From positions 8,033-72,032 of the forward strand of contig DAOLCO010000013.1 in assembly GCA_035327825.1 (NCBI GenBank): DNA of 64,000 bases. The letters run 5' to 3'. The stretch comes from Oligoflexia bacterium (GTDB lineage: Bacteria; Bdellovibrionota_C; UBA2361; SZUA-149; DAOLCO01). The position numbers and the translations under genes are program-made. The notes under the pieces are model-generated. The model was not told the origin of the DNA. It did no database searches and saw nothing but the letters and a program-made list of their open reading frames with translations. Numbering within the stretch: the first letter of the stretch is position 1; each line of letters opens with the position of its first letter. Of the stretch, positions 1-64,000 are shown piece after piece.

Positions 1-1
1 A

Positions 2-1240
2 GGAGGTCATACAAATACTGTTAGCGTTCCTGATGAGGCAGGTGTTATTTGGGAAGTAGATACCGGTTTTATTGTTCTTAATGACTGCAATTATCCAATT
101 CTACATGAATTGTTTGAGCGCTGGAATGTAAGGGTCCGCTGGAGTGATATGTCGTTTAGTTTTTTTGATCCGGTAGATCCATTTTATTATGCAGGTACTA
201 CTCTTTTTGGTCTGTTTTCTCAGGTTGAAAATGCATTAAGACCGTCTTTCTATCGTTTTTTGTTTGAAATTCTCAGATTCTGCAGGGACGCTTCTTTATA
301 TTTGTCTGTATCTTCTTCTCCTTCCAGAAGCACGCTATTTCCTAGTCCGGGAGTAATGACAGAGCTAAGCCTTGGAGAATTTCTCGAGCGTGGTGGGTAT
401 TCGATTGATATGATTGAATGCTATTTGTTACCTATGGGATCAGCTATCTGGTCAGTGCCCACTGAAACAATCAGGGATTTTCCAGCCGAATCATTTTTCC
501 GTTTCTTCCGTAATCATGGACTTCTTGGATTGTTGAAGAGACCCAGGTGGCAAACAGTTTGTGGCGGAAGTAGTGCGTACCTTTCTACTTTCAGCAGTCT
601 ATTTAAAGGTGAAGTTCTTCTTGGTTCTCAAGTAGAAAATGTAAGAAGGGATTTATCGAGGAGTGAAGGGGGGGTTGCAATTTTTTATCGAGATAATAAA
701 TCTGATGATCTTAAGGAAAAGAAATTTGATGAAGTTGTGTTTGCCTGTCACGCAGATCAGGCACTCAATATGATTGATTCACCAACTGTTCTTGAAAAAG
801 ATCTTCTTGGTGTCTGGAAATATCAGATGAATGAAGCAATTCTTCATACTGACAGCAGTATTCTTCCTCCATGCAAGCATGCCTGGGCTTCGTGGAATTA
901 CTATGGAAGGTACCGAAATTCTGGCTTAAATGATGGCGGATTATCGAATTCCGCTACTCTTACTTATTATATGAATCTTCTTCAGGGACTGGATAGCAAG
1001 ACTGATTTTCTTGTAACTCTTAATGATGATAGGCATATTCTTAAAGACAAAATTCTGAAAAGAATATCCTATTCGCATCCTGTTTACACAGCTGAGGCAG
1101 TTTATTCCCAGACCAGACTTCACGAGTTGCAGGGTAAGAATCATTCTTATTTTGCCGGAAGTTATTTTGGAAATGGTTTTCATGAGGACGGTGCCCGATC
1201 TGGTGCTCAAGTGGCTTTATTTAAGGGCGTTGCGTTGTGA
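2..1240 (+). CDS. FAD/NAD-binding amine-oxidase-family oxidoreductase (COG2907-like), 5'-truncated by the window edge
   Basis: The frame is open from nt 2 (GGHTNTVSVPDEAGVIWEVDTGFIVLND...) and continuous with ORF 110..1240, so the true start lies upstream of the window. The C-terminal GSYFGNGFHEDGARSG signature and the position directly upstream of DUF1365/CFA-synthase genes are typical of this family. The stop overlaps the next start (GTGA). Confidence 0.7.
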   Translation, partial: GGHTNTVSVPDEAGVIWEVDTGFIVLNDCNYPILHELFERWNVRVRWSDMSFSFFDPVDPFYYAGTTLFGLFSQVENALRPSFYRFLFEILRFCRDASLYLSVSSSPSRSTLFPSPGVMTELSLGEFLERGGYSIDMIECYLLPMGSAIWSVPTETIRDFPAESFFRFFRNHGLLGLLKRPRWQTVCGGSSAYLSTFSSLFKGEVLLGSQVENVRRDLSRSEGGVAIFYRDNKSDDLKEKKFDEVVFACHADQALNMIDSPTVLEKDLLGVWKYQMNEAILHTDSSILPPCKHAWASWNYYGRYRNSGLNDGGLSNSATLTYYMNLLQGLDSKTDFLVTLNDDRHILKDKILKRISYSHPVYTAEAVYSQTRLHELQGKNHSYFAGSYFGNGFHEDGARSGAQVALFKGVAL

Positions 1241-3252
1241 GCGAGGTAGTCTCTTCAAGTCTTTTTTTTGGAGAAGTTTTTCATCAAAGGAATACCCCGA
1301 AAGTCCATTCTTTTACCTATCCGCTTTTTACTTTAAGGATTTCTATTGATGAACTTCCAGATTTGTCAAGAAAAGGATTTGGTGTATTTTCATATAATGG
1401 TTTTGGAATTTTTTCTGTTTTTGATCGGGATTATTTGTGTTCTGAAGAAGGCACTATCAGGAAGAGACTGGAAAAAATTCTGATAAATCAGGGTATTAAC
1501 GAAGTCCCGGATCAAATTGATCTTGTAACTAATCCTCGTTTTTTGGGTTATGTTTTTAATCCTGTTAGTTTTTTTCTTTGCTATCGTCAGAACATGGATT
1601 TGTATGCTGTTGTGGCTGAGGTTCATAATACCTTTGGGGAAAAGCATTTATACCTGCTTCCAGAGAGTGATTTTGAGCGAGTTAAAGTAAATGGTACTTC
1701 CCGATTAAAGGTTAAAGGTAACCTTAAAAAAGTATTTCATGTATCACCGTTTTTTGATCGGGAAGGTTTTTATCGTTTTGTTATTGAGTCTGATGTTAAC
1801 TTAATGGATTTAAGGGTATCTCTTGTAAAAGATGGAGATACGGTTTTTACTTCCCGTTTGCATGGTACAAAGCAAGTATCATGGAGTAATATTGCCTTAC
1901 TTAAGGCATTTGCTCGTTATCCGGGTTCTATATTGTTAACAATGACAAGAATTATTTATCAGGCGTATTTATTAAAATTCAGGAGAGGATTAAAGGTGTT
2001 TAGCAAACCTATCGCGGCTCATCCGATGACTATTCAAAGAACCGGGCCAGGTATTTTTCAAAGACTTTCTTTTGCTTTCATTTCTTCATTTCTTAATGGT
2101 GTCAAACGTGGGCAAATTGTGCTTCGTCATAATGATGGAAATTACTTTGAGAAAAGTGGAGAGAAGGAAGGATCGAGAGCTGATATATTAATAAGGAACT
2201 ATGATATTTTCACAAGGTCATTAATTTCAGGTGATATTGGATTCGGTGAATCTTATGTGGAGAAAGACTGGGATAGCGAAGATCTTGTGAGTATTTTGCG
2301 TTTTTTTTGTGAGAACATGGATAATATGGATGATCGAAGTATCCTTTTATCCAGGATCGGTCGTGTCTTTAACACGATAACTCATTTTGCGAGAAGAAAT
2401 ACGATTACAAACAGCAAGGAGAATATTTCCAGACATTATGATTTAAGCAATGAGCTTTTTGGCAGATTTCTTGATAAAAATATGCTTTACTCTTCTGCTG
2501 TTTTTGATTCTGGTCAGGAGAGCCTGGAAGATGCCCAAATAAAAAAGATGAACATGTTAATAAATTATGCCGATCTTAAAAGCTCTGACCATTTGCTTGA
2601 AATTGGTTGTGGTTGGGGTGCTCTTGCAATTCATGCTGCGAAAACTGTTGGATGTCGAGTTACTGGCATTACTCTTTCAAGCGAGCAAAAAGCCTGGGCT
2701 GATAGAAGAATCAGGGAAGAAGGTCTTGAGGATCAGGTTTCTGTGAAACTTCTTGATTACAGGCAAATTGAAGGCAATTTTGACAAAATTATTTCAGTTG
2801 AAATGATTGAGGCAGTTGGCCATGCCTTTTTAGATTCATTTTTCTCCCGGTCAGGTAGTCTTTTAAAGAATAATGGCAGGCTTGTGCTTCAGGTAATTAC
2901 AGTGCCCGAATCTCGCTATGATGCTTACAGAAAAGGCTGTGACTGGATACAAAAATATATTTTCCCTGGAGGGCATTGTCCATCGGTATCAGCTCTTGTT
3001 GAGTCGGCAAGCAAGGCCTCCGGTTTTTCCCTTCAGTCTTCGACTAATATCGGTTTGCACTATGCAACAACTCTTTCTCGTTGGCGGACTCGCTTTAATG
3101 AGAATTTTGACGAGATCAGGACTTTCGGGTTTGATGAACGTTTCAAGAGAATGTGGAATTATTATCTTGCATATTGCGAAGCAGGTTTTTCATCCAGTGC
3201 AATTCATGCGCATCATATGGTATTTGAGAGGAGTAAATCAGGTAATGTGTAA
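1237..3252 (+). CDS. DUF1365 domain fused to a cyclopropane-fatty-acyl-phospholipid-synthase-family SAM methyltransferase (671 aa)
   Basis: The N-terminal ~250 aa match the DUF1365 pattern (GEVFHQRNTPKVHSFTYPLF..., VFNPVSFF, VAEVHNTFGEKHLY). The C-terminal ~400 aa are CFA-synthase-like (HYDLSNELF, SAM motif LLEIGCGWGALAIHAAK, MIEAVGH, ...YLAYCEAGF). GTG start overlapping the upstream stop. Confidence 0.8.
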   Translation: MSEVVSSSLFFGEVFHQRNTPKVHSFTYPLFTLRISIDELPDLSRKGFGVFSYNGFGIFSVFDRDYLCSEEGTIRKRLEKILINQGINEVPDQIDLVTNPRFLGYVFNPVSFFLCYRQNMDLYAVVAEVHNTFGEKHLYLLPESDFERVKVNGTSRLKVKGNLKKVFHVSPFFDREGFYRFVIESDVNLMDLRVSLVKDGDTVFTSRLHGTKQVSWSNIALLKAFARYPGSILLTMTRIIYQAYLLKFRRGLKVFSKPIAAHPMTIQRTGPGIFQRLSFAFISSFLNGVKRGQIVLRHNDGNYFEKSGEKEGSRADILIRNYDIFTRSLISGDIGFGESYVEKDWDSEDLVSILRFFCENMDNMDDRSILLSRIGRVFNTITHFARRNTITNSKENISRHYDLSNELFGRFLDKNMLYSSAVFDSGQESLEDAQIKKMNMLINYADLKSSDHLLEIGCGWGALAIHAAKTVGCRVTGITLSSEQKAWADRRIREEGLEDQVSVKLLDYRQIEGNFDKIISVEMIEAVGHAFLDSFFSRSGSLLKNNGRLVLQVITVPESRYDAYRKGCDWIQKYIFPGGHCPSVSALVESASKASGFSLQSSTNIGLHYATTLSRWRTRFNENFDEIRTFGFDERFKRMWNYYLAYCEAGFSSSAIHAHHMVFERSKSGNV

Positions 3253-3796
3253 GAGATTTTTGTTTGTACTCCTGTCTTTTGTGTTGACTTGTTCGCTGTC
3301 TCTTTCTTTTGCTTCTGAGGAAGATTTAAGTTTTACGCCATCTCTGGAGCATCTTGATCTTCGTGGTAAGGCCCGTTTTAAGTGGTTTATTTTTGAAGTT
3401 TTTAATGCGAGCTTTTATACCGAACATAAGGTAGATTCCTTTGAAGAGATATTTGACCGGGCTGGTGATGTTTTTCTTGAGCTGACCTATTCCCGGGCGA
3501 TTCCTGCGGAGGATTTTATATCCAGTTCGGAAAAAAGTTTAAATCAAAATAAGAACCTTAACCGGAATGCCATAGAGGATCACTTGAATAGGCTTTATAG
3601 TGTATATGAAGACGTAGAGGCAGGTGAAAAGTACGCTCTTTTTTATTTTGCAAGCACGGAAAGTACCTGTTTATTTAAAAACGGGGTAAAAAAAGTTTGT
3701 CTTGGGGGAAAAGATTTTGCAAAAGCCTATTTTGGCATATGGTTATCAAGATATAGTGTGGATGATAAATTTTCACGAAAATTGCTTGGTTCATGA
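3245..3796 (+). CDS. Secreted chalcone-isomerase-like (CHI-like) family protein
   Basis: I chose the internal ATG at 3245, which overlaps the upstream stop by 8 nt. It gives an N-terminal signal peptide (MCKRFLFVLLSFVLTCSLSLSFA). Motifs RGKARFKWFIFEVFNASFY and AYFGIWLS...KLLG resemble bacterial CHI-like proteins that accompany CFA-synthase operons. The 2918 start in the ORF track lies inside the upstream gene in another frame. Confidence 0.55.
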   Translation: MCKRFLFVLLSFVLTCSLSLSFASEEDLSFTPSLEHLDLRGKARFKWFIFEVFNASFYTEHKVDSFEEIFDRAGDVFLELTYSRAIPAEDFISSSEKSLNQNKNLNRNAIEDHLNRLYSVYEDVEAGEKYALFYFASTESTCLFKNGVKKVCLGGKDFAKAYFGIWLSRYSVDDKFSRKLLGS

Positions 3797-3846
3797 GTCT
3801 TTTTGGGTTCTGATCTTAATTGGTTGGTTTAACAAGAAAGGTGATA

Positions 3847-4488
3847 ATGTCTGGAGTTGCTAAAGAAAATACTGTTCAATCTGGCACCCAATTTGACACT
3901 CAATCTGATACGGAGGAATTTAATCGTTTGAGTATGAACCCTGAAGAGTGGCTTCAGGAATATGGCGACTATTTGTATCGATATGCTGTTTTGCAATTAA
4001 AAGATACCGGGGCGGCAGAGGATGCAGTTCAGGATGCTTTGATGAGCGCTTATAGGGCACGAGAAAGTTTTCAGGGAAAATCAACCCAGAAAACCTGGCT
4101 TATGACTATTCTAAGGAATAAAGTTATCGATATAGCCAGAAAGCGTAAGCGTGACATGCTGGTAATGACAGAGTCTATTGAAGATGATCCGCTGGTTCGC
4201 GCAAGTTTTAGTGGGGCTGGAATCTGGAGTAAATGGTTAAATTCCTGGGGTAGTAGCCCAGAGGATTTGCTTTCGCATCGTGATTTTCTGGAGCAGGTAA
4301 ATTCGTGCCTTGAAAAACTTCCTGATAATTTAAGACAGGTTTTTGTTCTTAGGAACGTCGATGATTTAAGTACGGAAGAAATATGTGAACGTCTTGATAT
4401 AAATGCGAACAACGTATGGGTTATTTTGTACCGTGCCCGATTGAGGCTAAGGGAATGTCTTGAATTAAACTGGTTTAAGGTGAAATAA
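3847..4488 (+). CDS. ECF-type RNA polymerase sigma-70 family factor
   Basis: Region 2 (YGDYLYRYAVLQLKDTGAAEDAVQDALMSAY) and region 4 (LSTEEICERLDINANNVWVILYRARLRLRECL) are both present. ATG at 3847 is preceded by AAGGTGA; the TTG at 3820 is an alternative start. Confidence 0.85.
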   Translation: MSGVAKENTVQSGTQFDTQSDTEEFNRLSMNPEEWLQEYGDYLYRYAVLQLKDTGAAEDAVQDALMSAYRARESFQGKSTQKTWLMTILRNKVIDIARKRKRDMLVMTESIEDDPLVRASFSGAGIWSKWLNSWGSSPEDLLSHRDFLEQVNSCLEKLPDNLRQVFVLRNVDDLSTEEICERLDINANNVWVILYRARLRLRECLELNWFKVK

Positions 4489-4808
4489 TGGAAGCTCGCG
4501 ATTCTGAAAAGTTTGAAATGGATGCCGGGAAAAAGCTTTTGGCACCATTTTCTTGCAAAGAGTACACTAAGTTGTGTTCTTTTTCCGGTGACAGGCCTTT
4601 AGGTTTTTGGGAAAAGATATGCCACAGGTTTCACCATTTGTGTTGTTTTACTTGCAGAAGATTTTCAAACCAGATTGGTTTTATAAATATGGCATGCCGC
4701 CATGTGATTGACGGTAACTCTTGTTCGGCACTTCCGGATGAGGCGAGGGCAAGAATAGAAAAAAAACTGAAGGAAAACCTCGCTCAGGATCCAAACCTTA
4801 ATGAATAA
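4488..4808 (+). CDS. Short zinc-finger (ZAS-type, H-x3-C-x2-C) putative anti-sigma factor
   Basis: Start overlaps the sigma-factor stop (TAATG). The motif HHLCCFTC fits H-x3-C-x2-C. 106 aa, with no obvious TM segment or cupin domain. Confidence 0.6.
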   Translation: MEARDSEKFEMDAGKKLLAPFSCKEYTKLCSFSGDRPLGFWEKICHRFHHLCCFTCRRFSNQIGFINMACRHVIDGNSCSALPDEARARIEKKLKENLAQDPNLNE

Positions 4809-4983
4809 TACCTCTAATTCTTTAAGAAGCTTGTAGCTAAAACTAGAATGGTCATTCTAATACGTTGATTTTATTCAATTTCATCCTTTACTTAATTCTG
4901 TCCCCAATGATAGGATACATCAATAGTTCTATTGATTCTTTAACTAGTTAATATCTGGAAGATGTGTCGTCCTGCTTATCCGG

Positions 4984-5004
4984 AATCCCCAGTTGGGGGT
5001 TTTT
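4984..5004 (+). terminator. Weak candidate intrinsic terminator
   Basis: AATCCCC-AGTT-GGGGGTT hairpin followed by TTT, about 175 nt downstream of the anti-sigma stop. The stem is short. Confidence 0.3.
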
Positions 5005-5220
5005 AGTGGCTAATCAGGGGTTGAGTCGGGGCTCAGTCATTACCATTTTTTGCTGCAAATGATTGAGCTTCTGCATGTTTATGGTTTTATAGAATTTCCC
5101 CATTATCTTATCTCCTTAATTTAATCCCTGATTTGGGAATCTTTGCTCTGTTCGGGGTTACTCTTTAGTCTCTTTATTTGAAGATGCTAGAGGGTGACCC
5201 TGAATAGAATTTCACTTATC

Positions 5221-5646
5221 TGGGTTACTCGTATGCCCGAAGGAAACGTTGACTGGATCTTTTCAGGACTCGCATTGGAGCAGTCTGACAGTCGACGGAG
5301 GGACGGAGGGCGCAAGTAGGGAGTAAAATATGAACGGTAGCGGTGGTTATGTACCTGCTGCAGAAGCAGCCTGTGGGGATTTTTACGAAGAGCCGAGGGT
5401 CGTGTCTTCCCCCGTAAAAAAAGAGTCTCGCTTTGGTCGTCCAGGAGGAACGTTTGTTCCTTTTGAGGACTGGGACAGTGGGCAAAAGCACATTCCCACG
5501 CCATGCGAAGACAAAGGCGATTGATTGATTCCCACCTAGAGACGAGGGGCTTCATGGTAACTTGGGCGAAACACCATGGGCCCCTTTGTCTCCCCCCTGC
5601 TCCCATGTGAATCGAGAGAGTACCTCTTCACATGGGAGTCTTTTTT
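5221..5646 (+). ncRNA. Unassigned structured RNA candidate (GC-enriched core ending in a strong terminator)
   Basis: About 53% G+C by hand count over 5221-5640, against visibly AT-rich flanks.
- Only short R/W/C-rich ORFs on either strand.
- Stable local hairpins at 5357-5370, 5380-5420, 5439-5470 and 5546-5584.
- A 12-bp terminator stem plus T-run at the 3' end fixes the plus strand.
- The 5' boundary is uncertain. Confidence 0.45.
5600..5646 (+). terminator. Rho-independent terminator
   Basis: CTCCCATGTGAA (5600-5611) pairs perfectly with TTCACATGGGAG (5627-5638), followed by TCTTTTTT. Confidence 0.8.
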
Positions 5647-5904
5647 GGGGGAGGGTCTTTTTTTGTGGGTACGGGTAAGGGATTTATTTCAGGTTATTTA
5701 AGTTTCATGCAGAAGCTTAATCATTTCCCATATTTTGCATTTCACAGATTGTGATTAGTCGATGTTAAAAAACGCAGGCTTTATCATCGATTAATTAGAA
5801 TGATCAATCCATTAAAATAAATGGATTAGGCGCAATCAAATTGCTAGAGTAATCTATCGTGGTTTAAGGTTTTTCAATCATCCCGTTTAAGGAAAGGGAC
5901 AAAA

Positions 5905-6189
5905 ATGTCATTTCTTCCAAATGTTCTTCAGGAGGAAAAAGAGTTCTGGCTGGAGGCATTATGCGACGGGTTTCGAAGCTATGTGCTTTGGGTAAAAAAA
6001 GTTTGCCCGGATCTTGCCAGACCAGAAAGCAGAAGGCTGACCCGAGTTGTAATGGCTGTTGATAGCAACGGCTTTGATTTGAATCAACGGGGGAATGAAG
6101 TGCTTTTGCTTATTCTTTTTAGCGAGCAAGTTCGTTTTCAGGAAATCAGAGATAGGGCTTTTGAAATGTTGACTGGAGAATGGCCCTAG
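5905..6189 (+). CDS. Hypothetical protein (94 aa)
   Basis: ATG preceded by AAGGAAAGGGA. No recognisable motif. Convergent with rpsP. Confidence 0.35.
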   Translation: MSFLPNVLQEEKEFWLEALCDGFRSYVLWVKKVCPDLARPESRRLTRVVMAVDSNGFDLNQRGNEVLLLILFSEQVRFQEIRDRAFEMLTGEWP

Positions 6190-6278
6190 CTTGGATAGAG
6201 TAAAAAGGTTTGAACCCACTCGAGAGTCGCCCACGGGCTCTCTATTTCAATTTATAATCGCTTAAACAACATTGCCAC

Positions 6279-6599
6279 TTATGCTTTGGCTCTTTTCTTC
6301 CTCGAGGCTCTTTTTGCCTGAAGTTTCTTTGTTCGACCTTCAAGTATACCAGAGACATAACCAGGAATTTGTTTTTCAACTATTCTAAGAGTTGTTTCAG
6401 TAAGCTGTGCACCAACTCCTACCCAATACTTTACCCTGTCTTCTTTTAGATCAACTGTAGGAGGATTTGTAACAGGATTAAATGTACCCAGAACCTCAAT
6501 GTAACGACCATCTCGCTTAGCGTCCTTATCTGCAGCTACAATTCTGTAAAATGGAAGGTTCTTTCTTCCAAGTCGCGCTAATCTTATGTGGACGGACAT
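6279..6599 (-). CDS. rpsP: 30S ribosomal protein S16 with a basic C-terminal tail
   Basis: MSVHIRLARLGRKNLPFYRIVAADKDAKRDGRYIEVLGTFNP is the canonical S16 N-terminus. Confidence 0.95.
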   Translation of the reverse strand: MSVHIRLARLGRKNLPFYRIVAADKDAKRDGRYIEVLGTFNPVTNPPTVDLKEDRVKYWVGVGAQLTETTLRIVEKQIPGYVSGILEGRTKKLQAKRASRKKRAKA

Positions 6600-6780
6600 A
6601 CTTAATTCCTGAGCTAAAATACAAAATCAATTATAAATATTTATATGAGTGCTCCCTATTGGATTTTCCCAGAGGGATGGGGTTTATATATTTTTAAAGC
6701 TTAAATTTCAAGACTTGTTAGTGAGATTTGGGCAAGTTCTTATTATTTAAGGGTAACCTGAGCAATAAAGTTATCATTTT

Positions 6781-8184
6781 CTATTTACCTGAGCCCTTGT
6801 TCCCACCCATAATTTGCCCAAAATTCGCCATGTTACCCATTTGACCCAGACCTCCACCCATGCTTCCCAGATTGCGAAGCGCTTTTGGCCCCATTTTGGT
6901 CATGCTTTTCATCATTTTTCTCATGGTGGCAAACTGGGTTAGTAACTTATTTACCTCTTCAACTGTGGTTCCACTTCCTCTCGCAATACGTTTTTTTCTG
7001 CTTCCATCAATCAGGTCAGCGGATTTTCTCTCAGCCGGGGTCATTGAAAGTATCATGGCCTCAACCCTGGACATTTCTTTTTCGGCAACTCCCCCATCCA
7101 TTTGCTGACCTAATTTTCCTGCACCTGGAATCATCTGAAGTAGTGAGCTTATAGAACCCATTTTCTTAATCATCTGCATCTGTGAGTAAAAGTCCTGCAA
7201 CGTAAATTCGTCTTTTCGAAATTTTCTTTCCAGGGATTTTGCGTCTTCAATACTTACTTGCTTTGAAGCTTTTTCAATCAGGGATAACACATCTCCCATG
7301 CCAAGAATTCGCGAAGCCATTCTGTCAGGTTGGAAAACCTCAAGGGCATCTGTTTTTTCTCCAGTACCAATAAACTTTATTGGCTTACCTGTTACTGCCC
7401 GCATGGAAAGCGCGGCCCCACCCCGAGAGTCACCATCAAGTTTAGTAAGAATTAGCCCATCCAGCTCTAGTGATTCATCAAAAGTTTTGGCTACTTTTAC
7501 AGCCTCCTGTCCGGTCATGGCATCTGCTACAAGAAGTACTTCATGAGGTTCGATTGTTTCTACAATATCGATAAGTTCATTCATCAGGGTTGTATCAATT
7601 TGTAATCGACCTGCAGTATCTACAATTAAAGTATCAAAGCCAGCCTGAGAGGCGTGTTGCTGTGCTCTTACAGCAATGTCTTTTGGTGATTCATCAGCAT
7701 TAGAAGGAAATACAGGAACATTTAATTGTTTACCAAGAATTCCTAATTGCTCTATTGCGGCGGGACGATATACGTCGACTGATACAAGGATGGGGGTTCG
7801 TTTAAGTTCTTCTTTTAAATATTTTGCAAGTTTTGCACAGGATGTTGTTTTACCAGACCCCTGGAGTCCGACGAGTACAATAATTACTGGGGGACTAAAA
7901 CGTATATTTAATGGTGCATGTTCGCCAAGAGTACGAACCAGTTCCTCATGAACAAATTTGATTACCATTTGTCCGGGGTTCAGACTTTTCAGGACTTTCA
8001 TGCCAAGCGCATTTTTTTTAACATTTGAGCAGAATTCTTTTACCACTGAAAGCGAGACGTCAGCTTCAAGTAAGGCAACCTTGATTTGCTCTAGCGCAAG
8101 CTCGATATCCTTTTCAGACAGAGAGCCTCTAGAGCGAAGTGATTTGAATATAGTTTCGAATTTATCCGAGAGTGAGTTGAACAT
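6781..8184 (-). CDS. ffh: Signal recognition particle protein Ffh
   Basis: N domain, then an SRP54 GTPase with GLQGSGKTTS, DTAGR and TKLDG motifs, then a Met-rich M domain (MMKSMTKMG...GGLGQMGNM). Confidence 0.95.
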   Translation of the reverse strand: MFNSLSDKFETIFKSLRSRGSLSEKDIELALEQIKVALLEADVSLSVVKEFCSNVKKNALGMKVLKSLNPGQMVIKFVHEELVRTLGEHAPLNIRFSPPVIIVLVGLQGSGKTTSCAKLAKYLKEELKRTPILVSVDVYRPAAIEQLGILGKQLNVPVFPSNADESPKDIAVRAQQHASQAGFDTLIVDTAGRLQIDTTLMNELIDIVETIEPHEVLLVADAMTGQEAVKVAKTFDESLELDGLILTKLDGDSRGGAALSMRAVTGKPIKFIGTGEKTDALEVFQPDRMASRILGMGDVLSLIEKASKQVSIEDAKSLERKFRKDEFTLQDFYSQMQMIKKMGSISSLLQMIPGAGKLGQQMDGGVAEKEMSRVEAMILSMTPAERKSADLIDGSRKKRIARGSGTTVEEVNKLLTQFATMRKMMKSMTKMGPKALRNLGSMGGGLGQMGNMANFGQIMGGNKGSGK

Positions 8185-8271
8185 AGTTTAAATAATCCTA
8201 AATCTGAGGTCATCAAGAGTATGAGAATAATGAGTCTAAGGCAAGTGTCCGGGAAGGGTGAAAAATGCGCT

Positions 8272-8673
8272 CTAGAGAGCCCGCCTAAGAGCTGTAGTAA
8301 GAGCATCTTCAACATCACTTACGGAAAAAGGGTAGCTCAGAAAACCATTTGCACCGACCTGATTAGCTTCAAGCAGTATTTCTCTGCTCATATTTGGACT
8401 GAATAAAACAATGGGCAGGCTCTTTGAAGTTCCCCCTCTAAGTTCTCTGATTAACTCTAGTCCGTTAAAACTACTGCCCTCATGACAAAAAAAGGCAACA
8501 TCATAGCGCTTTTTTCTAATCATACTTAATGCGGATTTTGAATCTGAGGCTGTTTCAATATCCGCAGATTTGTGTCCAAGACTGGTTAGAATGGTACGCA
8601 GCTGTCGTTGTCTTGTCGCATCGCTTTCAGTAATAAGGATACGCATATTCTGAAAATTCAAGTTAGTGCTCAT
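8272..8673 (-). CDS. Single-domain CheY-like receiver with degenerate phosphorylation-site residues
   Basis: Receiver-fold pattern (MRILITESD..., NGLELIRELR, LPIVLFS, GANGFLSYPF). By hand alignment to CheY, D57 aligns to Cys (DVAFFCHEG) and K109 to Tyr (FLSYPF). ATG at 8646 is an alternative start. Confidence 0.7.
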   Translation of the reverse strand: MSTNLNFQNMRILITESDATRQRQLRTILTSLGHKSADIETASDSKSALSMIRKKRYDVAFFCHEGSSFNGLELIRELRGGTSKSLPIVLFSPNMSREILLEANQVGANGFLSYPFSVSDVEDALTTALRRAL

Positions 8674-9112
8674 TACCTGTAATGCTCCAAGCTACGAAAA
8701 TATCAGTGTCCGTTCCAGTTAATCATTAGTTTCTATGGAGAAGGTAGCGAACCCTCCCTAGAGTATTATCGACAAGATATAACTTTGGGTAAAGTATTTA
8801 TTTATATGAATTAATCGTCCCTTTTGTTCAGAGGTGGAGGGAATTAGGGGTGATTGAAGACAGTAGGTTTGGGGGGGTCTTTTAAGCCAAGAGTATTATG
8901 AAACCTAGTTTTTTCGAGTTTGCTTTCCTTCGCTAAGACTTTTGATATCCGTTAAGATTCTGATATGGAGATCAAATTAGACAAGGGGCAGATATTCAAT
9001 TCCGATACATTTAGTGTGCTAATTTCGGCTGGTATTGAGAATGGTGTGTTACTTGCCTTCCTGAAAAAAAATAGGGTTAAATTAAATTTGCTTTAATACG
9101 CAATCATTAAAG

Positions 9113-10084
9113 ATGCAAAACGCCAATAATCAAATTTTTCGAAATTCTTCCTTTTCTCCTGCAAGAAGACTTTCCAGTGGAATTGGAGTGGTAGTAACCG
9201 GCGGGCCGTTATCACCTGAGAGAACTGAGATGGGTTTCAAGGCTATAAAATCCCTTGGTTATACTTACAGCAGTCCCCTGAGTCCATCGCAATACTACGG
9301 CGATTACAGCCATGGTTTTGCAAATGGCAGTGTCAGAGAAAGACTTAAGGCAGCTCTCGACATTCTTGGTGATGACAAGTTTGATGTTCTTCTTGCGTCT
9401 CGTGGTGCTTCTGGTGCTTATGAAATAGTACCTGGCTTTCCCTATGAATCTTTTAGAAATGAAAAAAAACTTCTTATAGGGCAATCTGATGTCACCTGTC
9501 TTTTAGTTCAGATGCCTGGGCGTGCTGGTATTCCAGCAATTCACGGTTCAACTCTTGGGGCAGAGTTCGCCGATTATGAAAAGAGTATAGAAGCCAGGGA
9601 GTCAGTTGATACTTTGGTAAAATTGATTTCTGACCCTTCATACAGGTATGAATTATCAGGACGTCAAATAAAAAACGGAACAAGCTCTGAAGGGTATATA
9701 ATTGCTGGAAACTTGAGTATGCTCGTGAGTTTGATGGGAACTCCCTGGGATGTATGCTACGGCGGGTCTATATTGGTTCTTGAGGAGGTCGGGGAAGCAC
9801 CATTTCGGGTGCAGAGAATGTTGATGCAGATGTTGTACGGAGGTAAATTGGGTGATCTAAAGGGGCTTTGCTTTGGTCGTTTTTCCAGATGCGAAAGCAA
9901 GGCAGGGCCAACCGTTAATGATGTGATTAAGGGTTTTGTAGGAGAGAATTTGCAAAAATTTGATTATCCAATATTAACTGATCTTCCCGTTGGACATTGG
10001 GGTAAAAGCCTTCCCTTGCCTGTTGGCTGTATGGCTGTTGTCAGGGATGAAAACTTGCAAGTTTTGGAGAGTCCAATAGAATAG
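9113..10084 (+). CDS. ldcA: LD-carboxypeptidase (peptidase S66, LdcA-like)
   Basis: S66 pattern: GQSDVTCLL (nucleophile Ser), IIAGNLSMLVSLMGTPW, LEEVGE and DLPVGHW (His). Confidence 0.75.
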   Translation: MQNANNQIFRNSSFSPARRLSSGIGVVVTGGPLSPERTEMGFKAIKSLGYTYSSPLSPSQYYGDYSHGFANGSVRERLKAALDILGDDKFDVLLASRGASGAYEIVPGFPYESFRNEKKLLIGQSDVTCLLVQMPGRAGIPAIHGSTLGAEFADYEKSIEARESVDTLVKLISDPSYRYELSGRQIKNGTSSEGYIIAGNLSMLVSLMGTPWDVCYGGSILVLEEVGEAPFRVQRMLMQMLYGGKLGDLKGLCFGRFSRCESKAGPTVNDVIKGFVGENLQKFDYPILTDLPVGHWGKSLPLPVGCMAVVRDENLQVLESPIE

Positions 10085-10125
10085 GACTGGTATATCTGTG
10101 AAAAGATAAATAACTAAGGTGCGTA

Positions 10126-11565
10126 ATGGGTAAAATACAGCAGGCAAAGTTGCTGGATCGAGTTGAAGATCCCATGTGTAAGGTTGAAGAAAGTGGGAGA
10201 GGCGATCTTACTACTTCATCCTGTGCTCATGAAGATGATAAAAAAACAATTCCTGCTGATACTGCTACTGAGAATACTGCTCCTGTATTTCGACAAGTTG
10301 AAAATGTGCTACGACTTGCCATGGGAGAGGGCCCTCGTGAAGCTCTAAAGGAATCAGACACCGGTAGCCTGGAAAGGGTTTTGGGTGGATCTAACTCCAG
10401 CTCCTTATTTCGTAAATATTCCCTCGGAAAAATTTTTAGTGCTGCTGAGTTATGTATAAGTCGTGGTGGAGAGGTCTTATTTCACAAAGCATTAGGCTCT
10501 CTTCGTGAAAGCGATATTTCCAGTCCAGTGTTGGAAAAGGGTAAAGCCAATTCCCGCTCCGATGATAAGCCTTTAATTAAGGGTCTTGCTTATGATCTTG
10601 GGTCAATTACCCAGGTTCTTGCTACTGTCACGATTTTTATCAAACTAATGGAGCAAAAACTTATCAGTCCGGATCTTAAGGTATCCAGGATTTTACAGAC
10701 TTTTGGTTCCGCCGGAAAGGAAGCAATGACACTAGGGCATCTTCTTACTCATACTTCCGGTCTTCCTGCGTGGATGCCCGTGCATAGAACAATGATAAAG
10801 GGCCAGCCTAACCTTAATTCATTAATGACAAGAAGGTCTAGTCTTCATATTCTGTTTAATGAATTATATCGGGCGCGTCTTGAAAATTTGCCAGGAAAAG
10901 TTTACCGACCAAGTGATTTGGGTTTTTTGTTACTTGGTCAAGTTCTTGAGGTGGTAACTGGAACCACATTTTCTAAACTTTACTCTCAGCTTGTTGCGAA
11001 GCCTCTCAAGTTACCAAGTACAGGATTTATTGATCTAGAGAAAATTCGCCGTAAGGATTTATTTCTTGATACAGACATGATCGTAAGCTCTGCATATTGT
11101 CCTTGGAGACGCAGGGTTATTCATGGAGAGGTTAATGATGAAATTTGCTGGGCTTTGGGTGGAGTATCCTCTCATAGTGGATTATTTGGAACTGTTAGTG
11201 ATCTTCACAGGTTTGGAGAACTGGTCTTGGCCGGAATTCATGATTTGTATAAATATCTTCCCGCAGAGATTGTGCGTCAGTCATTTGGTTTTGATTTGAC
11301 TAAAAAGATTACCGAAGCTCCAAATCCGAATCTTCCCTTTGGCTGGCAGCTTGGTCGCATTCCTGCTTCTATGCCTGATCAAGCATCAAGAAATATATAT
11401 TACTGCCTTAGTAAAACTGGTGCAGGTTTGTGGTTGGATCCTGTATCTGGTGTGGTAATATCCTTAATGACAAATGCAGGACAATTTGATCGAGAAACAA
11501 AAAAATTCATTGAGTTTGTTCCTGATTTTATTTCTATCCTGTTTTCTAAAGAGACATTTTCTTAA
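10126..11565 (+). CDS. Beta-lactamase/transpeptidase-fold serine-hydrolase family protein with an atypical active-site motif
   Basis: Family pattern YDLGSITQVLAT..., LLTHTSGLP, PGKVYRPSDLGFLLLGQVLEVVTG, HSGLFGT. The usual S-x-x-K reads S-I-T-Q. No signal peptide, and a ~55-aa N-terminal extension. Confidence 0.65.
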   Translation: MGKIQQAKLLDRVEDPMCKVEESGRGDLTTSSCAHEDDKKTIPADTATENTAPVFRQVENVLRLAMGEGPREALKESDTGSLERVLGGSNSSSLFRKYSLGKIFSAAELCISRGGEVLFHKALGSLRESDISSPVLEKGKANSRSDDKPLIKGLAYDLGSITQVLATVTIFIKLMEQKLISPDLKVSRILQTFGSAGKEAMTLGHLLTHTSGLPAWMPVHRTMIKGQPNLNSLMTRRSSLHILFNELYRARLENLPGKVYRPSDLGFLLLGQVLEVVTGTTFSKLYSQLVAKPLKLPSTGFIDLEKIRRKDLFLDTDMIVSSAYCPWRRRVIHGEVNDEICWALGGVSSHSGLFGTVSDLHRFGELVLAGIHDLYKYLPAEIVRQSFGFDLTKKITEAPNPNLPFGWQLGRIPASMPDQASRNIYYCLSKTGAGLWLDPVSGVVISLMTNAGQFDRETKKFIEFVPDFISILFSKETFS

Positions 11566-11575
11566 ATCTTCATAG

Positions 11576-12868
11576 TTGCCAAATGGAGCATCTTTCCTGT
11601 CTATGGGATATTACCCCGGAATAAACTGGCTTGATTCTCTACCTCCATGGGATGGAAATAACTTCTCTCCATTGGAAGTTCCTCGTCAAATACTGAAGGA
11701 GCTTGGTAATCCACAGGATGCTTATCCCTCAGTTCACATTGCTGGCACTAATGGCAAGGGCAGCGTTTCGAATTTTATAAGTTCTATTCTTCAGGCGCAA
11801 AGTAGAGATAACTTCGTTGGCTTACTTACCTCACCACATATTCTTTGTGTAAGTGAGCGAGCAAGATTAAACGGAAAAAATGCTTCACTTGAGGAAATTT
11901 CAGATAGCCTTGTTGAAGTCAGAAAAGTCTGTGAAAAATGTAATATTTCCCCAACATATTTTGTTGCGATTACTGTGGCAACATTCCTGCTTTTCAGGAT
12001 TTTAAAAGTAAATTATGCCGTCATTGAAGTTGGGCTTGGAGGTCGGTTTGATGTTACAAACCTTCTTTCAAAACCACTTCTTACTGTTATTACTTCAATT
12101 TCATTCGATCATCAGGCCCATTTGGGATCTACTCTCAAAGAAATTGCATGGAACAAGGCCGGAATCGCAAAGAATCTCGTGCCAATGTTGTTCTCTTCTT
12201 CTATTGCCGAAGAGGCAAAATCAGAGATTATCAAGGAGTGCGAAATTGTGGGAAGTCCTGTAATTGAAGGCCGGGATGATGAAAGATTTGGGAAATTATT
12301 TCACAAATATTCTTATCAGTATAAAAATGCCATGCTGGCAGCTCAAGCGGCACTTTTATTGGGATGTGATGAGTCAGCAATTAAAAAGGGTCTTTCAGGT
12401 ACAAAAGTTACAGGGAGATTACAGTATTTTTCTCCATCAGAAGATTCAGATATAAGAAGTGGTATATTGCTGGATGCTGCGCATAATGCAGAGGGTGTAA
12501 GGGAATTATTCAGGTTTGTATCTGGATTTTTGTCAGAGAGCAATTTTTCTTCATTGACTATAGTGTGTAATTTTCTGTCGCGTAAGGACTGGAAAGCCTC
12601 ACTTGATGAATTGCGTAGATCATTGCGCGGTATATCAACTGGTTTTAATTTTGCATATTATTCCCTTGAGCATAAAGGTGGAGTGCCTATTGATGATCTG
12701 ATCTATGAATTGGGTCACGGAAGAATTTATAGAAATCACCAGGATTTACTAATACACGAATCACAATTTGATAATCGGTTAATAGTCTGCTTTGGTAGTT
12801 TTTATGTGGTATCTGATTTTCTAACTCTTCTTTCGGAATCAAAATCCTGTAACTTCAATACCTTATAG
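11576..12868 (+). CDS. folC: Bifunctional folylpolyglutamate synthase / dihydrofolate synthase
   Basis: Mur-ligase-type P-loop HIAGTNGKGSV, then EVGLGGRFD and LLDAAHNAEG. TTG at 11576; ATG at 11603 is an alternative start. Confidence 0.8.
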   Translation: MPNGASFLSMGYYPGINWLDSLPPWDGNNFSPLEVPRQILKELGNPQDAYPSVHIAGTNGKGSVSNFISSILQAQSRDNFVGLLTSPHILCVSERARLNGKNASLEEISDSLVEVRKVCEKCNISPTYFVAITVATFLLFRILKVNYAVIEVGLGGRFDVTNLLSKPLLTVITSISFDHQAHLGSTLKEIAWNKAGIAKNLVPMLFSSSIAEEAKSEIIKECEIVGSPVIEGRDDERFGKLFHKYSYQYKNAMLAAQAALLLGCDESAIKKGLSGTKVTGRLQYFSPSEDSDIRSGILLDAAHNAEGVRELFRFVSGFLSESNFSSLTIVCNFLSRKDWKASLDELRRSLRGISTGFNFAYYSLEHKGGVPIDDLIYELGHGRIYRNHQDLLIHESQFDNRLIVCFGSFYVVSDFLTLLSESKSCNFNTL

Positions 12869-12947
12869 TTGATTTTATTTTTACTCCAGAAAGCATACTT
12901 ATTAGTCGATAAAGTGACTAACTAATAAGATTATCAGGGACTTAACT

Positions 12948-14021
12948 TTGGCAATCAGAACTGATCCGGGATTTATCTCAAATTTAAGAGATCAACTACT
13001 CGCTGTTGAGGGTAAGGATGGTCTCGCCCTTGAGCCTGGAACACTAATCGGTGAAGAATATGTAATTGAAAAGAAAATTAATGAAGGTGGTAGTGCTGTA
13101 ATATATAAATGCCATCCCAGAAGTGAGCCTGATAAAGTATATGCCATAAAAGTTACTTATCCACAAAGTGCAAATGCAGCAAGGCGATTTCAAGCAGAGG
13201 TTACAGCGTCATATCAGGTTCGACATCCCCATGTTCTAAGAAGTATAGATTGCATAATTCACGGTAAGGCCTTGGCATATATAATGGAGTATGCACCAGG
13301 TGGGGACTTGCGCGACGTTTTGGACAAGGGAAAGGAAATTCCAATTTCCACATTTCTGATTATTGCAAGACAGCTTTCTGCCGGGCTTTCTGCTATTCAC
13401 AAGAAAGCAATTGTGCACAGGGATATTAAGCCTGAAAACATTCTTTTCTCGGCGGATGGACAAATCAAGATAGCTGATTTTGGAATTTCATTCAGTAGTC
13501 AGGTAAGTAGAATTACTGCTAATGGATCACTTGTTGGTACTATAAACTATATGGCCCCAGAGTATGTAAAGAGGGGGATTTTTGATCCGCGTGCTGATAT
13601 TTTTTCTCTTGGAATAATGCTTTATGAGTTACTTACTGGAAAACACCCTTATGGTTATTCAAAAAGCCTGGAAGAATTGCTTGAAAAAATGGAAAAACCA
13701 ATACCACCTGTGCATGCTATCCGTCCTGATTGTCCCTTGCGCTTAAGTTCACTGTTGAGTCGTATTATTGCTGTGAATCCTGAAGAGCGAATCCAGTTTG
13801 CTGATGAGCTAGAGATTGAGTTTACAGAAATAGAGCAGGAATACTGTTTGAATGTATCAGAAGATGAGCTTGTGGGTGAGATAAAAAATGCAATGCCTCG
13901 AATGAATTTTGTTGATAACATTTCGCAGGAGCCATTATTTGGTGCGGCAATATTTATAAGTGGCGTCGCATTAGTGGGTAGCGTGCTTATAGTTCTGTTA
14001 ATAGCTTTTCGTTTGATATAA
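12948..14021 (+). CDS. Hanks-type Ser/Thr protein kinase with a C-terminal membrane anchor
   Basis: GGSAVIYKC...YAIKV, HRDIKPENIL, DFG and APE motifs. C-terminal hydrophobic segment LFGAAIFISGVALVGSVLIVLLIAF. TTG start. Confidence 0.85.
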   Translation: MAIRTDPGFISNLRDQLLAVEGKDGLALEPGTLIGEEYVIEKKINEGGSAVIYKCHPRSEPDKVYAIKVTYPQSANAARRFQAEVTASYQVRHPHVLRSIDCIIHGKALAYIMEYAPGGDLRDVLDKGKEIPISTFLIIARQLSAGLSAIHKKAIVHRDIKPENILFSADGQIKIADFGISFSSQVSRITANGSLVGTINYMAPEYVKRGIFDPRADIFSLGIMLYELLTGKHPYGYSKSLEELLEKMEKPIPPVHAIRPDCPLRLSSLLSRIIAVNPEERIQFADELEIEFTEIEQEYCLNVSEDELVGEIKNAMPRMNFVDNISQEPLFGAAIFISGVALVGSVLIVLLIAFRLI

Positions 14022-14023
14022 AC

Positions 14024-17000
14024 TCATTCAGTGATAATACTGGCGAGTGCTTCTTCGAGCTGTGATGGAATGAAGGGTTTCTGAATAAATCCTGAATATT
14101 TTCGAGAGTCTTCAACTTGTGTGCTAAGAATATCTTCTACTGTTCCGTGCTCGCTATATCCACTGGTTAAGAGTACTGGTATTTCAGGATGTATTTCTCT
14201 AATTCTGTATAGTGCTTCCTTTCCATCAACATTTGGCATGGTTAAGTCCAAAACAACTGCTGTCAGATTTGGTTGAAGTCTCCTAAAAAGCCTAAGTCCC
14301 TCCTCTCCGTCCTGGGCTACTATTACCTGAAAACCTAAATTTTCAAGCATAAGTTTGCATACTTCTTGTGGTATTGCTTCATCTTCTATTAATAGAATTG
14401 GATTGTTTTTAAATTTTGGAAGAACATTTTTTACTGTTACAGAAGGTTCCGTTGGTGAACCATCTACGGATTTATTAAATATAGGAATGAAAACCCTGAA
14501 TATGGAACCCTTGTTCTGTTCTGTGCTTACTGACAGAGCTCCGCTATGTGCCTTTACAATGCCCTGAACGGAAGCAAGGCCAAGTCCTCTTCCTGTAAAT
14601 TTTGTAGTGTAAAATGGATCAAAAATGCTTCCTTTAATCTGAGGAGACATTCCGCAACCGTTATCTTCCACTTCAAGAACAGCATAAGGCCCATTTTCAA
14701 TCAGATTTGAATCAGGGCATAGGTCTGGTGGAGATTCTGTCAGCATTACCCTGAAAGTTCGAATTGATATAGTTGCATTTTCTCTGTTTTCCAAAGCGTC
14801 AGCAGCGTTTGTTATCAGATTCATTATGACTTGCTGTAATTGTCCAGAATCTGCTTCAATAATCAGTGGGTCAGGGTCAATTGAGAACTCAAGTGAGATT
14901 CTTCTGGAAGTAAAGCAATCTAAAAGTTCGGTAGTCTCTCTGACCAGTTCCGTAAGGTCAAGTTCTGTTTTGCAAACTGTCCCCTTGCCAGAGTAAGCCA
15001 GTAGTTGATTTGTCAGTTCTGCTGCTTTTTTTGCAGCAGAAACAGATTTAAGGATGTATTGATAAGCCGGATCTTTTTCCCTGATTTGTGACAGGCCAAG
15101 TGCGGAGTTCCCAAGAATACCAAGTAGTAGGTTGTTGAAGTCATGAGCGATTCCGCTTGCTAAAATACCAAGACTTTCCAGTTTTTGAGTATGTTCCAGT
15201 TTTACAAGCCATTCGCGATATTGTTCCTCATATCGTTTGCGCTCAGTAATGTCTGTTGCTACCCCCAGAACCATTATTGGTTTACCGTCCTGATCATGTA
15301 TCGGGCGTTTTACGGTTTGAAGGTAACGAACTTCACCAGACGCAAGACCAAGTTCTTCCTCAATGTTTCTAAGTTCAACATTATTATCAATTACAAACTG
15401 GTCAGCTTCCCTGAATTTTCTGACTTCGGCAGTATTTGGATTGAAAAACGCATCTGTTTTTCCAAGCATTTCTTCGGGAGTTGTTCCATATGCACATGCT
15501 ACTGCTTTATTTGCAAGGGTAAATGCACCTCGATGATCCTTTGCAAAAATCAGATTGGGGTCAGTATCTATAATTGTTCTAAGGAAATTTTTCTGTCTAA
15601 TTAGTTCTTGGGTGGCGATTTTTCTGGCTGTGATTTCAACTGCCTGTAACAGAAAATAATTTCTGTTTTTCAGAGCGGCTTTAACCCAGGAAATATTAAT
15701 CAGTAGCCAACGATTTTCTCCAGTTTTGGGATCGACCAGGGTTTCTTCGAACTCCATATTTTTCCCAGAGCGACTTTTTAGAAAAGATCGAAGGATATGG
15801 CCGTCCTCATTAAGTGAAGGTAAAATCTGGCCTATGGACATTTTTGAAAGTTCGTATGGTCGCATAGCTACAAAGTTTGCAAGTGCCTGATTGGATTTAA
15901 TTATCAGGCCACTACGACTGACTAGGGCCATTGCAACGGATGATCCCTGAAAGGCTGCTCGTGCTATTGCAATACTCTCCTGCTGTAATTGTCTGGTATG
16001 AGCGTATTCACTGAGTATAGAAAGGGCATCGGCTGCACTTAAAATTAGGTTTCTTGATCCTTCGTTCCAGGTTGGAACTGGAGGATGGAATTCTACGATA
16101 AGTACTCCCCGGATTTGATCTGAATCGGGCTTTTGTCCAAAGGATGATATAAGGAGAGAAGAATTCTTTATAGGAGTAATTATGGAAGATAGACTTGAAA
16201 CAAGACCATTATATTCTGAAGAATTGTTAATCCATAATGATGAATGACTTGACACAACTTGATAAATTTTTTCAGTAATGTCTTTAGGAATGATTGATTT
16301 TTTTCCTGAAGGAGCTTCAAGCATATATGTTTCGTTGTTTTCCAGAATAATAGCATATGCACGAGGAGCCCCAATAAACTGTTTGATCGAATGGAGACAT
16401 GTTGTTGCTGCATCTTCAAATGTTCTGAATCCTTTTTGAGAACATATGCGCGAAAGTTCCCTGACCATCCGGCGAGATGAAAGTGTTGATGATATGGGTT
16501 CGTTTTTTTGATTTCTAAGATAGACTTTCCACCTGGAAATAATATCCGAAAGTGAAGCAATATAAAGTTTGTCTTCAATGCTCCAGGCACGTGGCCGACC
16601 AACTATGCTTCCAGCAATTACTCCAATCATCTCATCGTTGTGCCAAAGTGCGCTACTGATAACTGACTGAACATTTTTGGGTATCAAATATTTATCTGCA
16701 AAGCCTTTTATTTCCGCACAATCCCGAATATGAGTGATGGCATGTGTTCTTCTGGAGCGTACAACGGAGAGGTATTCAGGGAATTGAGTTATAGGAATCT
16801 GATATCCTGAACCATGAATATTTTTATTGGCTTCGAACAGATCATCGCATGTTATAGCTGTTTTGTTTTCATTAAATGTCCATATTCCTGCTCTATCAAT
16901 ATTTGCTGTGCTGGATATTTCTTCTGTTATGATACGTGCAGCGCTTCTGTAATCGGAGTTTGAGGGTGTAAGAATCCTGGCCATTCGCTCAAGGCTGGCC

Positions 17001-17044
17001 TCAAAGGATTGTAATTCATCAGTTATCAGTTCCGGTTGGGCCAT
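14024..17044 (-). CDS. Hybrid sensor histidine kinase (GAF-like x2, PAS x2, HisKA, HATPase, C-terminal receiver)
   Basis: H-box GIAHDFNNLL; ATPase motifs NLITNAADAL, DNGCGM and GRGLGL. Receiver: ILLIEDE...DLTMPNVDG...KPF. A ~600-aa N-terminal sensory region has PAS-like repeats. Confidence 0.9.
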   Translation of the reverse strand: MAQPELITDELQSFEASLERMARILTPSNSDYRSAARIITEEISSTANIDRAGIWTFNENKTAITCDDLFEANKNIHGSGYQIPITQFPEYLSVVRSRRTHAITHIRDCAEIKGFADKYLIPKNVQSVISSALWHNDEMIGVIAGSIVGRPRAWSIEDKLYIASLSDIISRWKVYLRNQKNEPISSTLSSRRMVRELSRICSQKGFRTFEDAATTCLHSIKQFIGAPRAYAIILENNETYMLEAPSGKKSIIPKDITEKIYQVVSSHSSLWINNSSEYNGLVSSLSSIITPIKNSSLLISSFGQKPDSDQIRGVLIVEFHPPVPTWNEGSRNLILSAADALSILSEYAHTRQLQQESIAIARAAFQGSSVAMALVSRSGLIIKSNQALANFVAMRPYELSKMSIGQILPSLNEDGHILRSFLKSRSGKNMEFEETLVDPKTGENRWLLINISWVKAALKNRNYFLLQAVEITARKIATQELIRQKNFLRTIIDTDPNLIFAKDHRGAFTLANKAVACAYGTTPEEMLGKTDAFFNPNTAEVRKFREADQFVIDNNVELRNIEEELGLASGEVRYLQTVKRPIHDQDGKPIMVLGVATDITERKRYEEQYREWLVKLEHTQKLESLGILASGIAHDFNNLLLGILGNSALGLSQIREKDPAYQYILKSVSAAKKAAELTNQLLAYSGKGTVCKTELDLTELVRETTELLDCFTSRRISLEFSIDPDPLIIEADSGQLQQVIMNLITNAADALENRENATISIRTFRVMLTESPPDLCPDSNLIENGPYAVLEVEDNGCGMSPQIKGSIFDPFYTTKFTGRGLGLASVQGIVKAHSGALSVSTEQNKGSIFRVFIPIFNKSVDGSPTEPSVTVKNVLPKFKNNPILLIEDEAIPQEVCKLMLENLGFQVIVAQDGEEGLRLFRRLQPNLTAVVLDLTMPNVDGKEALYRIREIHPEIPVLLTSGYSEHGTVEDILSTQVEDSRKYSGFIQKPFIPSQLEEALASIITE

Positions 17045-17217
17045 AATTTATTCGTGGTCCTGGGTGATTGATAAACCGAAGGGCCAAAAACAACGGGGAA
17101 AATGAGTAAATCCCCTAATAGCCCATATGTATTTTACCTGCCATAATAATGCTAAGATACCCCAACCTGCACAAAAAACATAAAATTAATCATTATAAGG
17201 GCTTGAAAAATAGCATT

Positions 17218-17223
17218 TATAAT
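17218..17223 (+). promoter_or_regulatory. Candidate -10 box (TATAAT) for tRNA-Thr
   Basis: Perfect TATAAT about 20 nt upstream of the tRNA 5' end. No well-spaced -35: the TTGAAA at 17203 is only 9 nt away. Confidence 0.3.
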
Positions 17224-17243
17224 GGCAATAAGTCTCTCCCCGG

Positions 17244-17316
17244 GCTGACGTAGCTCAACTGGTAGAGCAGCTGACTTGTAATCAGCAGGTTGCGGGTTCA
17301 AGTCCCATCGTCAGCT
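17244..17316 (+). tRNA. tRNA-Thr (anticodon TGT)
   Basis: Cloverleaf folded by hand: acceptor GCTGACG/CGTCAGC, anticodon stem GCTGA/TCAGC with loop CTTGTAA, T-loop TTCAAGT (one C-A mismatch in the T stem). Discriminator T, then an encoded CCA at 17317-17319. Confidence 0.9.
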
Positions 17317-17759
17317 CCAATTATCTCTCGGCTTTCTTGATTATTTCTAATGAGTTAAATAAGAAGCGCTTTATATTATAATGGGAGCGTTCCCTTTGTG
17401 CTTCTATGAACCTGATACTTATCACCTCACTCTGTCCTGTCATATAATCGATAGCAAAACACTAACTCAATGAAAGAGTAGAAAAATAAAATTTGGAAGT
17501 ATGTCAAATTTCTGAAATTACATTTTTATCACAAGTCTCCCAATGGAATTTATTAAAATTAATTTATCATTATTTTTTATCAAACATAATTCAAATTTTA
17601 ACTAATTCCATTTGACAAGTACTTCCTGGCAAGAGATTTTTTGAAATCCTCACAACTATAAAATGATCTAATAAACCCGCTACATAAATAACGTACTAGC
17701 TAAAATACTATTAATAGTTAATTATTTTAGACAAAATAATTAAATCTCAATTTGAGTAT

Positions 17760-18917
17760 ATGCATTCCTTACCATTATGTCTTGATTATGTGAAAAAAGT
17801 TTTATCAATCAGATTGTTGCCGAATAAATTTCCAGCACTACATGGTCTAAGAGCAATCTGCATCGCACTCATTGTTGTTTATCATATTCAACCCCGCTAT
17901 TTTACTATTTTAATTAATCTGTGGTTTTTAATGGATTCGGTTTTTGTACTTAGCGGTTTCTTGATTGGATTAATCCTTTTAAACGATCTATCGAGGGGCA
18001 AAGGTGGCTTACTAAGATTCTATTTACGTCGCAGCATGCGTATATTACCACCATACTATATCGTGCTACTAGGGGCAGCTGCAATTTACGGCATTCCAGA
18101 GCCACAACGCAAAAACTTCTGGCGAGAGCTGGTATTTCTCACTAATTACAATTTTGGAAACTATTTCATGAACTGGAGTTGGTCACTGTCTCTAGATGAA
18201 CACTTTTACGCAGTTTGTCCATTGTTGATTATGGTACTACATAAACTTAAGTCAATCTCAAAGCAAATAATAGTGCTATGCGTTCTCTGGATTAGTTGCC
18301 TTGCGGTTCGTCTTGCCATACTTGCTAAGTACGATAATTATCGCTGGGGACATTTTTTGGATGCGATATATTATCCCACTCATTGCAGATATGACACGCT
18401 TGTTGCGGGAATGCTGCTAGCATATTGTTTTTTCTATTTTCCTGAAAAATTACAAAGAGTCATGCAAAAACCTAGAATTAGATTCATATGCACAGCTATT
18501 AGTTTTTCCCTGTTCTCTTTCTTCGCTTTAGTTCCTGTTCTGTTTAAGGAGGGAAGTTTTATTCAAGGACTCATTTTTACATTCTGTTTTGGGACTCTTT
18601 CAAGCATTGCCTACTGCGCACTTTTCATTCATGTTATTTTAGTTCCCTCAAGATTCTCCCGATTTTTATCGCACCGCGTTTTTCTATATTTGGCAACTCT
18701 TTCATACGGATTTTACCTCGTTCACCTGTTTGTTCAACGATGGCTGACCCGGCCCATGTTGAAAAGAATTGGAATTGACTATTACCAAACGCAAAGCTTT
18801 GGTGGTTGGGTAAGTGAATGTTTATTTGTAACGATTGTATCGCTACTGCTAGCCTATTTTCTCCACCTATTTGTAGAGAAGCCAATGTTAGCAATGCGTG
18901 AGAAATATCTTCGATAG
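17760..18917 (+). CDS. Acyltransferase family 3 (OafA-like) integral membrane O-acyltransferase
   Basis: N-terminal LHGLRAICIALIVVYH motif, then ~10 hydrophobic segments and SYGFYLVH near the C-terminus. Confidence 0.75.
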   Translation: MHSLPLCLDYVKKVLSIRLLPNKFPALHGLRAICIALIVVYHIQPRYFTILINLWFLMDSVFVLSGFLIGLILLNDLSRGKGGLLRFYLRRSMRILPPYYIVLLGAAAIYGIPEPQRKNFWRELVFLTNYNFGNYFMNWSWSLSLDEHFYAVCPLLIMVLHKLKSISKQIIVLCVLWISCLAVRLAILAKYDNYRWGHFLDAIYYPTHCRYDTLVAGMLLAYCFFYFPEKLQRVMQKPRIRFICTAISFSLFSFFALVPVLFKEGSFIQGLIFTFCFGTLSSIAYCALFIHVILVPSRFSRFLSHRVFLYLATLSYGFYLVHLFVQRWLTRPMLKRIGIDYYQTQSFGGWVSECLFVTIVSLLLAYFLHLFVEKPMLAMREKYLR

Positions 18918-18940
18918 TTTATTCGTGATCTATCTTAATT

Positions 18941-19112
18941 GGAGTGTTGCTAAATGGCTTTTTTAAAATCGGGTCTTCGAGATTGAAGAAATAGGCCTTA
19001 GGTAAACTTTTTTGTTTTACTCCTCGCATCTGGTGTTTATCTGGCCATCCAGATTTCGGTGAGTGCTCGGTCGAGTCGGCGTTCCGGCCTGTTGCGAAAC
19101 AGGCCCTTAATG
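18941..19112 (+). repeat. Repeat family B, copy 1 (~172 bp)
   Basis: Aligns by hand to the reverse complement of 23062-23294. Shared blocks: GGAGTGTTGCTAAATGGC/GGAGTCTTGCCAAATTGC, GCCTTAGGT, GCCATCCAGATTTCGGTGAGTGCTC/GCCATCCGGACTTCGGCGAGCGCTC. It ends in the hairpin GGCCTGTT-GCGA-AACAGGCC. Confidence 0.75.
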
Positions 19113-19119
19113 ATTTGAT

Positions 19120-20415
19120 TTAAATCAAATCATTATCTGATCTTTTACCGTACTCGATTAGTGGTCTCTCGACAAACACATGGCAGGGAATACTGAAAAT
19201 AAATGTTAATAGCGTAGCTAAGCAAAAAATTCCAAAGCCTTGCTGGAAGCTGATAGAAGAAATTTGTTTCGAATCCACATTTCTGCAAACTGCAGATATT
19301 GCTACATTTAAAAAAGGAAAATGAAACAGATACATAGGATAAGAAAGACAAGAAATGGGGAGCCAAATCCTACTTTTACTCACGCTTTTCAAGAATCGAA
19401 ATACGCACCAGTTTGAACACCAAGAGCCGAGTATTAGCAACATCAAGCCAAATGCAAAAATTTGCCTGACAGACATCAAATAACAGAAATGCAAAACAGT
19501 ATTGAAATTGCTATACCAAAATGAATCAGGATGATAAACTGGCATCGCAGAACCTGCTAATATACAAAGAATAGCTAACGTAAAAAAAACGACGGAATTT
19601 ATCTTCCTGCTAAATAAGAATTTGATTCTATGAAATTCAAAAACCTTAATATATGCCAACAATAAACCAACTGCAAAGGCACCAAAACGTGTCGAATTGG
19701 CCTCATAGAATACCTTGCCCATTTTATTTAATAAGACTGATCGATCTTCTGCCAATAATAAGTCGGTTAGGGGTCGCATATATAGCTCAGGGTATTGCAT
19801 AAGCCGTAAAGCGCAGCACATAAAAGAAAGGGCAATAAGGGTAAGTATTATTTGAAACTTGTATTTGATTTTTTTTAATACCAGAAACAATAGTGGCAGC
19901 AATGCATAGTACTGAACTTCCACCAACAATGACCAGCCGACCGGTATAATTGATATTTGACCTTCAATTAAGTTATTAACTAAAAATAAATTAGACCAAA
20001 AATACTTTCCATGATAACTCCAGTTAAAGGCCGAATATAGAACTAAAGCGACAAAAAATAAGGGATAAATACGCCAAAATCTTTTTTTATAAAAACTGAG
20101 GGCATCTGAAAAATCAAAGCTCTTCAGCTTTGAAAACAGCGATATCCCCAATACTGTTGCGCTAATCAGGAAAAAGGCGTCAACACCCTTTTCGCCATGC
20201 CAGAGGGGCTGCAATATCGGAGGCATATTCAGTACGAAGTGTTTTTGCCCCTCAAATTCTCCAATTTTTAAAATGCTAGTCACCACATGAAAGGCAAGAA
20301 CACTCAAAACAGATAACACTCTCACAGCATCGATTACAGTATCTCTGTTTGGATTCGGTCTAAATATGTCGATAAAATACTGTTTAAACTTCAATTTAGC
20401 GACCCATATCGGCAA
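19120..20415 (-). CDS. Acyltransferase family 3 integral membrane O-acyltransferase
   Basis: IDAVRVLSVLSVLAFHV motif, a polytopic hydrophobic profile, and SYPMYLFH near the C-terminus. Confidence 0.75.
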   Translation of the reverse strand: MPIWVAKLKFKQYFIDIFRPNPNRDTVIDAVRVLSVLSVLAFHVVTSILKIGEFEGQKHFVLNMPPILQPLWHGEKGVDAFFLISATVLGISLFSKLKSFDFSDALSFYKKRFWRIYPLFFVALVLYSAFNWSYHGKYFWSNLFLVNNLIEGQISIIPVGWSLLVEVQYYALLPLLFLVLKKIKYKFQIILTLIALSFMCCALRLMQYPELYMRPLTDLLLAEDRSVLLNKMGKVFYEANSTRFGAFAVGLLLAYIKVFEFHRIKFLFSRKINSVVFFTLAILCILAGSAMPVYHPDSFWYSNFNTVLHFCYLMSVRQIFAFGLMLLILGSWCSNWCVFRFLKSVSKSRIWLPISCLSYPMYLFHFPFLNVAISAVCRNVDSKQISSISFQQGFGIFCLATLLTFIFSIPCHVFVERPLIEYGKRSDNDLI

Positions 20416-20466
20416 ACTTTAATCAGATTTATCTTCATTAGTATGTATAAAAATGCCCACATTCTC

Positions 20467-20650
20467 CTGGCCCGCATTATTCATGTGACTCCGTCACGAG
20501 AGAGGTGAGTATTTGAGTTTGCATGTGCTTTATGGATTTTTTGGGACAATAGTGTGCCGAGGCACATAGAGGTCGAAAAAAAGTGCAAAGTGCCAGAAAA
20601 ATTAAGCAATCGCCTCTCGCAGTAGGTGGATCATGAATATTGCAGGCTAT
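20467..20650 (-). mobile_element. MITE-like element A, copy 1 (184 bp, terminal inverted repeats)
   Basis: About 85-90% identical by hand alignment to the reverse complement of 41121-41304. Ends are CTGGCCCGCATTATTCATG ... CATGAATATTGCAGGCTAT. Internal palindrome TGTGCCGAGGCACA. No transposase. Confidence 0.75.
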
Positions 20651-20860
20651 TGTAATGATAATTCGGTCATCACACTGCGTCAATCTAGAAATTTACATAA
20701 TTGAAATGACTATGCCAGGCCGGATGAAAGCATTGATGGTCAAGACTGAACTGCTAACCATAAAATCCAATCAATATCCCTGATTACTGACAAGAACCTG
20801 TCAAGAATCCTGCGATCAAAATAAATATAAATACAAGAACTTGGTGGTGAAAATTACTAA

Positions 20861-21718
20861 TCAAGATTTCTTTATGATTCTACCAAAAAAAGTATTTATA
20901 AATGCAGGTTGACCGCTTGAAAGAGCAAAAGATATCGTTATGTGCAAATTGCCAAATAATATTATATTTTCTAACAAAAACATTCTACTATTCGCGATAG
21001 GAATAAAAATTAGTAGTCCAAATAATATGTTAACAGCTACTGATATTAGTAAGTATTTTAAGAAAAAATTATTTCTTACCTTGCCAATTATTGTTCCATA
21101 TAAGGGATATAATGCCCACCAAACAATGTGATAAAATAAAGCTGATTCTATTAACGCATATCCAAATAAAGAAAAAGCGCTTGCGCATACCAAACCTGTT
21201 ATTTCATAAAGTACAAAAAACCACGACCATGCATTCATAGATTGGACTTTAAATATATATTTAACAAACAGTGCGCAAAAGAGTCCACTAAAAAATAAAA
21301 CATAGAAAAACTCAAGTGGAATTATTTTTATAACTGGTGACTGATTTATCATAACACCGTACATACCTGTGGCAGTAAAGAGATGAAATAGCCTAGATAT
21401 TCCGGATTGATGGTTGCATTCTTTTATATATATTTCTGTGCAAATGAAATGAATTCCAAAATATAGTTCTAATGGTAAATATCCTGAAAATTGTGCAGTT
21501 GAAAAAAGTGCAATTAGTAATAACCAGCGGGTAAATAATGTTATAGTATCAGCGGGAAATAGGGTTCCCGTCAAATTTTTTGCAAAGAATAAATGAAGAA
21601 AATAGTGTGAATATAAAATGGTTGAAAAAATAAATGAATATCCAGAATATGACGTGCTAAGTATTAAAACAAAAAGTAGGGAAAAAGTAATAAGCCTAAT
21701 GATAGCTATGATAGTCAA
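20861..21718 (-). CDS. Polytopic membrane protein of unknown function (285 aa)
   Basis: Eight or more hydrophobic segments. Extremely AT-rich coding sequence (about 22% G+C in a sampled 60-nt line). Confidence 0.55.
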   Translation of the reverse strand: MTIIAIIRLITFSLLFVLILSTSYSGYSFIFSTILYSHYFLHLFFAKNLTGTLFPADTITLFTRWLLLIALFSTAQFSGYLPLELYFGIHFICTEIYIKECNHQSGISRLFHLFTATGMYGVMINQSPVIKIIPLEFFYVLFFSGLFCALFVKYIFKVQSMNAWSWFFVLYEITGLVCASAFSLFGYALIESALFYHIVWWALYPLYGTIIGKVRNNFFLKYLLISVAVNILFGLLIFIPIANSRMFLLENIILFGNLHITISFALSSGQPAFINTFFGRIIKKS

Positions 21719-21801
21719 GATATTTAATAGATAAATAATAATTTCTTGTTTGTAATAGAATCATTAAACAAAAAGTAAAACAAATTATAAATTGGACATT
21801 T

Positions 21802-23001
21802 TTACCAATGAGGACTGTCTCCATCAAGCATTGAAAAAGATAAATTTTGTATGTTATCTAAAAATGTTTCATCATTACTCCAAAAAAAATAATCATTGTA
21901 ATTAGCTATAGAGAGTTTTAAAACAAAACTTAAGAAGCCAAGATCGTTTATGAAATCTTTGGGAAAAGTGAAGATTGATGCATTGGATTGTAGAAAATTT
22001 CTTATAATAATGTATCCAAGGTATTTTTTGGCTTTAATGCTAGAGGCATTATAGTCCAATATTTTTAATATAATTTTTTCATTATCTTCCGAAAAAGAAC
22101 AAACTAGGCCTGCTAGTATTTCCCCATTTTTATCTTTTAGAGAAATTACTTTATACTTTATTTTTTTACTTAGAGAATTAAACGCATATTTTTTTTCAAT
22201 ATCATTAATTGAAAGAGTATCATTTTCATTGGTTATTTCGGATTTATTATATATTTCTCTTATGGGTAAGGAGAGAAACCAAGGGTTGTTAACTATCCAT
22301 TCTAGACTATGATTTGAATGGGAAAATGAATATTTTCTTTTTAAAGTCAAGTATGTGCTAATTTCTCTGCTTAATGTGGAACTCTGGTTTATAATTACTT
22401 CTGAGGATGGTAACTTAATTAAGCCAGCAAGTATATTTCTATATTTAGCAGAAATTGTTAATAGTATTTTTTGAGTCAAAGAAGAGGATTTTTCACTTTT
22501 ATGCTTAGATAGCTTCAATCTAATGAGTGTAATAATTTTTATACTTAGTAAAAAGGGATCAATCAAGAATGCATGAAAATTTCTACTTAAATTGATTTTA
22601 ACTTCGTTAAAATTGTGTCTTCTATAAAATCTTTTTGAGATTTCATTATTACCAGTGCTAATGATAGTATCATAATAAGATTTCGCAAATTCCATTCCCA
22701 AGTAACTAGCGTTCCTATTTTTAGATATTTTTCCTGTACTTGTCCAAGCTATCTTTCGATTACTTCCGTTTATATTAATTACTCCGGGAATTAGTCCCAT
22801 GTACCCAACGCATTTATTTTTGGAATCAAAAGCTATAACAAGAGCGTAGTCAGTATTTGCTGCTAAAGGATTTTTGACTAGTTGTCGCGCTCTGTGTCTA
22901 TCTATTGGAATGAGACCTTGATGTTTGCCATTTGCAACTTCATTTGCATACTCTATCAACTCAGAATAACTTATTCCTTTAATATTACAAAAATTATTCA
23001 T
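21802..23001 (-). CDS. Hypothetical protein (399 aa), possibly with an N-terminal acetyltransferase-like fold
   Basis: Long ORF in a very AT-rich block. The N-terminal third (ALVIAFDSKNKCVGYMGLIPG...SKRFYRRHNFNEV) loosely resembles GNAT strands. Function not supported beyond that. Confidence 0.45.
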   Translation of the reverse strand: MNNFCNIKGISYSELIEYANEVANGKHQGLIPIDRHRARQLVKNPLAANTDYALVIAFDSKNKCVGYMGLIPGVININGSNRKIAWTSTGKISKNRNASYLGMEFAKSYYDTIISTGNNEISKRFYRRHNFNEVKINLSRNFHAFLIDPFLLSIKIITLIRLKLSKHKSEKSSSLTQKILLTISAKYRNILAGLIKLPSSEVIINQSSTLSREISTYLTLKRKYSFSHSNHSLEWIVNNPWFLSLPIREIYNKSEITNENDTLSINDIEKKYAFNSLSKKIKYKVISLKDKNGEILAGLVCSFSEDNEKIILKILDYNASSIKAKKYLGYIIIRNFLQSNASIFTFPKDFINDLGFLSFVLKLSIANYNDYFFWSNDETFLDNIQNLSFSMLDGDSPHW

Positions 23002-23061
23002 AATTGAATAAATAGATCAATAGCATAAAACTGTAAAGGTTCAGGGTGAAGCGAAAAATTA

Positions 23062-23294
23062 CATAAAGGGCCTGTCGCGAAACAGGTCTGGACACTGACT
23101 CAACTGAGCGCTCGCCGAAGTCCGGATGGCGGTCACATTTTTGGGACATCAATCAGAAAATGCAAGGAGATTCCAGTGCCATCCCTGGCCCATGAAGAAC
23201 CAGATAGGGGAAGTAAAATTAAAAAGTCCACCTAAGGCTTGTCACTTTAACCTTAAAGCCCCAATTTTTTAAAAGGCAATTTGGCAAGACTCCC
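23062..23294 (-). repeat. Repeat family B, copy 2 (~233 bp; carries a ~60-bp internal insertion relative to copy 1)
   Basis: Reverse complement aligns with 18941-19112. Its terminal hairpin is CCTGT-CGCGAA-ACAGG at 23071-23086. Confidence 0.75.
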
Positions 23295-23654
23295 TTATGG
23301 GACATTTTGCAAAACGACGATTTTTGCTCACATTCATCAGAACGAAAGATTTCTGCGATTTTTATGTATTTGAACCTACCCCCCTTCTCTACCTGTTTGA
23401 ATAAATAGAACCTGTTTTTCGTTTTTAAACAAAATTCTCATTATTCCACAGACCAGATATATTAACTTCTGGAATCCTTATCTATCAGCTTAAGGACTCT
23501 TGATTTATAACTTACTGTTTTTCATATTTCAACATTTTGCTATTTCAGATAAAATAAAAAAATTCGGAGTTATCAGTATGTTAGTAGCCACAAACCTATT
23601 CTTCCGATCCTAATCAGGAGTGTTTTTACTTTTTAATCGTTCTAAGGGTATTAA

Positions 23655-24335
23655 TTGTTGATCCTCAGGCCTGTTTTTATACAAATTTTTTTTCTTCTTA
23701 CAGCGTGTTTCCCATCTCTGGTAAAGGCTACTGATTCTGAACTTTGGATTTTTCAGCATCTTGCTATTGATCGGGCTGAAAATCATGAGGTATTTGTTGG
23801 TTTGCACGCACGAGCGAGAGAGTCGGGAACTCCTAGTCTTTATCAGATTCAGCCACGTTTTGCATTTCGTCTTCACCAATGGTTATGGTTAGGAAGTAAT
23901 TATTCATTTTTTGGAATTCGTCGAACCGGGGATTTCGCCCGAAGCGAGGATTTATTTTCTAACCAGCACAGATTGGAAGGAGAAATTCAAGCACGCTTGT
24001 TTTTATCAAAAGATATTCGTTACATTGCGAGAAACAGGTTTGAGTATCTAATGAATAGCAGTTTGGATAATATCAACGAGCGATTTAGACATCGTTCGCA
24101 GTTTTTACTGGATTCTTTTAGTGATGGATTCGGTACATTAATTAGTCAGAGTGAGGTGTTTTACGATTTTCAACTAAGTAATTTTAATCAGACAAGAACT
24201 GTTCCTTTAGGTTTAAGAATAAGTTTTGAATCCTGGTCAATTCAGCTTCAACCCATGATCCTACATCTTCGTGTACCAGAAAAAGGATGGACATCACGTT
24301 TTGTTGCTAACATAGAGCTAACTTACGAATTTTAA
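23655..24335 (+). CDS. Putative outer-membrane beta-barrel protein (DUF2490-like)
   Basis: Signal peptide (ILRPVFIQIFFLLTACFPSLVKA), alternating amphipathic beta-strand pattern and a C-terminal ...LTYEF (terminal Phe). TTG start. Confidence 0.4.
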   Translation: MLILRPVFIQIFFLLTACFPSLVKATDSELWIFQHLAIDRAENHEVFVGLHARARESGTPSLYQIQPRFAFRLHQWLWLGSNYSFFGIRRTGDFARSEDLFSNQHRLEGEIQARLFLSKDIRYIARNRFEYLMNSSLDNINERFRHRSQFLLDSFSDGFGTLISQSEVFYDFQLSNFNQTRTVPLGLRISFESWSIQLQPMILHLRVPEKGWTSRFVANIELTYEF

Positions 24336-24336
24336 A

Positions 24337-24906
24337 TTAATCCTTGCTTCTGATTGCATATATTTCAGGAAGATTTCTAAAGGTGTTGTTATCATCAAAC
24401 CCCATACCCACCAGCCATTCTTCTGAGGTTAGCTTAAATGCGAAATAATCCGGGGTAAACTGGGATCGGTTAGTATCTCTGTAGACCATTACAGCAGATT
24501 TTATTGAACTAACACCCTTGTTCCTCAGATGGTTGGTTAAAACAGACAGAACACGTCCGCTATCACAGATATCATCAACAATAAGAACAGAGTGTCCTGA
24601 TAAATCCCTTGAAATTTCTATAGGCGGTAATTTATCATCTGGTATTGGATTATTATTGCCATCGTAGGTCTGAAGCTTGCAAAATTCAGCCTGAACATCC
24701 TGGGGAATTGATCGAAGTAAGTCAGAAAAGAAAAAAATTGCACCTCTAAGAATGCAAAGAGCAATTACGGGCTTGCCGGTTCTATTCTTCTCTTCGGTGA
24801 TCCAGGAATCAATTTCAAGACCAACCCTTTCAGTGTGAGCTTTGATTTCTTCCTTAGTGAATAATAGAGAATATTTATCTGACATATTGTTATTAAGAAT
24901 GGTCAA
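24337..24906 (-). CDS. hpt: Hypoxanthine-guanine phosphoribosyltransferase
   Basis: PRPP-binding motif VLIVDDICDSGRVL. LRGAIFFFSDLLR and VGMGFDDNNTFRNLPEIY match the Hpt pattern. Confidence 0.8.
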   Translation of the reverse strand: MTILNNNMSDKYSLLFTKEEIKAHTERVGLEIDSWITEEKNRTGKPVIALCILRGAIFFFSDLLRSIPQDVQAEFCKLQTYDGNNNPIPDDKLPPIEISRDLSGHSVLIVDDICDSGRVLSVLTNHLRNKGVSSIKSAVMVYRDTNRSQFTPDYFAFKLTSEEWLVGMGFDDNNTFRNLPEIYAIRSKD

Positions 24907-24991
24907 GTTATTGTATGATTTGCCTGAAACATTAATATTATATTTAAGATTGCGCTATATATAATATAGCTTAAAATTCTAATTCTCCGAT

Positions 24992-26098
24992 TTACCAATC
25001 AAAGCTTATATTGCATTCTGTTCTGTAGGTAGGGGAGATTTTTGCAGATTTCATGATTTCAGGATAAAGTTTGGAAGTATAGTCGCCTTCTAGAGAAAGG
25101 TATATATCTTTTGCGCGCCTTTTTTCTCCTATGTAAGCTAGTGCGCCTGCAAGCTGCAATCTTCCAAAGACCATTTGACGAGTATCTCCACGATAAGCTG
25201 CTTTAAGAATGACTGAATTAAAGATCATTTCAATTATATCAGAACCAAGATGTTCAGGAGAATCAGGAAAATTGTTTGCTACATTATCAGGGGTTAGAGA
25301 TTTTTTTAATACAAAAGTGTATGTGCTATCGACCATTGCAATTTGCTCAAAGTGATCTCTGAAAATTTCTACGAAGCTCGGGATCCAGAAGCATGTATAC
25401 CAGCCATAATCCTGAAATATTACATAAGATCCATTTCGAATGTTGTTGGCTATCTCCATGAAAAATGCTTTTGTTCCGTACCAGGACTTACAGCCGTCAA
25501 CAAATACGCATTCAAAATTAGAATCTTTTGGTACCGAAAAAATGCTATCTTTATCCCTGTCTTCAATTTTATCGGGTACTATTCCAGTATTTGCACTAAT
25601 CAGTGAATAATAATCCTGATTATTATGAATTAATTTGAAAATCTCAAAAAATTCCCTGGTTTCAGTGGTTTCATTTTTAAGCTCATCATACAAGCTGGCT
25701 GGCAAGGCTCCTGACTCAAAAAGTGGCAGTAGAAAACTTGCAAATGATTCTCCTGTATAATAGGCACTAAACTGATCATAGGTTAGGAACTTGTGTTTTG
25801 ATATACTAAACGCAGGATTGTTTAGCATGCCAAGAGCTATTGCTCTTGTTGTTCCTCCAAGAAAGGGGCCAATTTCAAGTACATCTCCTGTGCCAAACCA
25901 GAGGTAGCGAAAAAAATTATATAAAAATCTGCGTTCTTCAATTGTAGTTTCAGATGGTATTTCCCTGAGGCGTTTTTCTATAATGTCATCATCAACAGAA
26001 ACACTTAAAAGTCTTCCGAGTAGTCCTGGAAGCTTGTCATCTCCAACGGAAAGTTGAAAATTTTTATTGGATAATATTTCTAAGGCTGATCTGGACAT
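24992..26098 (-). CDS. Putative class I SAM-dependent methyltransferase-fold protein (368 aa)
   Basis: VLEIGPFLGGTTRAIALG (motif I-like) and VFVDGCKSWYGTKAF...VIFQDY resemble Methyltransf_24/TylF-like folds. Assignment is weak. Confidence 0.4.
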   Translation of the reverse strand: MSRSALEILSNKNFQLSVGDDKLPGLLGRLLSVSVDDDIIEKRLREIPSETTIEERRFLYNFFRYLWFGTGDVLEIGPFLGGTTRAIALGMLNNPAFSISKHKFLTYDQFSAYYTGESFASFLLPLFESGALPASLYDELKNETTETREFFEIFKLIHNNQDYYSLISANTGIVPDKIEDRDKDSIFSVPKDSNFECVFVDGCKSWYGTKAFFMEIANNIRNGSYVIFQDYGWYTCFWIPSFVEIFRDHFEQIAMVDSTYTFVLKKSLTPDNVANNFPDSPEHLGSDIIEMIFNSVILKAAYRGDTRQMVFGRLQLAGALAYIGEKRRAKDIYLSLEGDYTSKLYPEIMKSAKISPTYRTECNISFDW

Positions 26099-26107
26099 AT
26101 TGTCACA

Positions 26108-27025
26108 CTAGTTAATTTCCCATTCAAATAACTGTTTTAATGATTCAGGTGATTTTTTGTTGCCAGCACCAATTAACCATTCACCAAGATCCTTGTTCTC
26201 CTTGCCCATAGTTGGTTCGGCAATAAATTCGGTCAAGAATTGATTTTCTCCCTGTTTTGCCCTGTCTCTTATGTCTTTTCGTGTTTGCTCATCAAATGAG
26301 GCCCAGGTTATATCCTTTAAAAGCTCCTTATCTTCAATTTCCAGATGCTTGCCGAATGCTGAAACTTTCATTCCAAAAGAAAGCGCATATGCAAAGTGAC
26401 TCCCCCAGCCGTTAGTTGTCATATATTCAAACTGCTCCATCAGGCAGCGCATTCTTAGCAGTGCGTTAAGATCCGAAGTGAGGGCTCCTGGAATTATATC
26501 TACTCCGATACTTTTAAATTCTTCGATGAAATATCCGTTAATAAGACAGCTTGGGCTCACGCATGCTGCAACAGCATCGAAGGAACTTATGTATGGTTTA
26601 AGTGATTCAACGTAACTTATGTGATCTTCCCTGGAGCCTCGTTTCATTCCAACAAGGGAGTGTTGTGGCATTATCAATAGTGTATTACTGGTTCGCTTTA
26701 CGGGTTGAGGGGATACATAAACAATGGGAAGTCCTATTGCTTGTGCTTTTTCAAAACCAGCATCTATTAGTCTTTCTTCTTCATCTTTTCTTGCAACAAA
26801 AAGCTTTTTTTTTCTGGCATCGGGGGTGTTGCAAACCATCATTTCTGGAGTAGGTGACCATGGACCTTCGCTGCCATGTTGCCATACGTGGGGAAAATGT
26901 GGATCAGGTTTACTCATGCCACAGTAAGCAGCCGCAACATAAAGTGCGCCATAGTGATCTGACCATGCAGTTTCATGAGCATGAGTTTGTTGAAACTGAA
27001 TAATTTCAGGAAGTGATATTTCCAT
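26108..27025 (-). CDS. Hypothetical protein (305 aa)
   Basis: Long ORF co-directional with 24992..26098 and 9 nt upstream of it. No motif recognised. Confidence 0.5.
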   Translation of the reverse strand: MEISLPEIIQFQQTHAHETAWSDHYGALYVAAAYCGMSKPDPHFPHVWQHGSEGPWSPTPEMMVCNTPDARKKKLFVARKDEEERLIDAGFEKAQAIGLPIVYVSPQPVKRTSNTLLIMPQHSLVGMKRGSREDHISYVESLKPYISSFDAVAACVSPSCLINGYFIEEFKSIGVDIIPGALTSDLNALLRMRCLMEQFEYMTTNGWGSHFAYALSFGMKVSAFGKHLEIEDKELLKDITWASFDEQTRKDIRDRAKQGENQFLTEFIAEPTMGKENKDLGEWLIGAGNKKSPESLKQLFEWEIN

Positions 27026-27270
27026 TTAGGAGCCACTATAATTTGATTTTAGTGCTATCTTATAATTCTTAGATGAGTAACTAGCTCAGATGCTTCAATA
27101 AAATGATTATTTGTCAAGTTCTATAGTCAAGATTTGAATTTTCTAAAGGATAAAACTCGCTTAAAATACAAAAGGTTATCACGTGCTTTAATAACATCTT
27201 CTGCTCTAATACTATCATCTTAAATATGATTGGTAATGAGTAATTATTAGCAATAACAAGGGTTATTGAA

Positions 27271-28176
27271 ATGGCTCGGATTTTGATTACTGGATATTCG
27301 GGAATGCTTGGCAGAAGCGTAGCGGAAATATTTGCTTCTGATCCAGCCTACAAAGTAATCGGTTTATCTAGAAGCCCCATGGAATATTCAGATTTTGAAA
27401 ATGACATTGATAAGATAAGTTTTGATCTTACAAAAACTAGAGAAATTCCGGATTTGCTCGATAAAATCAGACCAGATGTTATAATTCATACTGCTGCAAT
27501 GGTAGATATTAAAGCCTGCCAAAATAAAAAGCACTACGCATATTTGCTTCATGCAGAAAGTGCCAGGGAGCTTGCAAATTTCAGCAGGAATATACGTTTC
27601 ATTTATATTTCAACAGATTCAGTGTTTGATGGCATTAGGGGAAATTACACAGAAGAGGATAATCCTAATCCTTTAAATGAGTACGCAAAGTCAAAATATA
27701 GGGGGGAATTAGAGACTTTGTCTGGGGGAAACAGTCTCGTACTTAGGACTAATATTTATGGCTTTCATCGACCAGTAGTTAATTCTTCGATTGCAGAATG
27801 GGCATTAAGCAAATTTAAAGCTGGTGAGAAGATCAGGGGGTTTGGTAATATTTGTTTCAATCCTCTCTATACAGTTCAGCTTGCAGAAATAATAAAAGTC
27901 ATTTCAGAGTCTCAACACTGTGGTATATTGCATTTGGGTTCCGATACTTGTCTTAGTAAATATGATTTTCTGAAGTTGCTGGCAGAACAGTTTGATTATG
28001 ATACTGCTCTGCTGGAGGAAGGAGTATTTGTGCAAGATAGTGAATCTGTTAAAAGACCTGAAAATACTACCCTTAATACAGGAAAGTATCAGGAGACATT
28101 TTTAGCCATTGCTCCAAGTCTACATAAGGGAATAGAACGTTTGTGGAAAGATTTTGATAGTGAGAAAAGGAAATAA
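27271..28176 (+). CDS. NAD(P)-dependent sugar nucleotide reductase/epimerase (RmlD-like SDR)
   Basis: ILITGYSGMLG Rossmann motif and YAKSKYRGE (YxxxK). Length and pattern match the dTDP-4-dehydrorhamnose reductase family. Confidence 0.7.
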   Translation: MARILITGYSGMLGRSVAEIFASDPAYKVIGLSRSPMEYSDFENDIDKISFDLTKTREIPDLLDKIRPDVIIHTAAMVDIKACQNKKHYAYLLHAESARELANFSRNIRFIYISTDSVFDGIRGNYTEEDNPNPLNEYAKSKYRGELETLSGGNSLVLRTNIYGFHRPVVNSSIAEWALSKFKAGEKIRGFGNICFNPLYTVQLAEIIKVISESQHCGILHLGSDTCLSKYDFLKLLAEQFDYDTALLEEGVFVQDSESVKRPENTTLNTGKYQETFLAIAPSLHKGIERLWKDFDSEKRK

Positions 28177-28177
28177 T

Positions 28178-29239
28178 ATGCAGATTGGTAATATAGAGCT
28201 CTCTAAAAATGGCCCGCTTTACTTTGTAGCAGATATTGGTGCTAACCATGATGGTTCACTTGATAGGGCTTTTAAGCTTATAGAGCTTGCCAAAAATGCA
28301 GGTGCTCATGCTGCAAAATTTCAAAATTTCCAGGCTGACAAAATAGTAAGTAGTGAAGGATTTAGCAGTCTTGGCGGACAATTGACCCATCAAGCCAAAT
28401 GGAAAAAGTCTGTTTATGAAACATACATGAGCGCAAGTATTCCAATGGACTGGACAGTAAAATTAAAAGAAAAGTGCGAGGAAGTGGGTATTGAATATTT
28501 TACGAGTCCTTATGATTTTGAATCTGTAGATGCAGTAGATCCGTATGTAAGAGTTTACAAGATTGGATCCGGGGATATTACTTGGATTCAGATTGTAAGG
28601 CATATTGCCAAAAAGAATAAGCCAATACTACTTGCGACAGGAGCTTCTTCGATGGATGATGTTAGGCGGGCAATGAACGAAATCATGGAAGTGAACCCGC
28701 AGGTAGTTTTGATGCAGTGCAATACAAATTATACTGGGAGTCCCGATAATTTTAACTATGTTAATCTGAACGTAATTCGCACTTTTGAAATGGAGTATCC
28801 CGATACCATTCTTGGATTGTCCGATCATACCTCTGGACATGCAGCTATTCTTGGGGCTATTGCTCTTGGTGCAAGAGTGTTTGAAAAGCATTTTACAGAT
28901 GACAATTCACGAGAAGGGCCTGATCATGCATTTGCAATGAATCCAGATACCTGGAAAGAAATGGTTGAAAGGTCTTGTGAATTATATTCTGCCCTTGGAG
29001 ATGGTATTAAGCGAATAGAAAAAAACGAAACAGAATCAGCAATTGTTCAAAGAAGATCAATCAGAGTCAGTAGGGATCTTCCTGAGGGGCATAGTCTTTC
29101 AAGTGATGATCTGGAAGTGCTGAGACCAATTCCCGAAGGGGGTCTTCCACCTTATCTTTTTGAAGAAGTTGTGGGAAAAAAACTTTTAAATCCGGTAAAA
29201 AAAGGGCAGCACTTGTCGCATGCTGATATACTGAAATGA
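28178..29239 (+). CDS. pseI: NeuB-family nonulosonic acid synthase (pseudaminic acid synthase type inferred from context)
   Basis: FVADIGANHDGSLDRAFKLIELAKNAGAHAAKFQ, DFESVD, KIGSGD and LSDHT motifs, plus a C-terminal SAF domain. I chose the ATG at 28178, preceded by AAGGAA. Pse versus Leg/Neu specificity cannot be read from the sequence alone. Confidence 0.7.
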   Translation: MQIGNIELSKNGPLYFVADIGANHDGSLDRAFKLIELAKNAGAHAAKFQNFQADKIVSSEGFSSLGGQLTHQAKWKKSVYETYMSASIPMDWTVKLKEKCEEVGIEYFTSPYDFESVDAVDPYVRVYKIGSGDITWIQIVRHIAKKNKPILLATGASSMDDVRRAMNEIMEVNPQVVLMQCNTNYTGSPDNFNYVNLNVIRTFEMEYPDTILGLSDHTSGHAAILGAIALGARVFEKHFTDDNSREGPDHAFAMNPDTWKEMVERSCELYSALGDGIKRIEKNETESAIVQRRSIRVSRDLPEGHSLSSDDLEVLRPIPEGGLPPYLFEEVVGKKLLNPVKKGQHLSHADILK

Positions 29240-29775
29240 TAGCTGGTAAAATAACAGGACTTAGGGCTGTAGAAGAGAATGATCTTGAGGTTCTTAAAAC
29301 ATGGCGCAATAATCAGGATTTCAGGAGAAATTTCAGGGAAGTGAGAGAGTTAAATTCCTATAATCAAAAGTGCTGGTTCGAGAAAACTTGTTTAAGTCCA
29401 AATGATTTCATGTTTGTAATAGTAAGACTTGAAGATTCCCTACCAATTGGTGCTTGCGGACTTTTATATACAAACTGGATTCTCCGATCCAGTGATTTGT
29501 CCTTTTATATAGGGCATGAAAATGCCTACATAGATGATAAGGGTTTTGCTGAAGAAGCATGTCAACTTTTGCTTGAATATGGTTTTGGTAATCTTAATCT
29601 AAACAAGGTTTGGATGGAATTGTACGAATTCGACCAAAAGAAGCTGGATTTCTTTACTGGTAAGTTTAATTTTAAAAAAGACGGAAAGCTTCGTGAGAAT
29701 TGTTATGAGGATGGCAGATACTGGGATTCATATATTCTATCTCTCTTAAGGAAGGAGCATAAAGGTCGTGTCTAA
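29236..29775 (+). CDS. GNAT N-acetyltransferase (PseH-like)
   Basis: ATGA overlap with the upstream gene. LKTWRNNQDFRRNF and a GNAT core (IGACGL...KGFAEEACQLLLEYGF). Size and placement match PseH. Confidence 0.6.
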   Translation: MIAGKITGLRAVEENDLEVLKTWRNNQDFRRNFREVRELNSYNQKCWFEKTCLSPNDFMFVIVRLEDSLPIGACGLLYTNWILRSSDLSFYIGHENAYIDDKGFAEEACQLLLEYGFGNLNLNKVWMELYEFDQKKLDFFTGKFNFKKDGKLRENCYEDGRYWDSYILSLLRKEHKGRV

Positions 29776-30463
29776 GGTCGCTATCATTACAGCAAGAAAG
29801 GGCAGCAAACGAATACCCAATAAAAATATCAAGATGTTTCTTGGGAGCCCAATTATAAAATATTCAATTACTGCAGCAATTGAATCAGGGGTATTTGATG
29901 AGGTGATGGTGTCAACTGATGATGAAGGAATTGCTACAATTGCAAAATCTTATGGAGCGAAGGTTCCATTTATGCGCTCGGAAAAAAATTCTAATGATTT
30001 TGCAGGAACCGCAGATGTACTTATTGAGGTAATTGAATCTTATGCAAGTATGGGAATTCGCCACGAAAGTTTGTGTGGGATATATCCAACTGCTCCATTT
30101 ATAACTCCTCAAAAACTGGTTGCTGGTATGAATTTGCTACAAGAGAGTCATGCGGATGTTGTACTTCCAGTAGTTCGTTTTAGTTATCCAATTCAGCGTA
30201 GTCTTAAAAGAATTGAGGAAAGAGTAGAAATGTTTTGGCCTGAAAATTATCATGCAAGATCGCAGGATCTGGAGCCAGCTTATCATGATGCGGGCCAGTT
30301 TTACTGTATTAAAGTTAATAGTCTTATGAAAGAACGTAAGCTGTTTATGTCTGATACCAGACCACTTGTGATGTCTGAACTGGAGGTTCAGGATATCGAT
30401 AACGAAGATGATTGGAAACTTGCAGAGATAAAATATTCGTTTCTCCACCATGGCAGAATATAA
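29768..30463 (+). CDS. pseF: CMP-nonulosonic acid cytidylyltransferase (PseF/NeuA family)
   Basis: AIITARKGSKRIPNKNIK, STDD, RSQDLEPAYHDAGQFY. GTG start overlapping the upstream gene by 8 nt. Confidence 0.7.
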   Translation: MSKVAIITARKGSKRIPNKNIKMFLGSPIIKYSITAAIESGVFDEVMVSTDDEGIATIAKSYGAKVPFMRSEKNSNDFAGTADVLIEVIESYASMGIRHESLCGIYPTAPFITPQKLVAGMNLLQESHADVVLPVVRFSYPIQRSLKRIEERVEMFWPENYHARSQDLEPAYHDAGQFYCIKVNSLMKERKLFMSDTRPLVMSELEVQDIDNEDDWKLAEIKYSFLHHGRI

Positions 30464-30477
30464 CTTGAGGAAATCCT

Positions 30478-31443
30478 TTGAAAAAGGCACTGATAATCGG
30501 ATGTGGAAGAATTGGGGCTCAGTGTGACATTCTGGGTGATGTCGGAAGTTCCTGTCCTCATGCCTATTCCCATGCAAAGGCACTATCTGATACCGGGGCT
30601 TTCGATTTATATTTTTATGACCTTGATACTGAAAGATCACTAATCGCTGCAAGTTATTTCCGTGGAACTATGCTTGAATCCTTGAATGATGGTGTTTTAC
30701 TTAAGCCTGACTGGTTAAGTATTGCTTCTCCAACAGAAAGCCATGTAGATATATATAAACTTTTTGCTGGATCCGTACCTATTGTGCTTATGGAAAAGCC
30801 AATTAGTTATGATGAATCTGATTTGAGAATTGCGATTGATATTTATAAAAGATCTGGCCAGAAGACTTATGTTAATTACTTTAGGAATTTTTTACCACAA
30901 TATGCACGATTGAAAGCCTTGATCCAAGAACTGGAATTAAATGATCCGTTTAAGGAAATACAAATTACCTACCATAGAGGATTGATTAATAATGGAAGTC
31001 ATGCCCTTTCCTGTGCTTCATATCTACTAAACCATATTGTCTGTATATCTGATCAGAGAGTATTCTCAGTAAAGGGATTTAACCAAATCGTATGTGATCC
31101 TAGTATATCTTTTTCATTTAGAGATAGGGAAAGAGATTTTATATTTGCTGGTTTGGATGAAAAGGATTATCCGATTCTTGAACTTAAACTTTATTCAAGA
31201 ACTCATGTCGTAAAAATTACAGATTCTGGGGATACTCTCCAGGTTTTTAGAAAAACATCAAACGACATACATGGAATACTAATGGAAAGCGTGTTTTATG
31301 AAAATAGGGTTTTGGAAAATTGCATTGGTAAGGCGGTAAATGCGATACTTGAAGATGCTGATACATGCAGACTGGCAGAAAACTTTATTGAATCTTGCGA
31401 ACTCAATCAGGAGCTTCTTAGGGTATGTCTCAACTTGCAATAA
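30478..31443 (+). CDS. Gfo/Idh/MocA-like NAD(P)-dependent oxidoreductase
   Basis: N-terminal MKKALIIGCGRIGAQ Rossmann motif and an EKP motif (LMEKPIS). TTG start. Confidence 0.55.
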   Translation: MKKALIIGCGRIGAQCDILGDVGSSCPHAYSHAKALSDTGAFDLYFYDLDTERSLIAASYFRGTMLESLNDGVLLKPDWLSIASPTESHVDIYKLFAGSVPIVLMEKPISYDESDLRIAIDIYKRSGQKTYVNYFRNFLPQYARLKALIQELELNDPFKEIQITYHRGLINNGSHALSCASYLLNHIVCISDQRVFSVKGFNQIVCDPSISFSFRDRERDFIFAGLDEKDYPILELKLYSRTHVVKITDSGDTLQVFRKTSNDIHGILMESVFYENRVLENCIGKAVNAILEDADTCRLAENFIESCELNQELLRVCLNLQ

Positions 31444-32717
31444 AAGGTGGTAATCCTGTTCGTACCAGGCTTTTCCCTTCCTATAATACAATTGGCGAAG
31501 AGGAGAAGCTTGCCGTGCTTGAGGTGCTCGAGAGCGGAAATTTATCGCAGTTTCTTGGAGCATGGAGTTCTGACTTTCTTGGAGGCCCGCAAGTTAAAAA
31601 ATTAGAATCCAAATGGTGTGATCATTTTGGTGTGGCACATGCTGTTACGGTAAATTCTAATACATCCGGCCTATATACTGCTATGGGTGCAATTGGGATC
31701 CAGCCTGGAGATGAGGTTATTGTTACGCCATATTCTATGTCTGCAAGCGCAATAGCTCCTCTGATGTACGGAGGAGTTCCGGTTTTTGCTGATATTGATC
31801 CTGTAACTTTCTGTCTTGATCCTGATAGTGTCAGAAGTAAAATTTCATCTAAAACAAGGGCAATTCTGGTAGTGCATCTCTTTGGTCATCCCGCAGAGAT
31901 GGGGAAGATCATGGAGATAGCAAATGAATTCAATCTATTTGTAGTTGAAGATGCTGCTCAAGCTCCACTTGGTATTTATAAGGGAAGGCCTGTTGGTACT
32001 ATCGGTGACATCGGTGTTTTTAGCCTGAATTATCATAAGCATATACACACTGGAGAGGGCGGTGTTATAGTTTCCAATAATAAAGAATTGGCAGAAAGGT
32101 GTCAGTTGATTCGTAATCATGCCGAAAATATTGTTGAGCATAAAAAACTTGAGCACCTGACAAATATGATAGGTGCTAATTATAGAATGACTGAAATTGA
32201 GGCTTCAATTGGAATTTCCCAGCTTGATAAACTTCAAGGGTTGCTTGAACAGCGAATTGCTAATGTGAACTACTTTAATGATAAGCTTAAAAGCTTTGAT
32301 ACTTTTGAGGTGCAACCATTTACGGATAAAACTTCAAGGCATTGCTATTATCAGTGTCCTGTTAAGTTTAATCCATTAAGAGCCGGATGCAGTAGAAATG
32401 CATTTGTTAATGCAGTTAAATCAGAGATACCCTCGGCGGTTTTGAGAGAAAGCGCTCCTTTAATAAGCGCAGGATATGTTCGTCCTTTATATCTTCTGCC
32501 TATTTTTCAGAATAAAAATGCCTTTGCCTATAGAGCTGGTTATGCAAGAAATGATATTTCCTATGATCGGGGGATTTGTCCTGTAGTGGAGAAGATGCAT
32601 TATGAAAATCTTTTCACACATGAATTTATGAGACCAGGTATGACAAAAGATGATATGGACGACGTTATAAGGGCATTTGACAAAGTACTTTCGCATTCAA
32701 GTGAGTTAAGTGATTGA
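31425..32717 (+). CDS. DegT/DnrJ/EryC1/StrS-family PLP-dependent sugar aminotransferase (PseC-like role inferred)
   Basis: LESKWCDHFGVAHAVTVNSNTSGL, DAAQA, and SLNYHKHIHTGEGG (PLP lysine). At 430 aa it is longer than typical PseC. Confidence 0.75.
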   Translation: MSQLAIKGGNPVRTRLFPSYNTIGEEEKLAVLEVLESGNLSQFLGAWSSDFLGGPQVKKLESKWCDHFGVAHAVTVNSNTSGLYTAMGAIGIQPGDEVIVTPYSMSASAIAPLMYGGVPVFADIDPVTFCLDPDSVRSKISSKTRAILVVHLFGHPAEMGKIMEIANEFNLFVVEDAAQAPLGIYKGRPVGTIGDIGVFSLNYHKHIHTGEGGVIVSNNKELAERCQLIRNHAENIVEHKKLEHLTNMIGANYRMTEIEASIGISQLDKLQGLLEQRIANVNYFNDKLKSFDTFEVQPFTDKTSRHCYYQCPVKFNPLRAGCSRNAFVNAVKSEIPSAVLRESAPLISAGYVRPLYLLPIFQNKNAFAYRAGYARNDISYDRGICPVVEKMHYENLFTHEFMRPGMTKDDMDDVIRAFDKVLSHSSELSD

Positions 32718-32731
32718 TTTGGAGTAATAAA

Positions 32732-33346
32732 ATGAGCAATGAACAAATTGAATTCTGGACCAGGGATTATACTGAGGAATATCTTGAAAGGAACTCGGTT
32801 TTTGACTTTGATCTAGGTGTTAAGGGTTGGAAGCAGATAACCAGTAAAATTGAAACGCCAAAAAAAATACTTGAATGTGGATGTAATATTGGAAGGAATA
32901 TAAATTTTCTTAATTCGGTGTTCCCGAATGCAACAAAGTCCATAATTGAAGTTGCAAAGCAGCCGTTTGATATTGTGACTTCAAAATACTCTTTTGAATT
33001 GGCTCAGAATGCATCAATTATTGACTCAGATTTGCCGCAAACTTATTTTGATCTTGTATTTACACATTCGGTATTGATTCATATCAATCCCGAGGAGCTA
33101 GTAACAAATATGAAAAAGATATACGATTATAGCTCAAGATATATAATTCTTTGTGAATATTTTAATAGAACTCCTGTGATGATTGAGTATCGAAATCAGT
33201 TAAACAAATTATTTAAATCAGATTTTGGAAAGACATTTATAACAAATTTTGAAGTGAGCCTTGTCGACTACGGTTTTCTCTGGGGTCACGTTTATGATCC
33301 GGCCGGGTTTGATGATATTACTTATTGGGTGTTTGAGAAGAAATAG
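32732..33346 (+). CDS. Pseudaminic-acid-biosynthesis-associated SAM methyltransferase family
   Basis: ATG at 32732 preceded by GGAG. EQIEFWTRDYTEEYLERN at the N-terminus and ILECGCNIGRN (motif I). The pattern recalls the Pse-associated methylase family. Confidence 0.55.
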   Translation: MSNEQIEFWTRDYTEEYLERNSVFDFDLGVKGWKQITSKIETPKKILECGCNIGRNINFLNSVFPNATKSIIEVAKQPFDIVTSKYSFELAQNASIIDSDLPQTYFDLVFTHSVLIHINPEELVTNMKKIYDYSSRYIILCEYFNRTPVMIEYRNQLNKLFKSDFGKTFITNFEVSLVDYGFLWGHVYDPAGFDDITYWVFEKK

Positions 33347-33367
33347 AAGAAAAGTATATTTCGAATT

Positions 33368-34702
33368 TTATACAAATAACTTTTCGACCCTGTCTGCAAA
33401 GTCAAGTAAGGAAAAATCATCAAATTTCTTTGCTACTATTTGAAGACCATATGGCAGATTAAGTTCAGGATTGAAAAATAATGGGATGTTTATGGCGGGA
33501 TAGCCAAAAAAGGTCCATATCAGGCATGTATCGGGCTGTTCCCACTCTCCAATTAATGGGGCCGCTGTCGCAGTTGAAGGTGTAATAAGAAAGTCATATT
33601 TTTCAAATGCTAAATCAAAGTCTTTTCTGAGAACTGGCTGCTTTTTTGAGGCTTCAATATATTCTTTCTCACTGTGCTTTTCCCCGCGTCTTATCATTGC
33701 AGTCATTACTTCACTTACATGATCATGCTGTCTCATCTCATTTTTAAAATAATAGGACAGGGACTTTGCGTACATCAATTCATGTATAGCGTGTATGCTA
33801 TTAATGAATGAAACATTACTTAGATACTGAGCATTAAAATTTTTGGAGATTTTGCCTGCTACTTCATTAAAATCATTTTTTACATAGTCAGAATAGGATG
33901 AGAAGCCTTGAAAGCAATCAGTTACAAAACCTACTTTAAGATCAGTGGTGTTTTTTCGTTTGTAGGAATTAAAAAATGAAAAGTAATTATTTGAGTAGGG
34001 ATAATCTTTCCCTTTTGTAAGGCAAGCTAACAACATTTTAGCAAGTCCCTTTGAATCTGAGCCAAGAAATCCAATAGTGTCAAAAGTATCGTTGGTTTTT
34101 AAAACACCAGTTCGGTCAATTGCACCAAAAGATGGTTTAAAGCCATATACACCACAAAAACTTGCTGGTCTTATAATAGAACCTGCTGTTTGTGTGCCAA
34201 GTGCAACAGGAAGTGCGCCACAGGCTACTGCAACTGCGGATCCTGAAGAGGAAGTGCCTGTTATATGGTTTTTGTTGTAGGGGTTAAGAGTTTTTTCTGG
34301 CGATATGAAATGTACCGCAAACTCGGCTGTTGTTGTTTTTGAAAAAACTATACCACCATTATTTATTATCTGGTCGACAATTCTTGCATTGTTTCCAGCT
34401 CTAAAACCCTTCCAAAGCTCACTTCCCATTGATGTTGGAAGGACCCTTGTATTAAAAACATCCTTAATACCAATTGGCAGGGCCCTTAGTGGGCAACTGG
34501 ATTCGCCAAAGTCTCTTCTTAGTTGCTGAAATACATACTCCTCATCAAAGTATTCTGTGAATTTGAATTCAGCATCAAGAGCTTTGTAGCGTGTTATGAA
34601 ATCCTTATAAAAAGAAATAAGATGATCTGTGGATTTGAGTAATGCAATCTTCTTCTCAAAACTGGATAATAGATTCTCAGTGTTTTTTATTAACCGTATC
34701 AC
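33368..34702 (-). CDS. Amidase-signature (AS) family amidase (GatA-like fold)
   Basis: GIKDVF (catalytic Lys) and the AS stretch GTSSSGSAVAVACGALPVALGTQTAGSIIRPASFCGVYGFKPSFG. Confidence 0.8.
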   Translation of the reverse strand: MIRLIKNTENLLSSFEKKIALLKSTDHLISFYKDFITRYKALDAEFKFTEYFDEEYVFQQLRRDFGESSCPLRALPIGIKDVFNTRVLPTSMGSELWKGFRAGNNARIVDQIINNGGIVFSKTTTAEFAVHFISPEKTLNPYNKNHITGTSSSGSAVAVACGALPVALGTQTAGSIIRPASFCGVYGFKPSFGAIDRTGVLKTNDTFDTIGFLGSDSKGLAKMLLACLTKGKDYPYSNNYFSFFNSYKRKNTTDLKVGFVTDCFQGFSSYSDYVKNDFNEVAGKISKNFNAQYLSNVSFINSIHAIHELMYAKSLSYYFKNEMRQHDHVSEVMTAMIRRGEKHSEKEYIEASKKQPVLRKDFDLAFEKYDFLITPSTATAAPLIGEWEQPDTCLIWTFFGYPAINIPLFFNPELNLPYGLQIVAKKFDDFSLLDFADRVEKLFV

Positions 34703-34704
34703 AA

Positions 34705-36519
34705 TCAGGTCCTTTTAAGCTTACTTGCGTCTTTACTTATACTTCTTGCTTCTACAAGGATTTTCTCAAACTCCTCTTCGCTGTAACCCGTTATAGACAG
34801 ATAGAAGTCAAGTGCATGTGGTCGTTGGCTATCGAATTCCTTGGAAAGCTCCATGCCCTCTTCTCTTGTAATTAGTCCTCTTCTAACATCATCAGAGGCA
34901 TGAACTGTGGATCTGCCAACGCCACGTTTGATGAAGTTTGCGTAATCATGGACGCCGGCCATAACACATTCAGTGCTTTTATAGCCTTTGTAAGTGTTCT
35001 CAACCTGGGAATCTCTCCATTCAAAATGCTCAACTATAAAATCTACATGCCGTTCTTCATCCCAGAACATGTAGTCCCCTAGGTGCAGGTACCTCAAATG
35101 GGATCTGGAGATGATATCTCTGGAAGGGTAGAACCAGTGAGAAAGATCATTGTACGGGATCTTATTGTCTGAAAAATCTTCAGCTTTAACTCGAGCGGAA
35201 ACCTCAAGGTTATAATATACATTTGCCTCCTTTCTTTGGGCATAAGAACCTCTGCCATCGCGCTCCGCAATTGATTCGCCCCAAATCATTAACCCAACAT
35301 TCCAATAGTAACCAGATTGAATGGTGAATGTCCCTGAGCCAACATGGCAATGCCAACATGCATCGCCTATAGCAGAAAGCGATTTTCTTGCAGACTTGTT
35401 TATTACAGATCGATTAGCATGAAACATTATATGGTCAAGATCAAATTGTTGAAGGCAATTCTCTAGATTGTATCTGCCAGTTAATGACATCCAGTTTGCT
35501 CCATGAGTAACGGCAAGAGGATTAATGTCAAAGCGGTGATGTAATATGTAAGCTTGAAAAGTGCTATCCTTACCGCCACTCATTGGGAGCATGCAATCAT
35601 AGTAGTTGTCACTTCTGTGAGAATCAAGGATTGATCTTAGTTCAAGATCACGTTCTTCCCAGTTTATATGCATTTTTTCTTCAGATGAGCGACAGGGAGT
35701 ACATATTCCAAATTCATCAAAAGTAATCCCCTCCATGGTTTCAGGAAGGCAGCATCGATTGCAATATCTAAGCTCGTTTTCGTACAATGCATGACCCCAC
35801 TCCGAATCCTTGACCATTTTATTCCATCTGGTCTCTGGATATTTTTTATCCCAGGGGACCTCCTTGTACTTGGGATCAAATCCCACCCAGTAAAGGTTTT
35901 TTTCAAGCTCGCTTATTTGTGGTTCATAATCAAAGAAGTCAGTTTTTTCATTTCCAGAATCAAGAAGGTATTTTTCAGAAATAATACACTTTTTCCCTTC
36001 AAGTTGATTTCGCAAGAGACGAAGCGAAGTAAGGCTGCAGAAGACTTTTTCAATTGAGGAGTTTTTAACCTTGTTCGGAAGTTTTGCGATTAGCTCATCA
36101 AGTCTGAGTATCGTCTCATCAAATATACTTGTTGCCTCATATTCTAAATCAAATCTGTTACTGAGAATATAGTTCGAAATATAAGCAGTTCTTATGTCGT
36201 ATCTTGAAAGACACTGAAGGGTAAAGACAAGTTGGGAAAGCTTTTGAAAATCAAACAGGTTAACGGCATCATTTGTTCTTAAAATACTGTTCGCACTTGG
36301 TCTAAGGGTAAACATCAGGTGATTTAGATCAAAATGATCTATTAAACCCTTGATATAATTCTTTTCTCGAACATTAAAGAATCTGTGATCAAAAGTAACT
36401 GATAAAATTCGTGATGTCGGATTCTGGTTCTTTAGTTCGGAAAGCAGATAGAACAAATCAGAATCAGCGTCCAGGGACAGCGCAATATCGAACTCAAAAG
36501 AATTAAATGATCTGTCCAT
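34705..36519 (-). CDS. N-acetyl sugar amidotransferase (PP-loop ATP pyrophosphatase; PseA/WbpG-like) with an extra degenerate N-terminal PP-loop-like domain
   Basis: Zn-ribbon CNRCCLPETMEGITFDEFGICTPC at about aa 250, followed by the PP-loop PMSGGKDST. The N-terminal ~120 aa parallel the catalytic domain (SVTFDHRFF..FDLNHLMFTLRPS vs AVTHGANWM..FDLDHIMFHANRS), but SGGKDS is replaced by SLDADSD. Confidence 0.75.
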   Translation of the reverse strand: MDRSFNSFEFDIALSLDADSDLFYLLSELKNQNPTSRILSVTFDHRFFNVREKNYIKGLIDHFDLNHLMFTLRPSANSILRTNDAVNLFDFQKLSQLVFTLQCLSRYDIRTAYISNYILSNRFDLEYEATSIFDETILRLDELIAKLPNKVKNSSIEKVFCSLTSLRLLRNQLEGKKCIISEKYLLDSGNEKTDFFDYEPQISELEKNLYWVGFDPKYKEVPWDKKYPETRWNKMVKDSEWGHALYENELRYCNRCCLPETMEGITFDEFGICTPCRSSEEKMHINWEERDLELRSILDSHRSDNYYDCMLPMSGGKDSTFQAYILHHRFDINPLAVTHGANWMSLTGRYNLENCLQQFDLDHIMFHANRSVINKSARKSLSAIGDACWHCHVGSGTFTIQSGYYWNVGLMIWGESIAERDGRGSYAQRKEANVYYNLEVSARVKAEDFSDNKIPYNDLSHWFYPSRDIISRSHLRYLHLGDYMFWDEERHVDFIVEHFEWRDSQVENTYKGYKSTECVMAGVHDYANFIKRGVGRSTVHASDDVRRGLITREEGMELSKEFDSQRPHALDFYLSITGYSEEEFEKILVEARSISKDASKLKRT

Positions 36520-36567
36520 AATTAATCCTGATAACCTTTGGTGTTAAAGTATATAAGTAAAAACCTG

Positions 36568-37332
36568 CTACAAAACTGCATATGATATTTTTGTATCAAA
36601 TGAAAACCTTTCAATCTGGATAGTTTTAAGATCAATTGAGTCGATAACAGCGAGTGTTTCGCCGGGCAAGCCCCGATCATTTAGTTCATCAAAGACAATT
36701 ACAGACCCTTTGGGCATGCGAGGAAGAAATGTATCAAGCGCGGCCTTTGTTGGCTCATACAGATTTACATCAAGATATAACAGGCTAACAATTGTCTCAG
36801 GGTTTGATTTCAGATACTCAGGTGCAGTATCTTTTACGTTTCCTTTGACCAGAATTACTTTTTCCTGCGAACCAAGAAAGCGATTCTTGTCAAATATGCG
36901 AATAGACTCTTTTATGTCATCAAATGAGTTTAGGGACATTTTGCCCTCTTCGTACATCTTTACATTTATTCCGGTATGATCTTCGGGACCAATTTGAGGT
37001 TTGTCTCCGAACATGTCAAAACCGATTATCTTTCGTTGATGATTCAGATGTTCAAAAATTGCACTGAATTGGGCCCATGCCATCAGGCTTGCACCATCAA
37101 GAACCCCTATTTCAACAATTGAACCTTGCATGGGCAGAATTTTTTTGAATATTTCATAACGAACAAGAAATCTTGTTATTGATTGTCTAGGGACGTATTT
37201 AGTGAAACTTTGAAGTTTCCAAACATTTGAACCTTCACTTTCAGAATAATATTTCTCTAGCTCCTCTCGATATTCCTTTGGGAGAAATGAAGCATAGTCA
37301 TAAACGTCCTGTAAAGGATGTTGATCTTTCAT
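36568..37332 (-). CDS. Class I SAM-dependent O-methyltransferase (TylF/Methyltransf_24-like)
   Basis: IVEIGVLDGASLMAWAQ (motif I), LLYLDVNLYEPT and SVIVFDELN. 4-nt overlap with the ACP gene. Confidence 0.65.
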   Translation of the reverse strand: MKDQHPLQDVYDYASFLPKEYREELEKYYSESEGSNVWKLQSFTKYVPRQSITRFLVRYEIFKKILPMQGSIVEIGVLDGASLMAWAQFSAIFEHLNHQRKIIGFDMFGDKPQIGPEDHTGINVKMYEEGKMSLNSFDDIKESIRIFDKNRFLGSQEKVILVKGNVKDTAPEYLKSNPETIVSLLYLDVNLYEPTKAALDTFLPRMPKGSVIVFDELNDRGLPGETLAVIDSIDLKTIQIERFSFDTKISYAVL

Positions 37333-37568
37333 TGTTTGCTTCCTCCTGTTCTTTCAGCCGTAATTAGACATATCAAATCAATTGTAAGCATTTCACCGAT
37401 TTCCTCATCGGTAAAACGAATTTCGAATTCCTCTTCTAGGGCGTTTACAAGATTCATGTGATTGAGAGAGTCCCATGTGTCAATTGAATCAGGGGAACAG
37501 GATCCGGAAATTTCATCAATTGGTACTGCAAAAACAATTGACGCAATTTTTCTAATCTTATCATTCAT
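37329..37568 (-). CDS. Acyl carrier protein
   Basis: 79 aa, with the phosphopantetheine attachment motif DTWDSLNHMNLV. Overlaps both neighbouring genes. Confidence 0.8.
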   Translation of the reverse strand: MNDKIRKIASIVFAVPIDEISGSCSPDSIDTWDSLNHMNLVNALEEEFEIRFTDEEIGEMLTIDLICLITAERTGGSKQ

Positions 37569-39282
37569 ATTCTACCATTATATAATCAAGATGTCTCGGT
37601 TTATATTCTTTTAGGCTGATCTGGTATAAAGTTGATTGACTCTTTGATCCATTGTTTGAAAATCCAAGATTGTCATAAAAGTTTTCTACCTGACTATTTT
37701 TTTTTGTGGGAATATATTCAGCAAGCAGGTTGGAAATTCCAAGTTTTGAAATATCTTCAATGACAGAGTCAAAGAAGGCGAATTCAAAATTACGACCTAT
37801 AACACGGCAGCTCATCAGGAAAGTATCAATTTGAGCAATGTTGCTATCAATTTTTATCAATGAAAGCCCGGTTATACCTGAACTACCAAGACGATCTCCG
37901 GATTCAAAGGCATACATCAGCCATTCACTGCTGTATAACATTGTAGTTAGTTCTGCTTCAGTATAGCGTCGTGTAGTAAGATTGAATTGATTTGTCTTTT
38001 GGGTCAGCTGGGCCATTCTTGGCAATATATCCGGTTTGTTTTTGTAGAAACGTATTCGAAGTTCTAATGATCTGAGAAAACTCTCAATTGACTCGAAAGA
38101 TGATTTGAGATCTTTTCTTTTTGCTTCTTCCAGGTAGAATTTGGAACGTAAGAGATCTTCTTCTGTCCCGTTTGTAGAGAAAAAATCACATGATAATTTG
38201 GTCATAAATTGCGGATATTTACTGAGATCTTTTGGAACTAGCGCCACTGTAACGTCCTCAAGTACGCTTTTTACCCGATTAATTTCAAATTCAGAATCAT
38301 CAACAAAAACAATGCTATCGAGTCCAATATTAAGCTCATCTGCAATCTGGCTGATATTTTTGGCTTTATCGTCCCAGTTGATCTTTTTTATAACAAAGTC
38401 ATCATATGTTAAAGGCATCTCCAGTTTTGAAAAAATCTCCTCAACATCCGAACTATTATTTTTTGAACAGAGACATAGAAGAACTCCTGAATTTTTCAGC
38501 TTCAAGATGAAATTTTGAACTTCTTTAAAAATTCTGCCGGTTGAATCTTCCCCACTTATTTTAATTCCACTAATTCCATCTTCGCCTGCTATCCCACCCC
38601 AGATAGTATTGTCACAGTCCAGAATTAGCGCTTTTTTTGCCAGTCCAAGTGAGGCTTTTAAAATTGGACGGATGTGCTCAGCATATTCTTTGTAAAACCT
38701 TGAAGAATAGAGAATCTTTGAAGAATAATAGTCCCTCGTGTTGAATGATTCATTAACTGATATTTGGGATATTATCTTGTCAAGATCAACCAGTGAAAAA
38801 TTATCAGGTTTTCGTTCTCTTATATAGGAGTTCAAAAGGGTGCCAATTTCTTCTGCCTTTGTTCTTGCAGGTATGTGAGCTGTAAATAACATTGCTGAAA
38901 ACTGATTCATGATAACCAGCTTTGAGCTCCTAAGTGTATCAAAGAGATGATCTATCCAGGATTTTACTCTAAGGATAAGTGCTTCAGACTCTGAGTTGCT
39001 TAAAAGTTCTATTCGATGCTGGAAGCCATCAATGATATTTGTTAATTCCCAGAATATTATCAGGCATGATTTGTCTTTGTAAATCTCGGCATCTTGAAGT
39101 ATGGTGTCGTAGTTTGCACTTATTGCCTTGGCATTTACCCCTAAGTTTCTCAACTCAAATTCAATATAGGGTTCAATCTGACTAATTGTAATATTGGAAA
39201 GAAGAGCAATAGTATAAGGCTCTTTTTCCTTAAGAGATGATTCCAATTCCCGGTTTTTTTCTAGTAATTCCGTAAGCTTCAT
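37561..39282 (-). CDS. FkbH-like HAD-superfamily (subfamily IIIC) protein with a C-terminal GNAT-like domain
   Basis: HAD motif I LILDCDNTIWGG, then LCSKNN and FVDDSEFE. The C-terminal third (FLMSCRVIGRNFEFAFF...) is as in FkbH-like enzymes. Confidence 0.75.
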   Translation of the reverse strand: MKLTELLEKNRELESSLKEKEPYTIALLSNITISQIEPYIEFELRNLGVNAKAISANYDTILQDAEIYKDKSCLIIFWELTNIIDGFQHRIELLSNSESEALILRVKSWIDHLFDTLRSSKLVIMNQFSAMLFTAHIPARTKAEEIGTLLNSYIRERKPDNFSLVDLDKIISQISVNESFNTRDYYSSKILYSSRFYKEYAEHIRPILKASLGLAKKALILDCDNTIWGGIAGEDGISGIKISGEDSTGRIFKEVQNFILKLKNSGVLLCLCSKNNSSDVEEIFSKLEMPLTYDDFVIKKINWDDKAKNISQIADELNIGLDSIVFVDDSEFEINRVKSVLEDVTVALVPKDLSKYPQFMTKLSCDFFSTNGTEEDLLRSKFYLEEAKRKDLKSSFESIESFLRSLELRIRFYKNKPDILPRMAQLTQKTNQFNLTTRRYTEAELTTMLYSSEWLMYAFESGDRLGSSGITGLSLIKIDSNIAQIDTFLMSCRVIGRNFEFAFFDSVIEDISKLGISNLLAEYIPTKKNSQVENFYDNLGFSNNGSKSQSTLYQISLKEYKPRHLDYIMVEYE

Positions 39283-39288
39283 TTATTG

Positions 39289-40479
39289 TTAAACCATCGA
39301 AAAACCGCCATTAACCCTGATCGTTTCACCTGTAATAAAACTGCTTTGAGTTCCAAGAAATGTGATTACTTTGGCAATATCCTGCGGTGAGGCAAGCCTT
39401 TTTAATGGGGTTTTTGCCGCCATTAGGAGTCTGTATTTTTCAGGTATGTCAGCAATGAGGTCAGTGTCTGTCATTCCAGGTGATACAATATTTACTTCGA
39501 TATTAAATGGAGCACATTCAATTGCCAGTGATTTTGCAAGTCCAATCAGGGCGTGTTTGCCAGTTACATAATGAAGTAGATTTGCAGGGGGAGCTGAGTC
39601 TGTATAGGCAGTAGAGAGAAATATAATTTTTCCATTTTTTCGCTCTTTCATTCGGGGAAGAAGATGCTTCATGAGCATAAAATTTGATTTAATATTTACG
39701 TCAAGCTGTTTTGAAATATCGTTCCAGTCCAGCGATTTTAATTCTATGGCGTGAATGCTTGTAGTTGAGCAGTTCGCAAATAGAGTAATGGGCCCTAGTC
39801 TTGTTTCTACTTCGTTAAGAAGAGTTTCTAGAGAGGATTCGTCCAGTAGGTCTGCCTGGAGCATCATTCCTGTTTTGGAAGAGTTTTTGATTTGGGATAA
39901 TATCTTTTCTGCTTTTTCCCTGTTTTTATTGTAGTGTATTGCTACATCGTAGCCAGCTTCTGAAAGCATTATGGCAGTAGCAGAACCTATCCCCCCGGAG
40001 CCGCCTAGAACGAGAGCTACCTTTTTTGGAGGGGTTAGGTCGGAGAGCAAGTTATTTTCTGAAACTGCTTCTTCTATGACTTGAACCCTTGATTTTCCGG
40101 TAATGACCTTTTGCTTGTGCTGATTAAAAATCTCTGTTTCCAGCTCAATTATTTTATTTCTTTCATCCCTTGAAATCACTTTGGCATTAACCAGTATTGT
40201 GTCATCAATGCGAACGGGCAGAATAAATTCAAGGCTCTGGGAAAGCCATAATGCTCCGTCTCCTGGTATTTTGGTTCCAATAATTGTTGATATAAAGGAA
40301 GCACTTAACATGCCGTGAGCTACTGGTTTCTTAAAAGAAGTTCGGCTTGCAAAATCCTTGTCAGTGTGAATTTTATTGTCATCTCCGGTCAGATCTATGA
40401 ATCGGTCAATATCTTTTTCCGTTATAGTGTGACTGATTTGGGCTGTATCTCCAGTCTTGATTTCATCAAATCTGCTCAT
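39289..40479 (-). CDS. MaoC-like (hotdog) dehydratase fused to a short-chain dehydrogenase/reductase (FabG-like)
   Basis: N-terminal hotdog domain (FIDLTGDDNKIHTDKDFA...VAHGML). C-terminal SDR domain (LVLGGSGGIGSATA; YVTGKHAL = YxxxK; ITGETIRVNGG). Confidence 0.75.
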   Translation of the reverse strand: MSRFDEIKTGDTAQISHTITEKDIDRFIDLTGDDNKIHTDKDFASRTSFKKPVAHGMLSASFISTIIGTKIPGDGALWLSQSLEFILPVRIDDTILVNAKVISRDERNKIIELETEIFNQHKQKVITGKSRVQVIEEAVSENNLLSDLTPPKKVALVLGGSGGIGSATAIMLSEAGYDVAIHYNKNREKAEKILSQIKNSSKTGMMLQADLLDESSLETLLNEVETRLGPITLFANCSTTSIHAIELKSLDWNDISKQLDVNIKSNFMLMKHLLPRMKERKNGKIIFLSTAYTDSAPPANLLHYVTGKHALIGLAKSLAIECAPFNIEVNIVSPGMTDTDLIADIPEKYRLLMAAKTPLKRLASPQDIAKVITFLGTQSSFITGETIRVNGGFSMV

Positions 40480-40482
40480 GCT

Positions 40483-41052
40483 TTACTCACTTAAAATAAA
40501 TTCATCACTTAAAATGCTATATCGATAGGAGTCGTGATATGAGCCATTTTTAAAAATATCCATTCTTGATATTCCTTCTTCTTTGCAGCCAAGTGAGCGA
40601 CACATCAGTGTTACCAGTTCCTTTGACAAGCTGCCGCCATAAATTTTGTTCATATTTAAGGTTTTAAACGCATGTTTGAAAATAAGTCTGGCTGATTCCA
40701 GAAAAATTGAAATATTTCTGCCCTCTTTTTCTCCAATTACAATCGAGAATTCGCATTTTCTGTTAATATAATCAATTGCGTTAAGACTTACTATCCCAAG
40801 AAGGTTGTCGTTTCCGGTTTTGCATATTCCAAGTTGGAGTTTGTCTTTTGCGTCCTGTATATTGGATTCCCAGAATTTCAACTGGGACTCAACAGTGTTT
40901 GGAAAATAGTGTTTCTGTAAAGTTTTGCAGATTTCTTCATCGTTGAACCAGCCATACCATGGGCCATGCAGGACGTCTTCCCTTGTAAGAACGCGAAGGT
41001 CAACCACTTTTCCCCTAATGAATATATTGCGTGAATCAGGCTGGTTTTTCAT
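40483..41052 (-). CDS. GNAT-family N-acyltransferase (RimJ/RimL-like)
   Basis: LRVLTREDV...WFND, and a GNAT core (IGEKEGRNISIFLESARLIFKHAFKTLNMNKIY). Confidence 0.7.
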   Translation of the reverse strand: MKNQPDSRNIFIRGKVVDLRVLTREDVLHGPWYGWFNDEEICKTLQKHYFPNTVESQLKFWESNIQDAKDKLQLGICKTGNDNLLGIVSLNAIDYINRKCEFSIVIGEKEGRNISIFLESARLIFKHAFKTLNMNKIYGGSLSKELVTLMCRSLGCKEEGISRMDIFKNGSYHDSYRYSILSDEFILSE

Positions 41053-41120
41053 ATACTATTTAGATGCAGTTATTAACTTAAAGCATTTAAGATTAGGGGG
41101 TGAGAACTTTTTGTAAGGAC

Positions 41121-41304
41121 CTAGCCCGCATTATTCATGATCCACCTACTGCGAGAGGCGATTGCTTAATTTTTCTGGCACTTTGCACCTTTTTTCGACC
41201 TCAATGTGCCTCGGCACACTGTCGACCGAAAAAAAGCACAAAGCACCAGCAAAATCAAACACTCACCTCTCTCGTGACTGAGTCTCATGAATAACGCGGG
41301 CTAG
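41121..41304 (+). mobile_element. MITE-like element A, copy 2 (184 bp, 20-bp terminal inverted repeats)
   Basis: CTAGCCCGCATTATTCATGA (41121-41140) versus the reverse complement of TCATGAATAACGCGGGCTAG (41285-41304) matches at 19 of 20 positions. It sits between two co-directional genes of the minus-strand sugar operon. Confidence 0.8.
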
Positions 41305-41376
41305 CAGTGCCATATTATCATGTTGCTGATATTAATGCTTTTATTTGTTTTATTTGAAGCTACAACGCTAGATTAG

Positions 41377-42387
41377 TCAGGAATTAAAAAAACATGCCAT
41401 GCTTTCCTCGTTGACAAGCGTTCCTATTTCTTTGTCTTTTAGTGGGTCATTTTCCCTGTTTACTATATATCTCAAAACCTGAGGCCCTATAATTGTCGCT
41501 TCAGTTAGAATATTAGAAAAAAACCCAAGAACAATATCACAGTAATGAACCAGAGGAATCAGATCCATTCCTGAAGGTAGTACCGTTACTGGAGTATTAT
41601 TTAAGCAAGAAAGTAAAAGTGGAAGATTCTGATTTGGATGTGGAGCGAGTACAAAGTGGTGTGTTTCTGAGTATTGATTAAAAAGAGGTAGAAAAGATTT
41701 TGTTGCTGTGAATTCGTCAAATCCTGATTTAACTTTAAGTCCACTTATATTAGAAATGGGATCTGGCGCATAAAGCACAATTTTTCGATTATCCAGGGGG
41801 ATGCCGTATTCAAGTAAAACTTCAATTTTACTTTTGTGTGGGTGCCATTTTTTTGCTTTAAGAGATTCAAGATATGGATTCGGGAATATTTTCAGTTGCT
41901 CTTCACTTACTCCTTCGTATATTGCGGCATTAAATATATCATTGTCAGATACGAGAATGTAATCAGGATAAATGTATTCTCCTTCAAGTAAAAATCTGTT
42001 TTTAATTTCCATGCTATGATCTACAAATGAATAGGTAGGTACTCCAAGAGATTTAGCCTCCCTGACAAACTGACGTTCCAATGTTGATTTATAAGATGTG
42101 CCCGTAAATACAAAATCAGGCTTGAAGTTTAGAATCTCCATTTTGAATATGGAAGGAGGTTTTACCGGGTTGATTTTAAATATTTTGAGGAATGCATATT
42201 CACGATCAGAAAAAACACGAAATTCATTAAGGTAGTTTGAGAGTTCGAGCGCTAATGAGCAAACAGGCTTTGCTCCTCCTGGGTCGCTATATATAAAAAT
42301 CCCACGATTTTTATATAAAGTTTCAATTTTAAAACTGTTATCTTTTATGATTGGTTGACTGATGTTGTTTAGATATTCTCTAGGCAC
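41377..42387 (-). CDS. GT-B-fold-like protein of unknown function (possible PseG-type nucleotide-sugar hydrolase/transferase)
   Basis: Overlaps the pseB stop by 8 nt. Two Rossmann-like halves can be guessed (IFIYSDPGGAKPVCSLALEL...; IVLYAPDP...VLAPHPNQ...). The canonical PseG GxGH motif is absent. Confidence 0.3.
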   Translation of the reverse strand: MPREYLNNISQPIIKDNSFKIETLYKNRGIFIYSDPGGAKPVCSLALELSNYLNEFRVFSDREYAFLKIFKINPVKPPSIFKMEILNFKPDFVFTGTSYKSTLERQFVREAKSLGVPTYSFVDHSMEIKNRFLLEGEYIYPDYILVSDNDIFNAAIYEGVSEEQLKIFPNPYLESLKAKKWHPHKSKIEVLLEYGIPLDNRKIVLYAPDPISNISGLKVKSGFDEFTATKSFLPLFNQYSETHHFVLAPHPNQNLPLLLSCLNNTPVTVLPSGMDLIPLVHYCDIVLGFFSNILTEATIIGPQVLRYIVNRENDPLKDKEIGTLVNEESMACFFNS

Positions 42388-43429
42388 AAGAGCGCTCTTT
42401 CTCTAGGCAGTATTGCTTGATTAGATTTCTAAGACTATCAACGGTCTCCCATTGTGTATTGTTATCAGATCGGTAGTTAAAGCCCTCAGGTACTTTTTTT
42501 GCTTCGAATGAGCTTATATGATCTGAAAATTTTCTATCATTTCCGCCCGGATAGATTATGTAATAGTTTCCGAAGTCATATGTGTTAAATGAATCAGAAG
42601 GCGAAATCATTTCTTCATGAATTTTTTCGCCTGGTCTGGTTCCAATTACAGGCTTTTCGCACTCCGGACCAATGGCTTCTGCAACATCAAGAATTTTGTA
42701 TGACGGTATTTTTGGTACAAATAGTTCTCCACCGAGAGCCTGTTCCAATGCAAGAAGTACCATTTTTACTCCAGCCGTTAGAGTAATATTGAACCTTGTC
42801 ATTTGAGAGTTTGTAATAGGAAGTATTCCTTCTTTTTTTTTCTTTAGGAAAAAGGGTATTACTGAGCCATTTGAACCCAGGACATTTCCGTATCTGACTA
42901 CTGAAAATCGAACCTGTTCCTTCCCCTTAAATGTATTGGCGGCAATAAAAAGTTTATCGGAGGCAAGTTTAGTTGCGCCATATAAATTTACCGGTGAGCA
43001 TGCTTTGTCTGTTGAAAGTGCAACAACTCTGCTGACTTTCGCGGATAGTGCAGAGTGTATTACATTCTCTGCTCCGCCAATATTCGTTTTTACACATTCA
43101 TCAGGATTGTATTCTGCAATATGAACATGTTTCATGGCTGCTGCATGAATTACAAAATCAATATTATTAAAGGCTCTTTTTAGACGATCCCGATCCCTTA
43201 CGTCGCCAATGAAAAATCTTATTTGAGGAAACTTTTCAGAGGGATAAATCTGAGACATTTCAAACTGCTTCTGTTCGTCTCTTGAGAAGATTACAAGTCG
43301 TTTGATGGTCGGGCAGTTTTTAAGCAGGTATTCTGTTAGTGCCTTTCCGAAGGAACCAGTTCCGCCAGTTATTAGAATAGACTTTTCATGAAGAAAAGAG
43401 TGATCAATTTTAATTGACTCTGCGTCCAT
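42380..43429 (-). CDS. pseB: UDP-N-acetylglucosamine 4,6-dehydratase (inverting), PseB/FlaA1 family
   Basis: ILITGGTGSFGKAL, FSRDEQKQFEM, RFFIGDVRDRDRL, IHAAAMKHVHIAEYNPDECVKTNIGGAENV, and YGATKLASDKLF (YxxxK). Confidence 0.85.
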   Translation of the reverse strand: MDAESIKIDHSFLHEKSILITGGTGSFGKALTEYLLKNCPTIKRLVIFSRDEQKQFEMSQIYPSEKFPQIRFFIGDVRDRDRLKRAFNNIDFVIHAAAMKHVHIAEYNPDECVKTNIGGAENVIHSALSAKVSRVVALSTDKACSPVNLYGATKLASDKLFIAANTFKGKEQVRFSVVRYGNVLGSNGSVIPFFLKKKKEGILPITNSQMTRFNITLTAGVKMVLLALEQALGGELFVPKIPSYKILDVAEAIGPECEKPVIGTRPGEKIHEEMISPSDSFNTYDFGNYYIIYPGGNDRKFSDHISSFEAKKVPEGFNYRSDNNTQWETVDSLRNLIKQYCLEKERSCA

Positions 43430-43803
43430 TTTTGATCCTTAAAATTAACCCCTTATAAGCTAATAGTAACAGTGATTAAGATGCAAAAACAGACATATCA
43501 GTTCTATTAAATTGGATTAGGTTTTATCAAAATAAATGGCTTGTATAGGTAAATTCAAGGAGTCGAAATTATAGAGTAAATTACTTGATTCGGGGTATTG
43601 ATTTATCTCATAACTAATTGGGTTTGCCTGGCTGGTTAGAGGGAAGTAAGAAGATATTTTAACTTCATTTGGGAGTCCATATTCCTCTAAAAAGGATGGA
43701 GAAAAACCGATAAAGCCCATCAATAATGCTGCCATCTTGAACCCCAAGTTAGATAATCAAGTTAGATAATCCTCAAAGTCTGTTCCAAAGTCTATAAGTC
43801 AAT

Positions 43804-44040
43804 CTAACTTTTACCAATTGAATCACTTTTTACCAGTGTGCAGGTTTCTGATTCTGTATCAAAGAATATTAAAACGGAACCTTTGTCGATCTGCTGTCTG
43901 ACCTGGCCAATCTTTTCTTCAATAGTAAATTCAGTCATGCCATAATCTGTACCATCGCGAAGAATAAAGTCCTTTATAATCCCAAGAAGAGCCTCCGAAC
44001 TCAAGTCCTTTTGGTCAATTGGTATTCCATTTTCTGTCAT
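43804..44040 (-). CDS. YheU-family (UPF0270) protein
   Basis: LSSEALLGIIKDFILRDGTDYG...EEKIGQVRQQIDKGSVLIFFD parallels E. coli YheU. Confidence 0.7.
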   Translation of the reverse strand: MTENGIPIDQKDLSSEALLGIIKDFILRDGTDYGMTEFTIEEKIGQVRQQIDKGSVLIFFDTESETCTLVKSDSIGKS

Positions 44041-44152
44041 TGGCTATAATATCAAGAGGTTAGTGCTTGTTTGATTTGTAAAGGTATTAAATTTAGAATG
44101 AAATAGACTCCAAATTGAATTAACCACAAAAAATTTATAAATCTTACACGAT

Positions 44153-44479
44153 ATGAGCGTCAACAAAAAGTTGTCACCAAACAAACCACTAACCCCAGAA
44201 CAAAGAAAATTTCTAAGCGGACTTGCTCATTCAATAAAGCCGAGCGTATTAGTCGGTAAAGACGGCCTTTGTGATGGTCTGATGAAGGAAATTTCAAACG
44301 CTATAAACTCCCATGAGCTGATAAAAATAAAATTCAATAAAAGTAAAGATAACAAGACAGAATTGCTTGATAGTATTTCTGAAAAACTTGGTATCCACCT
44401 TGTTGCTCAAATTGGTAATATCGGAATTCTCTTTCGACAAGCTGAAAAGACAGAAGACCGAAAAATAAAACTAAGGTAG
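44153..44479 (+). CDS. yhbY: YhbY-like CRM-domain RNA-binding protein (ribosome assembly)
   Basis: LTPEQRKFLSGLAHSIKPSVLVGKDGL...HELIKIKF...VAQIGNIGILFR matches the YhbY pattern. Confidence 0.8.
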   Translation: MSVNKKLSPNKPLTPEQRKFLSGLAHSIKPSVLVGKDGLCDGLMKEISNAINSHELIKIKFNKSKDNKTELLDSISEKLGIHLVAQIGNIGILFRQAEKTEDRKIKLR

Positions 44480-44534
44480 TAAACTCGCACCCTTTTAATC
44501 TAATAGTTGTAGTTAAATAAAGTAGGCAAAGCAT

Positions 44535-44948
44535 ATGTCAAATTGCAAGAAAAATTCACCAGAAGATGAAATGCTTACCACTCGCGGGCTCAAAAACCCA
44601 AAAGTAATTGATCTTATTCGAGCCGAGCCCGGAAAAAAAGAAACTAAACCAATTGAACAGAATATTCAGTCAGTTGTTCTATACATGATCGAGGATCGCC
44701 CCTGGTCAGATTCTCATGATCACTTCAGTCAACTATCAGAAAAATTCAATAACTACCTTGATTTTGTTGTTGATGGCTGGCTATTCAAACAATATCCACA
44801 ATATAAGGGATGTAGCGTCATCATAGAACTTTGCCTTTCTGATTCTAAAGCCTCAGAAAATTTTAAGAGAATGTCTGAAGAATTAAAAAGTTTTGCTTCA
44901 AGATATCAAATAACTTTTAGATATTCCTGCGGATTTACGGATTTTTAA
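44535..44948 (+). CDS. Hypothetical protein (137 aa)
   Basis: ORF only; no recognisable motif. Confidence 0.45.
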   Translation: MSNCKKNSPEDEMLTTRGLKNPKVIDLIRAEPGKKETKPIEQNIQSVVLYMIEDRPWSDSHDHFSQLSEKFNNYLDFVVDGWLFKQYPQYKGCSVIIELCLSDSKASENFKRMSEELKSFASRYQITFRYSCGFTDF

Positions 44949-44979
44949 TTATTAAATTGTACTTAAGGGAATTGTTAAA

Positions 44980-45942
44980 GTGCCTGGTGCTCATCAATTT
45001 ATTGAAGCTGGAATATCACTTCTCAAAAGCGGAAACTATGAAGGCGCAGAACCATATTTTCTTGAGGCACTAAGGATTTTGCCATCTTCTGCAAGAGCTC
45101 TGGTTGGCGCGGGTGCAATAAAGGCAAGAAAGGGTCTAAAATATGATGCGCTTAGAGATTTTTATGTGGCTCTCAGCATTAATGGAGCTAGTCAAAGTTT
45201 AAGAGATTTAATTAGGGACGAACTTTTTTCTGATATATTTAGGGATTTAGTACGGCCTGAGGATTTAAATAATGAAATTATTTCCGATGATCTGAGAGAA
45301 TTAAAAAAATTAATATCTCATAATTTTTTATTATCAAAATCTGATATTTCAGACGTAAATGATCGCACCAGTTTTATAAATTATCTGATAACTGAATTTA
45401 GTTATAAAAAATATCTGGAAATTGGATGTCATGATAATCAGAATTTTGATCTTGTCTTAGCCCCTTACAAGATAGGGGTAGATCCCGTTTGCGGTGGAAA
45501 TATTCGATTATCAAGTGATGATTATTTTGCACTGTCATCAGATAACTTTGATATTATTTTTATTGATGGCCTTCACCATTCTGAGCAGGTTTTAAAAGAC
45601 GCAAGAAATGCCCTTTCCAGATTAAATAAAGGAGGAGTAATTCTACTTCATGATTGCAATCCTCGTCTGGAAATCCATCAATCTCGGAAGCCCTTGGATT
45701 ATATCTGGAATGGGGATGTATGGAAGGCCTTTATAGAACTAAGAAAAGATCAAACGCTTGATGCTCGTGTTGCAGATTTTGATCATGGTATCGGTGTCTT
45801 GAAAATGGCTGATAATACTTTGCCTCTCGATATTATCAAGAACTATATTGATCTTTCCTTTTCTGAACTTCAGGAAAACATTGAATCCTGGCTTCGACCA
45901 GGTAATGCTTCAGAAATTCTAAGGTGGCTTTCGGGTTCATGA
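44980..45942 (+). CDS. TPR-like N-terminus fused to a class I SAM-dependent methyltransferase (Methyltransf_24-like)
   Basis: N-terminal helical repeat (GNYEGAEPYFLEALRILPSSARALVGAG). C-terminal YLEIGCHDN and IIFIDGLHHSEQVLKDARNALSRLNKGGVILLHDCNP. GTG start. Confidence 0.6.
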   Translation: MPGAHQFIEAGISLLKSGNYEGAEPYFLEALRILPSSARALVGAGAIKARKGLKYDALRDFYVALSINGASQSLRDLIRDELFSDIFRDLVRPEDLNNEIISDDLRELKKLISHNFLLSKSDISDVNDRTSFINYLITEFSYKKYLEIGCHDNQNFDLVLAPYKIGVDPVCGGNIRLSSDDYFALSSDNFDIIFIDGLHHSEQVLKDARNALSRLNKGGVILLHDCNPRLEIHQSRKPLDYIWNGDVWKAFIELRKDQTLDARVADFDHGIGVLKMADNTLPLDIIKNYIDLSFSELQENIESWLRPGNASEILRWLSGS

Positions 45943-45962
45943 GCATATTTTTTGCCCTGTTT

Positions 45963-47660
45963 TTACTCTGCATTTTCAAGATGGTTTTCTGCGGTAAGAA
46001 GCGCCCTTCTTATTATTGCTCCATTGATAAAAATGGTTATAAAAACACAACATAGATATATAAATGTTAAATCAATTGAGATAAGTCTTTCATTAAGCAT
46101 TGATGAGTTTAGAAGTCCAAAAAGTAGGCTTGCTGGTAGTATATTTATAAAAACAACACCAAGAGAGATCATCATATAAACAAGACTCCCAAAGCTGCTA
46201 CTGACCTGAATTGGATTTTCCCAGTCGAATCTGGAGTAGATTGCTCCTGTGCTGATTCCTACGGCTATTAGACTTGCAGAAATATTTATCGCATAAAATG
46301 CCGAAGTTAAAATTGCGCCAGCTTCAAAGTCAATTGCAATAGATCCTGATACAAATAATATCAGTGCAAGTACAAGAATCGGAACAAACCATGTCAGGAA
46401 CTTGTATCTGATAAATTCCTGAAGAGATATAGGGGTGCTTCTAAGAATTTGATAGCTTGCTCCTTCAAGGCTTATTGTGGGGAATACAAATCTTGTACAG
46501 ACAGCAGCTACCACAAATCCTCCAAAGAGAATGTTGGAAATATTAAGAATTGTGCTCCATATTCCAGCATAATCCCTTTCGACCACTACACTACTTTGAA
46601 TAACCCTGAAATTATAGATATAAATAAAGGTTAGAGTGAGGAGTAATAGAAGCTGAATGGATTGTGTTGTGTCTCTGACGAATGTTCTAAGCTCTTTTCC
46701 CATAAATGCCCTTAATGGGCTTGGATTTTTAAACAGGAAATTTCCAAAGCGAGTGCTCCACTGGGATTTATAGGTTATTCTCTGTACGTTGGAATTAGAG
46801 GATTTTGCCCAGCCGTTTAGAAAAAATACCCGGAAGAAAGTAAGTGAAATCAAGGTTGTAAATAGAGCATATCCGCTTAATAGAATGCTGTCCCTGACTG
46901 GAGTTGTTTTATTGGTTATTGATGAAGTAATTACTGATGATAAAAGATGGCTTGGGTATAATGATGTATCATTTCGCGAGAATTTTTTTGATAGTAAAAC
47001 TGCCTTTGCAATAGAATCAGAGTTGTCCATTCCTGTTCCAAGTGTAGTTTCCTGATCGAAACTTAGAAGTGCAAATAATCCAAGAGCAACAAAAAGTATT
47101 ACTACTTCTCTAAGTCTGTCAGGTGGAACAATGTTGGCTATGGCTATTACTGTAATAATGCCGATGTTAGTTGGAATAATCAGAAACAATAAAAAATGAA
47201 AAAACCATGAGGGAAGTAATAACCATGAAATATCAAAAGACTCTCTAAGCCCTAATGCAAACACAAAGCTTACAAGAGCAAACATCCAGGAGCTTAAAAA
47301 GAGAATATGCAGAAGTTTTGAAAAGAATATTCTGTTAAGAGATATTGGCGCAAGAAATAGCAAGGTCAAATCCTTGGAAGAGAAAAGGGCGCCCATTGCA
47401 GATATTATTGCGGAAAAACAGGTAACAGAAAGAATTGCAAGTAGTGATAGTGAGAGAAACTGATGTATGAGATCGGTTGAAAATACCTCGTGTTCCCTGA
47501 ATTTTGTAAAAAATGAGATGCTGATAATGTACATTCCGGAAAGTATAAAGAGGACAAAAAGTGCAGCAAATGTGGTTCGATTCCAAAACCGTGTTCTATA
47601 TTCACGTATGAATTCATTTTTCGCTCCAAGAAGATATGGGCGAAGAAGAAGAGGGATCAT
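45963..47660 (-). CDS. ABC exporter permease (565 aa, polytopic)
   Basis: At least 10 hydrophobic segments. Start overlaps the stop of the ATPase gene by 4 nt. Confidence 0.65.
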   Translation of the reverse strand: MIPLLLRPYLLGAKNEFIREYRTRFWNRTTFAALFVLFILSGMYIISISFFTKFREHEVFSTDLIHQFLSLSLLAILSVTCFSAIISAMGALFSSKDLTLLFLAPISLNRIFFSKLLHILFLSSWMFALVSFVFALGLRESFDISWLLLPSWFFHFLLFLIIPTNIGIITVIAIANIVPPDRLREVVILFVALGLFALLSFDQETTLGTGMDNSDSIAKAVLLSKKFSRNDTSLYPSHLLSSVITSSITNKTTPVRDSILLSGYALFTTLISLTFFRVFFLNGWAKSSNSNVQRITYKSQWSTRFGNFLFKNPSPLRAFMGKELRTFVRDTTQSIQLLLLLTLTFIYIYNFRVIQSSVVVERDYAGIWSTILNISNILFGGFVVAAVCTRFVFPTISLEGASYQILRSTPISLQEFIRYKFLTWFVPILVLALILFVSGSIAIDFEAGAILTSAFYAINISASLIAVGISTGAIYSRFDWENPIQVSSSFGSLVYMMISLGVVFINILPASLLFGLLNSSMLNERLISIDLTFIYLCCVFITIFINGAIIRRALLTAENHLENAE

Positions 47661-48409
47661 GTTTGACCTGAATTATTGGAATTACCAGATTCATTTATTA
47701 TATCAAGAAATACTTTTTCAAGACCATTTGCTCCGTGCTGAGCCCTTGAGTATAGCGAATCCAGGGTTCCGCTTGCAAGGATTCGTCCTCGCTGAATAAT
47801 GGCAAGGGTGTGAGCAATTTCCTCAGCAACAGAAAGAGAATGCGTTGACATGAATATAGTTTGACCATTTTTGGCACATTCTCTGAGATGGTCTTTAAAC
47901 ATTCTTGCTGCTGGAGGATCAAGTCCGACCATGGGCTCATCAATTATTAAAACTTTTGGTTCATGTATTTGAGCCCCGCACATCATCAATCTCTGTTTCA
48001 TTCCATGACTATAGGTATCAATAAGTTCATGTTGCCATTCAAGCAGATCATGAATGGCAAGAAGATATTCTATCCTTTCTGATGCTTTCAGTCTGGGTAC
48101 CCTGTAGAGTTCTGCCATGAATTGTAAAAATTCCCTTCCAGATAGCCTGCCGTACAGGTGAGGTCGATCAGGAATTACACCCATTAGTGATTTTGCCTGA
48201 ACAGGTGAGCTTGTAACAGGATATCCGCCAACAAGAATTCTGCCAGAGGTTGGGTTTATGACGCCGGTTATCATTCTTATTGTAGTGGTTTTTCCGGCAC
48301 CATTAGTTCCAAGAAAAGCAAAAATGCTGCCTTCTGGAACCGTAATTGAAATGTCGCGAACAGCGGTAAATGATCCAAATCTTTTGGTAACATTTTCTAT
48401 CTGAATCAT
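47657..48409 (-). CDS. ABC transporter ATP-binding protein (ABC-2/DrrA-like)
   Basis: Walker A GTNGAGKTT, signature YSHGMKQRL and Walker B LIIDEP. Confidence 0.9.
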   Translation of the reverse strand: MIQIENVTKRFGSFTAVRDISITVPEGSIFAFLGTNGAGKTTTIRMITGVINPTSGRILVGGYPVTSSPVQAKSLMGVIPDRPHLYGRLSGREFLQFMAELYRVPRLKASERIEYLLAIHDLLEWQHELIDTYSHGMKQRLMMCGAQIHEPKVLIIDEPMVGLDPPAARMFKDHLRECAKNGQTIFMSTHSLSVAEEIAHTLAIIQRGRILASGTLDSLYSRAQHGANGLEKVFLDIINESGNSNNSGQT

Positions 48410-48527
48410 TTAAGCTCCCGACCTAATAAAATCTCTAACTTAAGATGCATATAGCCTACCTTATTTTTCCAGTAGAATCAGTTTTTTCACCCTCGCGCTA
48501 AAGCAGGGTTTGAGATACAACTTCAAG

Positions 48528-49745
48528 ATGCTTAAAGTAAAAATTAAATACATTTTTTTTGTCGTATTAATATTATTTTCGCAGTCAGCATGTGCGGAAT
48601 TAGGCTTTTTGGAGCCACCCTTATCAGCAGAGGACCGTGCCAAGCTGGAGGCTTTTAACAAACGCCGAGGTCTATGGGTCGAGGCCGAGGGTGTCGTTCG
48701 TCCATTGAGTAACCCCCAGGAATTTTCAAAATTGCTTCTTACCCTGGATTCACATCGTATTACTGATGTCTATGTTCAGATATACAGAAGGGGAAGGGCC
48801 TGGTTCCCAAGCAAAGTTGCAGACAACTCCCCCTATCTGGAAAATCAGCTGATAAATTTCGATCCTTTAAAAGAATTATTAAGTTTTTGTGAGCAAAAGA
48901 ACATAAGGGTTCACGCCTGGGTAAATGCACTTCGATTAGGTGAAGATCATGACCTGCCATTTTTAAAACAGGTTGGACGGGACGCAGTGCTTGTAGATGG
49001 TGGTGGGCGCTCACTTTTTGATAATAATGGTAAGGGAGTTGAAGGATGCAGGCCAGATACACCTGGTATATGGCTTGATCCCCTTCATGAAGAAGTAAAG
49101 GATCATCTGGTGACGGTTCTTCGTGAACTTACGGAGCTTTACCCCACTCTTTCTGGAGTACACTATGATTACTTGCGTTATCCTTATTCCATAAAAGGTG
49201 AAGCCAAAGAGCGCTTGCCTGATTGTGGGCAGTTTATTGGAAAAAGAGAATTTGAAAAAAAGCAGGGATCAAGGGGTGCACTGATTTCGAGTGCAATCTG
49301 TAGAGAATGTCAATCTGCAAGCAATGAAGAAGCGGGAGGTATCGCCGAACTTCTTCGCAGTTTAAGAGATGTAGTAAAAGAAAGAGATGCTAATCTCGAA
49401 ATTTCTTCTGCTGTTCTTCCCGATCCTTATCTCGCCCAAAAAAATACCCGTCAGGATTGGTCAAATTGGCTTAATCATGGTTTGCTCGATTCGGTAGTCA
49501 GCATGAATTATACAAAAGACAAGGCACAGTTTTTTAAAAACGCAAAACTTGCAAGTAAGGCAAGCAAGGGAAAGATAATGATTGGACTTGGCGCCTGGCT
49601 TGCTCTTAGACAACCTTCACTTCTTGCTGATGAACTTGACAGTATAAAGTTTATCGAGAAAGAGGGGGTGGTTCTTTTTTCATATGCGAACCTTTCAAAT
49701 AATAAAGGAAAGCGCCTATATCAGATTATGGACCAATTCCCATAA
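48528..49745 (+). CDS. Glycoside-hydrolase-like family 10 (GHL10/DUF187) secreted protein
   Basis: Signal peptide from the ATG at 48528 (MLKVKIKYIFFVVLILFSQSACA). RGLWVEAEG..., DVYVQIYRRGRAWFPS and IRVHAWVNALRLG fit the GHL10 pattern. Confidence 0.65.
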   Translation: MLKVKIKYIFFVVLILFSQSACAELGFLEPPLSAEDRAKLEAFNKRRGLWVEAEGVVRPLSNPQEFSKLLLTLDSHRITDVYVQIYRRGRAWFPSKVADNSPYLENQLINFDPLKELLSFCEQKNIRVHAWVNALRLGEDHDLPFLKQVGRDAVLVDGGGRSLFDNNGKGVEGCRPDTPGIWLDPLHEEVKDHLVTVLRELTELYPTLSGVHYDYLRYPYSIKGEAKERLPDCGQFIGKREFEKKQGSRGALISSAICRECQSASNEEAGGIAELLRSLRDVVKERDANLEISSAVLPDPYLAQKNTRQDWSNWLNHGLLDSVVSMNYTKDKAQFFKNAKLASKASKGKIMIGLGAWLALRQPSLLADELDSIKFIEKEGVVLFSYANLSNNKGKRLYQIMDQFP

Positions 49746-49802
49746 AATTTCCCTTAGCCTTTTCTTTTTTTGAAGTTCTATGTAGTATGCTGAGTAAATT
49801 AT

Positions 49803-49886
49803 GCGGGGATGGCGGAACTGGTAGACGCGCCAGACTCAAAATCTGGTACCGGCAACGGTGTGAGGGTTCGAGTCCCTCCCCCCGCA
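49803..49886 (+). tRNA. tRNA-Leu (anticodon CAA)
   Basis: Acceptor GCGGGGA/CCCCCGC, anticodon stem CCAGA/TCTGG with loop CTCAAAA, a long variable arm (ACCG-GCAA-CGGT) and T-arm GAGGG-TTCGAGT-CCCTC. Discriminator A; CCA is not encoded. Confidence 0.9.
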
Positions 49887-49887
49887 C

Positions 49888-51609
49888 TTACATCTTCGAT
49901 CGGTAATCCGCAGCTTCTCTTAATGTTTCAAGGTAGTCATTCTCAAGTTCATCAAGAAAGGGCCTTGAGGATTCGATAATCTCTTTCATGTTCCTGATTT
50001 TCGAAAGTAACCTTGCTCGAAGGACGTTTGCTCCTGCCTTTTCTGCAACTTCAGAAACTTTAAATAAAAGTCCAGCATGCTCAGGGTAGATTTCTGTAAG
50101 GCGTTCGCCAATTGATATAAGGCCTGGGTAGCTATCAATATCCCTTATAAAGAATGATAACACTTGTCCTCTAAAGAATTTACGGTATAAACTTCCTGAA
50201 GTATCAAGAACTTCAAGTACATTTTCCCATGTTCCAACTTTTTCATGTACTTCTTTTACGAGATTTAGAAGCAAAAGCCTGAACCTGAGATCAAGCGGAT
50301 AACGGTTTATAAAAGAAAAAAGTAATTGTCTGGTTTGCTCAAGCGGGACATCTGTTCTAAGAAGGCATCTTAAATAGAGAAGGGCCAAATTTGGCTCAAA
50401 AGTTACAAGAGATTCATTCTCTTTAATTAACATAAGGCATTCCTGAACATTACCGGATTTTAAAAACTCCTGAGCCCTTTCTGTAATTACCTTGCTTCTA
50501 AGCTCAGGATTGGTCGTACCCATAATTTCGTGGTATCCTGTGCTTAAGCCAAAATCAAAAGATGATGCACTTTCGGGTAAATTCTTTTCATAAAGCTCAA
50601 GCCGTTCTTTGTTTGAAATTGCATTTCTTTCCTTTTGAACAAGTCCAAATGAATGCTCGGCATCACTTTTTAGGGAGCTATTGTTTTCGCAGTAAGCAGT
50701 GATTATTTTCCCAAGTTCTTCAAAATTATTAAATGATTTTGCAAGTCCATTTTTTATTACTCCTTCATAGGGAAGGATTTGTTGGACAATTGGTAATACC
50801 CCTCTTGATGCGTACTCTAGTGCTTTAACATCTGAGCGGCAAAGATTGTAATTTGAGGTGGAAAGAGGAGCTACTCCAATATGAATACCTGATAAAAACT
50901 GATAATACTCATTCATGGAGCCCCATTGGGTAAACATAAACTTCTCTTGAGGCAAATTCACCAGACCAGGAATCGAATCATTTCCCATCAAACAAAGTTT
51001 TACATGATCAAACTTCAGGCATATATCTTTTAAAAGTGGAAGAACTGCTATTAAATCGGCCATATGACCTACTGAGCCAGCCCAACCAATGCGAAGTTCC
51101 TTTTTGGGGTCAGGTTTAAGCTTTTTCAGGCTTTCAAATGAATCAGGAATATCAATTAAATGATTTTCAAGAATGGTTATGTCCTTTCCAGTTCTTTTTG
51201 AAAATAACCTCTTTAACCCTTTTCCTGTAACAATAACATGATCTCCTTCACGCATTAAAATTTCATAAGTTTGCCAAAGAAGAGGGCTTGACCATGCTGC
51301 TCTTACTGGAGAGCTTGGTGGGGGTGAGTAAAAATTATCGTTATATTCCACAATTGTTTTTTTTCCCAGATTTCTTCTCTCTCTGATTATAGGAACCAGA
51401 TCAAGGTCGTTTGACTGGAAGATGACAAGTAGATCAGCTTCTCTGGCCCAGATAAGTCGCTCTTCGGCACGGGCATCAAGATTTATTACCCGAAGATTAT
51501 TATCCTGCTTTGCAAGAACCTCACCTGGCCAGCGCATGCGATAATAACTGTCGCCTGTTTCGTCGATCAACACGAGTTGCAGTATGGTTTTAGGTGAATT
51601 GCCTTTCAT
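49888..51609 (-). CDS. Putative GT-B glycosyltransferase with a C-terminal helical-repeat domain (573 aa)
   Basis: Central region IGWAGSVGHMADL...GVAPL...RSDVKALEYASRGVLPIV resembles GT-B C-terminal domains. The C-terminal ~200 aa are helical and TPR-like. The stop lies 1 nt from the tRNA-Leu 3' end. Confidence 0.5.
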   Translation of the reverse strand: MKGNSPKTILQLVLIDETGDSYYRMRWPGEVLAKQDNNLRVINLDARAEERLIWAREADLLVIFQSNDLDLVPIIRERRNLGKKTIVEYNDNFYSPPPSSPVRAAWSSPLLWQTYEILMREGDHVIVTGKGLKRLFSKRTGKDITILENHLIDIPDSFESLKKLKPDPKKELRIGWAGSVGHMADLIAVLPLLKDICLKFDHVKLCLMGNDSIPGLVNLPQEKFMFTQWGSMNEYYQFLSGIHIGVAPLSTSNYNLCRSDVKALEYASRGVLPIVQQILPYEGVIKNGLAKSFNNFEELGKIITAYCENNSSLKSDAEHSFGLVQKERNAISNKERLELYEKNLPESASSFDFGLSTGYHEIMGTTNPELRSKVITERAQEFLKSGNVQECLMLIKENESLVTFEPNLALLYLRCLLRTDVPLEQTRQLLFSFINRYPLDLRFRLLLLNLVKEVHEKVGTWENVLEVLDTSGSLYRKFFRGQVLSFFIRDIDSYPGLISIGERLTEIYPEHAGLLFKVSEVAEKAGANVLRARLLSKIRNMKEIIESSRPFLDELENDYLETLREAADYRSKM

Positions 51610-51622
51610 TTTCTGATTTATT

Positions 51623-52876
51623 CTATTCTGTTGGTGTTAGGTGATTTTTATAAATTTCAAGATACTCTTTTGCCATATCTTCCGATGTTCTTACCTCAGT
51701 TAGTTCCCATTTATGGGTAAGGCCATTTTCTGCCATCCAAAGAATTGCACTGGTAAGTTCCTGTACATTGTCCGGCTGAACCAGAATGCCATTTTTTTTG
51801 TCGGTGATGCGATCCCTAAGGGCGCCAATAGAGGAAACAATTACAGGCTTTTTTGCCGAGAGTAATTCGGAGAGAGTATATGAGAATGTTTCCTTGAATA
51901 TTGATGGAATGATTCCTATATCGAACCTGGAAAGAATTGAGATTAAATCTGAGGGTCGATATTTTCCATGATAATATATTCCATCGGGTAAACGTTCAAA
52001 CAGAATATCTCCTCCGCCAAAGAGATGAAGCTCAATAGTCCTGTTTTGAGCTCTTGCCTCTGTAAAGGCTTTTAAAAGAATGTGCCACCCTTTTTGTCTT
52101 ATCAGGCTTCCAATATAGCCAAATCGGAGAGGGGGATTTGCAGAATTATTTAAGGTAAAATTTTTATCAGGTTTTATGATTGATATATCTGTCATTAAAT
52201 CAATTCCATGAGGAATTACCTCAAAGGGTATAGAAAAAAACCGGGCAAACTCTTTCTTTGCGCTTTCAGATGGAACAATCCGAAGATCAATTTCACTAAT
52301 CTGGCGTGACAAGTAAGTCATTCGCTCCTTTAGGTAAACAGATATATCTGTACCAAATATGCGCTCTGAGTAAGTTCTGGTGGTTAAAAACCCTGGACCA
52401 TTTTCTGAGGAGGAACTATTTTCTTCGGAATTTATAATTTCTTCACTGAGCTCAAGCTCAGGTGCATACTCCATCGTAAAATGTGGGGTAAGTACATAGT
52501 AATCATGAAAACTCATTATTACAGGAAGTTTGTATGAATAGAGCTGTTCAAGTAGCCCTAAGTGCCAATGGTGAATGTGGTGAACATGGATAATGTTTGG
52601 CCTAAATAACTGTATGGCACTATGAACGGCTATTTCTGACTCTTCGTTTCTTAGCGGAGTAATCGGCCATGAAATTGGAGTTGCCGGATAGAACTGAAGA
52701 GGTATATTCTTGATCAGTAACTGATAATGCCTGTTTTCATCATTCGGTCTGCAAGGGCTCAAGGTAGCAATTTCAATTTCCTTTTCCAGTAAGGTAGCGA
52801 GCGCTTTTACATGTTCTTCAACTCCACCTCGATTGTAGTAAGCATGGGTTATCTGAAGTAAGCGAGGTTTGGCCAT
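51623..52876 (-). CDS. Glycosyltransferase family 4 (GT-B, group 1)
   Basis: GGVEEHV near the N-terminus, FGYIGSLIRQKGWHILLKAF, and ETFSYTLSELLSAKKPVIVSSIGALRDRI..KNGILV (E-x7-E region). Confidence 0.8.
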   Translation of the reverse strand: MAKPRLLQITHAYYNRGGVEEHVKALATLLEKEIEIATLSPCRPNDENRHYQLLIKNIPLQFYPATPISWPITPLRNEESEIAVHSAIQLFRPNIIHVHHIHHWHLGLLEQLYSYKLPVIMSFHDYYVLTPHFTMEYAPELELSEEIINSEENSSSSENGPGFLTTRTYSERIFGTDISVYLKERMTYLSRQISEIDLRIVPSESAKKEFARFFSIPFEVIPHGIDLMTDISIIKPDKNFTLNNSANPPLRFGYIGSLIRQKGWHILLKAFTEARAQNRTIELHLFGGGDILFERLPDGIYYHGKYRPSDLISILSRFDIGIIPSIFKETFSYTLSELLSAKKPVIVSSIGALRDRITDKKNGILVQPDNVQELTSAILWMAENGLTHKWELTEVRTSEDMAKEYLEIYKNHLTPTE

Positions 52877-52968
52877 GAGAGGTTTTGATTTCCGACGTAT
52901 TTAGGTGTCGTTTTTTGTGATGAAGTTAGAATAGAATGTTAGATGCGACATAGAAAGAGAATAGTGCA

Positions 52969-54078
52969 TTGAAAATATTATTTAATCTTGCAAGCGGACT
53001 TCCTGTTCATGGTAAAATCCTTGAGGAACGTTCTCTGGGTGGTACTGAGGCAGCTGTAATCAGGATTTCCGAGGCTATCATACGCTTAAACCCTCGCGCA
53101 GAAGTTACTGTTCGATCTTCACTTAAGGAAATTCCTGCTGGTACTGAGTCTGTAATGGGAGTCCGCTATGTGCCTTTGGGTAGTGATATTAAAGTCACTG
53201 ATTTTTCCTGCATAATTCTTGTTCAGGACTGGAGACCCATAATTTACTTGCCGACAGGACTTCCAGTCTATCTGTGGACAGGTGATGGGTATGAGCAAAA
53301 CTCCAATATGGGTATAGGAGATAGGCGTATATCCGGAAAACTTGCAGGATTAATTGCTGTTAGCAAGTGGCATGCTGAAACCTTATCAAGAGCTAGTTGG
53401 TTTCCACAAGAAAAAATTCACATTCTTGGGAATGGAGTCGCGGATAATTTTTTTGCTGATTCTTCGGAAAATGTTAACACCCGAATAAAAAACAGATTAA
53501 TATACCACTCTGCCCCCTATCGTGGATTGAGGGAAGTAATTTCATTTTTTTCTATTTTACAAAAACGCCTTTCCAGTAGTGCGGCAGGGCCAGAGCTTCA
53601 CATATATTCCGACATGGAGCTTTATCGTCGAGGCATGAGTTATCAGGGGCCACATCAAAACGTACTTGATAGGATAAAATCTGAAGCTTCTGGAATGGCT
53701 GGCCTTCATTTTCATCCTACGCTACCTCACCGTGAACTGGCTGAGGTGTTAAAGAAAAGCTCAATCTTCCCATACCCATCAACGGTTGAAGAGACATTTT
53801 GCATGTCACTTGCCGAGGCAATGGCAGCAGGAGTTGTTCCTGTTGTATCAAGCCGAGGGGCACTTCCTGAAGTTATTGGAGAAAATGAACTTGTAGTAGA
53901 TGCAAATTTGCCAAAAGACGAGTTCAATGAAAAATTCATTTCGATACTGGAAAAATTATTAACTGATGATTCGTACCTGAAAGAAATGTCAAACAGGATG
54001 ATCACTCGAGTAAAAAAATTTTATACCTGGGATATTATGGCGAAGCGATTTATTGGCATAATTAGAGGAGAACGTTAG
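52969..54078 (+). CDS. Glycosyltransferase family 4 (GT-B, group 1)
   Basis: LGGTEAAV near the N-terminus and ETFCMSLAEAMAAGVVPVVSSRGALPEVI. TTG start. Confidence 0.75.
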   Translation: MKILFNLASGLPVHGKILEERSLGGTEAAVIRISEAIIRLNPRAEVTVRSSLKEIPAGTESVMGVRYVPLGSDIKVTDFSCIILVQDWRPIIYLPTGLPVYLWTGDGYEQNSNMGIGDRRISGKLAGLIAVSKWHAETLSRASWFPQEKIHILGNGVADNFFADSSENVNTRIKNRLIYHSAPYRGLREVISFFSILQKRLSSSAAGPELHIYSDMELYRRGMSYQGPHQNVLDRIKSEASGMAGLHFHPTLPHRELAEVLKKSSIFPYPSTVEETFCMSLAEAMAAGVVPVVSSRGALPEVIGENELVVDANLPKDEFNEKFISILEKLLTDDSYLKEMSNRMITRVKKFYTWDIMAKRFIGIIRGER

Positions 54079-55761
54079 TTGTTACTTATTCGAAATACAT
54101 TATTAGGACTCTTTCTTGGCTCCTGTCTTGGGCTTTCCTGTGTTTATCCTGATTATTTGACTAGCGGTTTTGTTGTTCTTTTAGTTGTTGGTTGTATTTT
54201 TAAAATTGTAACTAACGTATCCACTTCTTATATTATGTGGTGCATCGGTTTTTCTTTTCACCTTTCAAGTATGTGGTGGATTGCCCCAACGATTTCCAGG
54301 TTTGGTGGTTTTCACGGGGTTGCAGCATTTTTTTTGCTTCTTCTTTATAGTGCACTTGGAGCTTTGCAGTTCTATTTAAGCGGTCGTCTATCAGGTTTAA
54401 TTGTTTCATCCCGTTTCTGTTTAGATAAATTAACTTCTCAACACTTTCTTCCCTGGGTCTTTATTCTGATATGGATGTTACTTGAAATTTTATTCCCAAG
54501 ACTTTTCCCCTGGGGCCTTGGAGACTTTTTTATATCCTGGAAATATTTTTCCTCACTTTCAGAGTTAATTGGATCAAGAGGCTGCTCGCTTCTAGTCCTT
54601 TTAATGGGTTTATCAGTCTTTCGGGTTTATCAGAACTCTATAAGCAGGTCTCAAATCCAAAATACTTATGAATATATTCCGGCTTCAAGTTCGTCTTCGT
54701 TATTTGTAACTATTATTATTTTTCTTTCTTCAGTTTTTGGAATCGGTATCTATCTTCATAATCGTTCTGTGTATGAGGATCAGAAAGAAGAAAATTTCAG
54801 AGCGCTTGTTGTTCAGGGAAATCTTGATATTTATAAAAAGGGAAACCTGTCATTTTTTGAGGCCAATATTTCAACATATCAGAGTTTAACTGAAAATGGA
54901 TTAATTGCGCTAGATGGCAGTGGAAAATTACCTCATTTAATAATCTGGCCTGAAACAGTTATGAACAAATGGACTCCTTCATTTGTAAATTTGTATCCTG
55001 ATTCAAGCTTTGACCCTTTTCCTGGATTGTCCTTTCCACTTTTATACGGATCTCTTGCTTATGATTTAAAAGAAGGTGAACCTGAAAGTGCTGCGAGGTT
55101 TTATAATGCTGCGCTATTAAGAGATTCCCAGGGAGAGCTACTTTCTTTTTATGGAAAGCGAATACTTATGCCTTTTGGTGAGTATGTGCCATTTTCTGAA
55201 ATTTTTCCATGGATGAAGAAACTTGTTCCTATCGGTGGTTCCTTTTCTGTTGGCCCTGTTACTGAGCCACTTCTTGTGCCCTTATCAGAGAGCAGTTTAG
55301 GGGGGGGTAATAATTCTAATCTTAAAGTTGGAGTTCTTATTTGTTATGAGGATTTAAGTGCAGAGTTAAGTCGTAAGTATGCAAGAAGTGGTGCTCAGGT
55401 GCTTGTTAATCTTACAAATGATGCCTGGTACGGAGATTCTCCTGCTCCTTTTCAGCATGATCTGTTAGCTCGTTTTAGAGCAATTGAAACAAGAAAGCAT
55501 TTAATTCGCGCTACTAATACGGGTCTTACAAGCCATATTTCGCCTTCCGGAGAAATACTTAAAAGCCTGCCTCTTTTTGAGCCGGCAAGTGAAACTTTTG
55601 AATTTAAGGCAAACACCCGATTAACATGGTATGCTGTTCTGGGAGATTTGCCACTTTATTCTTTTTTGGGTTTACTTTCGATGTTTCTGTTTTTTAAATT
55701 ATTTTGTAGGAACCAGGATAAAAAACGAACTAACTTTTTGAAAAATTTTTTAAGGCTATAA
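54079..55761 (+). CDS. lnt: Apolipoprotein N-acyltransferase
   Basis: N-terminal polytopic region followed by a CN-hydrolase domain (LIIWPE, VGVLICYEDLS catalytic Cys, NLTNDAWYG). TTG start directly after the upstream stop. Confidence 0.85.
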   Translation: MLLIRNTLLGLFLGSCLGLSCVYPDYLTSGFVVLLVVGCIFKIVTNVSTSYIMWCIGFSFHLSSMWWIAPTISRFGGFHGVAAFFLLLLYSALGALQFYLSGRLSGLIVSSRFCLDKLTSQHFLPWVFILIWMLLEILFPRLFPWGLGDFFISWKYFSSLSELIGSRGCSLLVLLMGLSVFRVYQNSISRSQIQNTYEYIPASSSSSLFVTIIIFLSSVFGIGIYLHNRSVYEDQKEENFRALVVQGNLDIYKKGNLSFFEANISTYQSLTENGLIALDGSGKLPHLIIWPETVMNKWTPSFVNLYPDSSFDPFPGLSFPLLYGSLAYDLKEGEPESAARFYNAALLRDSQGELLSFYGKRILMPFGEYVPFSEIFPWMKKLVPIGGSFSVGPVTEPLLVPLSESSLGGGNNSNLKVGVLICYEDLSAELSRKYARSGAQVLVNLTNDAWYGDSPAPFQHDLLARFRAIETRKHLIRATNTGLTSHISPSGEILKSLPLFEPASETFEFKANTRLTWYAVLGDLPLYSFLGLLSMFLFFKLFCRNQDKKRTNFLKNFLRL

Positions 55762-55764
55762 CTT

Positions 55765-57609
55765 ATGTATCAGCTTGTGGATTTTCAGACCAGAGAGCAG
55801 GTTTCTACTGAATCGCTTGTATTTACAGGAGAGGGTCGACCGTGGGAAGTTGTGATGGATCTTTCTTTGGTCAGAAAAAAAATTAATCTTGACTATTTCA
55901 AAAAAACACCTTCCTTTGTCTCAAAGTATCTGCCACTTCTTCCTGTTATGGATTACGGTTCGTTTGTCTCTCTTGGAGAAGGAGAAACGCCCCTTATCAA
56001 AAGTAATACAATTGCAAAAGAGTTTGGTGCCAAACTTTACTTTAAACTTGAAGGTCAGAATCCCACTGGTTCATTCAAGGATCGTGGGTCGGCTGTAGAG
56101 GTTACTGTTGCAAAGGAGCATGGTGCTAAAGGTATTGTTGTAGCAAGTACCGGGAATATGGCTGCAAGTTGTTCGTGTTATGCAGCTGCGGCAAGGGTGC
56201 CTTGTTATGTATTTGTTCCTGAAGGAACTCCAACTTCAAAACTAGCTCAGGTAATTGCTTATGGTGGAAGAATTGTTCAGGTTCGCGGAACCTATGGAGA
56301 TGCTGCAAGGCTTGCCGAGGAAGTTGCAAGGGCTTATGGATATTATCTTGCAGGCGATTATGCATTTCGTATTGAGGGTTCGAAAACAGCGGCTTTTGAA
56401 TTAAGTGAGCAGTTACTTTATCAAGTTCCGGATATGGTTGTTGTCCCTCTTGGATGTGGAACAAATCTCGCCTCTTATTACAAGGGCTTTAGAGAGTATC
56501 TTGAGTTAGGAATAATTGACAGGGTACCACATCTTATTGGGGTGCAGGCTGAGGCTGCAAATCCTATTGTTCGTGCATTTAAAAAAGGGAAGCGGGAAGT
56601 TGAACCTCTTAAGGAAGTAAAATCGCTTGCAAGGGCAATTGCTATTAATGATCCGCTGGATGGAATGAAAGCACTTGAAGCAATTTATTCAACGCAGGGT
56701 ACCTGTGTTCAGGTTACTGAAGAAGAAATGGTCAGTGCCCAGTATGAGCTCTCAAAAGAGGAGGGTGTTTTTGTTGAAACTGCATGTGCTGCTACTGTTG
56801 CAGCGCTAAGAAAAATGCAGCGAGAGGGGCATGTTTTATCACATAAGCATATTGTATGTATTTTAACTGGTACGGGACTTAAGGATCCGGATCCTATTAT
56901 TAAAGCGGGAATTCAACCAAGAAGCATTAATCCAACTGTTGAAGAGTTTCAGGAACTTTATGAAAAATCACTGAAAAATACTCCTCATCTGCATTTTCTT
57001 CAGGATCTGGAGGTAGTTTTTGATGCCCTTCCTGATGATAGTCAAATATTAAAAATTGTAGAGGGTCGCTTGGGTATAACGCTTGATTCTGTGCTTTTAT
57101 CAAAAATTTCAGAAAGAATTAAACATCTTTTTGCTTCTGGTACGGCCCAGTTACTTGTATCTGATCTTAAAGATATCGTTACGGAGGAATTTCAGGTAGC
57201 AGATGCGCCTGATCCATATTTGAAGGTAAAAGAGTATTCACTTGAATCAGGTTCGGAGACAAAAGTCAGAGCAAGGATTAAATTTATTACAAGGGGATCA
57301 TTGGATAAAACTTCAAAAAAAGTTTCCACTGGGAGCGAAGCTGAGCATGAAAAGTTAGTTGAAACTTCGGGTATTGGAATGCTGGATGCTTTATTTTCAG
57401 CTTTTAAGGAAGTTTCTCCATTAGAAGGTGTTGAGCTTGATGATTTTTCTGTAGATGTAAGGCAGGTCGTTCCCAATGGTTCGGTCAGTGTTGCAGTTTC
57501 GCTGAAATATGGAGAAATAAGGGTAAGGGCAAGAGCTTCTTCTTATGATACCATTCAGGGGACAGTAAAAGCCCTTGAAAGAGCTTTTAACAAGTTGCTT
57601 TGCAGGTAG
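55765..57609 (+). CDS. thrC: Threonine synthase fused to a C-terminal LeuA-type (IPMS allosteric/dimerisation-like) domain (614 aa)
   Basis: ThrC/PLP fold II in residues 1-~400: LGEGETPL, PLP-lysine motif EGQNPTGSFKDRG, and ASTGNMAAS. The C-terminal ~130 aa (LKVKEYSLESGSETKVRARIKF...SGIGMLDALFSAFKEV...LDDFSVDV...GSVSVAVSLKYGEIRVRARASSYDTIQGTVKALERAFNKL) follow the LeuA regulatory-domain pattern. Confidence 0.75.
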   Translation: MYQLVDFQTREQVSTESLVFTGEGRPWEVVMDLSLVRKKINLDYFKKTPSFVSKYLPLLPVMDYGSFVSLGEGETPLIKSNTIAKEFGAKLYFKLEGQNPTGSFKDRGSAVEVTVAKEHGAKGIVVASTGNMAASCSCYAAAARVPCYVFVPEGTPTSKLAQVIAYGGRIVQVRGTYGDAARLAEEVARAYGYYLAGDYAFRIEGSKTAAFELSEQLLYQVPDMVVVPLGCGTNLASYYKGFREYLELGIIDRVPHLIGVQAEAANPIVRAFKKGKREVEPLKEVKSLARAIAINDPLDGMKALEAIYSTQGTCVQVTEEEMVSAQYELSKEEGVFVETACAATVAALRKMQREGHVLSHKHIVCILTGTGLKDPDPIIKAGIQPRSINPTVEEFQELYEKSLKNTPHLHFLQDLEVVFDALPDDSQILKIVEGRLGITLDSVLLSKISERIKHLFASGTAQLLVSDLKDIVTEEFQVADAPDPYLKVKEYSLESGSETKVRARIKFITRGSLDKTSKKVSTGSEAEHEKLVETSGIGMLDALFSAFKEVSPLEGVELDDFSVDVRQVVPNGSVSVAVSLKYGEIRVRARASSYDTIQGTVKALERAFNKLLCR

Positions 57610-57652
57610 TTTGTGTTTTTTTGTTTCTTTGGTTTTTTAAAAGGAGTTTGTC

Positions 57653-57982
57653 GTGAAGGTAGTTTGTCATTTGATCCGGCATGATGAGGTTGTTTTTGGA
57701 TTTGAAGATGGTGGGCGAGAGATAAATCTAACGGCCAGCATTTCCAAAAATTCTGAAAATGCAAGTAGTCATCATCTTTTGCTTTCTCTCCCCGATCAGA
57801 TTTCTGTCAGTGAGAATGAAATCAAAGCTGCTTACCTGGATCGCTTAAGAGCAAATGTTCATGTAACAGTTTCCATTGGCAGGGCAGGTACGGGTAGCTT
57901 AAATTGTGTCAAGGATGAGGCAAGACTTGCGCTCGATCAGTTTTATCTTGGAAGAGAGTGTTCGGATTGCAGTGGTTCTTAA
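57653..57982 (+). CDS. Hypothetical protein (109 aa)
   Basis: GTG preceded by AAAGGAG at good spacing. No recognisable motif. Confidence 0.5.
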   Translation: MKVVCHLIRHDEVVFGFEDGGREINLTASISKNSENASSHHLLLSLPDQISVSENEIKAAYLDRLRANVHVTVSIGRAGTGSLNCVKDEARLALDQFYLGRECSDCSGS

Positions 57983-58023
57983 GAGCTATTTTAAACTACG
58001 AAAAAAGGGGTTTTTATTTCTTC

Positions 58024-58060
58024 AAGGCCACATGCTTTATAGTATGTGGCCTTGTGTTTT
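58024..58060 (+). terminator. Rho-independent terminator
   Basis: AAGGCCACAT (58024-58033) pairs with ATGTGGCCTT (58044-58053), followed by GTGTTTT. Confidence 0.7.
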
Positions 58061-58300
58061 AGTTAAGTTTTCTGTTGTGCCCTTTCCTGATCAAGAAGCA
58101 GTTTTATTCTCCTTGCTCATTCTCGCAAGCACTGAACGTATCTGAGAATGAGGCAAAAGAGGCAAAAGAGAGAGGATAAACTGGGGAACAGGGGTTAAAT
58201 CGCAATTTTTAGTATAGAAGTAAATTAAAAAAGTACTCCGCGAAAGCTTTGATATTTGGGAATATAAAACCTCCGCGGAGATAAAGTTTTCAAATTTTTT

Positions 58301-59416
58301 CTATTTAAACTTGTTAAGGAAGGAGTTGATGAAGTTCACAACGACTTCTTCCTCATTTCCAATCCTTTCCAGCCGTTTTTCTGTCCAGGATCGGAGATTC
58401 TCATTCTCCGGATGGGCTCTTACCACAATATCCATCAGTGCCCTCCACGTAAGTCCGTGTCCAATCGACGGGATGTTCAGGTGTAGCGTTATGCTGTAGC
58501 CAACCCCGATAGGTAGACCTTTGTAAGTAGTGGGCTCTAACTTATGAAGTCGACAAAGGTCAAAGTCCATTTTGACTTCGAATAGTGGAAGTAGGGGCTC
58601 GTTTGGCGATTTCGCCATAAGCTCCATAACACTTCGAAGGAATTCCTGTTCCCTTTCTGAGCGCAAGCTCATTTGGGACATTAGTGCCTCCTTCTTTTCG
58701 GGAGTCAATGGGGATTTCCACTCGATTTCTTCTGGAGTCATATGCTCCACATCAAAATCAAAAAAGCCCAGACTCTGATATGAGTCCAGAAGCTCAATTA
58801 TTCTCGATGTATTGTACAGGATTGGTATCAGGCTCTTTTCGACTTCTCTTAATGGCCTGTCTGAATCGGCCTTTTCGTTCTCGGTTTTCGAAAAGAACTC
58901 AAGATAAACTCCCGAAGTTGAAAACGGCTCGCCGAATTCTTCGTTGTATTTTTCAGCTAACCACGTGATCAGATCTGAGATTGCTTTAATCTCAGAAATC
59001 AGAAGCTCTTTCTCTTCGCCTTCAAGAAAGGGAAGAAATAGTCGCATCTGTTTTCTTGTCATGTGGCTTGTGATTAAAATCGCCTGAGCCAGATTCATGC
59101 CCCAGAAAACCTTTAAGGTTTTGTAATTTGGGACATCGCTTGTGAAAGCATCGAATGGAGATTCCTTAAACTTCTCTACCTCAGTTAGGGCCACATAGAT
59201 AAGGCGGGTTAACGCCGTATCGTTTTCCTTAAAGAACTTGTTGGCCTCATTCCATCGCTCTCTCAGTCGAGTCCTTTCTTTTTCTGTCATCTCCTGAAGA
59301 GCTGGTACATAATCCATTACACTTGAAAGAATTGGGAACCTTCCTGAATATATCAGGACATCCCGAAGTCCCGAGACTACAATATTGTAGCTTGGGCAAG
59401 TCTTTGTTTGGATCAC
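58301..59416 (-). CDS. Hypothetical protein (371 aa)
   Basis: Long ORF with a GTG start preceded by AGGA. No motif recognised. Confidence 0.55.
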   Translation of the reverse strand: MIQTKTCPSYNIVVSGLRDVLIYSGRFPILSSVMDYVPALQEMTEKERTRLRERWNEANKFFKENDTALTRLIYVALTEVEKFKESPFDAFTSDVPNYKTLKVFWGMNLAQAILITSHMTRKQMRLFLPFLEGEEKELLISEIKAISDLITWLAEKYNEEFGEPFSTSGVYLEFFSKTENEKADSDRPLREVEKSLIPILYNTSRIIELLDSYQSLGFFDFDVEHMTPEEIEWKSPLTPEKKEALMSQMSLRSEREQEFLRSVMELMAKSPNEPLLPLFEVKMDFDLCRLHKLEPTTYKGLPIGVGYSITLHLNIPSIGHGLTWRALMDIVVRAHPENENLRSWTEKRLERIGNEEEVVVNFINSFLNKFK

Positions 59417-59542
59417 AATAAAGAATCCTCATGTGAGTAATAGATGACTGATTTAACAGCGACTCACTAACGCGGATAAATCAGAGCCGAAGAATTTCCC
59501 CGGTTTATTTTCCCACGAAAAACCTTTAATCAAAGCTCTTCG

Positions 59543-59573
59543 CGAGTATTAATTTTGAAACGATTAATACTCG
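59543..59573. promoter_or_regulatory. Inverted repeat (11-bp arms, 9-nt spacer) in a divergent intergenic region
   Basis: CGAGTATTAAT-tttgaaacg-ATTAATACTCG, about 130 nt upstream of the 371-aa gene. Confidence 0.3.
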
Positions 59574-59978
59574 GAAAAGTTAATTCTTCTTCAGTAAAAA
59601 AAATAAAAAAGAGCAATATAAGATAAAGGCACTTATGGGCATTTGATTATGCAGAAAATAGCGAAAATACGACTAAAAATAAAGGGAATGAGGGGTGGTT
59701 TATATGTTTGAGAGGGTGTTTATATTCCTAACAATTTGAAAATAATAGCTTATTTTGAAGTTGAAATTTCATGTTACTTGAATCAAAAGTTAAAGAAGTG
59801 TTTATCTTTTTGCCATTTTCTGATTTATATAGTAGGTTGTAGCGCCTACATTCTCTATGCCTGATATTTGAAATTGATGTTTTGTGTAGTCTAAAAATGA
59901 TCTTACCCGTCTCATGAAATTCAGACTTGAGTCGGGTATGAGGATACAAGGTTTTTATTTTTGGGGAGTAATGAATCA

Positions 59979-60470
59979 ATGAAAAGGCAGTTTGAGGAGA
60001 CGATTTTTCTTCGAAATCAGTGGGTCCTTCCACTGATAACCTTGAGGTCGAACATTACTTTTTTAAAGGTGTTTGATTCTCAGTTCAAGCTTCAATCGCG
60101 TTTTGTAAGAAAGCCCGCACTTGATGATTACATTGTGCTCTTCGACGAGTATGAGTCATTTATTGACTGTATGCTCGGGAAGATTGCAAATCTTTCAACA
60201 GATGCAGGTAAAGCGTTCTTTCAGGAAATGACACTTGAAAAACTGTTTCCTGATGGATGTGAAGTTTTTCCTTCACTAGCCTCTCATAAAAAAGAGTGCC
60301 TGGCATTTCTTGTAAAAAAAATCTCGGATGAACTCCTAAAGATTTTTGAAAACAAGATAGTCCTTGAAGGACGATTCCTTGAGGGAGAGTATGAGGCTTA
60401 CTTCGACTTCAGGGTCTTTGAACTTAAAGTGACAATCAGTTATTTTGAAATTCTTGTTTCAAATGTCTGA
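59979..60470 (+). CDS. Hypothetical protein (~163 aa)
   Basis: In-frame ATG at 59979, 10 nt downstream of GGGGAG; the TTG at 59961 is an alternative start. No motif recognised. Confidence 0.45.
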   Translation: MKRQFEETIFLRNQWVLPLITLRSNITFLKVFDSQFKLQSRFVRKPALDDYIVLFDEYESFIDCMLGKIANLSTDAGKAFFQEMTLEKLFPDGCEVFPSLASHKKECLAFLVKKISDELLKIFENKIVLEGRFLEGEYEAYFDFRVFELKVTISYFEILVSNV

Positions 60471-60600
60471 TTCTAAGGGGTCAGGGTTAAGAGGTTTTTA
60501 AATTTTCTTGATCCTCACCCCGTCAGTTAAGTTTAAATTGAAATTCACATGTAATTTTAAATTTAAGGAAGGTTTCGTCTGAGCTCGTAAACCTTGCCTT

Positions 60601-60635
60601 AAAAGAAAGAGCACTGGTGCTCTTTCTTTTTTTTT
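60601..60635. terminator. Bidirectional intrinsic terminator between convergent genes
   Basis: AAAA-GAAAGAGCAC-TG-GTGCTCTTTC-TTTTTTTTT: a 10-bp stem flanked by an A-run and a T-run. Confidence 0.75.
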
Positions 60636-60646
60636 AAACATGCCTT

Positions 60647-61159
60647 TTAAGCTCTGACCCGGGCACAAGCCGCAAGCCAGAGTTTTTCGAGCTTTTCCCG
60701 GGCTCCTGGCTCTCCGAGATATGCTCGGACCCAAAGTGGGTCGGGCATTTTCCCAAGGAGGTCCTTCTCCATCAGCCCCTCGATAACTCGAAGGAGGGGC
60801 TTGGCGAGTTCCGTTCCAGCTTCCTTGCTGGAAAGGTAAACGCCATCACTCAGGAAAAAGCGTCTTGCTTTTTCCTGAGCTGAGAAGTCCTGCCCTGGAT
60901 CTCCGATCCAGAGAGCAGGAACAGCTCCTCCCTTCCTTGAAAGGAACCTGTGCGCTTCATGCGCACTTGATTTGACCTGCACCAAACGGTGCAGGCCGGG
61001 GACGTTGACGAAAACGTCAACGTCCCCCTCAAGCCCCTTTCTTCCATACCCTTCGGGGAGGGGCATCCCCATGTCCTCAAATGCGGCATCGGCCGTGATG
61101 CCGCCTAACTGAAGAGCTACAAACTCTTCGAGTTCGTAGCTCTTTCGAGTTTCAAGCAT
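60647..61159 (-). CDS. Mrr-cat-like PD-(D/E)xK restriction-endonuclease-fold protein (170 aa), compositionally foreign
   Basis: EEFVALQLGG...EGDVDVFVNVPGLHRLVQVKSS matches the E...D-x-D...(Q/E)-x-K pattern of Mrr-type nuclease cores. About 60% G+C in two hand-counted 60-nt lines. Confidence 0.5.
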   Translation of the reverse strand: MLETRKSYELEEFVALQLGGITADAAFEDMGMPLPEGYGRKGLEGDVDVFVNVPGLHRLVQVKSSAHEAHRFLSRKGGAVPALWIGDPGQDFSAQEKARRFFLSDGVYLSSKEAGTELAKPLLRVIEGLMEKDLLGKMPDPLWVRAYLGEPGAREKLEKLWLAACARVRA

Positions 61160-61206
61160 GATAATCCTCCTTCAGTCTTTTAACGACTGAAAAAAAAGAA
61201 AAAAAG

Positions 61207-61264
61207 AAAAACTGTAACGGCCAAAAGCGTGTAATCATTTCATGCCTTTGGCCGTTACAGTTTT
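61207..61264. terminator. 18-bp perfect hairpin (bidirectional terminator-like)
   Basis: AAAACTGTAACGGCCAAA (61207-61224) pairs with TTTGGCCGTTACAGTTTT (61247-61264). The loop is 22 nt. Confidence 0.5.
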
Positions 61265-61712
61265 TCAATATTCAGTTGAGAAATTTTACTGAGGAATATG
61301 AGTAAGGGTGAAGAAGAAGCTTAGGGAGTCAGGAATTTAAAAACCTTATTTTACAAAAAACCTTTACTGTCAGACGAAACCAGGGAGTAGGCGAACTCCT
61401 TGGTTTCGTTTCAAAAATACGTCTAACCTTTAAAAGCTTGAAAAGAACAAAACCCATAAGGTATTAATATTAAGTGCCTTAAAGATTTATGCACTAATGT
61501 TATGGCAGAAATATTATAAATTATGATTTTGATGCTTATTTATGAAATGTCGGATTAAGTTTTGGGGAAGTAAGGGAAGGAAGGAAATCGGAAGGATCAC
61601 TCTTGCAGTTAGAGCCTATTAATTCAAACTAGGGCAAATAACTACTTATAAATAATAGCATATTGCTGTACGTTAAGTGCAGTTAAATAATGGCGTGCAA
61701 ATTTTAAGTGCT

Positions 61713-62551
61713 ATGAATAGACTAGTTAACCTCCCTATTCTACACTCTTTTTTCCTTTTTGGTGCTTGAGGCACTGGTAAGACTTTGACTTTAAAAAAGC
61801 TTCTTCCGGAGGGTGGTGGTATTTACATCGATCTACTGTTGCCGGAAGATTACGAGAGGTTTTCTAAGCAACCATCGTATCTGTCTAAAACCGTCCAGAG
61901 TTTACCTGAAAAAGGCGAGTTCTGGATTGTTATTGACGAAGTTCAAAAAGTATCTGCTCTTCTTGATATGGTTCATTTGGAAATTGAGGCATACAAAAGA
62001 TCCCAGATGGGGTTACTAAAGAGCGACCTCCTGAGCGAAAGATTTACTTTTCATTAACTGGATCTAGCGCTCGAAAACTAAAACGGGGTAATGCCAATTT
62101 ACTTGCCGGACGAGCATTACTAATGAATCTTTATCCATTGACTCACCAGGAGCTTGGAGATGATTTTGACTTGCATGAAGTTCTGAGGTGGGGAAGCCTT
62201 CCAGGGATTATAACTGAAAAGGAACTTGATATTAGAAATCAGATGCTAATATCATATATTCACACCTATCTCAAAGAAGAAATTCTGGAAGAGCAACTGG
62301 CACGGGAAGCACCTCCTTTTAGAAGATTTCTTGAGAGTGCAGCTCAGACTAATGGAGAGATAATAAATTTTTCAGCAATAGGAAGAGATGTCAACCTAAG
62401 TTCAAATACCGTACAAAGCTATTATCAGATACTTGAAGATACCCTTCTTGGATACTATGTCCTTCCATACCACACTTCTATAAGAAAACGTCAAAGAAAA
62501 GGCCCGAAGATGTACCTATTTGACTGTGGCAAGATGCTATTGCAGCGCTAG
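61713..62551 (+). pseudogene. Decayed AAA+ ATPase (AAA_14 + DUF4143 family) gene
   Basis: Paralogous to 62662..63825.
- In-frame TGA at 61767-61769 inside the Walker A motif (FLFGA*GTGKT).
- A frameshift between about 61985 and 62040; the sequence then reads IYFSLTGSSARKLKRGNANLLAGRA in another frame.
- The last ~130 aa are missing. Confidence 0.8.
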
Positions 62552-62661
62552 GTATTGTGCCGGTTAGTGCTTGATTTATTTAATCTATGTTTTTACGTTG
62601 CGCAATTTCTCTCCATTTTTAACAGAGGCATGTTGTAACCCTAGTCCTGTGTAATAAAATT

Positions 62662-63825
62662 TCAGAGTTTTATAAGAGATGGCTGTGAGAGTATCTGGCC
62701 TGACCAAAGCCTTTGCAGAAAATCGTTTACTGGAATTATTTCAACTCCTTCGGGGCTTTTCCAGGCTTCTTTTTCTCGAGACACTACTATGGGTCTTAAG
62801 GATGGGAGGTCTTCTTTAAGTGCCAGAAGGTTTTTATAATCTCTTTTGGAAATTCTACTTTTTGATTTTACCTCTATTCCAATCTTGTCATCTATTAAGA
62901 AATCAACTTCTAGTTGTGAGAGGCTACGCCAATAACTTAGCATTGAAGTAGAACGAGTATAATCCAAATATGCTCTTAATTCTATATATATAAGATGTTC
63001 AAGTGCTTCGCCGTAAAGTTCGGTTCCTTCATCTATGTATCCTCGTTTTAGGAGTGAGTTTACTACTCCGACATCAAAGAAATAAAATTTACCTGTAGCA
63101 ACAGGTTTTCTCTTTACAGTTTTTTGAAAAGCAGGGAGAGTCTCTCCAAGCAATGTATCCTCTAGTATTTGATAATACTCACGTATTGTTCTTGGAGGGA
63201 CGCCAGTATCATTCCCAACTTCTGTATAGTTAATTTGTTTTGTGTTTGTAAGTGCGGCTACTTCAAGAAATCTTGAGAAACTGTCAATACCTCTTGTGAG
63301 ACCTTCCTCTAATATTTCTTCTTTAAGGTATATTCCAACATAGTTTTTTAGGTCCAAGTCATAAACTGCTGAGTCTATTACGGCGGGAAGGCCACCTCGG
63401 TTAATTCTGTCTAATATGTTTATTTCTTTTATTTCGGGAAATACTAATGGATGCATGTTTTGTTTAATAGCTCGACCAGCAAGTAAATTTGCATCACCTC
63501 TTTTTAGTTTTCTTGCATTACTACCCGTTAGGATAAACCTTATATATGGTCTATCGGTAATTATAGAGTGAACTTCGTCAAGTAAGGATGGAAGTTTTTG
63601 AATTTCGTCTATTATGACTAATGAATCATCTGGTTTTAATGAAAGTCGAATAATTTCTGGTCTTGAGGTCAATTCTCTGAATGTATCAGCCTGAAGAAGG
63701 TTATAGAGTTTTGCATTAGGATACTTGGTTTTTAGAAATGTGCTTTTACCAACCTGACGAGGACCAAAAAGAAATATGGACCTATATGTAAGGATATCGT
63801 TGAAATTTAGGTATCTTGAATACAT
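62662..63825 (-). CDS. AAA+ ATPase with a DUF4143 domain (AAA_14 family)
   Basis: Walker A GPRQVGKST, Walker B VIIDEIQ, ILTGSNARKLKRGDANLLAGRA and YFFDVG, with a C-terminal nuclease-like tail (EVDFLI...IEVK). Confidence 0.8.
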   Translation of the reverse strand: MYSRYLNFNDILTYRSIFLFGPRQVGKSTFLKTKYPNAKLYNLLQADTFRELTSRPEIIRLSLKPDDSLVIIDEIQKLPSLLDEVHSIITDRPYIRFILTGSNARKLKRGDANLLAGRAIKQNMHPLVFPEIKEINILDRINRGGLPAVIDSAVYDLDLKNYVGIYLKEEILEEGLTRGIDSFSRFLEVAALTNTKQINYTEVGNDTGVPPRTIREYYQILEDTLLGETLPAFQKTVKRKPVATGKFYFFDVGVVNSLLKRGYIDEGTELYGEALEHLIYIELRAYLDYTRSTSMLSYWRSLSQLEVDFLIDDKIGIEVKSKSRISKRDYKNLLALKEDLPSLRPIVVSREKEAWKSPEGVEIIPVNDFLQRLWSGQILSQPSLIKL

Positions 63826-63831
63826 TCAGGT

Positions 63832-63884
63832 ATAATTTCATGAAATTCTGCATACTACAAGCATAATTTCATTAAATTTTGCAT
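63832..63884. repeat. Two 22-nt direct repeats (31-nt period) immediately upstream of the AAA+ ATPase gene
   Basis: ATAATTTCATGAAATTCTGCAT (63832-63853) and ATAATTTCATTAAATTTTGCAT (63863-63884) match at 20 of 22 positions. The first contains the perfect palindrome ATTTCATGAAAT. Confidence 0.6.
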
Positions 63885-64000
63885 TTAGGCAATATATTGC
63901 TCTCCAAACAATATTTATCATATGAAAATAATCATGCACCACAATTACCTATTATTATCATAGCCTATATGTTTTCCAAGTAGTAGTCGCACTCAAGGCA

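Follow-up and report, generated by a model that had tools for sequence, protein, structure and literature searches.

Large structured non-coding RNAs such as OLE, GOLLD, ROOL and raiA form GC-rich intergenic islands in AT-rich genomes, and all of them are represented in Rfam. IS200, at ~700 bp among the minimal insertion sequences, has hairpins close to its ends, no terminal inverted repeats and a Y1 transposase of ~150 aa. Phage 'morons' are self-contained cassettes carrying small orphan genes, and invertons are invertible promoter segments, exemplified by fimS and the Bacteroides switches. Mobile insertion cassettes (MICs) and MITEs are non-autonomous derivatives of insertion sequences and are among the IS-related objects of the ISsaga paper (PMC3129680), an example of a MIC being the qnrS2 MIC (PMC5444012).

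Within the 64-kb stretch of DNA that was analysed, referred to here as the window, a candidate unit of 676 bp (5054–5729) looks like a transposon in its geometry, with 24-nt terminal repeats and a 9-bp duplication. The reading we favour, though tentatively, is that this unit is an inserted, MIC/MITE-like cassette carrying a small orphan gene. It shares with MICs and MITEs a pair of IS-like terminal inverted repeats of 21–24 nt with a short direct repeat abutting them, an intergenic position and the lack of an internal transposase, and with MICs also a passenger gene that has its own expression signals. It differs from them in being seen as a single copy, in having imperfect end tips and no known cognate IS, and in its length, which exceeds that of a typical MITE and falls short of that of described MICs; its cargo is a very small orphan ORF in a highly structured RNA rather than a recognisable gene. 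The element is similar to IS200 in length, in its structured leader and in a stable left-end hairpin that could block incoming transcription, but it has terminal inverted repeats and no transposase domain in any frame. The compact arrangement, in which a leader is followed by a small ORF and a strong terminator, all of deviant G+C and placed between unrelated genes, recalls a moron, although the element has no prophage context or PHROG match and is bounded by inverted and direct repeats.

The two ends and their flanks comprise the following features.

5045–5053, no strand assigned: left copy of the direct repeat, ATTTTTTGC, a candidate 9-bp target-site duplication
5054–5077, no strand assigned: left terminal inverted repeat, TGCAAATGATTGAGCTTCTGCATG, with its near-perfect 20/21 part at 5057–5077
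5706–5729, no strand assigned: right terminal inverted repeat, CATGCAGAAGCTTAATCATTTCCC, from the inverted-repeat search and shuffles
5730–5738, no strand assigned: right copy of the direct repeat, ATATTTTGC, from simulations and alignment
5031–5043, no strand assigned: extra partial copy of the right-end repeat, GCTCAGTCATTAC, outside the left boundary

The inverted termini at 5057–5077 and 5706–5726 were recovered as the earlier note had described them, complementary at 20 of 21 positions with one G opposite T. They form the longest inverted repeat with at most one mismatch among all 1.1-kb stretches of the window, and dinucleotide shuffles of the interval (n = 200) produced inverted repeats of 15 nt or less. 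Given the 9-bp direct repeat, the ends can be set in a 24-nt register in which 21 of 24 positions match with zero indels, the outermost 3 nt matching poorly. The direct repeat abutting the inverted termini had previously been overlooked. Its copies agree at 8 of 9 positions in the 9-bp register and at 10 of 11 as an 11-mer starting at 5043 (CCATTTTTTGC), with P = 0.002–0.01 in simulations under three null models. Extended by alignment, the repeat reaches a score of 26, with 5031–5053 and 5715–5738 aligned at 19 of 24 positions with one gap (P = 0.003–0.011). Being T-rich and carrying one mismatch, it could be a chance occurrence at the ~1% level, and this together with the imperfect end tips speaks against the favoured cassette. 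So does the extra partial right end in the left flank, which pairs with the left terminal repeat in a hairpin at 5028–5071 (14 pairs, three of them G-T). This partial copy is not predicted by simple target duplication and could point to site-specific recombination.

Site-specific recombination is also the basis of a reading in which the 628 bp enclosed by the 21-nt inverted repeats are turned around by a recombinase. The orientation of the terminator would then switch a block on read-through from the sigma/anti-sigma operon into the neighbouring 94-codon ORF (orf94). We consider both the flipping and its proposed effect very unlikely. The likeness to an inverton lies in inverted repeats of ~20 nt around a segment of <750 bp that adjoins a gene it could control; repeat length and segment size fall within the range typical of invertons in PhaseFinder-type surveys, and the terminator works in one direction only. 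However, the element is 100% identical and in one orientation in all three independent assemblies, and recombinase families were absent by Pfam among the called genes within ~8–13 kb on either side. Inside the element there is no convincing sigma-70 promoter, the sole scan match (4822–4849) lying upstream of it; what the segment contains is not a promoter but a complete transcription unit with its terminator. Neither flanking direct repeats nor a foreign base composition would be expected of an inverton.

The core at 5221–5646 is GC-enriched, as had been noticed before, with 52.6% G+C against 38.2% in the window, and only two GC islands of this kind occur in the 64 kb. Orphan DNA fills the entire 1.47 kb from the anti-sigma gene to rpsP, and the locus is a synteny breakpoint or rearrangement junction. 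In relatives found through the ECF sigma factor (L007 and L008), other genes directly follow the sigma/anti-sigma block, and in relatives found through Ffh (L011–L014), other genes directly follow the ffh-rpsP block. The closest relatives, which show 77–81% identity in Ffh and 67–70% in the sigma factor, have different neighbours, and none of them has an orthologous intergenic region that can be aligned. Searches of L007, L008 and L011–L014 by nhmmer and tblastn gave no trace of the element, and orf94 was likewise absent. Searches for homologues of this neighbouring ORF, viral contigs included, found none, and it is itself an orphan; its AlphaFold2 model is of low confidence.

A junction of this kind might also hold an inert relic made up of leftover foreign or rearranged DNA, whose hairpins, ORF and repeats are now functionless. 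That the entire anti-sigma-to-rpsP interval is orphan, orf94 included, that it sits at a rearrangement junction and that zero conservation is demonstrable all agree with such a relic. We nevertheless judge it unlikely, because neither strand-specific G-U pairs nor a coherent layout of leader hairpins, exposed SD-AUG, host-like codon usage and double terminator is expected of random decay.

The earlier note had proposed a search for further copies as a means of telling a mobile element from an RNA. The element proved to be single-copy in the 72 kb of the genome that can be read (the 64-kb window and the 72-kb contig), and no homologue was found in any collection searched. Copies of the termini or the core were absent from phage, plasmid, E. 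coli, viral-contig and metagenome-contig collections, and phages, plasmids and E. coli genomes contained no DNA similarity to the element. The terminal 21-mer had no match in viral contigs. The terminal 18-mer had 60 matches in metagenome contigs, all single, non-extending and attributable to chance; the source organism is absent from this collection and its locus was not recovered either, so the 18-mer scan is uninformative on copies inside this genome. Neither further copies nor an autonomous IS sharing these ends turned up in the 64-kb window, the 72-kb contig, the relatives or the collections of phage, plasmid, E. coli, viral and metagenome sequences. Pfam detected no transposase or remnant of one in the ORFs or in six frames, and on the empty six-frame scan a decayed transposase or other pseudogene was rejected. 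The previous interpretation of the termini as MITE-like DNA ends has gained an abutting direct repeat, a foreign composition and a synteny break, but it has gained neither a second copy in 72 kb nor a cognate transposase in the collections searched. Both absences count against the favoured cassette, as does its size, 676 bp being large for a MITE.

The predicted structures on the plus strand are as follows.

5147–5208, plus strand: long hairpin with 23 contiguous pairs and 5 more (28 bp), pair probabilities at least 0.72
5222–5297, plus strand: two leader hairpins with which the GC-rich core opens, namely 5222–5238 and a 9-bp stem 5247–5255/5289–5297
5539–5592, plus strand: 3' hairpin (GGGGC..CATGGT/ACCATG..GCCCC) with helices 5545–5550/5580–5585 and 5553–5558/5573–5578
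5589–5664, plus strand: nested double intrinsic terminator, 5580–5670 folding at -39.6 kcal/mol

The strongest structure of the interval, the hairpin at 5147–5208, had gone unmentioned in the earlier note. All of the helices that had been listed there (5357–5370, 5380–5420, 5439–5470 and 5546–5584) are present, and most are well supported by the partition function. The leader hairpins have pair probabilities of 0.88 (5222–5238) and 0.97 (5247–5255/5289–5297). Because the 28-bp hairpin carries seven G-U pairs, and zero A-C mismatches, the plus strand is taken to be the RNA strand. Wobble pairs are biased to the plus strand, with G-U against A-C at 19:3 (expected G-U fraction 0.65, p = 0.027). 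The 150-nt windows within 5100–5299 gave plus-strand z-scores of -6.7 and -7.8, the latter at 5150–5299, compared with -2.2 on the minus strand, and the whole core folded with z = -2.8.

Such folding could belong to a new, lineage-specific structured non-coding RNA of ~430–500 nt, a plus-strand transcript with its 3' end at the double terminator, in which the 64-codon ORF (orf64) arose by chance and the repeats are incidental or mark its arrival. As with OLE, GOLLD, ROOL and raiA, the element is a GC-rich, hairpin-dense and terminator-ended island in an AT-rich genome. Its G+C is equally high outside the ORF (0.53 at 5221–5329 and 0.525 at 5525–5646), which fits a structured RNA. The whole-core and local z-scores, the G-U bias and the strong terminator favour this explanation, as do the orphan status and predicted disorder of orf64. 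We regard it as doubtful, though, on several grounds. The element differs from the large RNAs in having no Rfam match, even at E <= 10, and zero homologues, leaving it with no covariation support, and in containing an ORF with coding signatures. Windows over the ORF body (5200–5449) are not unusually stable, with plus-strand z of ~0 to +0.8. Further, an SD-AUG coincides exactly with the longest stretch left unpaired, and the codon bias and periodicity of orf64 are missing from its flanks.

The earlier conclusion that no known RNA family is present agrees with a scan at the Rfam 15 gathering thresholds, in which only two tRNAs elsewhere in the window were reported. A permissive scan of 4700–6000 (E <= 10) gave chance miRNA and snoRNA matches far below threshold, the best at 23 bits against a threshold of 55–94 bits. 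Rfam 15 scans were negative for RNase P, tmRNA, SRP, 6S, riboswitches, group I and II introns, OLE, GOLLD and ROOL, and ARAGORN found no tmRNA.

The folded transcript probably encodes a 64-residue orphan peptide, orf64, which is defined by two features.

5330–5524, plus strand: orf64, 64 codons, called as a gene in three assemblies, peptide sequence MNGSGGYVPAAEAACGDFYEEPR...
5319–5323, plus strand: Shine-Dalgarno-like GGGAG, separated from the ATG by 6 nt, read from the sequence

The interval had been described as ORF-less and without credible coding potential, its ORFs being short and R/W/C-rich. This part of the structured-RNA interpretation did not hold, whereas its structural part gained strand-specific local folding and a wobble bias. 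The product of orf64 is not R/W/C-rich, and the ORF is preceded by GGGAG-N6-ATG. Its codon score, 0.232 bits/codon compared with 0.224 +/- 0.09 for real genes, is reached by 3.3% of shadow ORFs and by 0.17% of composition-matched (core-like) random ORFs. Twenty-nine of its 64 codons have G at position 1. It shows 3-base periodicity at p = 0.027, compared with 0.96 and 0.75 for the equally GC-rich flanks and 0.54 and 0.17 for antisense ORFs. Allowing for the ~8 ORFs inspected, the statistics of orf64 are suggestive only. The SD-AUG of orf64 is unpaired in both MFE and centroid folds and makes up the RNA's longest unpaired and most accessible stretch, 5320–5335 having a mean P(unpaired) of 0.6–0.7 when the 5' end lies at or beyond 5100. 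Because of this accessible SD-AUG and the coding signatures, we rate a small-protein mRNA with structured UTRs no less probable for the transcript than a non-coding RNA pure and simple.

The orf64 product is acidic, rich in Gly and Pro and has no hydrophobic segment. AlphaFold2 modelled it with a pLDDT of 54.7 and no secondary structure, which suggests that the peptide is probably disordered. Among 5.8 billion proteins it matched only itself; no homologue was found in viral contigs, and no domain or structure matched it in Pfam, PHROG, PADLOC or the PDB. The missing homologues, the unstructured model and a G+C enrichment that is just as strong beyond the ORF all count against orf64 being a gene. 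For a 139-aa antisense ORF there was no relative among 1.84 billion representative proteins (HMMER) and, when it was expressed as degenerate patterns, no match in metagenome and viral contigs.

Downstream of orf64, the 12-bp perfect terminator stem (5600–5638) and T-run reported previously are present and belong to a nested pair. The inner terminator consists of the 12-bp stem at 5599–5639 followed by U6 at 5641–5646, and the outer of a C-run/G-run helix (5589–5598/5647–5655) followed by U7 at 5658–5664. The pair lies ~75 nt downstream of orf64 and is one-directional, with its T-runs on the plus strand. In a global fold of 5020–5740 the terminal arms pair with a probability of at least 0.87, and their sole mismatch is a G-U pair on the plus strand. 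The termini might be a 21-bp closing helix in a transcript spanning 5057–5726, acting as a processing stalk or in hok-like 5'-3' pairing; in keeping with this, a 5' end at 5057 sequesters the SD (P(unpaired) 0.13). Such a helix is highly improbable in our assessment. The two intrinsic terminators precede the right arm by 60 and 42 nt, so that the objection raised in the earlier note, that the terminator lies inside the termini, is upheld with a second, nested terminator. An explanation at the RNA level is also missing for the flanking direct repeat, and orf64 is unlike a hydrophobic toxin peptide.

Under the favoured reading as an inserted cassette, the element would be of a non-autonomous cut-and-paste type, mobilised in trans by a transposase not in view, and its repeats would have arisen by transposition. 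The cargo would be one plus-strand transcription unit. This unit would begin with an AT-rich upstream part bearing the 28-bp G-U-rich hairpin and continue into a structured leader rich in G+C. Next would come the Shine-Dalgarno and the ATG, both exposed, and then the 64-codon ORF for a small acidic, probably disordered peptide. The 3' hairpin and the nested double terminator would halt transcription before the right repeat. From the sequence we infer that the RNA is made and orf64 translated, and any function of the peptide is likewise presumed. It is decidedly improbable that the cassette is a mobile gene whose product, a structured RNA of ~0.45–0.5 kb, belongs to a new class, possibly with a dual function through the 64-aa peptide, and that it moves between genomes through a transposase that acts on its 24-nt ends. 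If so, a transposon would be carrying a non-coding RNA as its cargo, and no protein partner would be encoded next to it.

If the favoured reading is true, the locus shows cleanly and on a small scale how a cassette the size of a gene has been inserted in a bacterial chromosome, its inverted ends and target duplication occurring together with terminators of its own and an orphan micro-gene. The cassette would mark the join of two conserved gene blocks in an uncultured Bdellovibrionota lineage and add to the catalogues of non-autonomous elements outside model phyla. Annotation would gain a 64-aa gene and an insertion scar that are otherwise missed or mislabelled. No long-standing question is opened; with one copy in one organism, the locus would gain in interest only if its cargo proved to be a structured RNA with a function or further copies came to light.

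Several other classes of element were considered and rejected. By eye, the long hairpin is without the R-box motifs of an attC site, and the Xer-like arms of a dif or pdif module are absent. For IS1 and IS200, similarity and transposase are both absent. A retron was set aside with no RT domain and no ORF >139 aa in or beside the element. A type I toxin-antitoxin system of the hok/sok kind was rejected on the absence of a hydrophobic segment in orf64; the other plus-strand ORFs upstream of the terminator also contain no hydrophobic, membrane-like segment by eye. Two further repeats near the element were discounted: a rough calculation places a 22-nt direct repeat at 4841–4862 and 5793–5814 (17 of 22 positions) at chance level, and the end repeat's fourth, partial copy, at 5768–5787, is non-significant (P = 0.075). 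The end-repeat sequence AAATGATTRAGCTTCTGCATG can serve as a query for further copies, and an empty or excised site, if one exists, would read ...ACCATTTTTTGC/ATTTCACAG...

The 21-nt inverted repeats described in an earlier note as the termini of an ORF-less element, either a structured RNA or MITE-like, are real and non-random. The two copies (5057–5077 and 5706–5726) are complementary at 20 of 21 positions and form the longest inverted repeat in the window with one mismatch or fewer, and inverted repeats in 200 shuffles of the interval did not exceed 15 nt. A direct repeat is present directly outside them, CCATTTTTTGC (5043–5053) and CCATATTTTGC (5728–5738). When the two 20-nt outer flanks were compared under three null models, an equally good match arose in 0.2–1% of trials. 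If the last 9 nt of this repeat are taken as a target-site duplication, the element would span 5054–5729 (676 bp). The ends of this unit, TGCAAATGATTGAGCTTCTGCATG on the left and GGGAAATGATTAAGCTTCTGCATG on the right (reverse-complemented), align at 21 of 24 positions without an indel, and the 9-nt duplication adjoins both exactly. With one gap allowed, the left flank also matches the right end at 19 of 24 positions (5031–5053 and 5715–5738; P = 0.003–0.011), and 5031–5043 pairs with the left repeat as a local hairpin. Simple duplication does not predict this 19/24 extension, and site-specific integration is therefore an alternative DNA-level route. An inverton is very improbable, since a direct repeat flanks the ends, only one orientation is seen and no recombinase lies nearby.

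The window comes from an uncultured bacterium of the Bdellovibrionota, and the identical locus (100% identity, orientation unchanged) occurs in a 72-kb ENA contig and two Logan assemblies. The closest loci are from MAGs labelled Bdellovibrionota or ‘Proteobacteria’, and the Ffh homologues bear the same labels. Upstream of the element is a conserved block (1237–4808) of SDR, amine oxidase, a DUF1365-CMAS (cyclopropane-fatty-acid synthase) fusion, a chalcone-isomerase-like gene, an ECF sigma factor and a 106-aa protein. It has a counterpart in L007 and L008, the relatives’ loci reached via the sigma factor, and the final protein ranges from 92 to 106 aa across the window and these loci. The H-x3-C-x2-C motif of the 106-aa protein recurs in both loci and suggests a zinc-type anti-sigma factor. 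In gene content the cluster is similar to singlet-oxygen or RpoE-ChrR-type regulons, except that the anti-sigma-like protein here is without a C-terminal domain. Downstream come orf94, an orphan of 94 codons, and then convergent rpsP and ffh. Beyond the repeats and orf64 (a 64-codon ORF within the element), features between the anti-sigma gene and rpsP include:

4822–4862: sigma-70-like promoter match (TTAAGA-16-TAGAAT), the sole match in the interval
5147–5208, plus strand: long hairpin of 23 contiguous pairs and 5 more, with seven G-U pairs and no A-C mismatches
to 5646 and to 5664, plus strand: double terminator, a 12-bp stem with U6 inside a C-run/G-run helix with U7
5905–6189, plus strand: orf94, just beyond the element, whose codon score (0.203) is gene-like and whose SD-like motif is AAGGAAAGGGA

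Both blocks are conserved in relatives but are non-adjacent there. Other genes directly follow the sigma/anti-sigma pair in L007 and L008, unrelated genes follow rpsP in the four loci reached via Ffh (L011–L014), and neither the element nor orf94 was detected in any of the six by nhmmer or tblastn. Because the blocks lie apart and the element is absent in relatives, the 1.47 kb from the anti-sigma gene to rpsP represents lineage-specific DNA at a rearrangement junction, of which orf94 is also a part. No homologue of orf94 was found among 5.8 billion proteins, and its AlphaFold2 model is all-helical with low confidence. The promoter match overlaps a 7+7 palindrome (TAGAATG-GT-CATTCTA) right after the anti-sigma stop codon, and may be a promoter under operator control, directed at the element.

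The inverted ends of IS-like length, the abutting 9-bp duplication, the foreign composition, the synteny break and the absence in relatives point to an insertion footprint, which would have been left by a cut-and-paste element without its own transposase. Among known categories, the element comes closest to mobile insertion cassettes and MITEs (PMC3129680, PMC5444012). The MITE-like alternative of the earlier note gains support from the direct repeat. The searches returned no relative and no further copy. None was present in the window or the other 8 kb of the 72-kb contig, the relatives’ loci searched lacked the element, and phage, plasmid and E. coli collections gave no match. Viral contigs held no relative or copy, and nor did metagenome contigs, in a search that did not return the source locus itself and was powerless for same-genome copies. 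A six-frame Pfam scan was empty, and a 139-aa antisense ORF had no HMMER match among 1.84 billion representatives. Only one copy of the element is seen, in one uncultured organism, and nothing ties it to a known system.

The core of the element (5221–5646) is 52.6% G+C in a window of 38.2%, with one further comparable island in the 64 kb. Every helix named previously is present, including the perfect 12-bp terminator stem, and the most striking structure, the hairpin at 5147–5208, had been overlooked. On the plus strand, 150-nt windows over this hairpin gave folding z-scores of -6.7 and -7.8, compared with only -2.2 on the minus strand. Scoring that treated G-T and A-C mismatches equally gave stems across 5000–5740 with 19 G-U and 3 A-C, compared to a composition-expected G-U fraction of 0.65 (p = 0.027). 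The G-U bias, strand-specific folding and plus-strand T-runs assign the RNA to the plus strand. Given the double terminator, transcription is expected to end 42–60 nt short of the right repeat. As the double terminator sits within the repeats, the termini are most unlikely to be an RNA closing helix, a reading we weigh equally with the inverton. A by-eye comparison had found no known RNA family; Rfam 15 likewise gave zero matches at gathering thresholds and sub-threshold chance matches only at E ≤ 10, and ARAGORN found no tmRNA.

The description of the element as ORF-less was incorrect, as a credible 64-aa ORF, orf64 (5330–5524), is predicted as a gene in 3 of 3 assemblies. GGGAG lies 6 nt upstream of its ATG, and no unpaired stretch of the fold is longer than its start region (P(unpaired) 0.6–0.7 with the 5’ end at 5100 or further on). 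Its host-trained codon score of 0.232 bits/codon equals the real-gene mean (0.224 ± 0.09). Among shadow ORFs just 3.3% score as high, and among random sequences of core composition without stops just 0.17%. Codon position 1 is G in 29 of 64 codons, and codons ending in T or A predominate. Three-base periodicity (p = 0.027) was absent from the equally GC-rich flanks (p = 0.96 and 0.75) and from antisense ORFs (p = 0.54 and 0.17). The cargo would then be a coherent plus-strand unit consisting of a hairpin-rich leader, an exposed SD-AUG, orf64 with host-like codons, a 3’ hairpin and the double terminator. A non-autonomous insertion cassette with this small-gene cargo is our favoured, if tentative, reading. 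Next in weight is a non-coding RNA cargo, somewhat unlikely but consistent with a G+C enrichment outside orf64 that matches that inside, and with the orphan status of orf64, which has no homologue among 5.8 billion proteins, no match in Pfam, PHROG, PADLOC or PDB, and a structureless AlphaFold2 model (pLDDT 55). An inert relic is less likely again, ranking ahead of the inverton and closing helix. Of the earlier structured-RNA idea, a structured plus-strand transcript very probably exists, although it is more likely a micro-protein mRNA than a pure non-coding RNA.

Further features noted elsewhere in the window include:

60647–61159, minus strand: 170-aa ORF with an AGGAGGA Shine-Dalgarno and strong 3-base periodicity
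41130–41300, minus strand: large composite palindrome between two minus-strand genes
8862–8924, plus strand: 17-pair hairpin with G-U in 12 of 17 pairs

The 170-aa ORF, which had no match in Pfam, PHROG, PADLOC or PDB, lies in the only other GC-rich island (60600–61270; 0.52–0.56 G+C) between hairpin terminators, including a 20–23 bp bidirectional one at 61206–61266. This island, too, is probably a small foreign gene cassette. A 10-mer, TAATCATTTC, common to the hairpin loop and the right terminal repeat of the element may be shared by chance. Adjoining the island, AAA_14 (61785–62057) and DUF4143 (62123–62551) fragments in separate short plus-strand ORFs look like a broken AAA-ATPase gene. 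The palindrome, the second-longest inverted repeat of the window, contains a 26-bp hairpin (41175–41249, 7 G-U pairs) nested in further inverted repeats (tagcccgcgttattcatga / tcatgaataatgcgggcta). It had no Rfam match; possible identities are an intergenic RNA with structure, a processing site and a REP-like element. The hairpin at 8862–8924 is strongly plus-strand-specific because 12 of its pairs are G-U.

Follow-up and report, generated by a model that had tools for sequence, protein, structure and literature searches.

The loading modules of the trans-AT polyketide synthases for bryostatin (BryA) and FR901464 carry a DH-KR-FkbH-ACP set that converts glycerate to lactyl-ACP. It is established that FkbH enzymes use 1,3-bisphosphoglycerate to charge a stand-alone ACP with a glyceryl group (PMC7489565). 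The glyceryl-ACP systems of this FkbH/FkbJ type considered here are those of FK520 methoxymalonyl-ACP, zwittermicin (ZmaN/ZmaD) and the tetronate 'glycerate utilisation' genes.

C3 hydroxy-acyl groups are also described on pseudaminic acid (Pse). Campylobacter jejuni 11168 makes 2,3-di-O-methylglyceroyl Pse and its locus holds an FkbH-domain gene, cj1302; within cj1295-cj1304, the genetic evidence in the papers considered here concerns cj1295 only (PMC3068675, PMC7099621). Tannerella forsythia makes Pse5Am7Gra, for which the glyceroyl gene has been called 'elusive' (PMC5378307, PMC6120980), and the papers considered here give the genetic basis of glyceroyl-type groups as unknown.

The window (the whole 64,000-nucleotide stretch analysed, from contig DAOLCO010000013.1 of an Oligoflexia bacterium) contains an FkbH cassette of five minus-strand ORFs at 36568-41052; the gene string that holds them has PseB on one side of the cassette and a PseA/WbuX-type amidotransferase on the other. 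The features of the locus are as follows.

27271-33346, plus strand: convergent sugar-locus arm
33368-34702, minus strand: amidase-signature enzyme (Pfam Amidase)
34705-36519, minus strand: WbuX/PseA-type amidotransferase, 604 aa (TIGR03573)
36568-37332, minus strand: TylF/CalS11-family O-methyltransferase, 254 aa
37329-37568, minus strand: acyl carrier protein (ACP), 79 aa
37561-39282, minus strand: FkbH-type loader, 573 aa
39289-40479, minus strand: MaoC::FabG-like SDR fusion, 396 aa
40483-41052, minus strand: GNAT (Acetyltransf_3), 189 aa
41377-42387, minus strand: 336-aa protein without a clear family, weak BFO_1060 family match
42380-43429, minus strand: PseB (TIGR03589), heading the minus-strand gene string

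Neighbouring cassette ORFs overlap by 4 and 8 nt or are separated by 6 and 3 nt. The sequence-only reading had described five consecutive minus-strand genes of these families; every ORF lies at the coordinates it gave, and the family matches agree. It had also proposed a parallel with methoxymalonyl-ACP biosynthesis, modified by a MaoC hotdog domain in place of an FkbI-like acyl-CoA dehydrogenase and by the lack of a ketosynthase. The window shares with FkbH/FkbJ systems the HAD motifs, the cysteine, an adjacent stand-alone ACP and an O-methyltransferase. The hotdog domain is indeed present, and neither an FkbI-type acyl-CoA dehydrogenase nor an FkbK-type 3-hydroxyacyl dehydrogenase was seen among the annotated window ORFs. 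There is likewise no PKS/NRPS consumer in the window; the proposed consumer is instead a GNAT in a sugar locus. The FkbH protein has an extra N-terminal domain of ~200 residues compared to these systems, and the methyltransferase is of the TylF/CalS11 type, unlike FkbG, a Methyltransf_3-type enzyme. The window's contig carries no ketosynthase, the ketosynthase genes of the genome being on contigs C1, C50, C3, C11 and C36.

The closer match, however, is the DH-KR-FkbH-ACP logic of the lactate-starter modules, in which loader, dehydratase, ketoreductase and ACP also occur together and the predicted product is also lactyl-ACP. This makes a lactyl-type unit more likely than a glyceroyl one. Since the dehydratase is a MaoC hotdog and not a PKS-type DH, the analogy is functional only. 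The window proteins differ further in being free-standing, in having a MaoC/PhaJ hotdog as DH and a FabG-like enzyme as KR, and in having no KS after them, and their product would be methylated and then moved onto an amine.

With the cj1295-cj1304 region of C. jejuni NCTC 11168 the window shares an FkbH-domain gene, an ACP, a methyltransferase and an N-acyltransferase near pseB and pseC and, as proposed below, a nonulosonic acid product with a methylated C3 hydroxy-acyl group. In a Campylobacterales locus with the cj1295-cj1304 gene order (L111), FkbH is accompanied by ACPs and a methyltransferase, while the MaoC::SDR fusion is missing. This locus also differs from the window in its Antibiotic_NAT-type transferase and its Methyltransf_11/12-type methyltransferase, and it additionally encodes a peptidase-like DUF2172 protein, a FabH-like KSIII and another ACP. 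Like Pse5Am7Gra of Tannerella, the proposed product would bear acetamidino at one of its nitrogens and a C3 hydroxy-acyl group at the second, and the only match of the window's 336-aa protein is a weak one to the BFO_1060 glycosyltransferase family (5.3e-05).

The loader has three parts: the N-terminal domain is followed by a phosphatase of the HAD-IIIC type and then by an acyl-transfer domain that has a GNAT fold and contains a cysteine. Its FkbH domain (TIGR01686, residues 215-543) scores 275.2 bits against a cut-off of 146.65. Among 20 homologues, little or no variation is seen at D222, D224 and T226 (DxDxT), S273, K306, D328-D329 and C492. All of these catalytic residues except D328 are also invariant when compared to a PKS-embedded FkbH domain and to the protein found at the ZmaN position in an NRPS/PKS cluster of the zwittermicin type. 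C492, which lies in an SCR motif and is presumably the counterpart of the acyl-carrying cysteine of OzmB, is invariant in both alignments. An AF2 model (pLDDT 85.6) resembles PDB 3slr over its N-terminal two-thirds (TM 0.79), and its C-terminal ~170 residues match GNAT folds. The Cys and HAD residues expected of an FkbH enzyme are thus intact on alignment, and we propose that the protein would convert 1,3-bisphosphoglycerate to glyceryl-S-ACP.

The ACP gene shares 8 nt with the end of the FkbH gene. Matches of the protein to PP-binding (E 0.005) and to the ACP models of NCBIfam (8.7e-07 at best) all stay under the curated cut-offs, and its predicted phosphopantetheine serine lies in DSL at residues 33-35. 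A single PPTase gene is present elsewhere in the genome.

The fusion matches MaoC_dehydratas (2.1e-19, residues 13-115) and adh_short_C2 (2.4e-44, residues 162-394). The best solved relatives of its two halves are an (R)-specific enoyl-CoA hydratase (2.7e-26) and FabG (4e-37), and the halves resemble a PhaJ-type hotdog dehydratase and a FabG-like ketoreductase. The catalytic motifs of both halves are conserved across 49 fusions: GDxNxxH for the hydratase, GGIG and YxxxK for the SDR. We propose that the fusion would take glyceryl-ACP through pyruvoyl-ACP to lactyl-ACP.

We compared 82 related FkbH loci. FkbH is directly followed by an ACP in 72 of them and directly preceded by the fusion in 47; when searched from the fusion side in 251 Bacteroidota genomes, all three fusion homologues found abut an FkbH gene. 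Recognisable amino-sugar genes are present in 57 of the 82 loci and a candidate transferase (GNAT, LbH or WbqC) in 41. No FabF/PKS-type ketosynthase was detected within 10 kb in any of the 82, and the module is found mostly in amino-sugar loci rather than only with PKS/NRPS genes. The description of the cassette as lacking a ketosynthase, correct for the window's contig, does not extend to all relatives, as 23 of the 82 have a FabH-like KSIII. The same gene set also recurs beside NeuB/PseF-type nonulosonic acid genes in Bacteroidota and metagenome contigs (L003, L013, L118, L120).

The cassette GNAT (PF13302, 7.9e-08) has SpeG-type GNATs as its best solved relatives and shares just 22% identity with the second GNAT of the window, the PseH-like one. 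A GNAT occupies the equivalent position in L003, L013, L117, L118 and L120. In L117 and L118 no other GNAT lies within 7 kb of it, in keeping with a role at the PseH step. We infer that the acceptor is the 4-amino group of the UDP-sugar intermediate, the future N7. N5 may be acylated instead, given the second, PseH-like GNAT in the window and an amidase that may be a deacetylase.

The surrounding genes belong to a putative pseudaminic-type pathway. PseB, the inverting UDP-GlcNAc 4,6-dehydratase that catalyzes the first step, scores 489 bits (cut-off 408). The plus-strand arm encodes an RmlD-like reductase, a NeuB/PseI-like synthase, a PseH-like GNAT, PseF (291 bits, cut-off 206), a GFO/IDH/MocA oxidoreductase, a PseC-like aminotransferase and a Pse-associated methylase (136 bits, cut-off 112). 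The other proteins of this arm, including the PseC-, PseH- and PseI-like ones, fall below equivalog cut-offs. No PseG was recognised among annotated window ORFs; given this and the extra redox enzymes, the sugar may not be Pse proper. The 336-aa protein is a candidate nonulosonic acid transferase or PseG substitute. Its homologues lie upstream of the cassette, where they follow the DegT gene in three loci (L003, L006, L013) and precede that gene in L012; L117 and L118 have an unannotated 318-325-aa gene at this position, with a faint Glyphos_transf match in L118. The amidotransferase (TIGR03573, residues 251-588; 298 bits, cut-off 203), which we propose makes an acetamidino group on the other nitrogen, is followed by the amidase (Pfam Amidase, 5.3e-68), and the same long amidotransferase form with an amidase after it also adjoins the cassette in L120. 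In L117 and L118, HisH/HisF-type partners are present instead of the amidase. The amidase is likely the ammonia donor for the amidotransferase, or possibly an N-deacetylase.

Taken together, the intact FkbH residues and the recurrent amino-sugar linkage leave the earlier proposal, an ACP-tethered, O-methylated hydroxy-acyl group transferred to a nitrogen of the nonulosonic acid, as the best reading. We think it probable, going by sequence and gene context, that the cassette is a self-contained ACP-dependent acyl-donor module that decorates a pseudaminic-type nonulosonic acid in place of acetyl. FkbH would dephosphorylate 1,3-bisphosphoglycerate on its HAD domain and pass glyceryl from the conserved cysteine to the 79-aa ACP. 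The MaoC half would strip the 3-hydroxyl from glyceryl-ACP to give the enol form of pyruvoyl-ACP, which the FabG-like half would reduce with NADPH to lactyl-ACP. Methylation of the 2-hydroxyl by the TylF-type enzyme would yield 2-methoxypropanoyl-ACP, and the GNAT, in PseH's place, would use it to acylate the UDP-sugar intermediate at its 4-amino group, which becomes N7 once the sugar is complete. The amidotransferase-amidase pair would then convert the other N-acetyl to acetamidino. We name 2-methoxypropanoyl, as opposed to O-methylglyceroyl, as the exact acyl group only tentatively.

An unlikely alternative is that the acyl group stays glyceroyl and ends as O-methylglyceroyl, with the fusion acting on another substrate or using an oxidation-reduction sequence to fix the configuration at C2. 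Known nonulosonic acid decorations of this type are glyceroyl-based, and the same methyltransferase orthologue occurs in cassettes without the fusion (L117, L119). However, the linkage counts above make the fusion the most tightly linked partner of FkbH, its dehydratase motif is strictly conserved and such a dehydratase would remove the 3-OH from a 2,3-dihydroxyacyl thioester, and the Campylobacter-type locus, tied to a glyceroyl product, has no fusion. It is rather improbable that the lactyl or glyceroyl group made by the cassette stays unmethylated while the methyltransferase acts on a sugar hydroxyl as a nucleotide-sugar O-methyltransferase. The enzyme, which matches TylF (E 3.4e-09) and Methyltransf_24, could do so: its best solved relative is CalS11 (E 1.6e-31), a TDP-rhamnose 3'-O-methyltransferase, the TylF and NovP family generally acts on sugars, and a homologue with 54% identity is found in a sugar locus that has no FkbH cassette. 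Linkage argues for the acyl group instead, as all four orthologues checked (61-77% identity) adjoin a cassette gene, and distant, unrelated TylF-type genes have been recruited beside cassettes at least three more times (L023, L026, L032; in L023 between FkbH and the ACP).

The last alternative is that the pse neighbourhood is incidental and the product is attached elsewhere, whether on a different amino sugar of the glycan, at an O-acyl position or on a lipid. NeuB or PseF lies within 10 kb in only 11 of the 82 loci, the cassette serves many different amino-sugar pathways, and FkbH-ACP pairs occur with MBOAT proteins too. We nevertheless regard this as highly improbable, because the window's cassette is inside one gene string between PseB and a Pse-type amidotransferase, at least five further loci repeat this layout, with NeuB, cytidylyltransferase and DegT genes, and no second amino-sugar pathway was seen among annotated window ORFs.

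For the preferred reading, N-acylation with a methylated acyl group, we propose that the methyltransferase acts on the 2-hydroxyl, with the acyl group either ACP-bound or already transferred. Its orthologues in the 61-77% identity group lie directly after the ACP in L117, L118, L119 and L003 and after the MaoC::SDR gene in L120; the fusion is present in L118, L120 and L003 and absent in L117 and L119. The 2-OH is the hydroxyl common to the predicted lactyl and glyceroyl products of cassettes with and without the fusion.

More speculatively, these combinations may form a code in which FkbH-ACP alone gives glyceroyl, addition of MaoC::SDR gives lactyl, and addition of a cassette-linked TylF-type gene gives the 2-O-methyl form. 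If so, the window would make an undescribed Pse-type sugar whose two nitrogens carry acetamidino and 2-methoxypropanoyl, respectively, with a calculated residue mass of ~359.17 Da. To our knowledge, no reported nonulosonic acid carries an N-lactyl or 2-methoxypropanoyl group. Mycobacterial glycolipids contain sugars with 2-methoxypropionamido and 2-hydroxypropanoylamido groups, and the code would explain these as well as the 'elusive' glyceroyl gene of Tannerella. On flagella, S-layers, capsules and O-antigens, it is largely by the N-acyl groups that nonulosonic acids are recognised by phages, lectins and immune systems. The cassette could explain rare N-acyl decorations on bacterial surface sugars, would allow such decorations to be predicted from sequence, and would show a polyketide-style starter-unit route used alone for glycan tailoring. 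The FkbH-ACP cassette is represented by thousands of metagenomic proteins from many phyla.

The sequence-only reading described five minus-strand genes at 36568-41052, and the open reading frames (ORFs) were recovered at exactly those coordinates. They lie within a sugar locus organized as follows.

27271-33346, plus strand: convergent arm with RmlD-like reductase, NeuB/PseI-like synthase, second PseH-like GNAT, PseF (over the cut-off), GFO-type oxidoreductase, PseC-like aminotransferase and Pse-associated methylase
33368-36519, downstream of the cassette: 604-aa WbuX/PseA-type amidotransferase, and amidase
36568-37332, minus strand: O-methyltransferase of the TylF/Methyltransf_24 family
37329-37568, minus strand: 79-aa ACP with DSL at residues 33-35; weak family matches, below curated cut-offs
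37561-39282, minus strand: FkbH-type loader, 573 aa; FkbH domain model hit over residues 215-543 (275 bits, cut-off 146.65)
39289-40479, minus strand: MaoC hotdog domain fused to a classical SDR, 396 aa
40483-41052, minus strand: GNAT of the Acetyltransf_3 type
41377-42387, upstream of the cassette: 336-aa protein without a clear family, followed by PseB (above the equivalog cut-off)

Given their overlaps (4 and 8 nt) and gaps (6 and 3 nt), the cassette ORFs are a translationally coupled string. Promoter and terminator scans returned sites no more numerous than in shuffled sequence. Between the 336-aa gene and the GNAT gene, the 324-nt spacer contains a 184-bp element (41121-41304, also at 20467-20650) with 20-nt terminal inverted repeats that are 95% complementary. 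The genome carries at least 8 full-length copies (77–100% identity) plus fragments, and the element looks like a MITE-type repeat inserted within the operon.

The loader has more than 7,900 homologues of about 575 residues (matches at E ≤ 1e-10). We annotated 82 related loci from many phyla, using the window's own proteins as queries. An ACP gene lies directly 3' of FkbH in 72 of these loci, and the MaoC::SDR fusion lies directly 5' in 47. At least one recognizable amino-sugar gene is present in 57/82, and 41/82 have a candidate transferase (GNAT, hexapeptide-repeat or WbqC). Where 3 kb or more was available on each side (69 loci), 43 have a DegT aminotransferase; NeuB or PseF was found in 11/82. 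No FabF/PKS-type ketosynthase was detected within 10 kb in any of the 82, so the expectation that the module is not confined to PKS or NRPS surroundings holds. The absence of a ketosynthase beside the window cassette also stands: the genome's ketosynthase genes are all on other contigs. The genome has a single FkbH gene. Based on the neighbor counts across the 82 loci, we therefore conclude that the FkbH cassette is a general amino-sugar acylation unit, neither specific to nonulosonic acids nor a fragment of a polyketide pathway.

In the FkbH tree, the window sequence falls in a 39-sequence clade (SH-aLRT 99) in which fusion-bearing cassettes predominate. Cassette type is clustered, yet switches several times. 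Neighbors in the tree belong to unrelated phyla, which is what exchange of glycan genes would produce. Only three fusion homologues were found in 251 Bacteroidota genomes, each 9–25 nt 5' of an FkbH gene.

The same module recurs in other nonulosonic-acid loci. The locus from a Chitinophagaceae MAG (L003) has a five-gene set identical to that of the window, following NeuB, cytidylyltransferase, GFO and DegT genes. In Sediminibacterium roseum (L013) the same set, with no O-methyltransferase detected, adjoins NeuB, PseF and WbuX-type genes. In L120, an unrelated metagenome contig, the order of the set is slightly changed, and a 598-aa amidotransferase and an amidase come next (L120:8160-11308); this unusually long (598–604 aa) amidotransferase with an amidase beside the cassette is shared with the window. 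L118 has the same set; L117 is of this locus type too but lacks the MaoC::SDR gene. In both, a short (~380-aa) protein occupies the amidotransferase slot and is accompanied by HisH/HisF-type partners. Since these partners occur where the window and L120 have the amidase, the amidase looks like an alternative ammonia source for the amidotransferase. Homologues of the 336-aa protein, identified by similarity, lie just 5' of the cassette and beside a DegT aminotransferase in four loci (L003, L006, L012 and L013); in L117 and L118 a similar-sized gene matches by position only. Its sole family match is a weak one to BFO_1060 glycosyltransferase. The protein may serve as a nonulosonic-acid transferase or replace the missing PseG.

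FkbH-type enzymes use 1,3-bisphosphoglycerate to load a stand-alone ACP with a glyceryl group (PMC7489565). In an alignment of the loader with 20 full-length homologues (43–47% identity), D222-x-D224-x-T226, S273, K306, D328-D329 and C492 (in an SCR motif) are invariant or nearly so. A second alignment includes two sequences from secondary-metabolism loci, and there too all of these HAD and cysteine positions but D328 are invariant. One of the two sequences, 359 aa long, occupies the ZmaN position in a plasmid-borne zwittermicin-type NRPS/PKS cluster of B. thuringiensis; the other is the FkbH domain within a type I PKS from Rhodococcus. The catalytic residues on which the initial assignment depended are thus present. 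The AlphaFold model of the loader (pLDDT 85.6) has three parts. Its first two thirds superpose (TM 0.79) on PDB 3slr (Bacteroides fragilis BF1531, N-terminal part, with a phosphatase domain), and its last ~170 residues are predicted to adopt a GNAT fold with C492 inside. No Pfam family was found for the N-terminal 215 residues.

The two halves of the fusion resemble (R)-specific enoyl-CoA hydratase and FabG, and the hydratase and SDR motifs are kept across 49 fusions. Acting on a 2,3-dihydroxyacyl thioester, the hotdog dehydratase would remove the 3-hydroxyl to give the enol of pyruvoyl-ACP, which the FabG-like reductase could convert to lactyl-ACP. Methylation would then yield 2-methoxypropanoyl-ACP. 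In FR901464 and bryostatin biosynthesis, DH-KR-FkbH-ACP loading modules carry out the same dehydration and reduction to lactyl-ACP; their likeness to the window cassette is one of function only. The cassette GNAT, which is the sole GNAT within 7 kb in L117 and L118, would occupy the PseH position and place the acyl group on N7, while the amidotransferase would make an acetamidino group on the other nitrogen. Because the window has a second GNAT and an amidase, N5 rather than N7 may be acylated. We consider it fairly probable that the cassette builds an ACP-bound acyl group for sugar N-acylation; the identification of that group as 2-methoxypropanoyl is tentative.

One possibility is that the cassette methyltransferase acts on the sugar itself, since its nearest solved relative (E 1.6e-31) is CalS11, a TDP-rhamnose 3'-O-methyltransferase. 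However, all four orthologues examined (61–77% identity) adjoin an FkbH cassette, three directly after the ACP gene and one after the fusion gene. On no fewer than three further occasions, distant TylF-type genes (29–31% identity) were recruited beside a cassette, in one case between FkbH and ACP. A 54%-identical homologue is not beside an FkbH cassette. If the methyl group is instead placed on the acyl group, the target should be the 2-hydroxyl, since orthologues accompany cassettes both with and without the fusion and this hydroxyl alone is common to glyceryl and lactyl. A methoxymalonyl-ACP product was rejected, as neither FkbK nor FkbI types were seen among the annotated window ORFs, a consumer is absent, and the methyltransferase is of a different class.

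A full-text literature search returned no paper in which FkbH, an ACP or lactyl groups are tied to N-acylation of nonulosonic acids, nor was any experimental assignment of FkbH-ACP genes to sugar N-acylation found in the literature searched. In C. jejuni NCTC 11168, one Pse derivative bears a 2,3-di-O-methylglyceroyl group and depends on cj1295 (PMC3068675); the locus includes the FkbH-domain gene cj1302 (PMC7099621). We found an FkbH homologue in 19 of 201 Campylobacterales genomes. The gene order in one complete genome is PseB, PseC, DUF2172/DUF4910, Antibiotic_NAT, ACP, methyltransferase, FkbH, FabH-like, ACP and two DUF2920 genes. Unlike the window, this locus has no MaoC::SDR, which fits with a glyceroyl group being retained when the fusion is missing. 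Tannerella makes Pse5Am7Gra, and the gene for its glyceroyl group was termed elusive by the authors (PMC5378307, PMC6120980).

Large FkbH-containing ORFs in two Campylobacterales loci (L115:4133-17277 and L116:6061-11100) were considered as fused DH-KR-FkbH modules. They are NRPSs that combine an FkbH-like segment with condensation, adenylation and carrier domains, plus a thioesterase in one of the two; neither DH nor KR is present, so they provide no evidence of fusion. They point to glycerate-derived lipopeptide-type products in Campylobacterales. FkbH genes on an S. meliloti megaplasmid (L095) and a C. perfringens plasmid (L096) were rejected as a gene-to-structure link because their contexts differ. 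The FkbH-ACP pair of L095 is accompanied by an MBOAT protein, by a gene with a TonB-dependent receptor annotation and, upstream, by a VOC protein; that of L096 is accompanied by a nucleotidyltransferase and a VOC protein. These contexts suggest that glyceryl-ACP has further roles, perhaps in the O-acylation of polymers.

Within the host phylum, an FkbH homologue was found in 3 of 124 genomes and in none of the five from the same family; searches of the four nearest genomes found no PseB. Therefore, the entire sugar locus (27271-43429) appears to be accessory in this lineage. No island boundaries could be defined against a same-genus genome, which is rearranged and has 65–73% DNA identity. No RNA runs containing the stretch are listed; the only two DNA runs are from one activated-sludge sample, which may be its source.

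A second cassette type has a FabH-like ketosynthase (KSIII) and an extra SDR, a pair present in 23/82 loci, 5' of MaoC::SDR-FkbH-ACP, often also with a GNAT and a DegT aminotransferase (L025, L027, L028, L033, L037, L044, L045, L048-L051, L053, L058, L066, L067, L069, L070, L075-L077 and L081). This KSIII could act in chain extension or as an acyltransferase. It should also be noted that one Bacteroidota locus (L001:1049-13941) combines MaoC::SDR-FkbH-ACP, a hexapeptide transferase, WbqC and a CmcI-type methyltransferase with genes for an NDP-3-C-methyl-4-amino-6-deoxyhexose, a set that would suit a kansosamine-like sugar bearing a 2-methoxypropionamido substituent.
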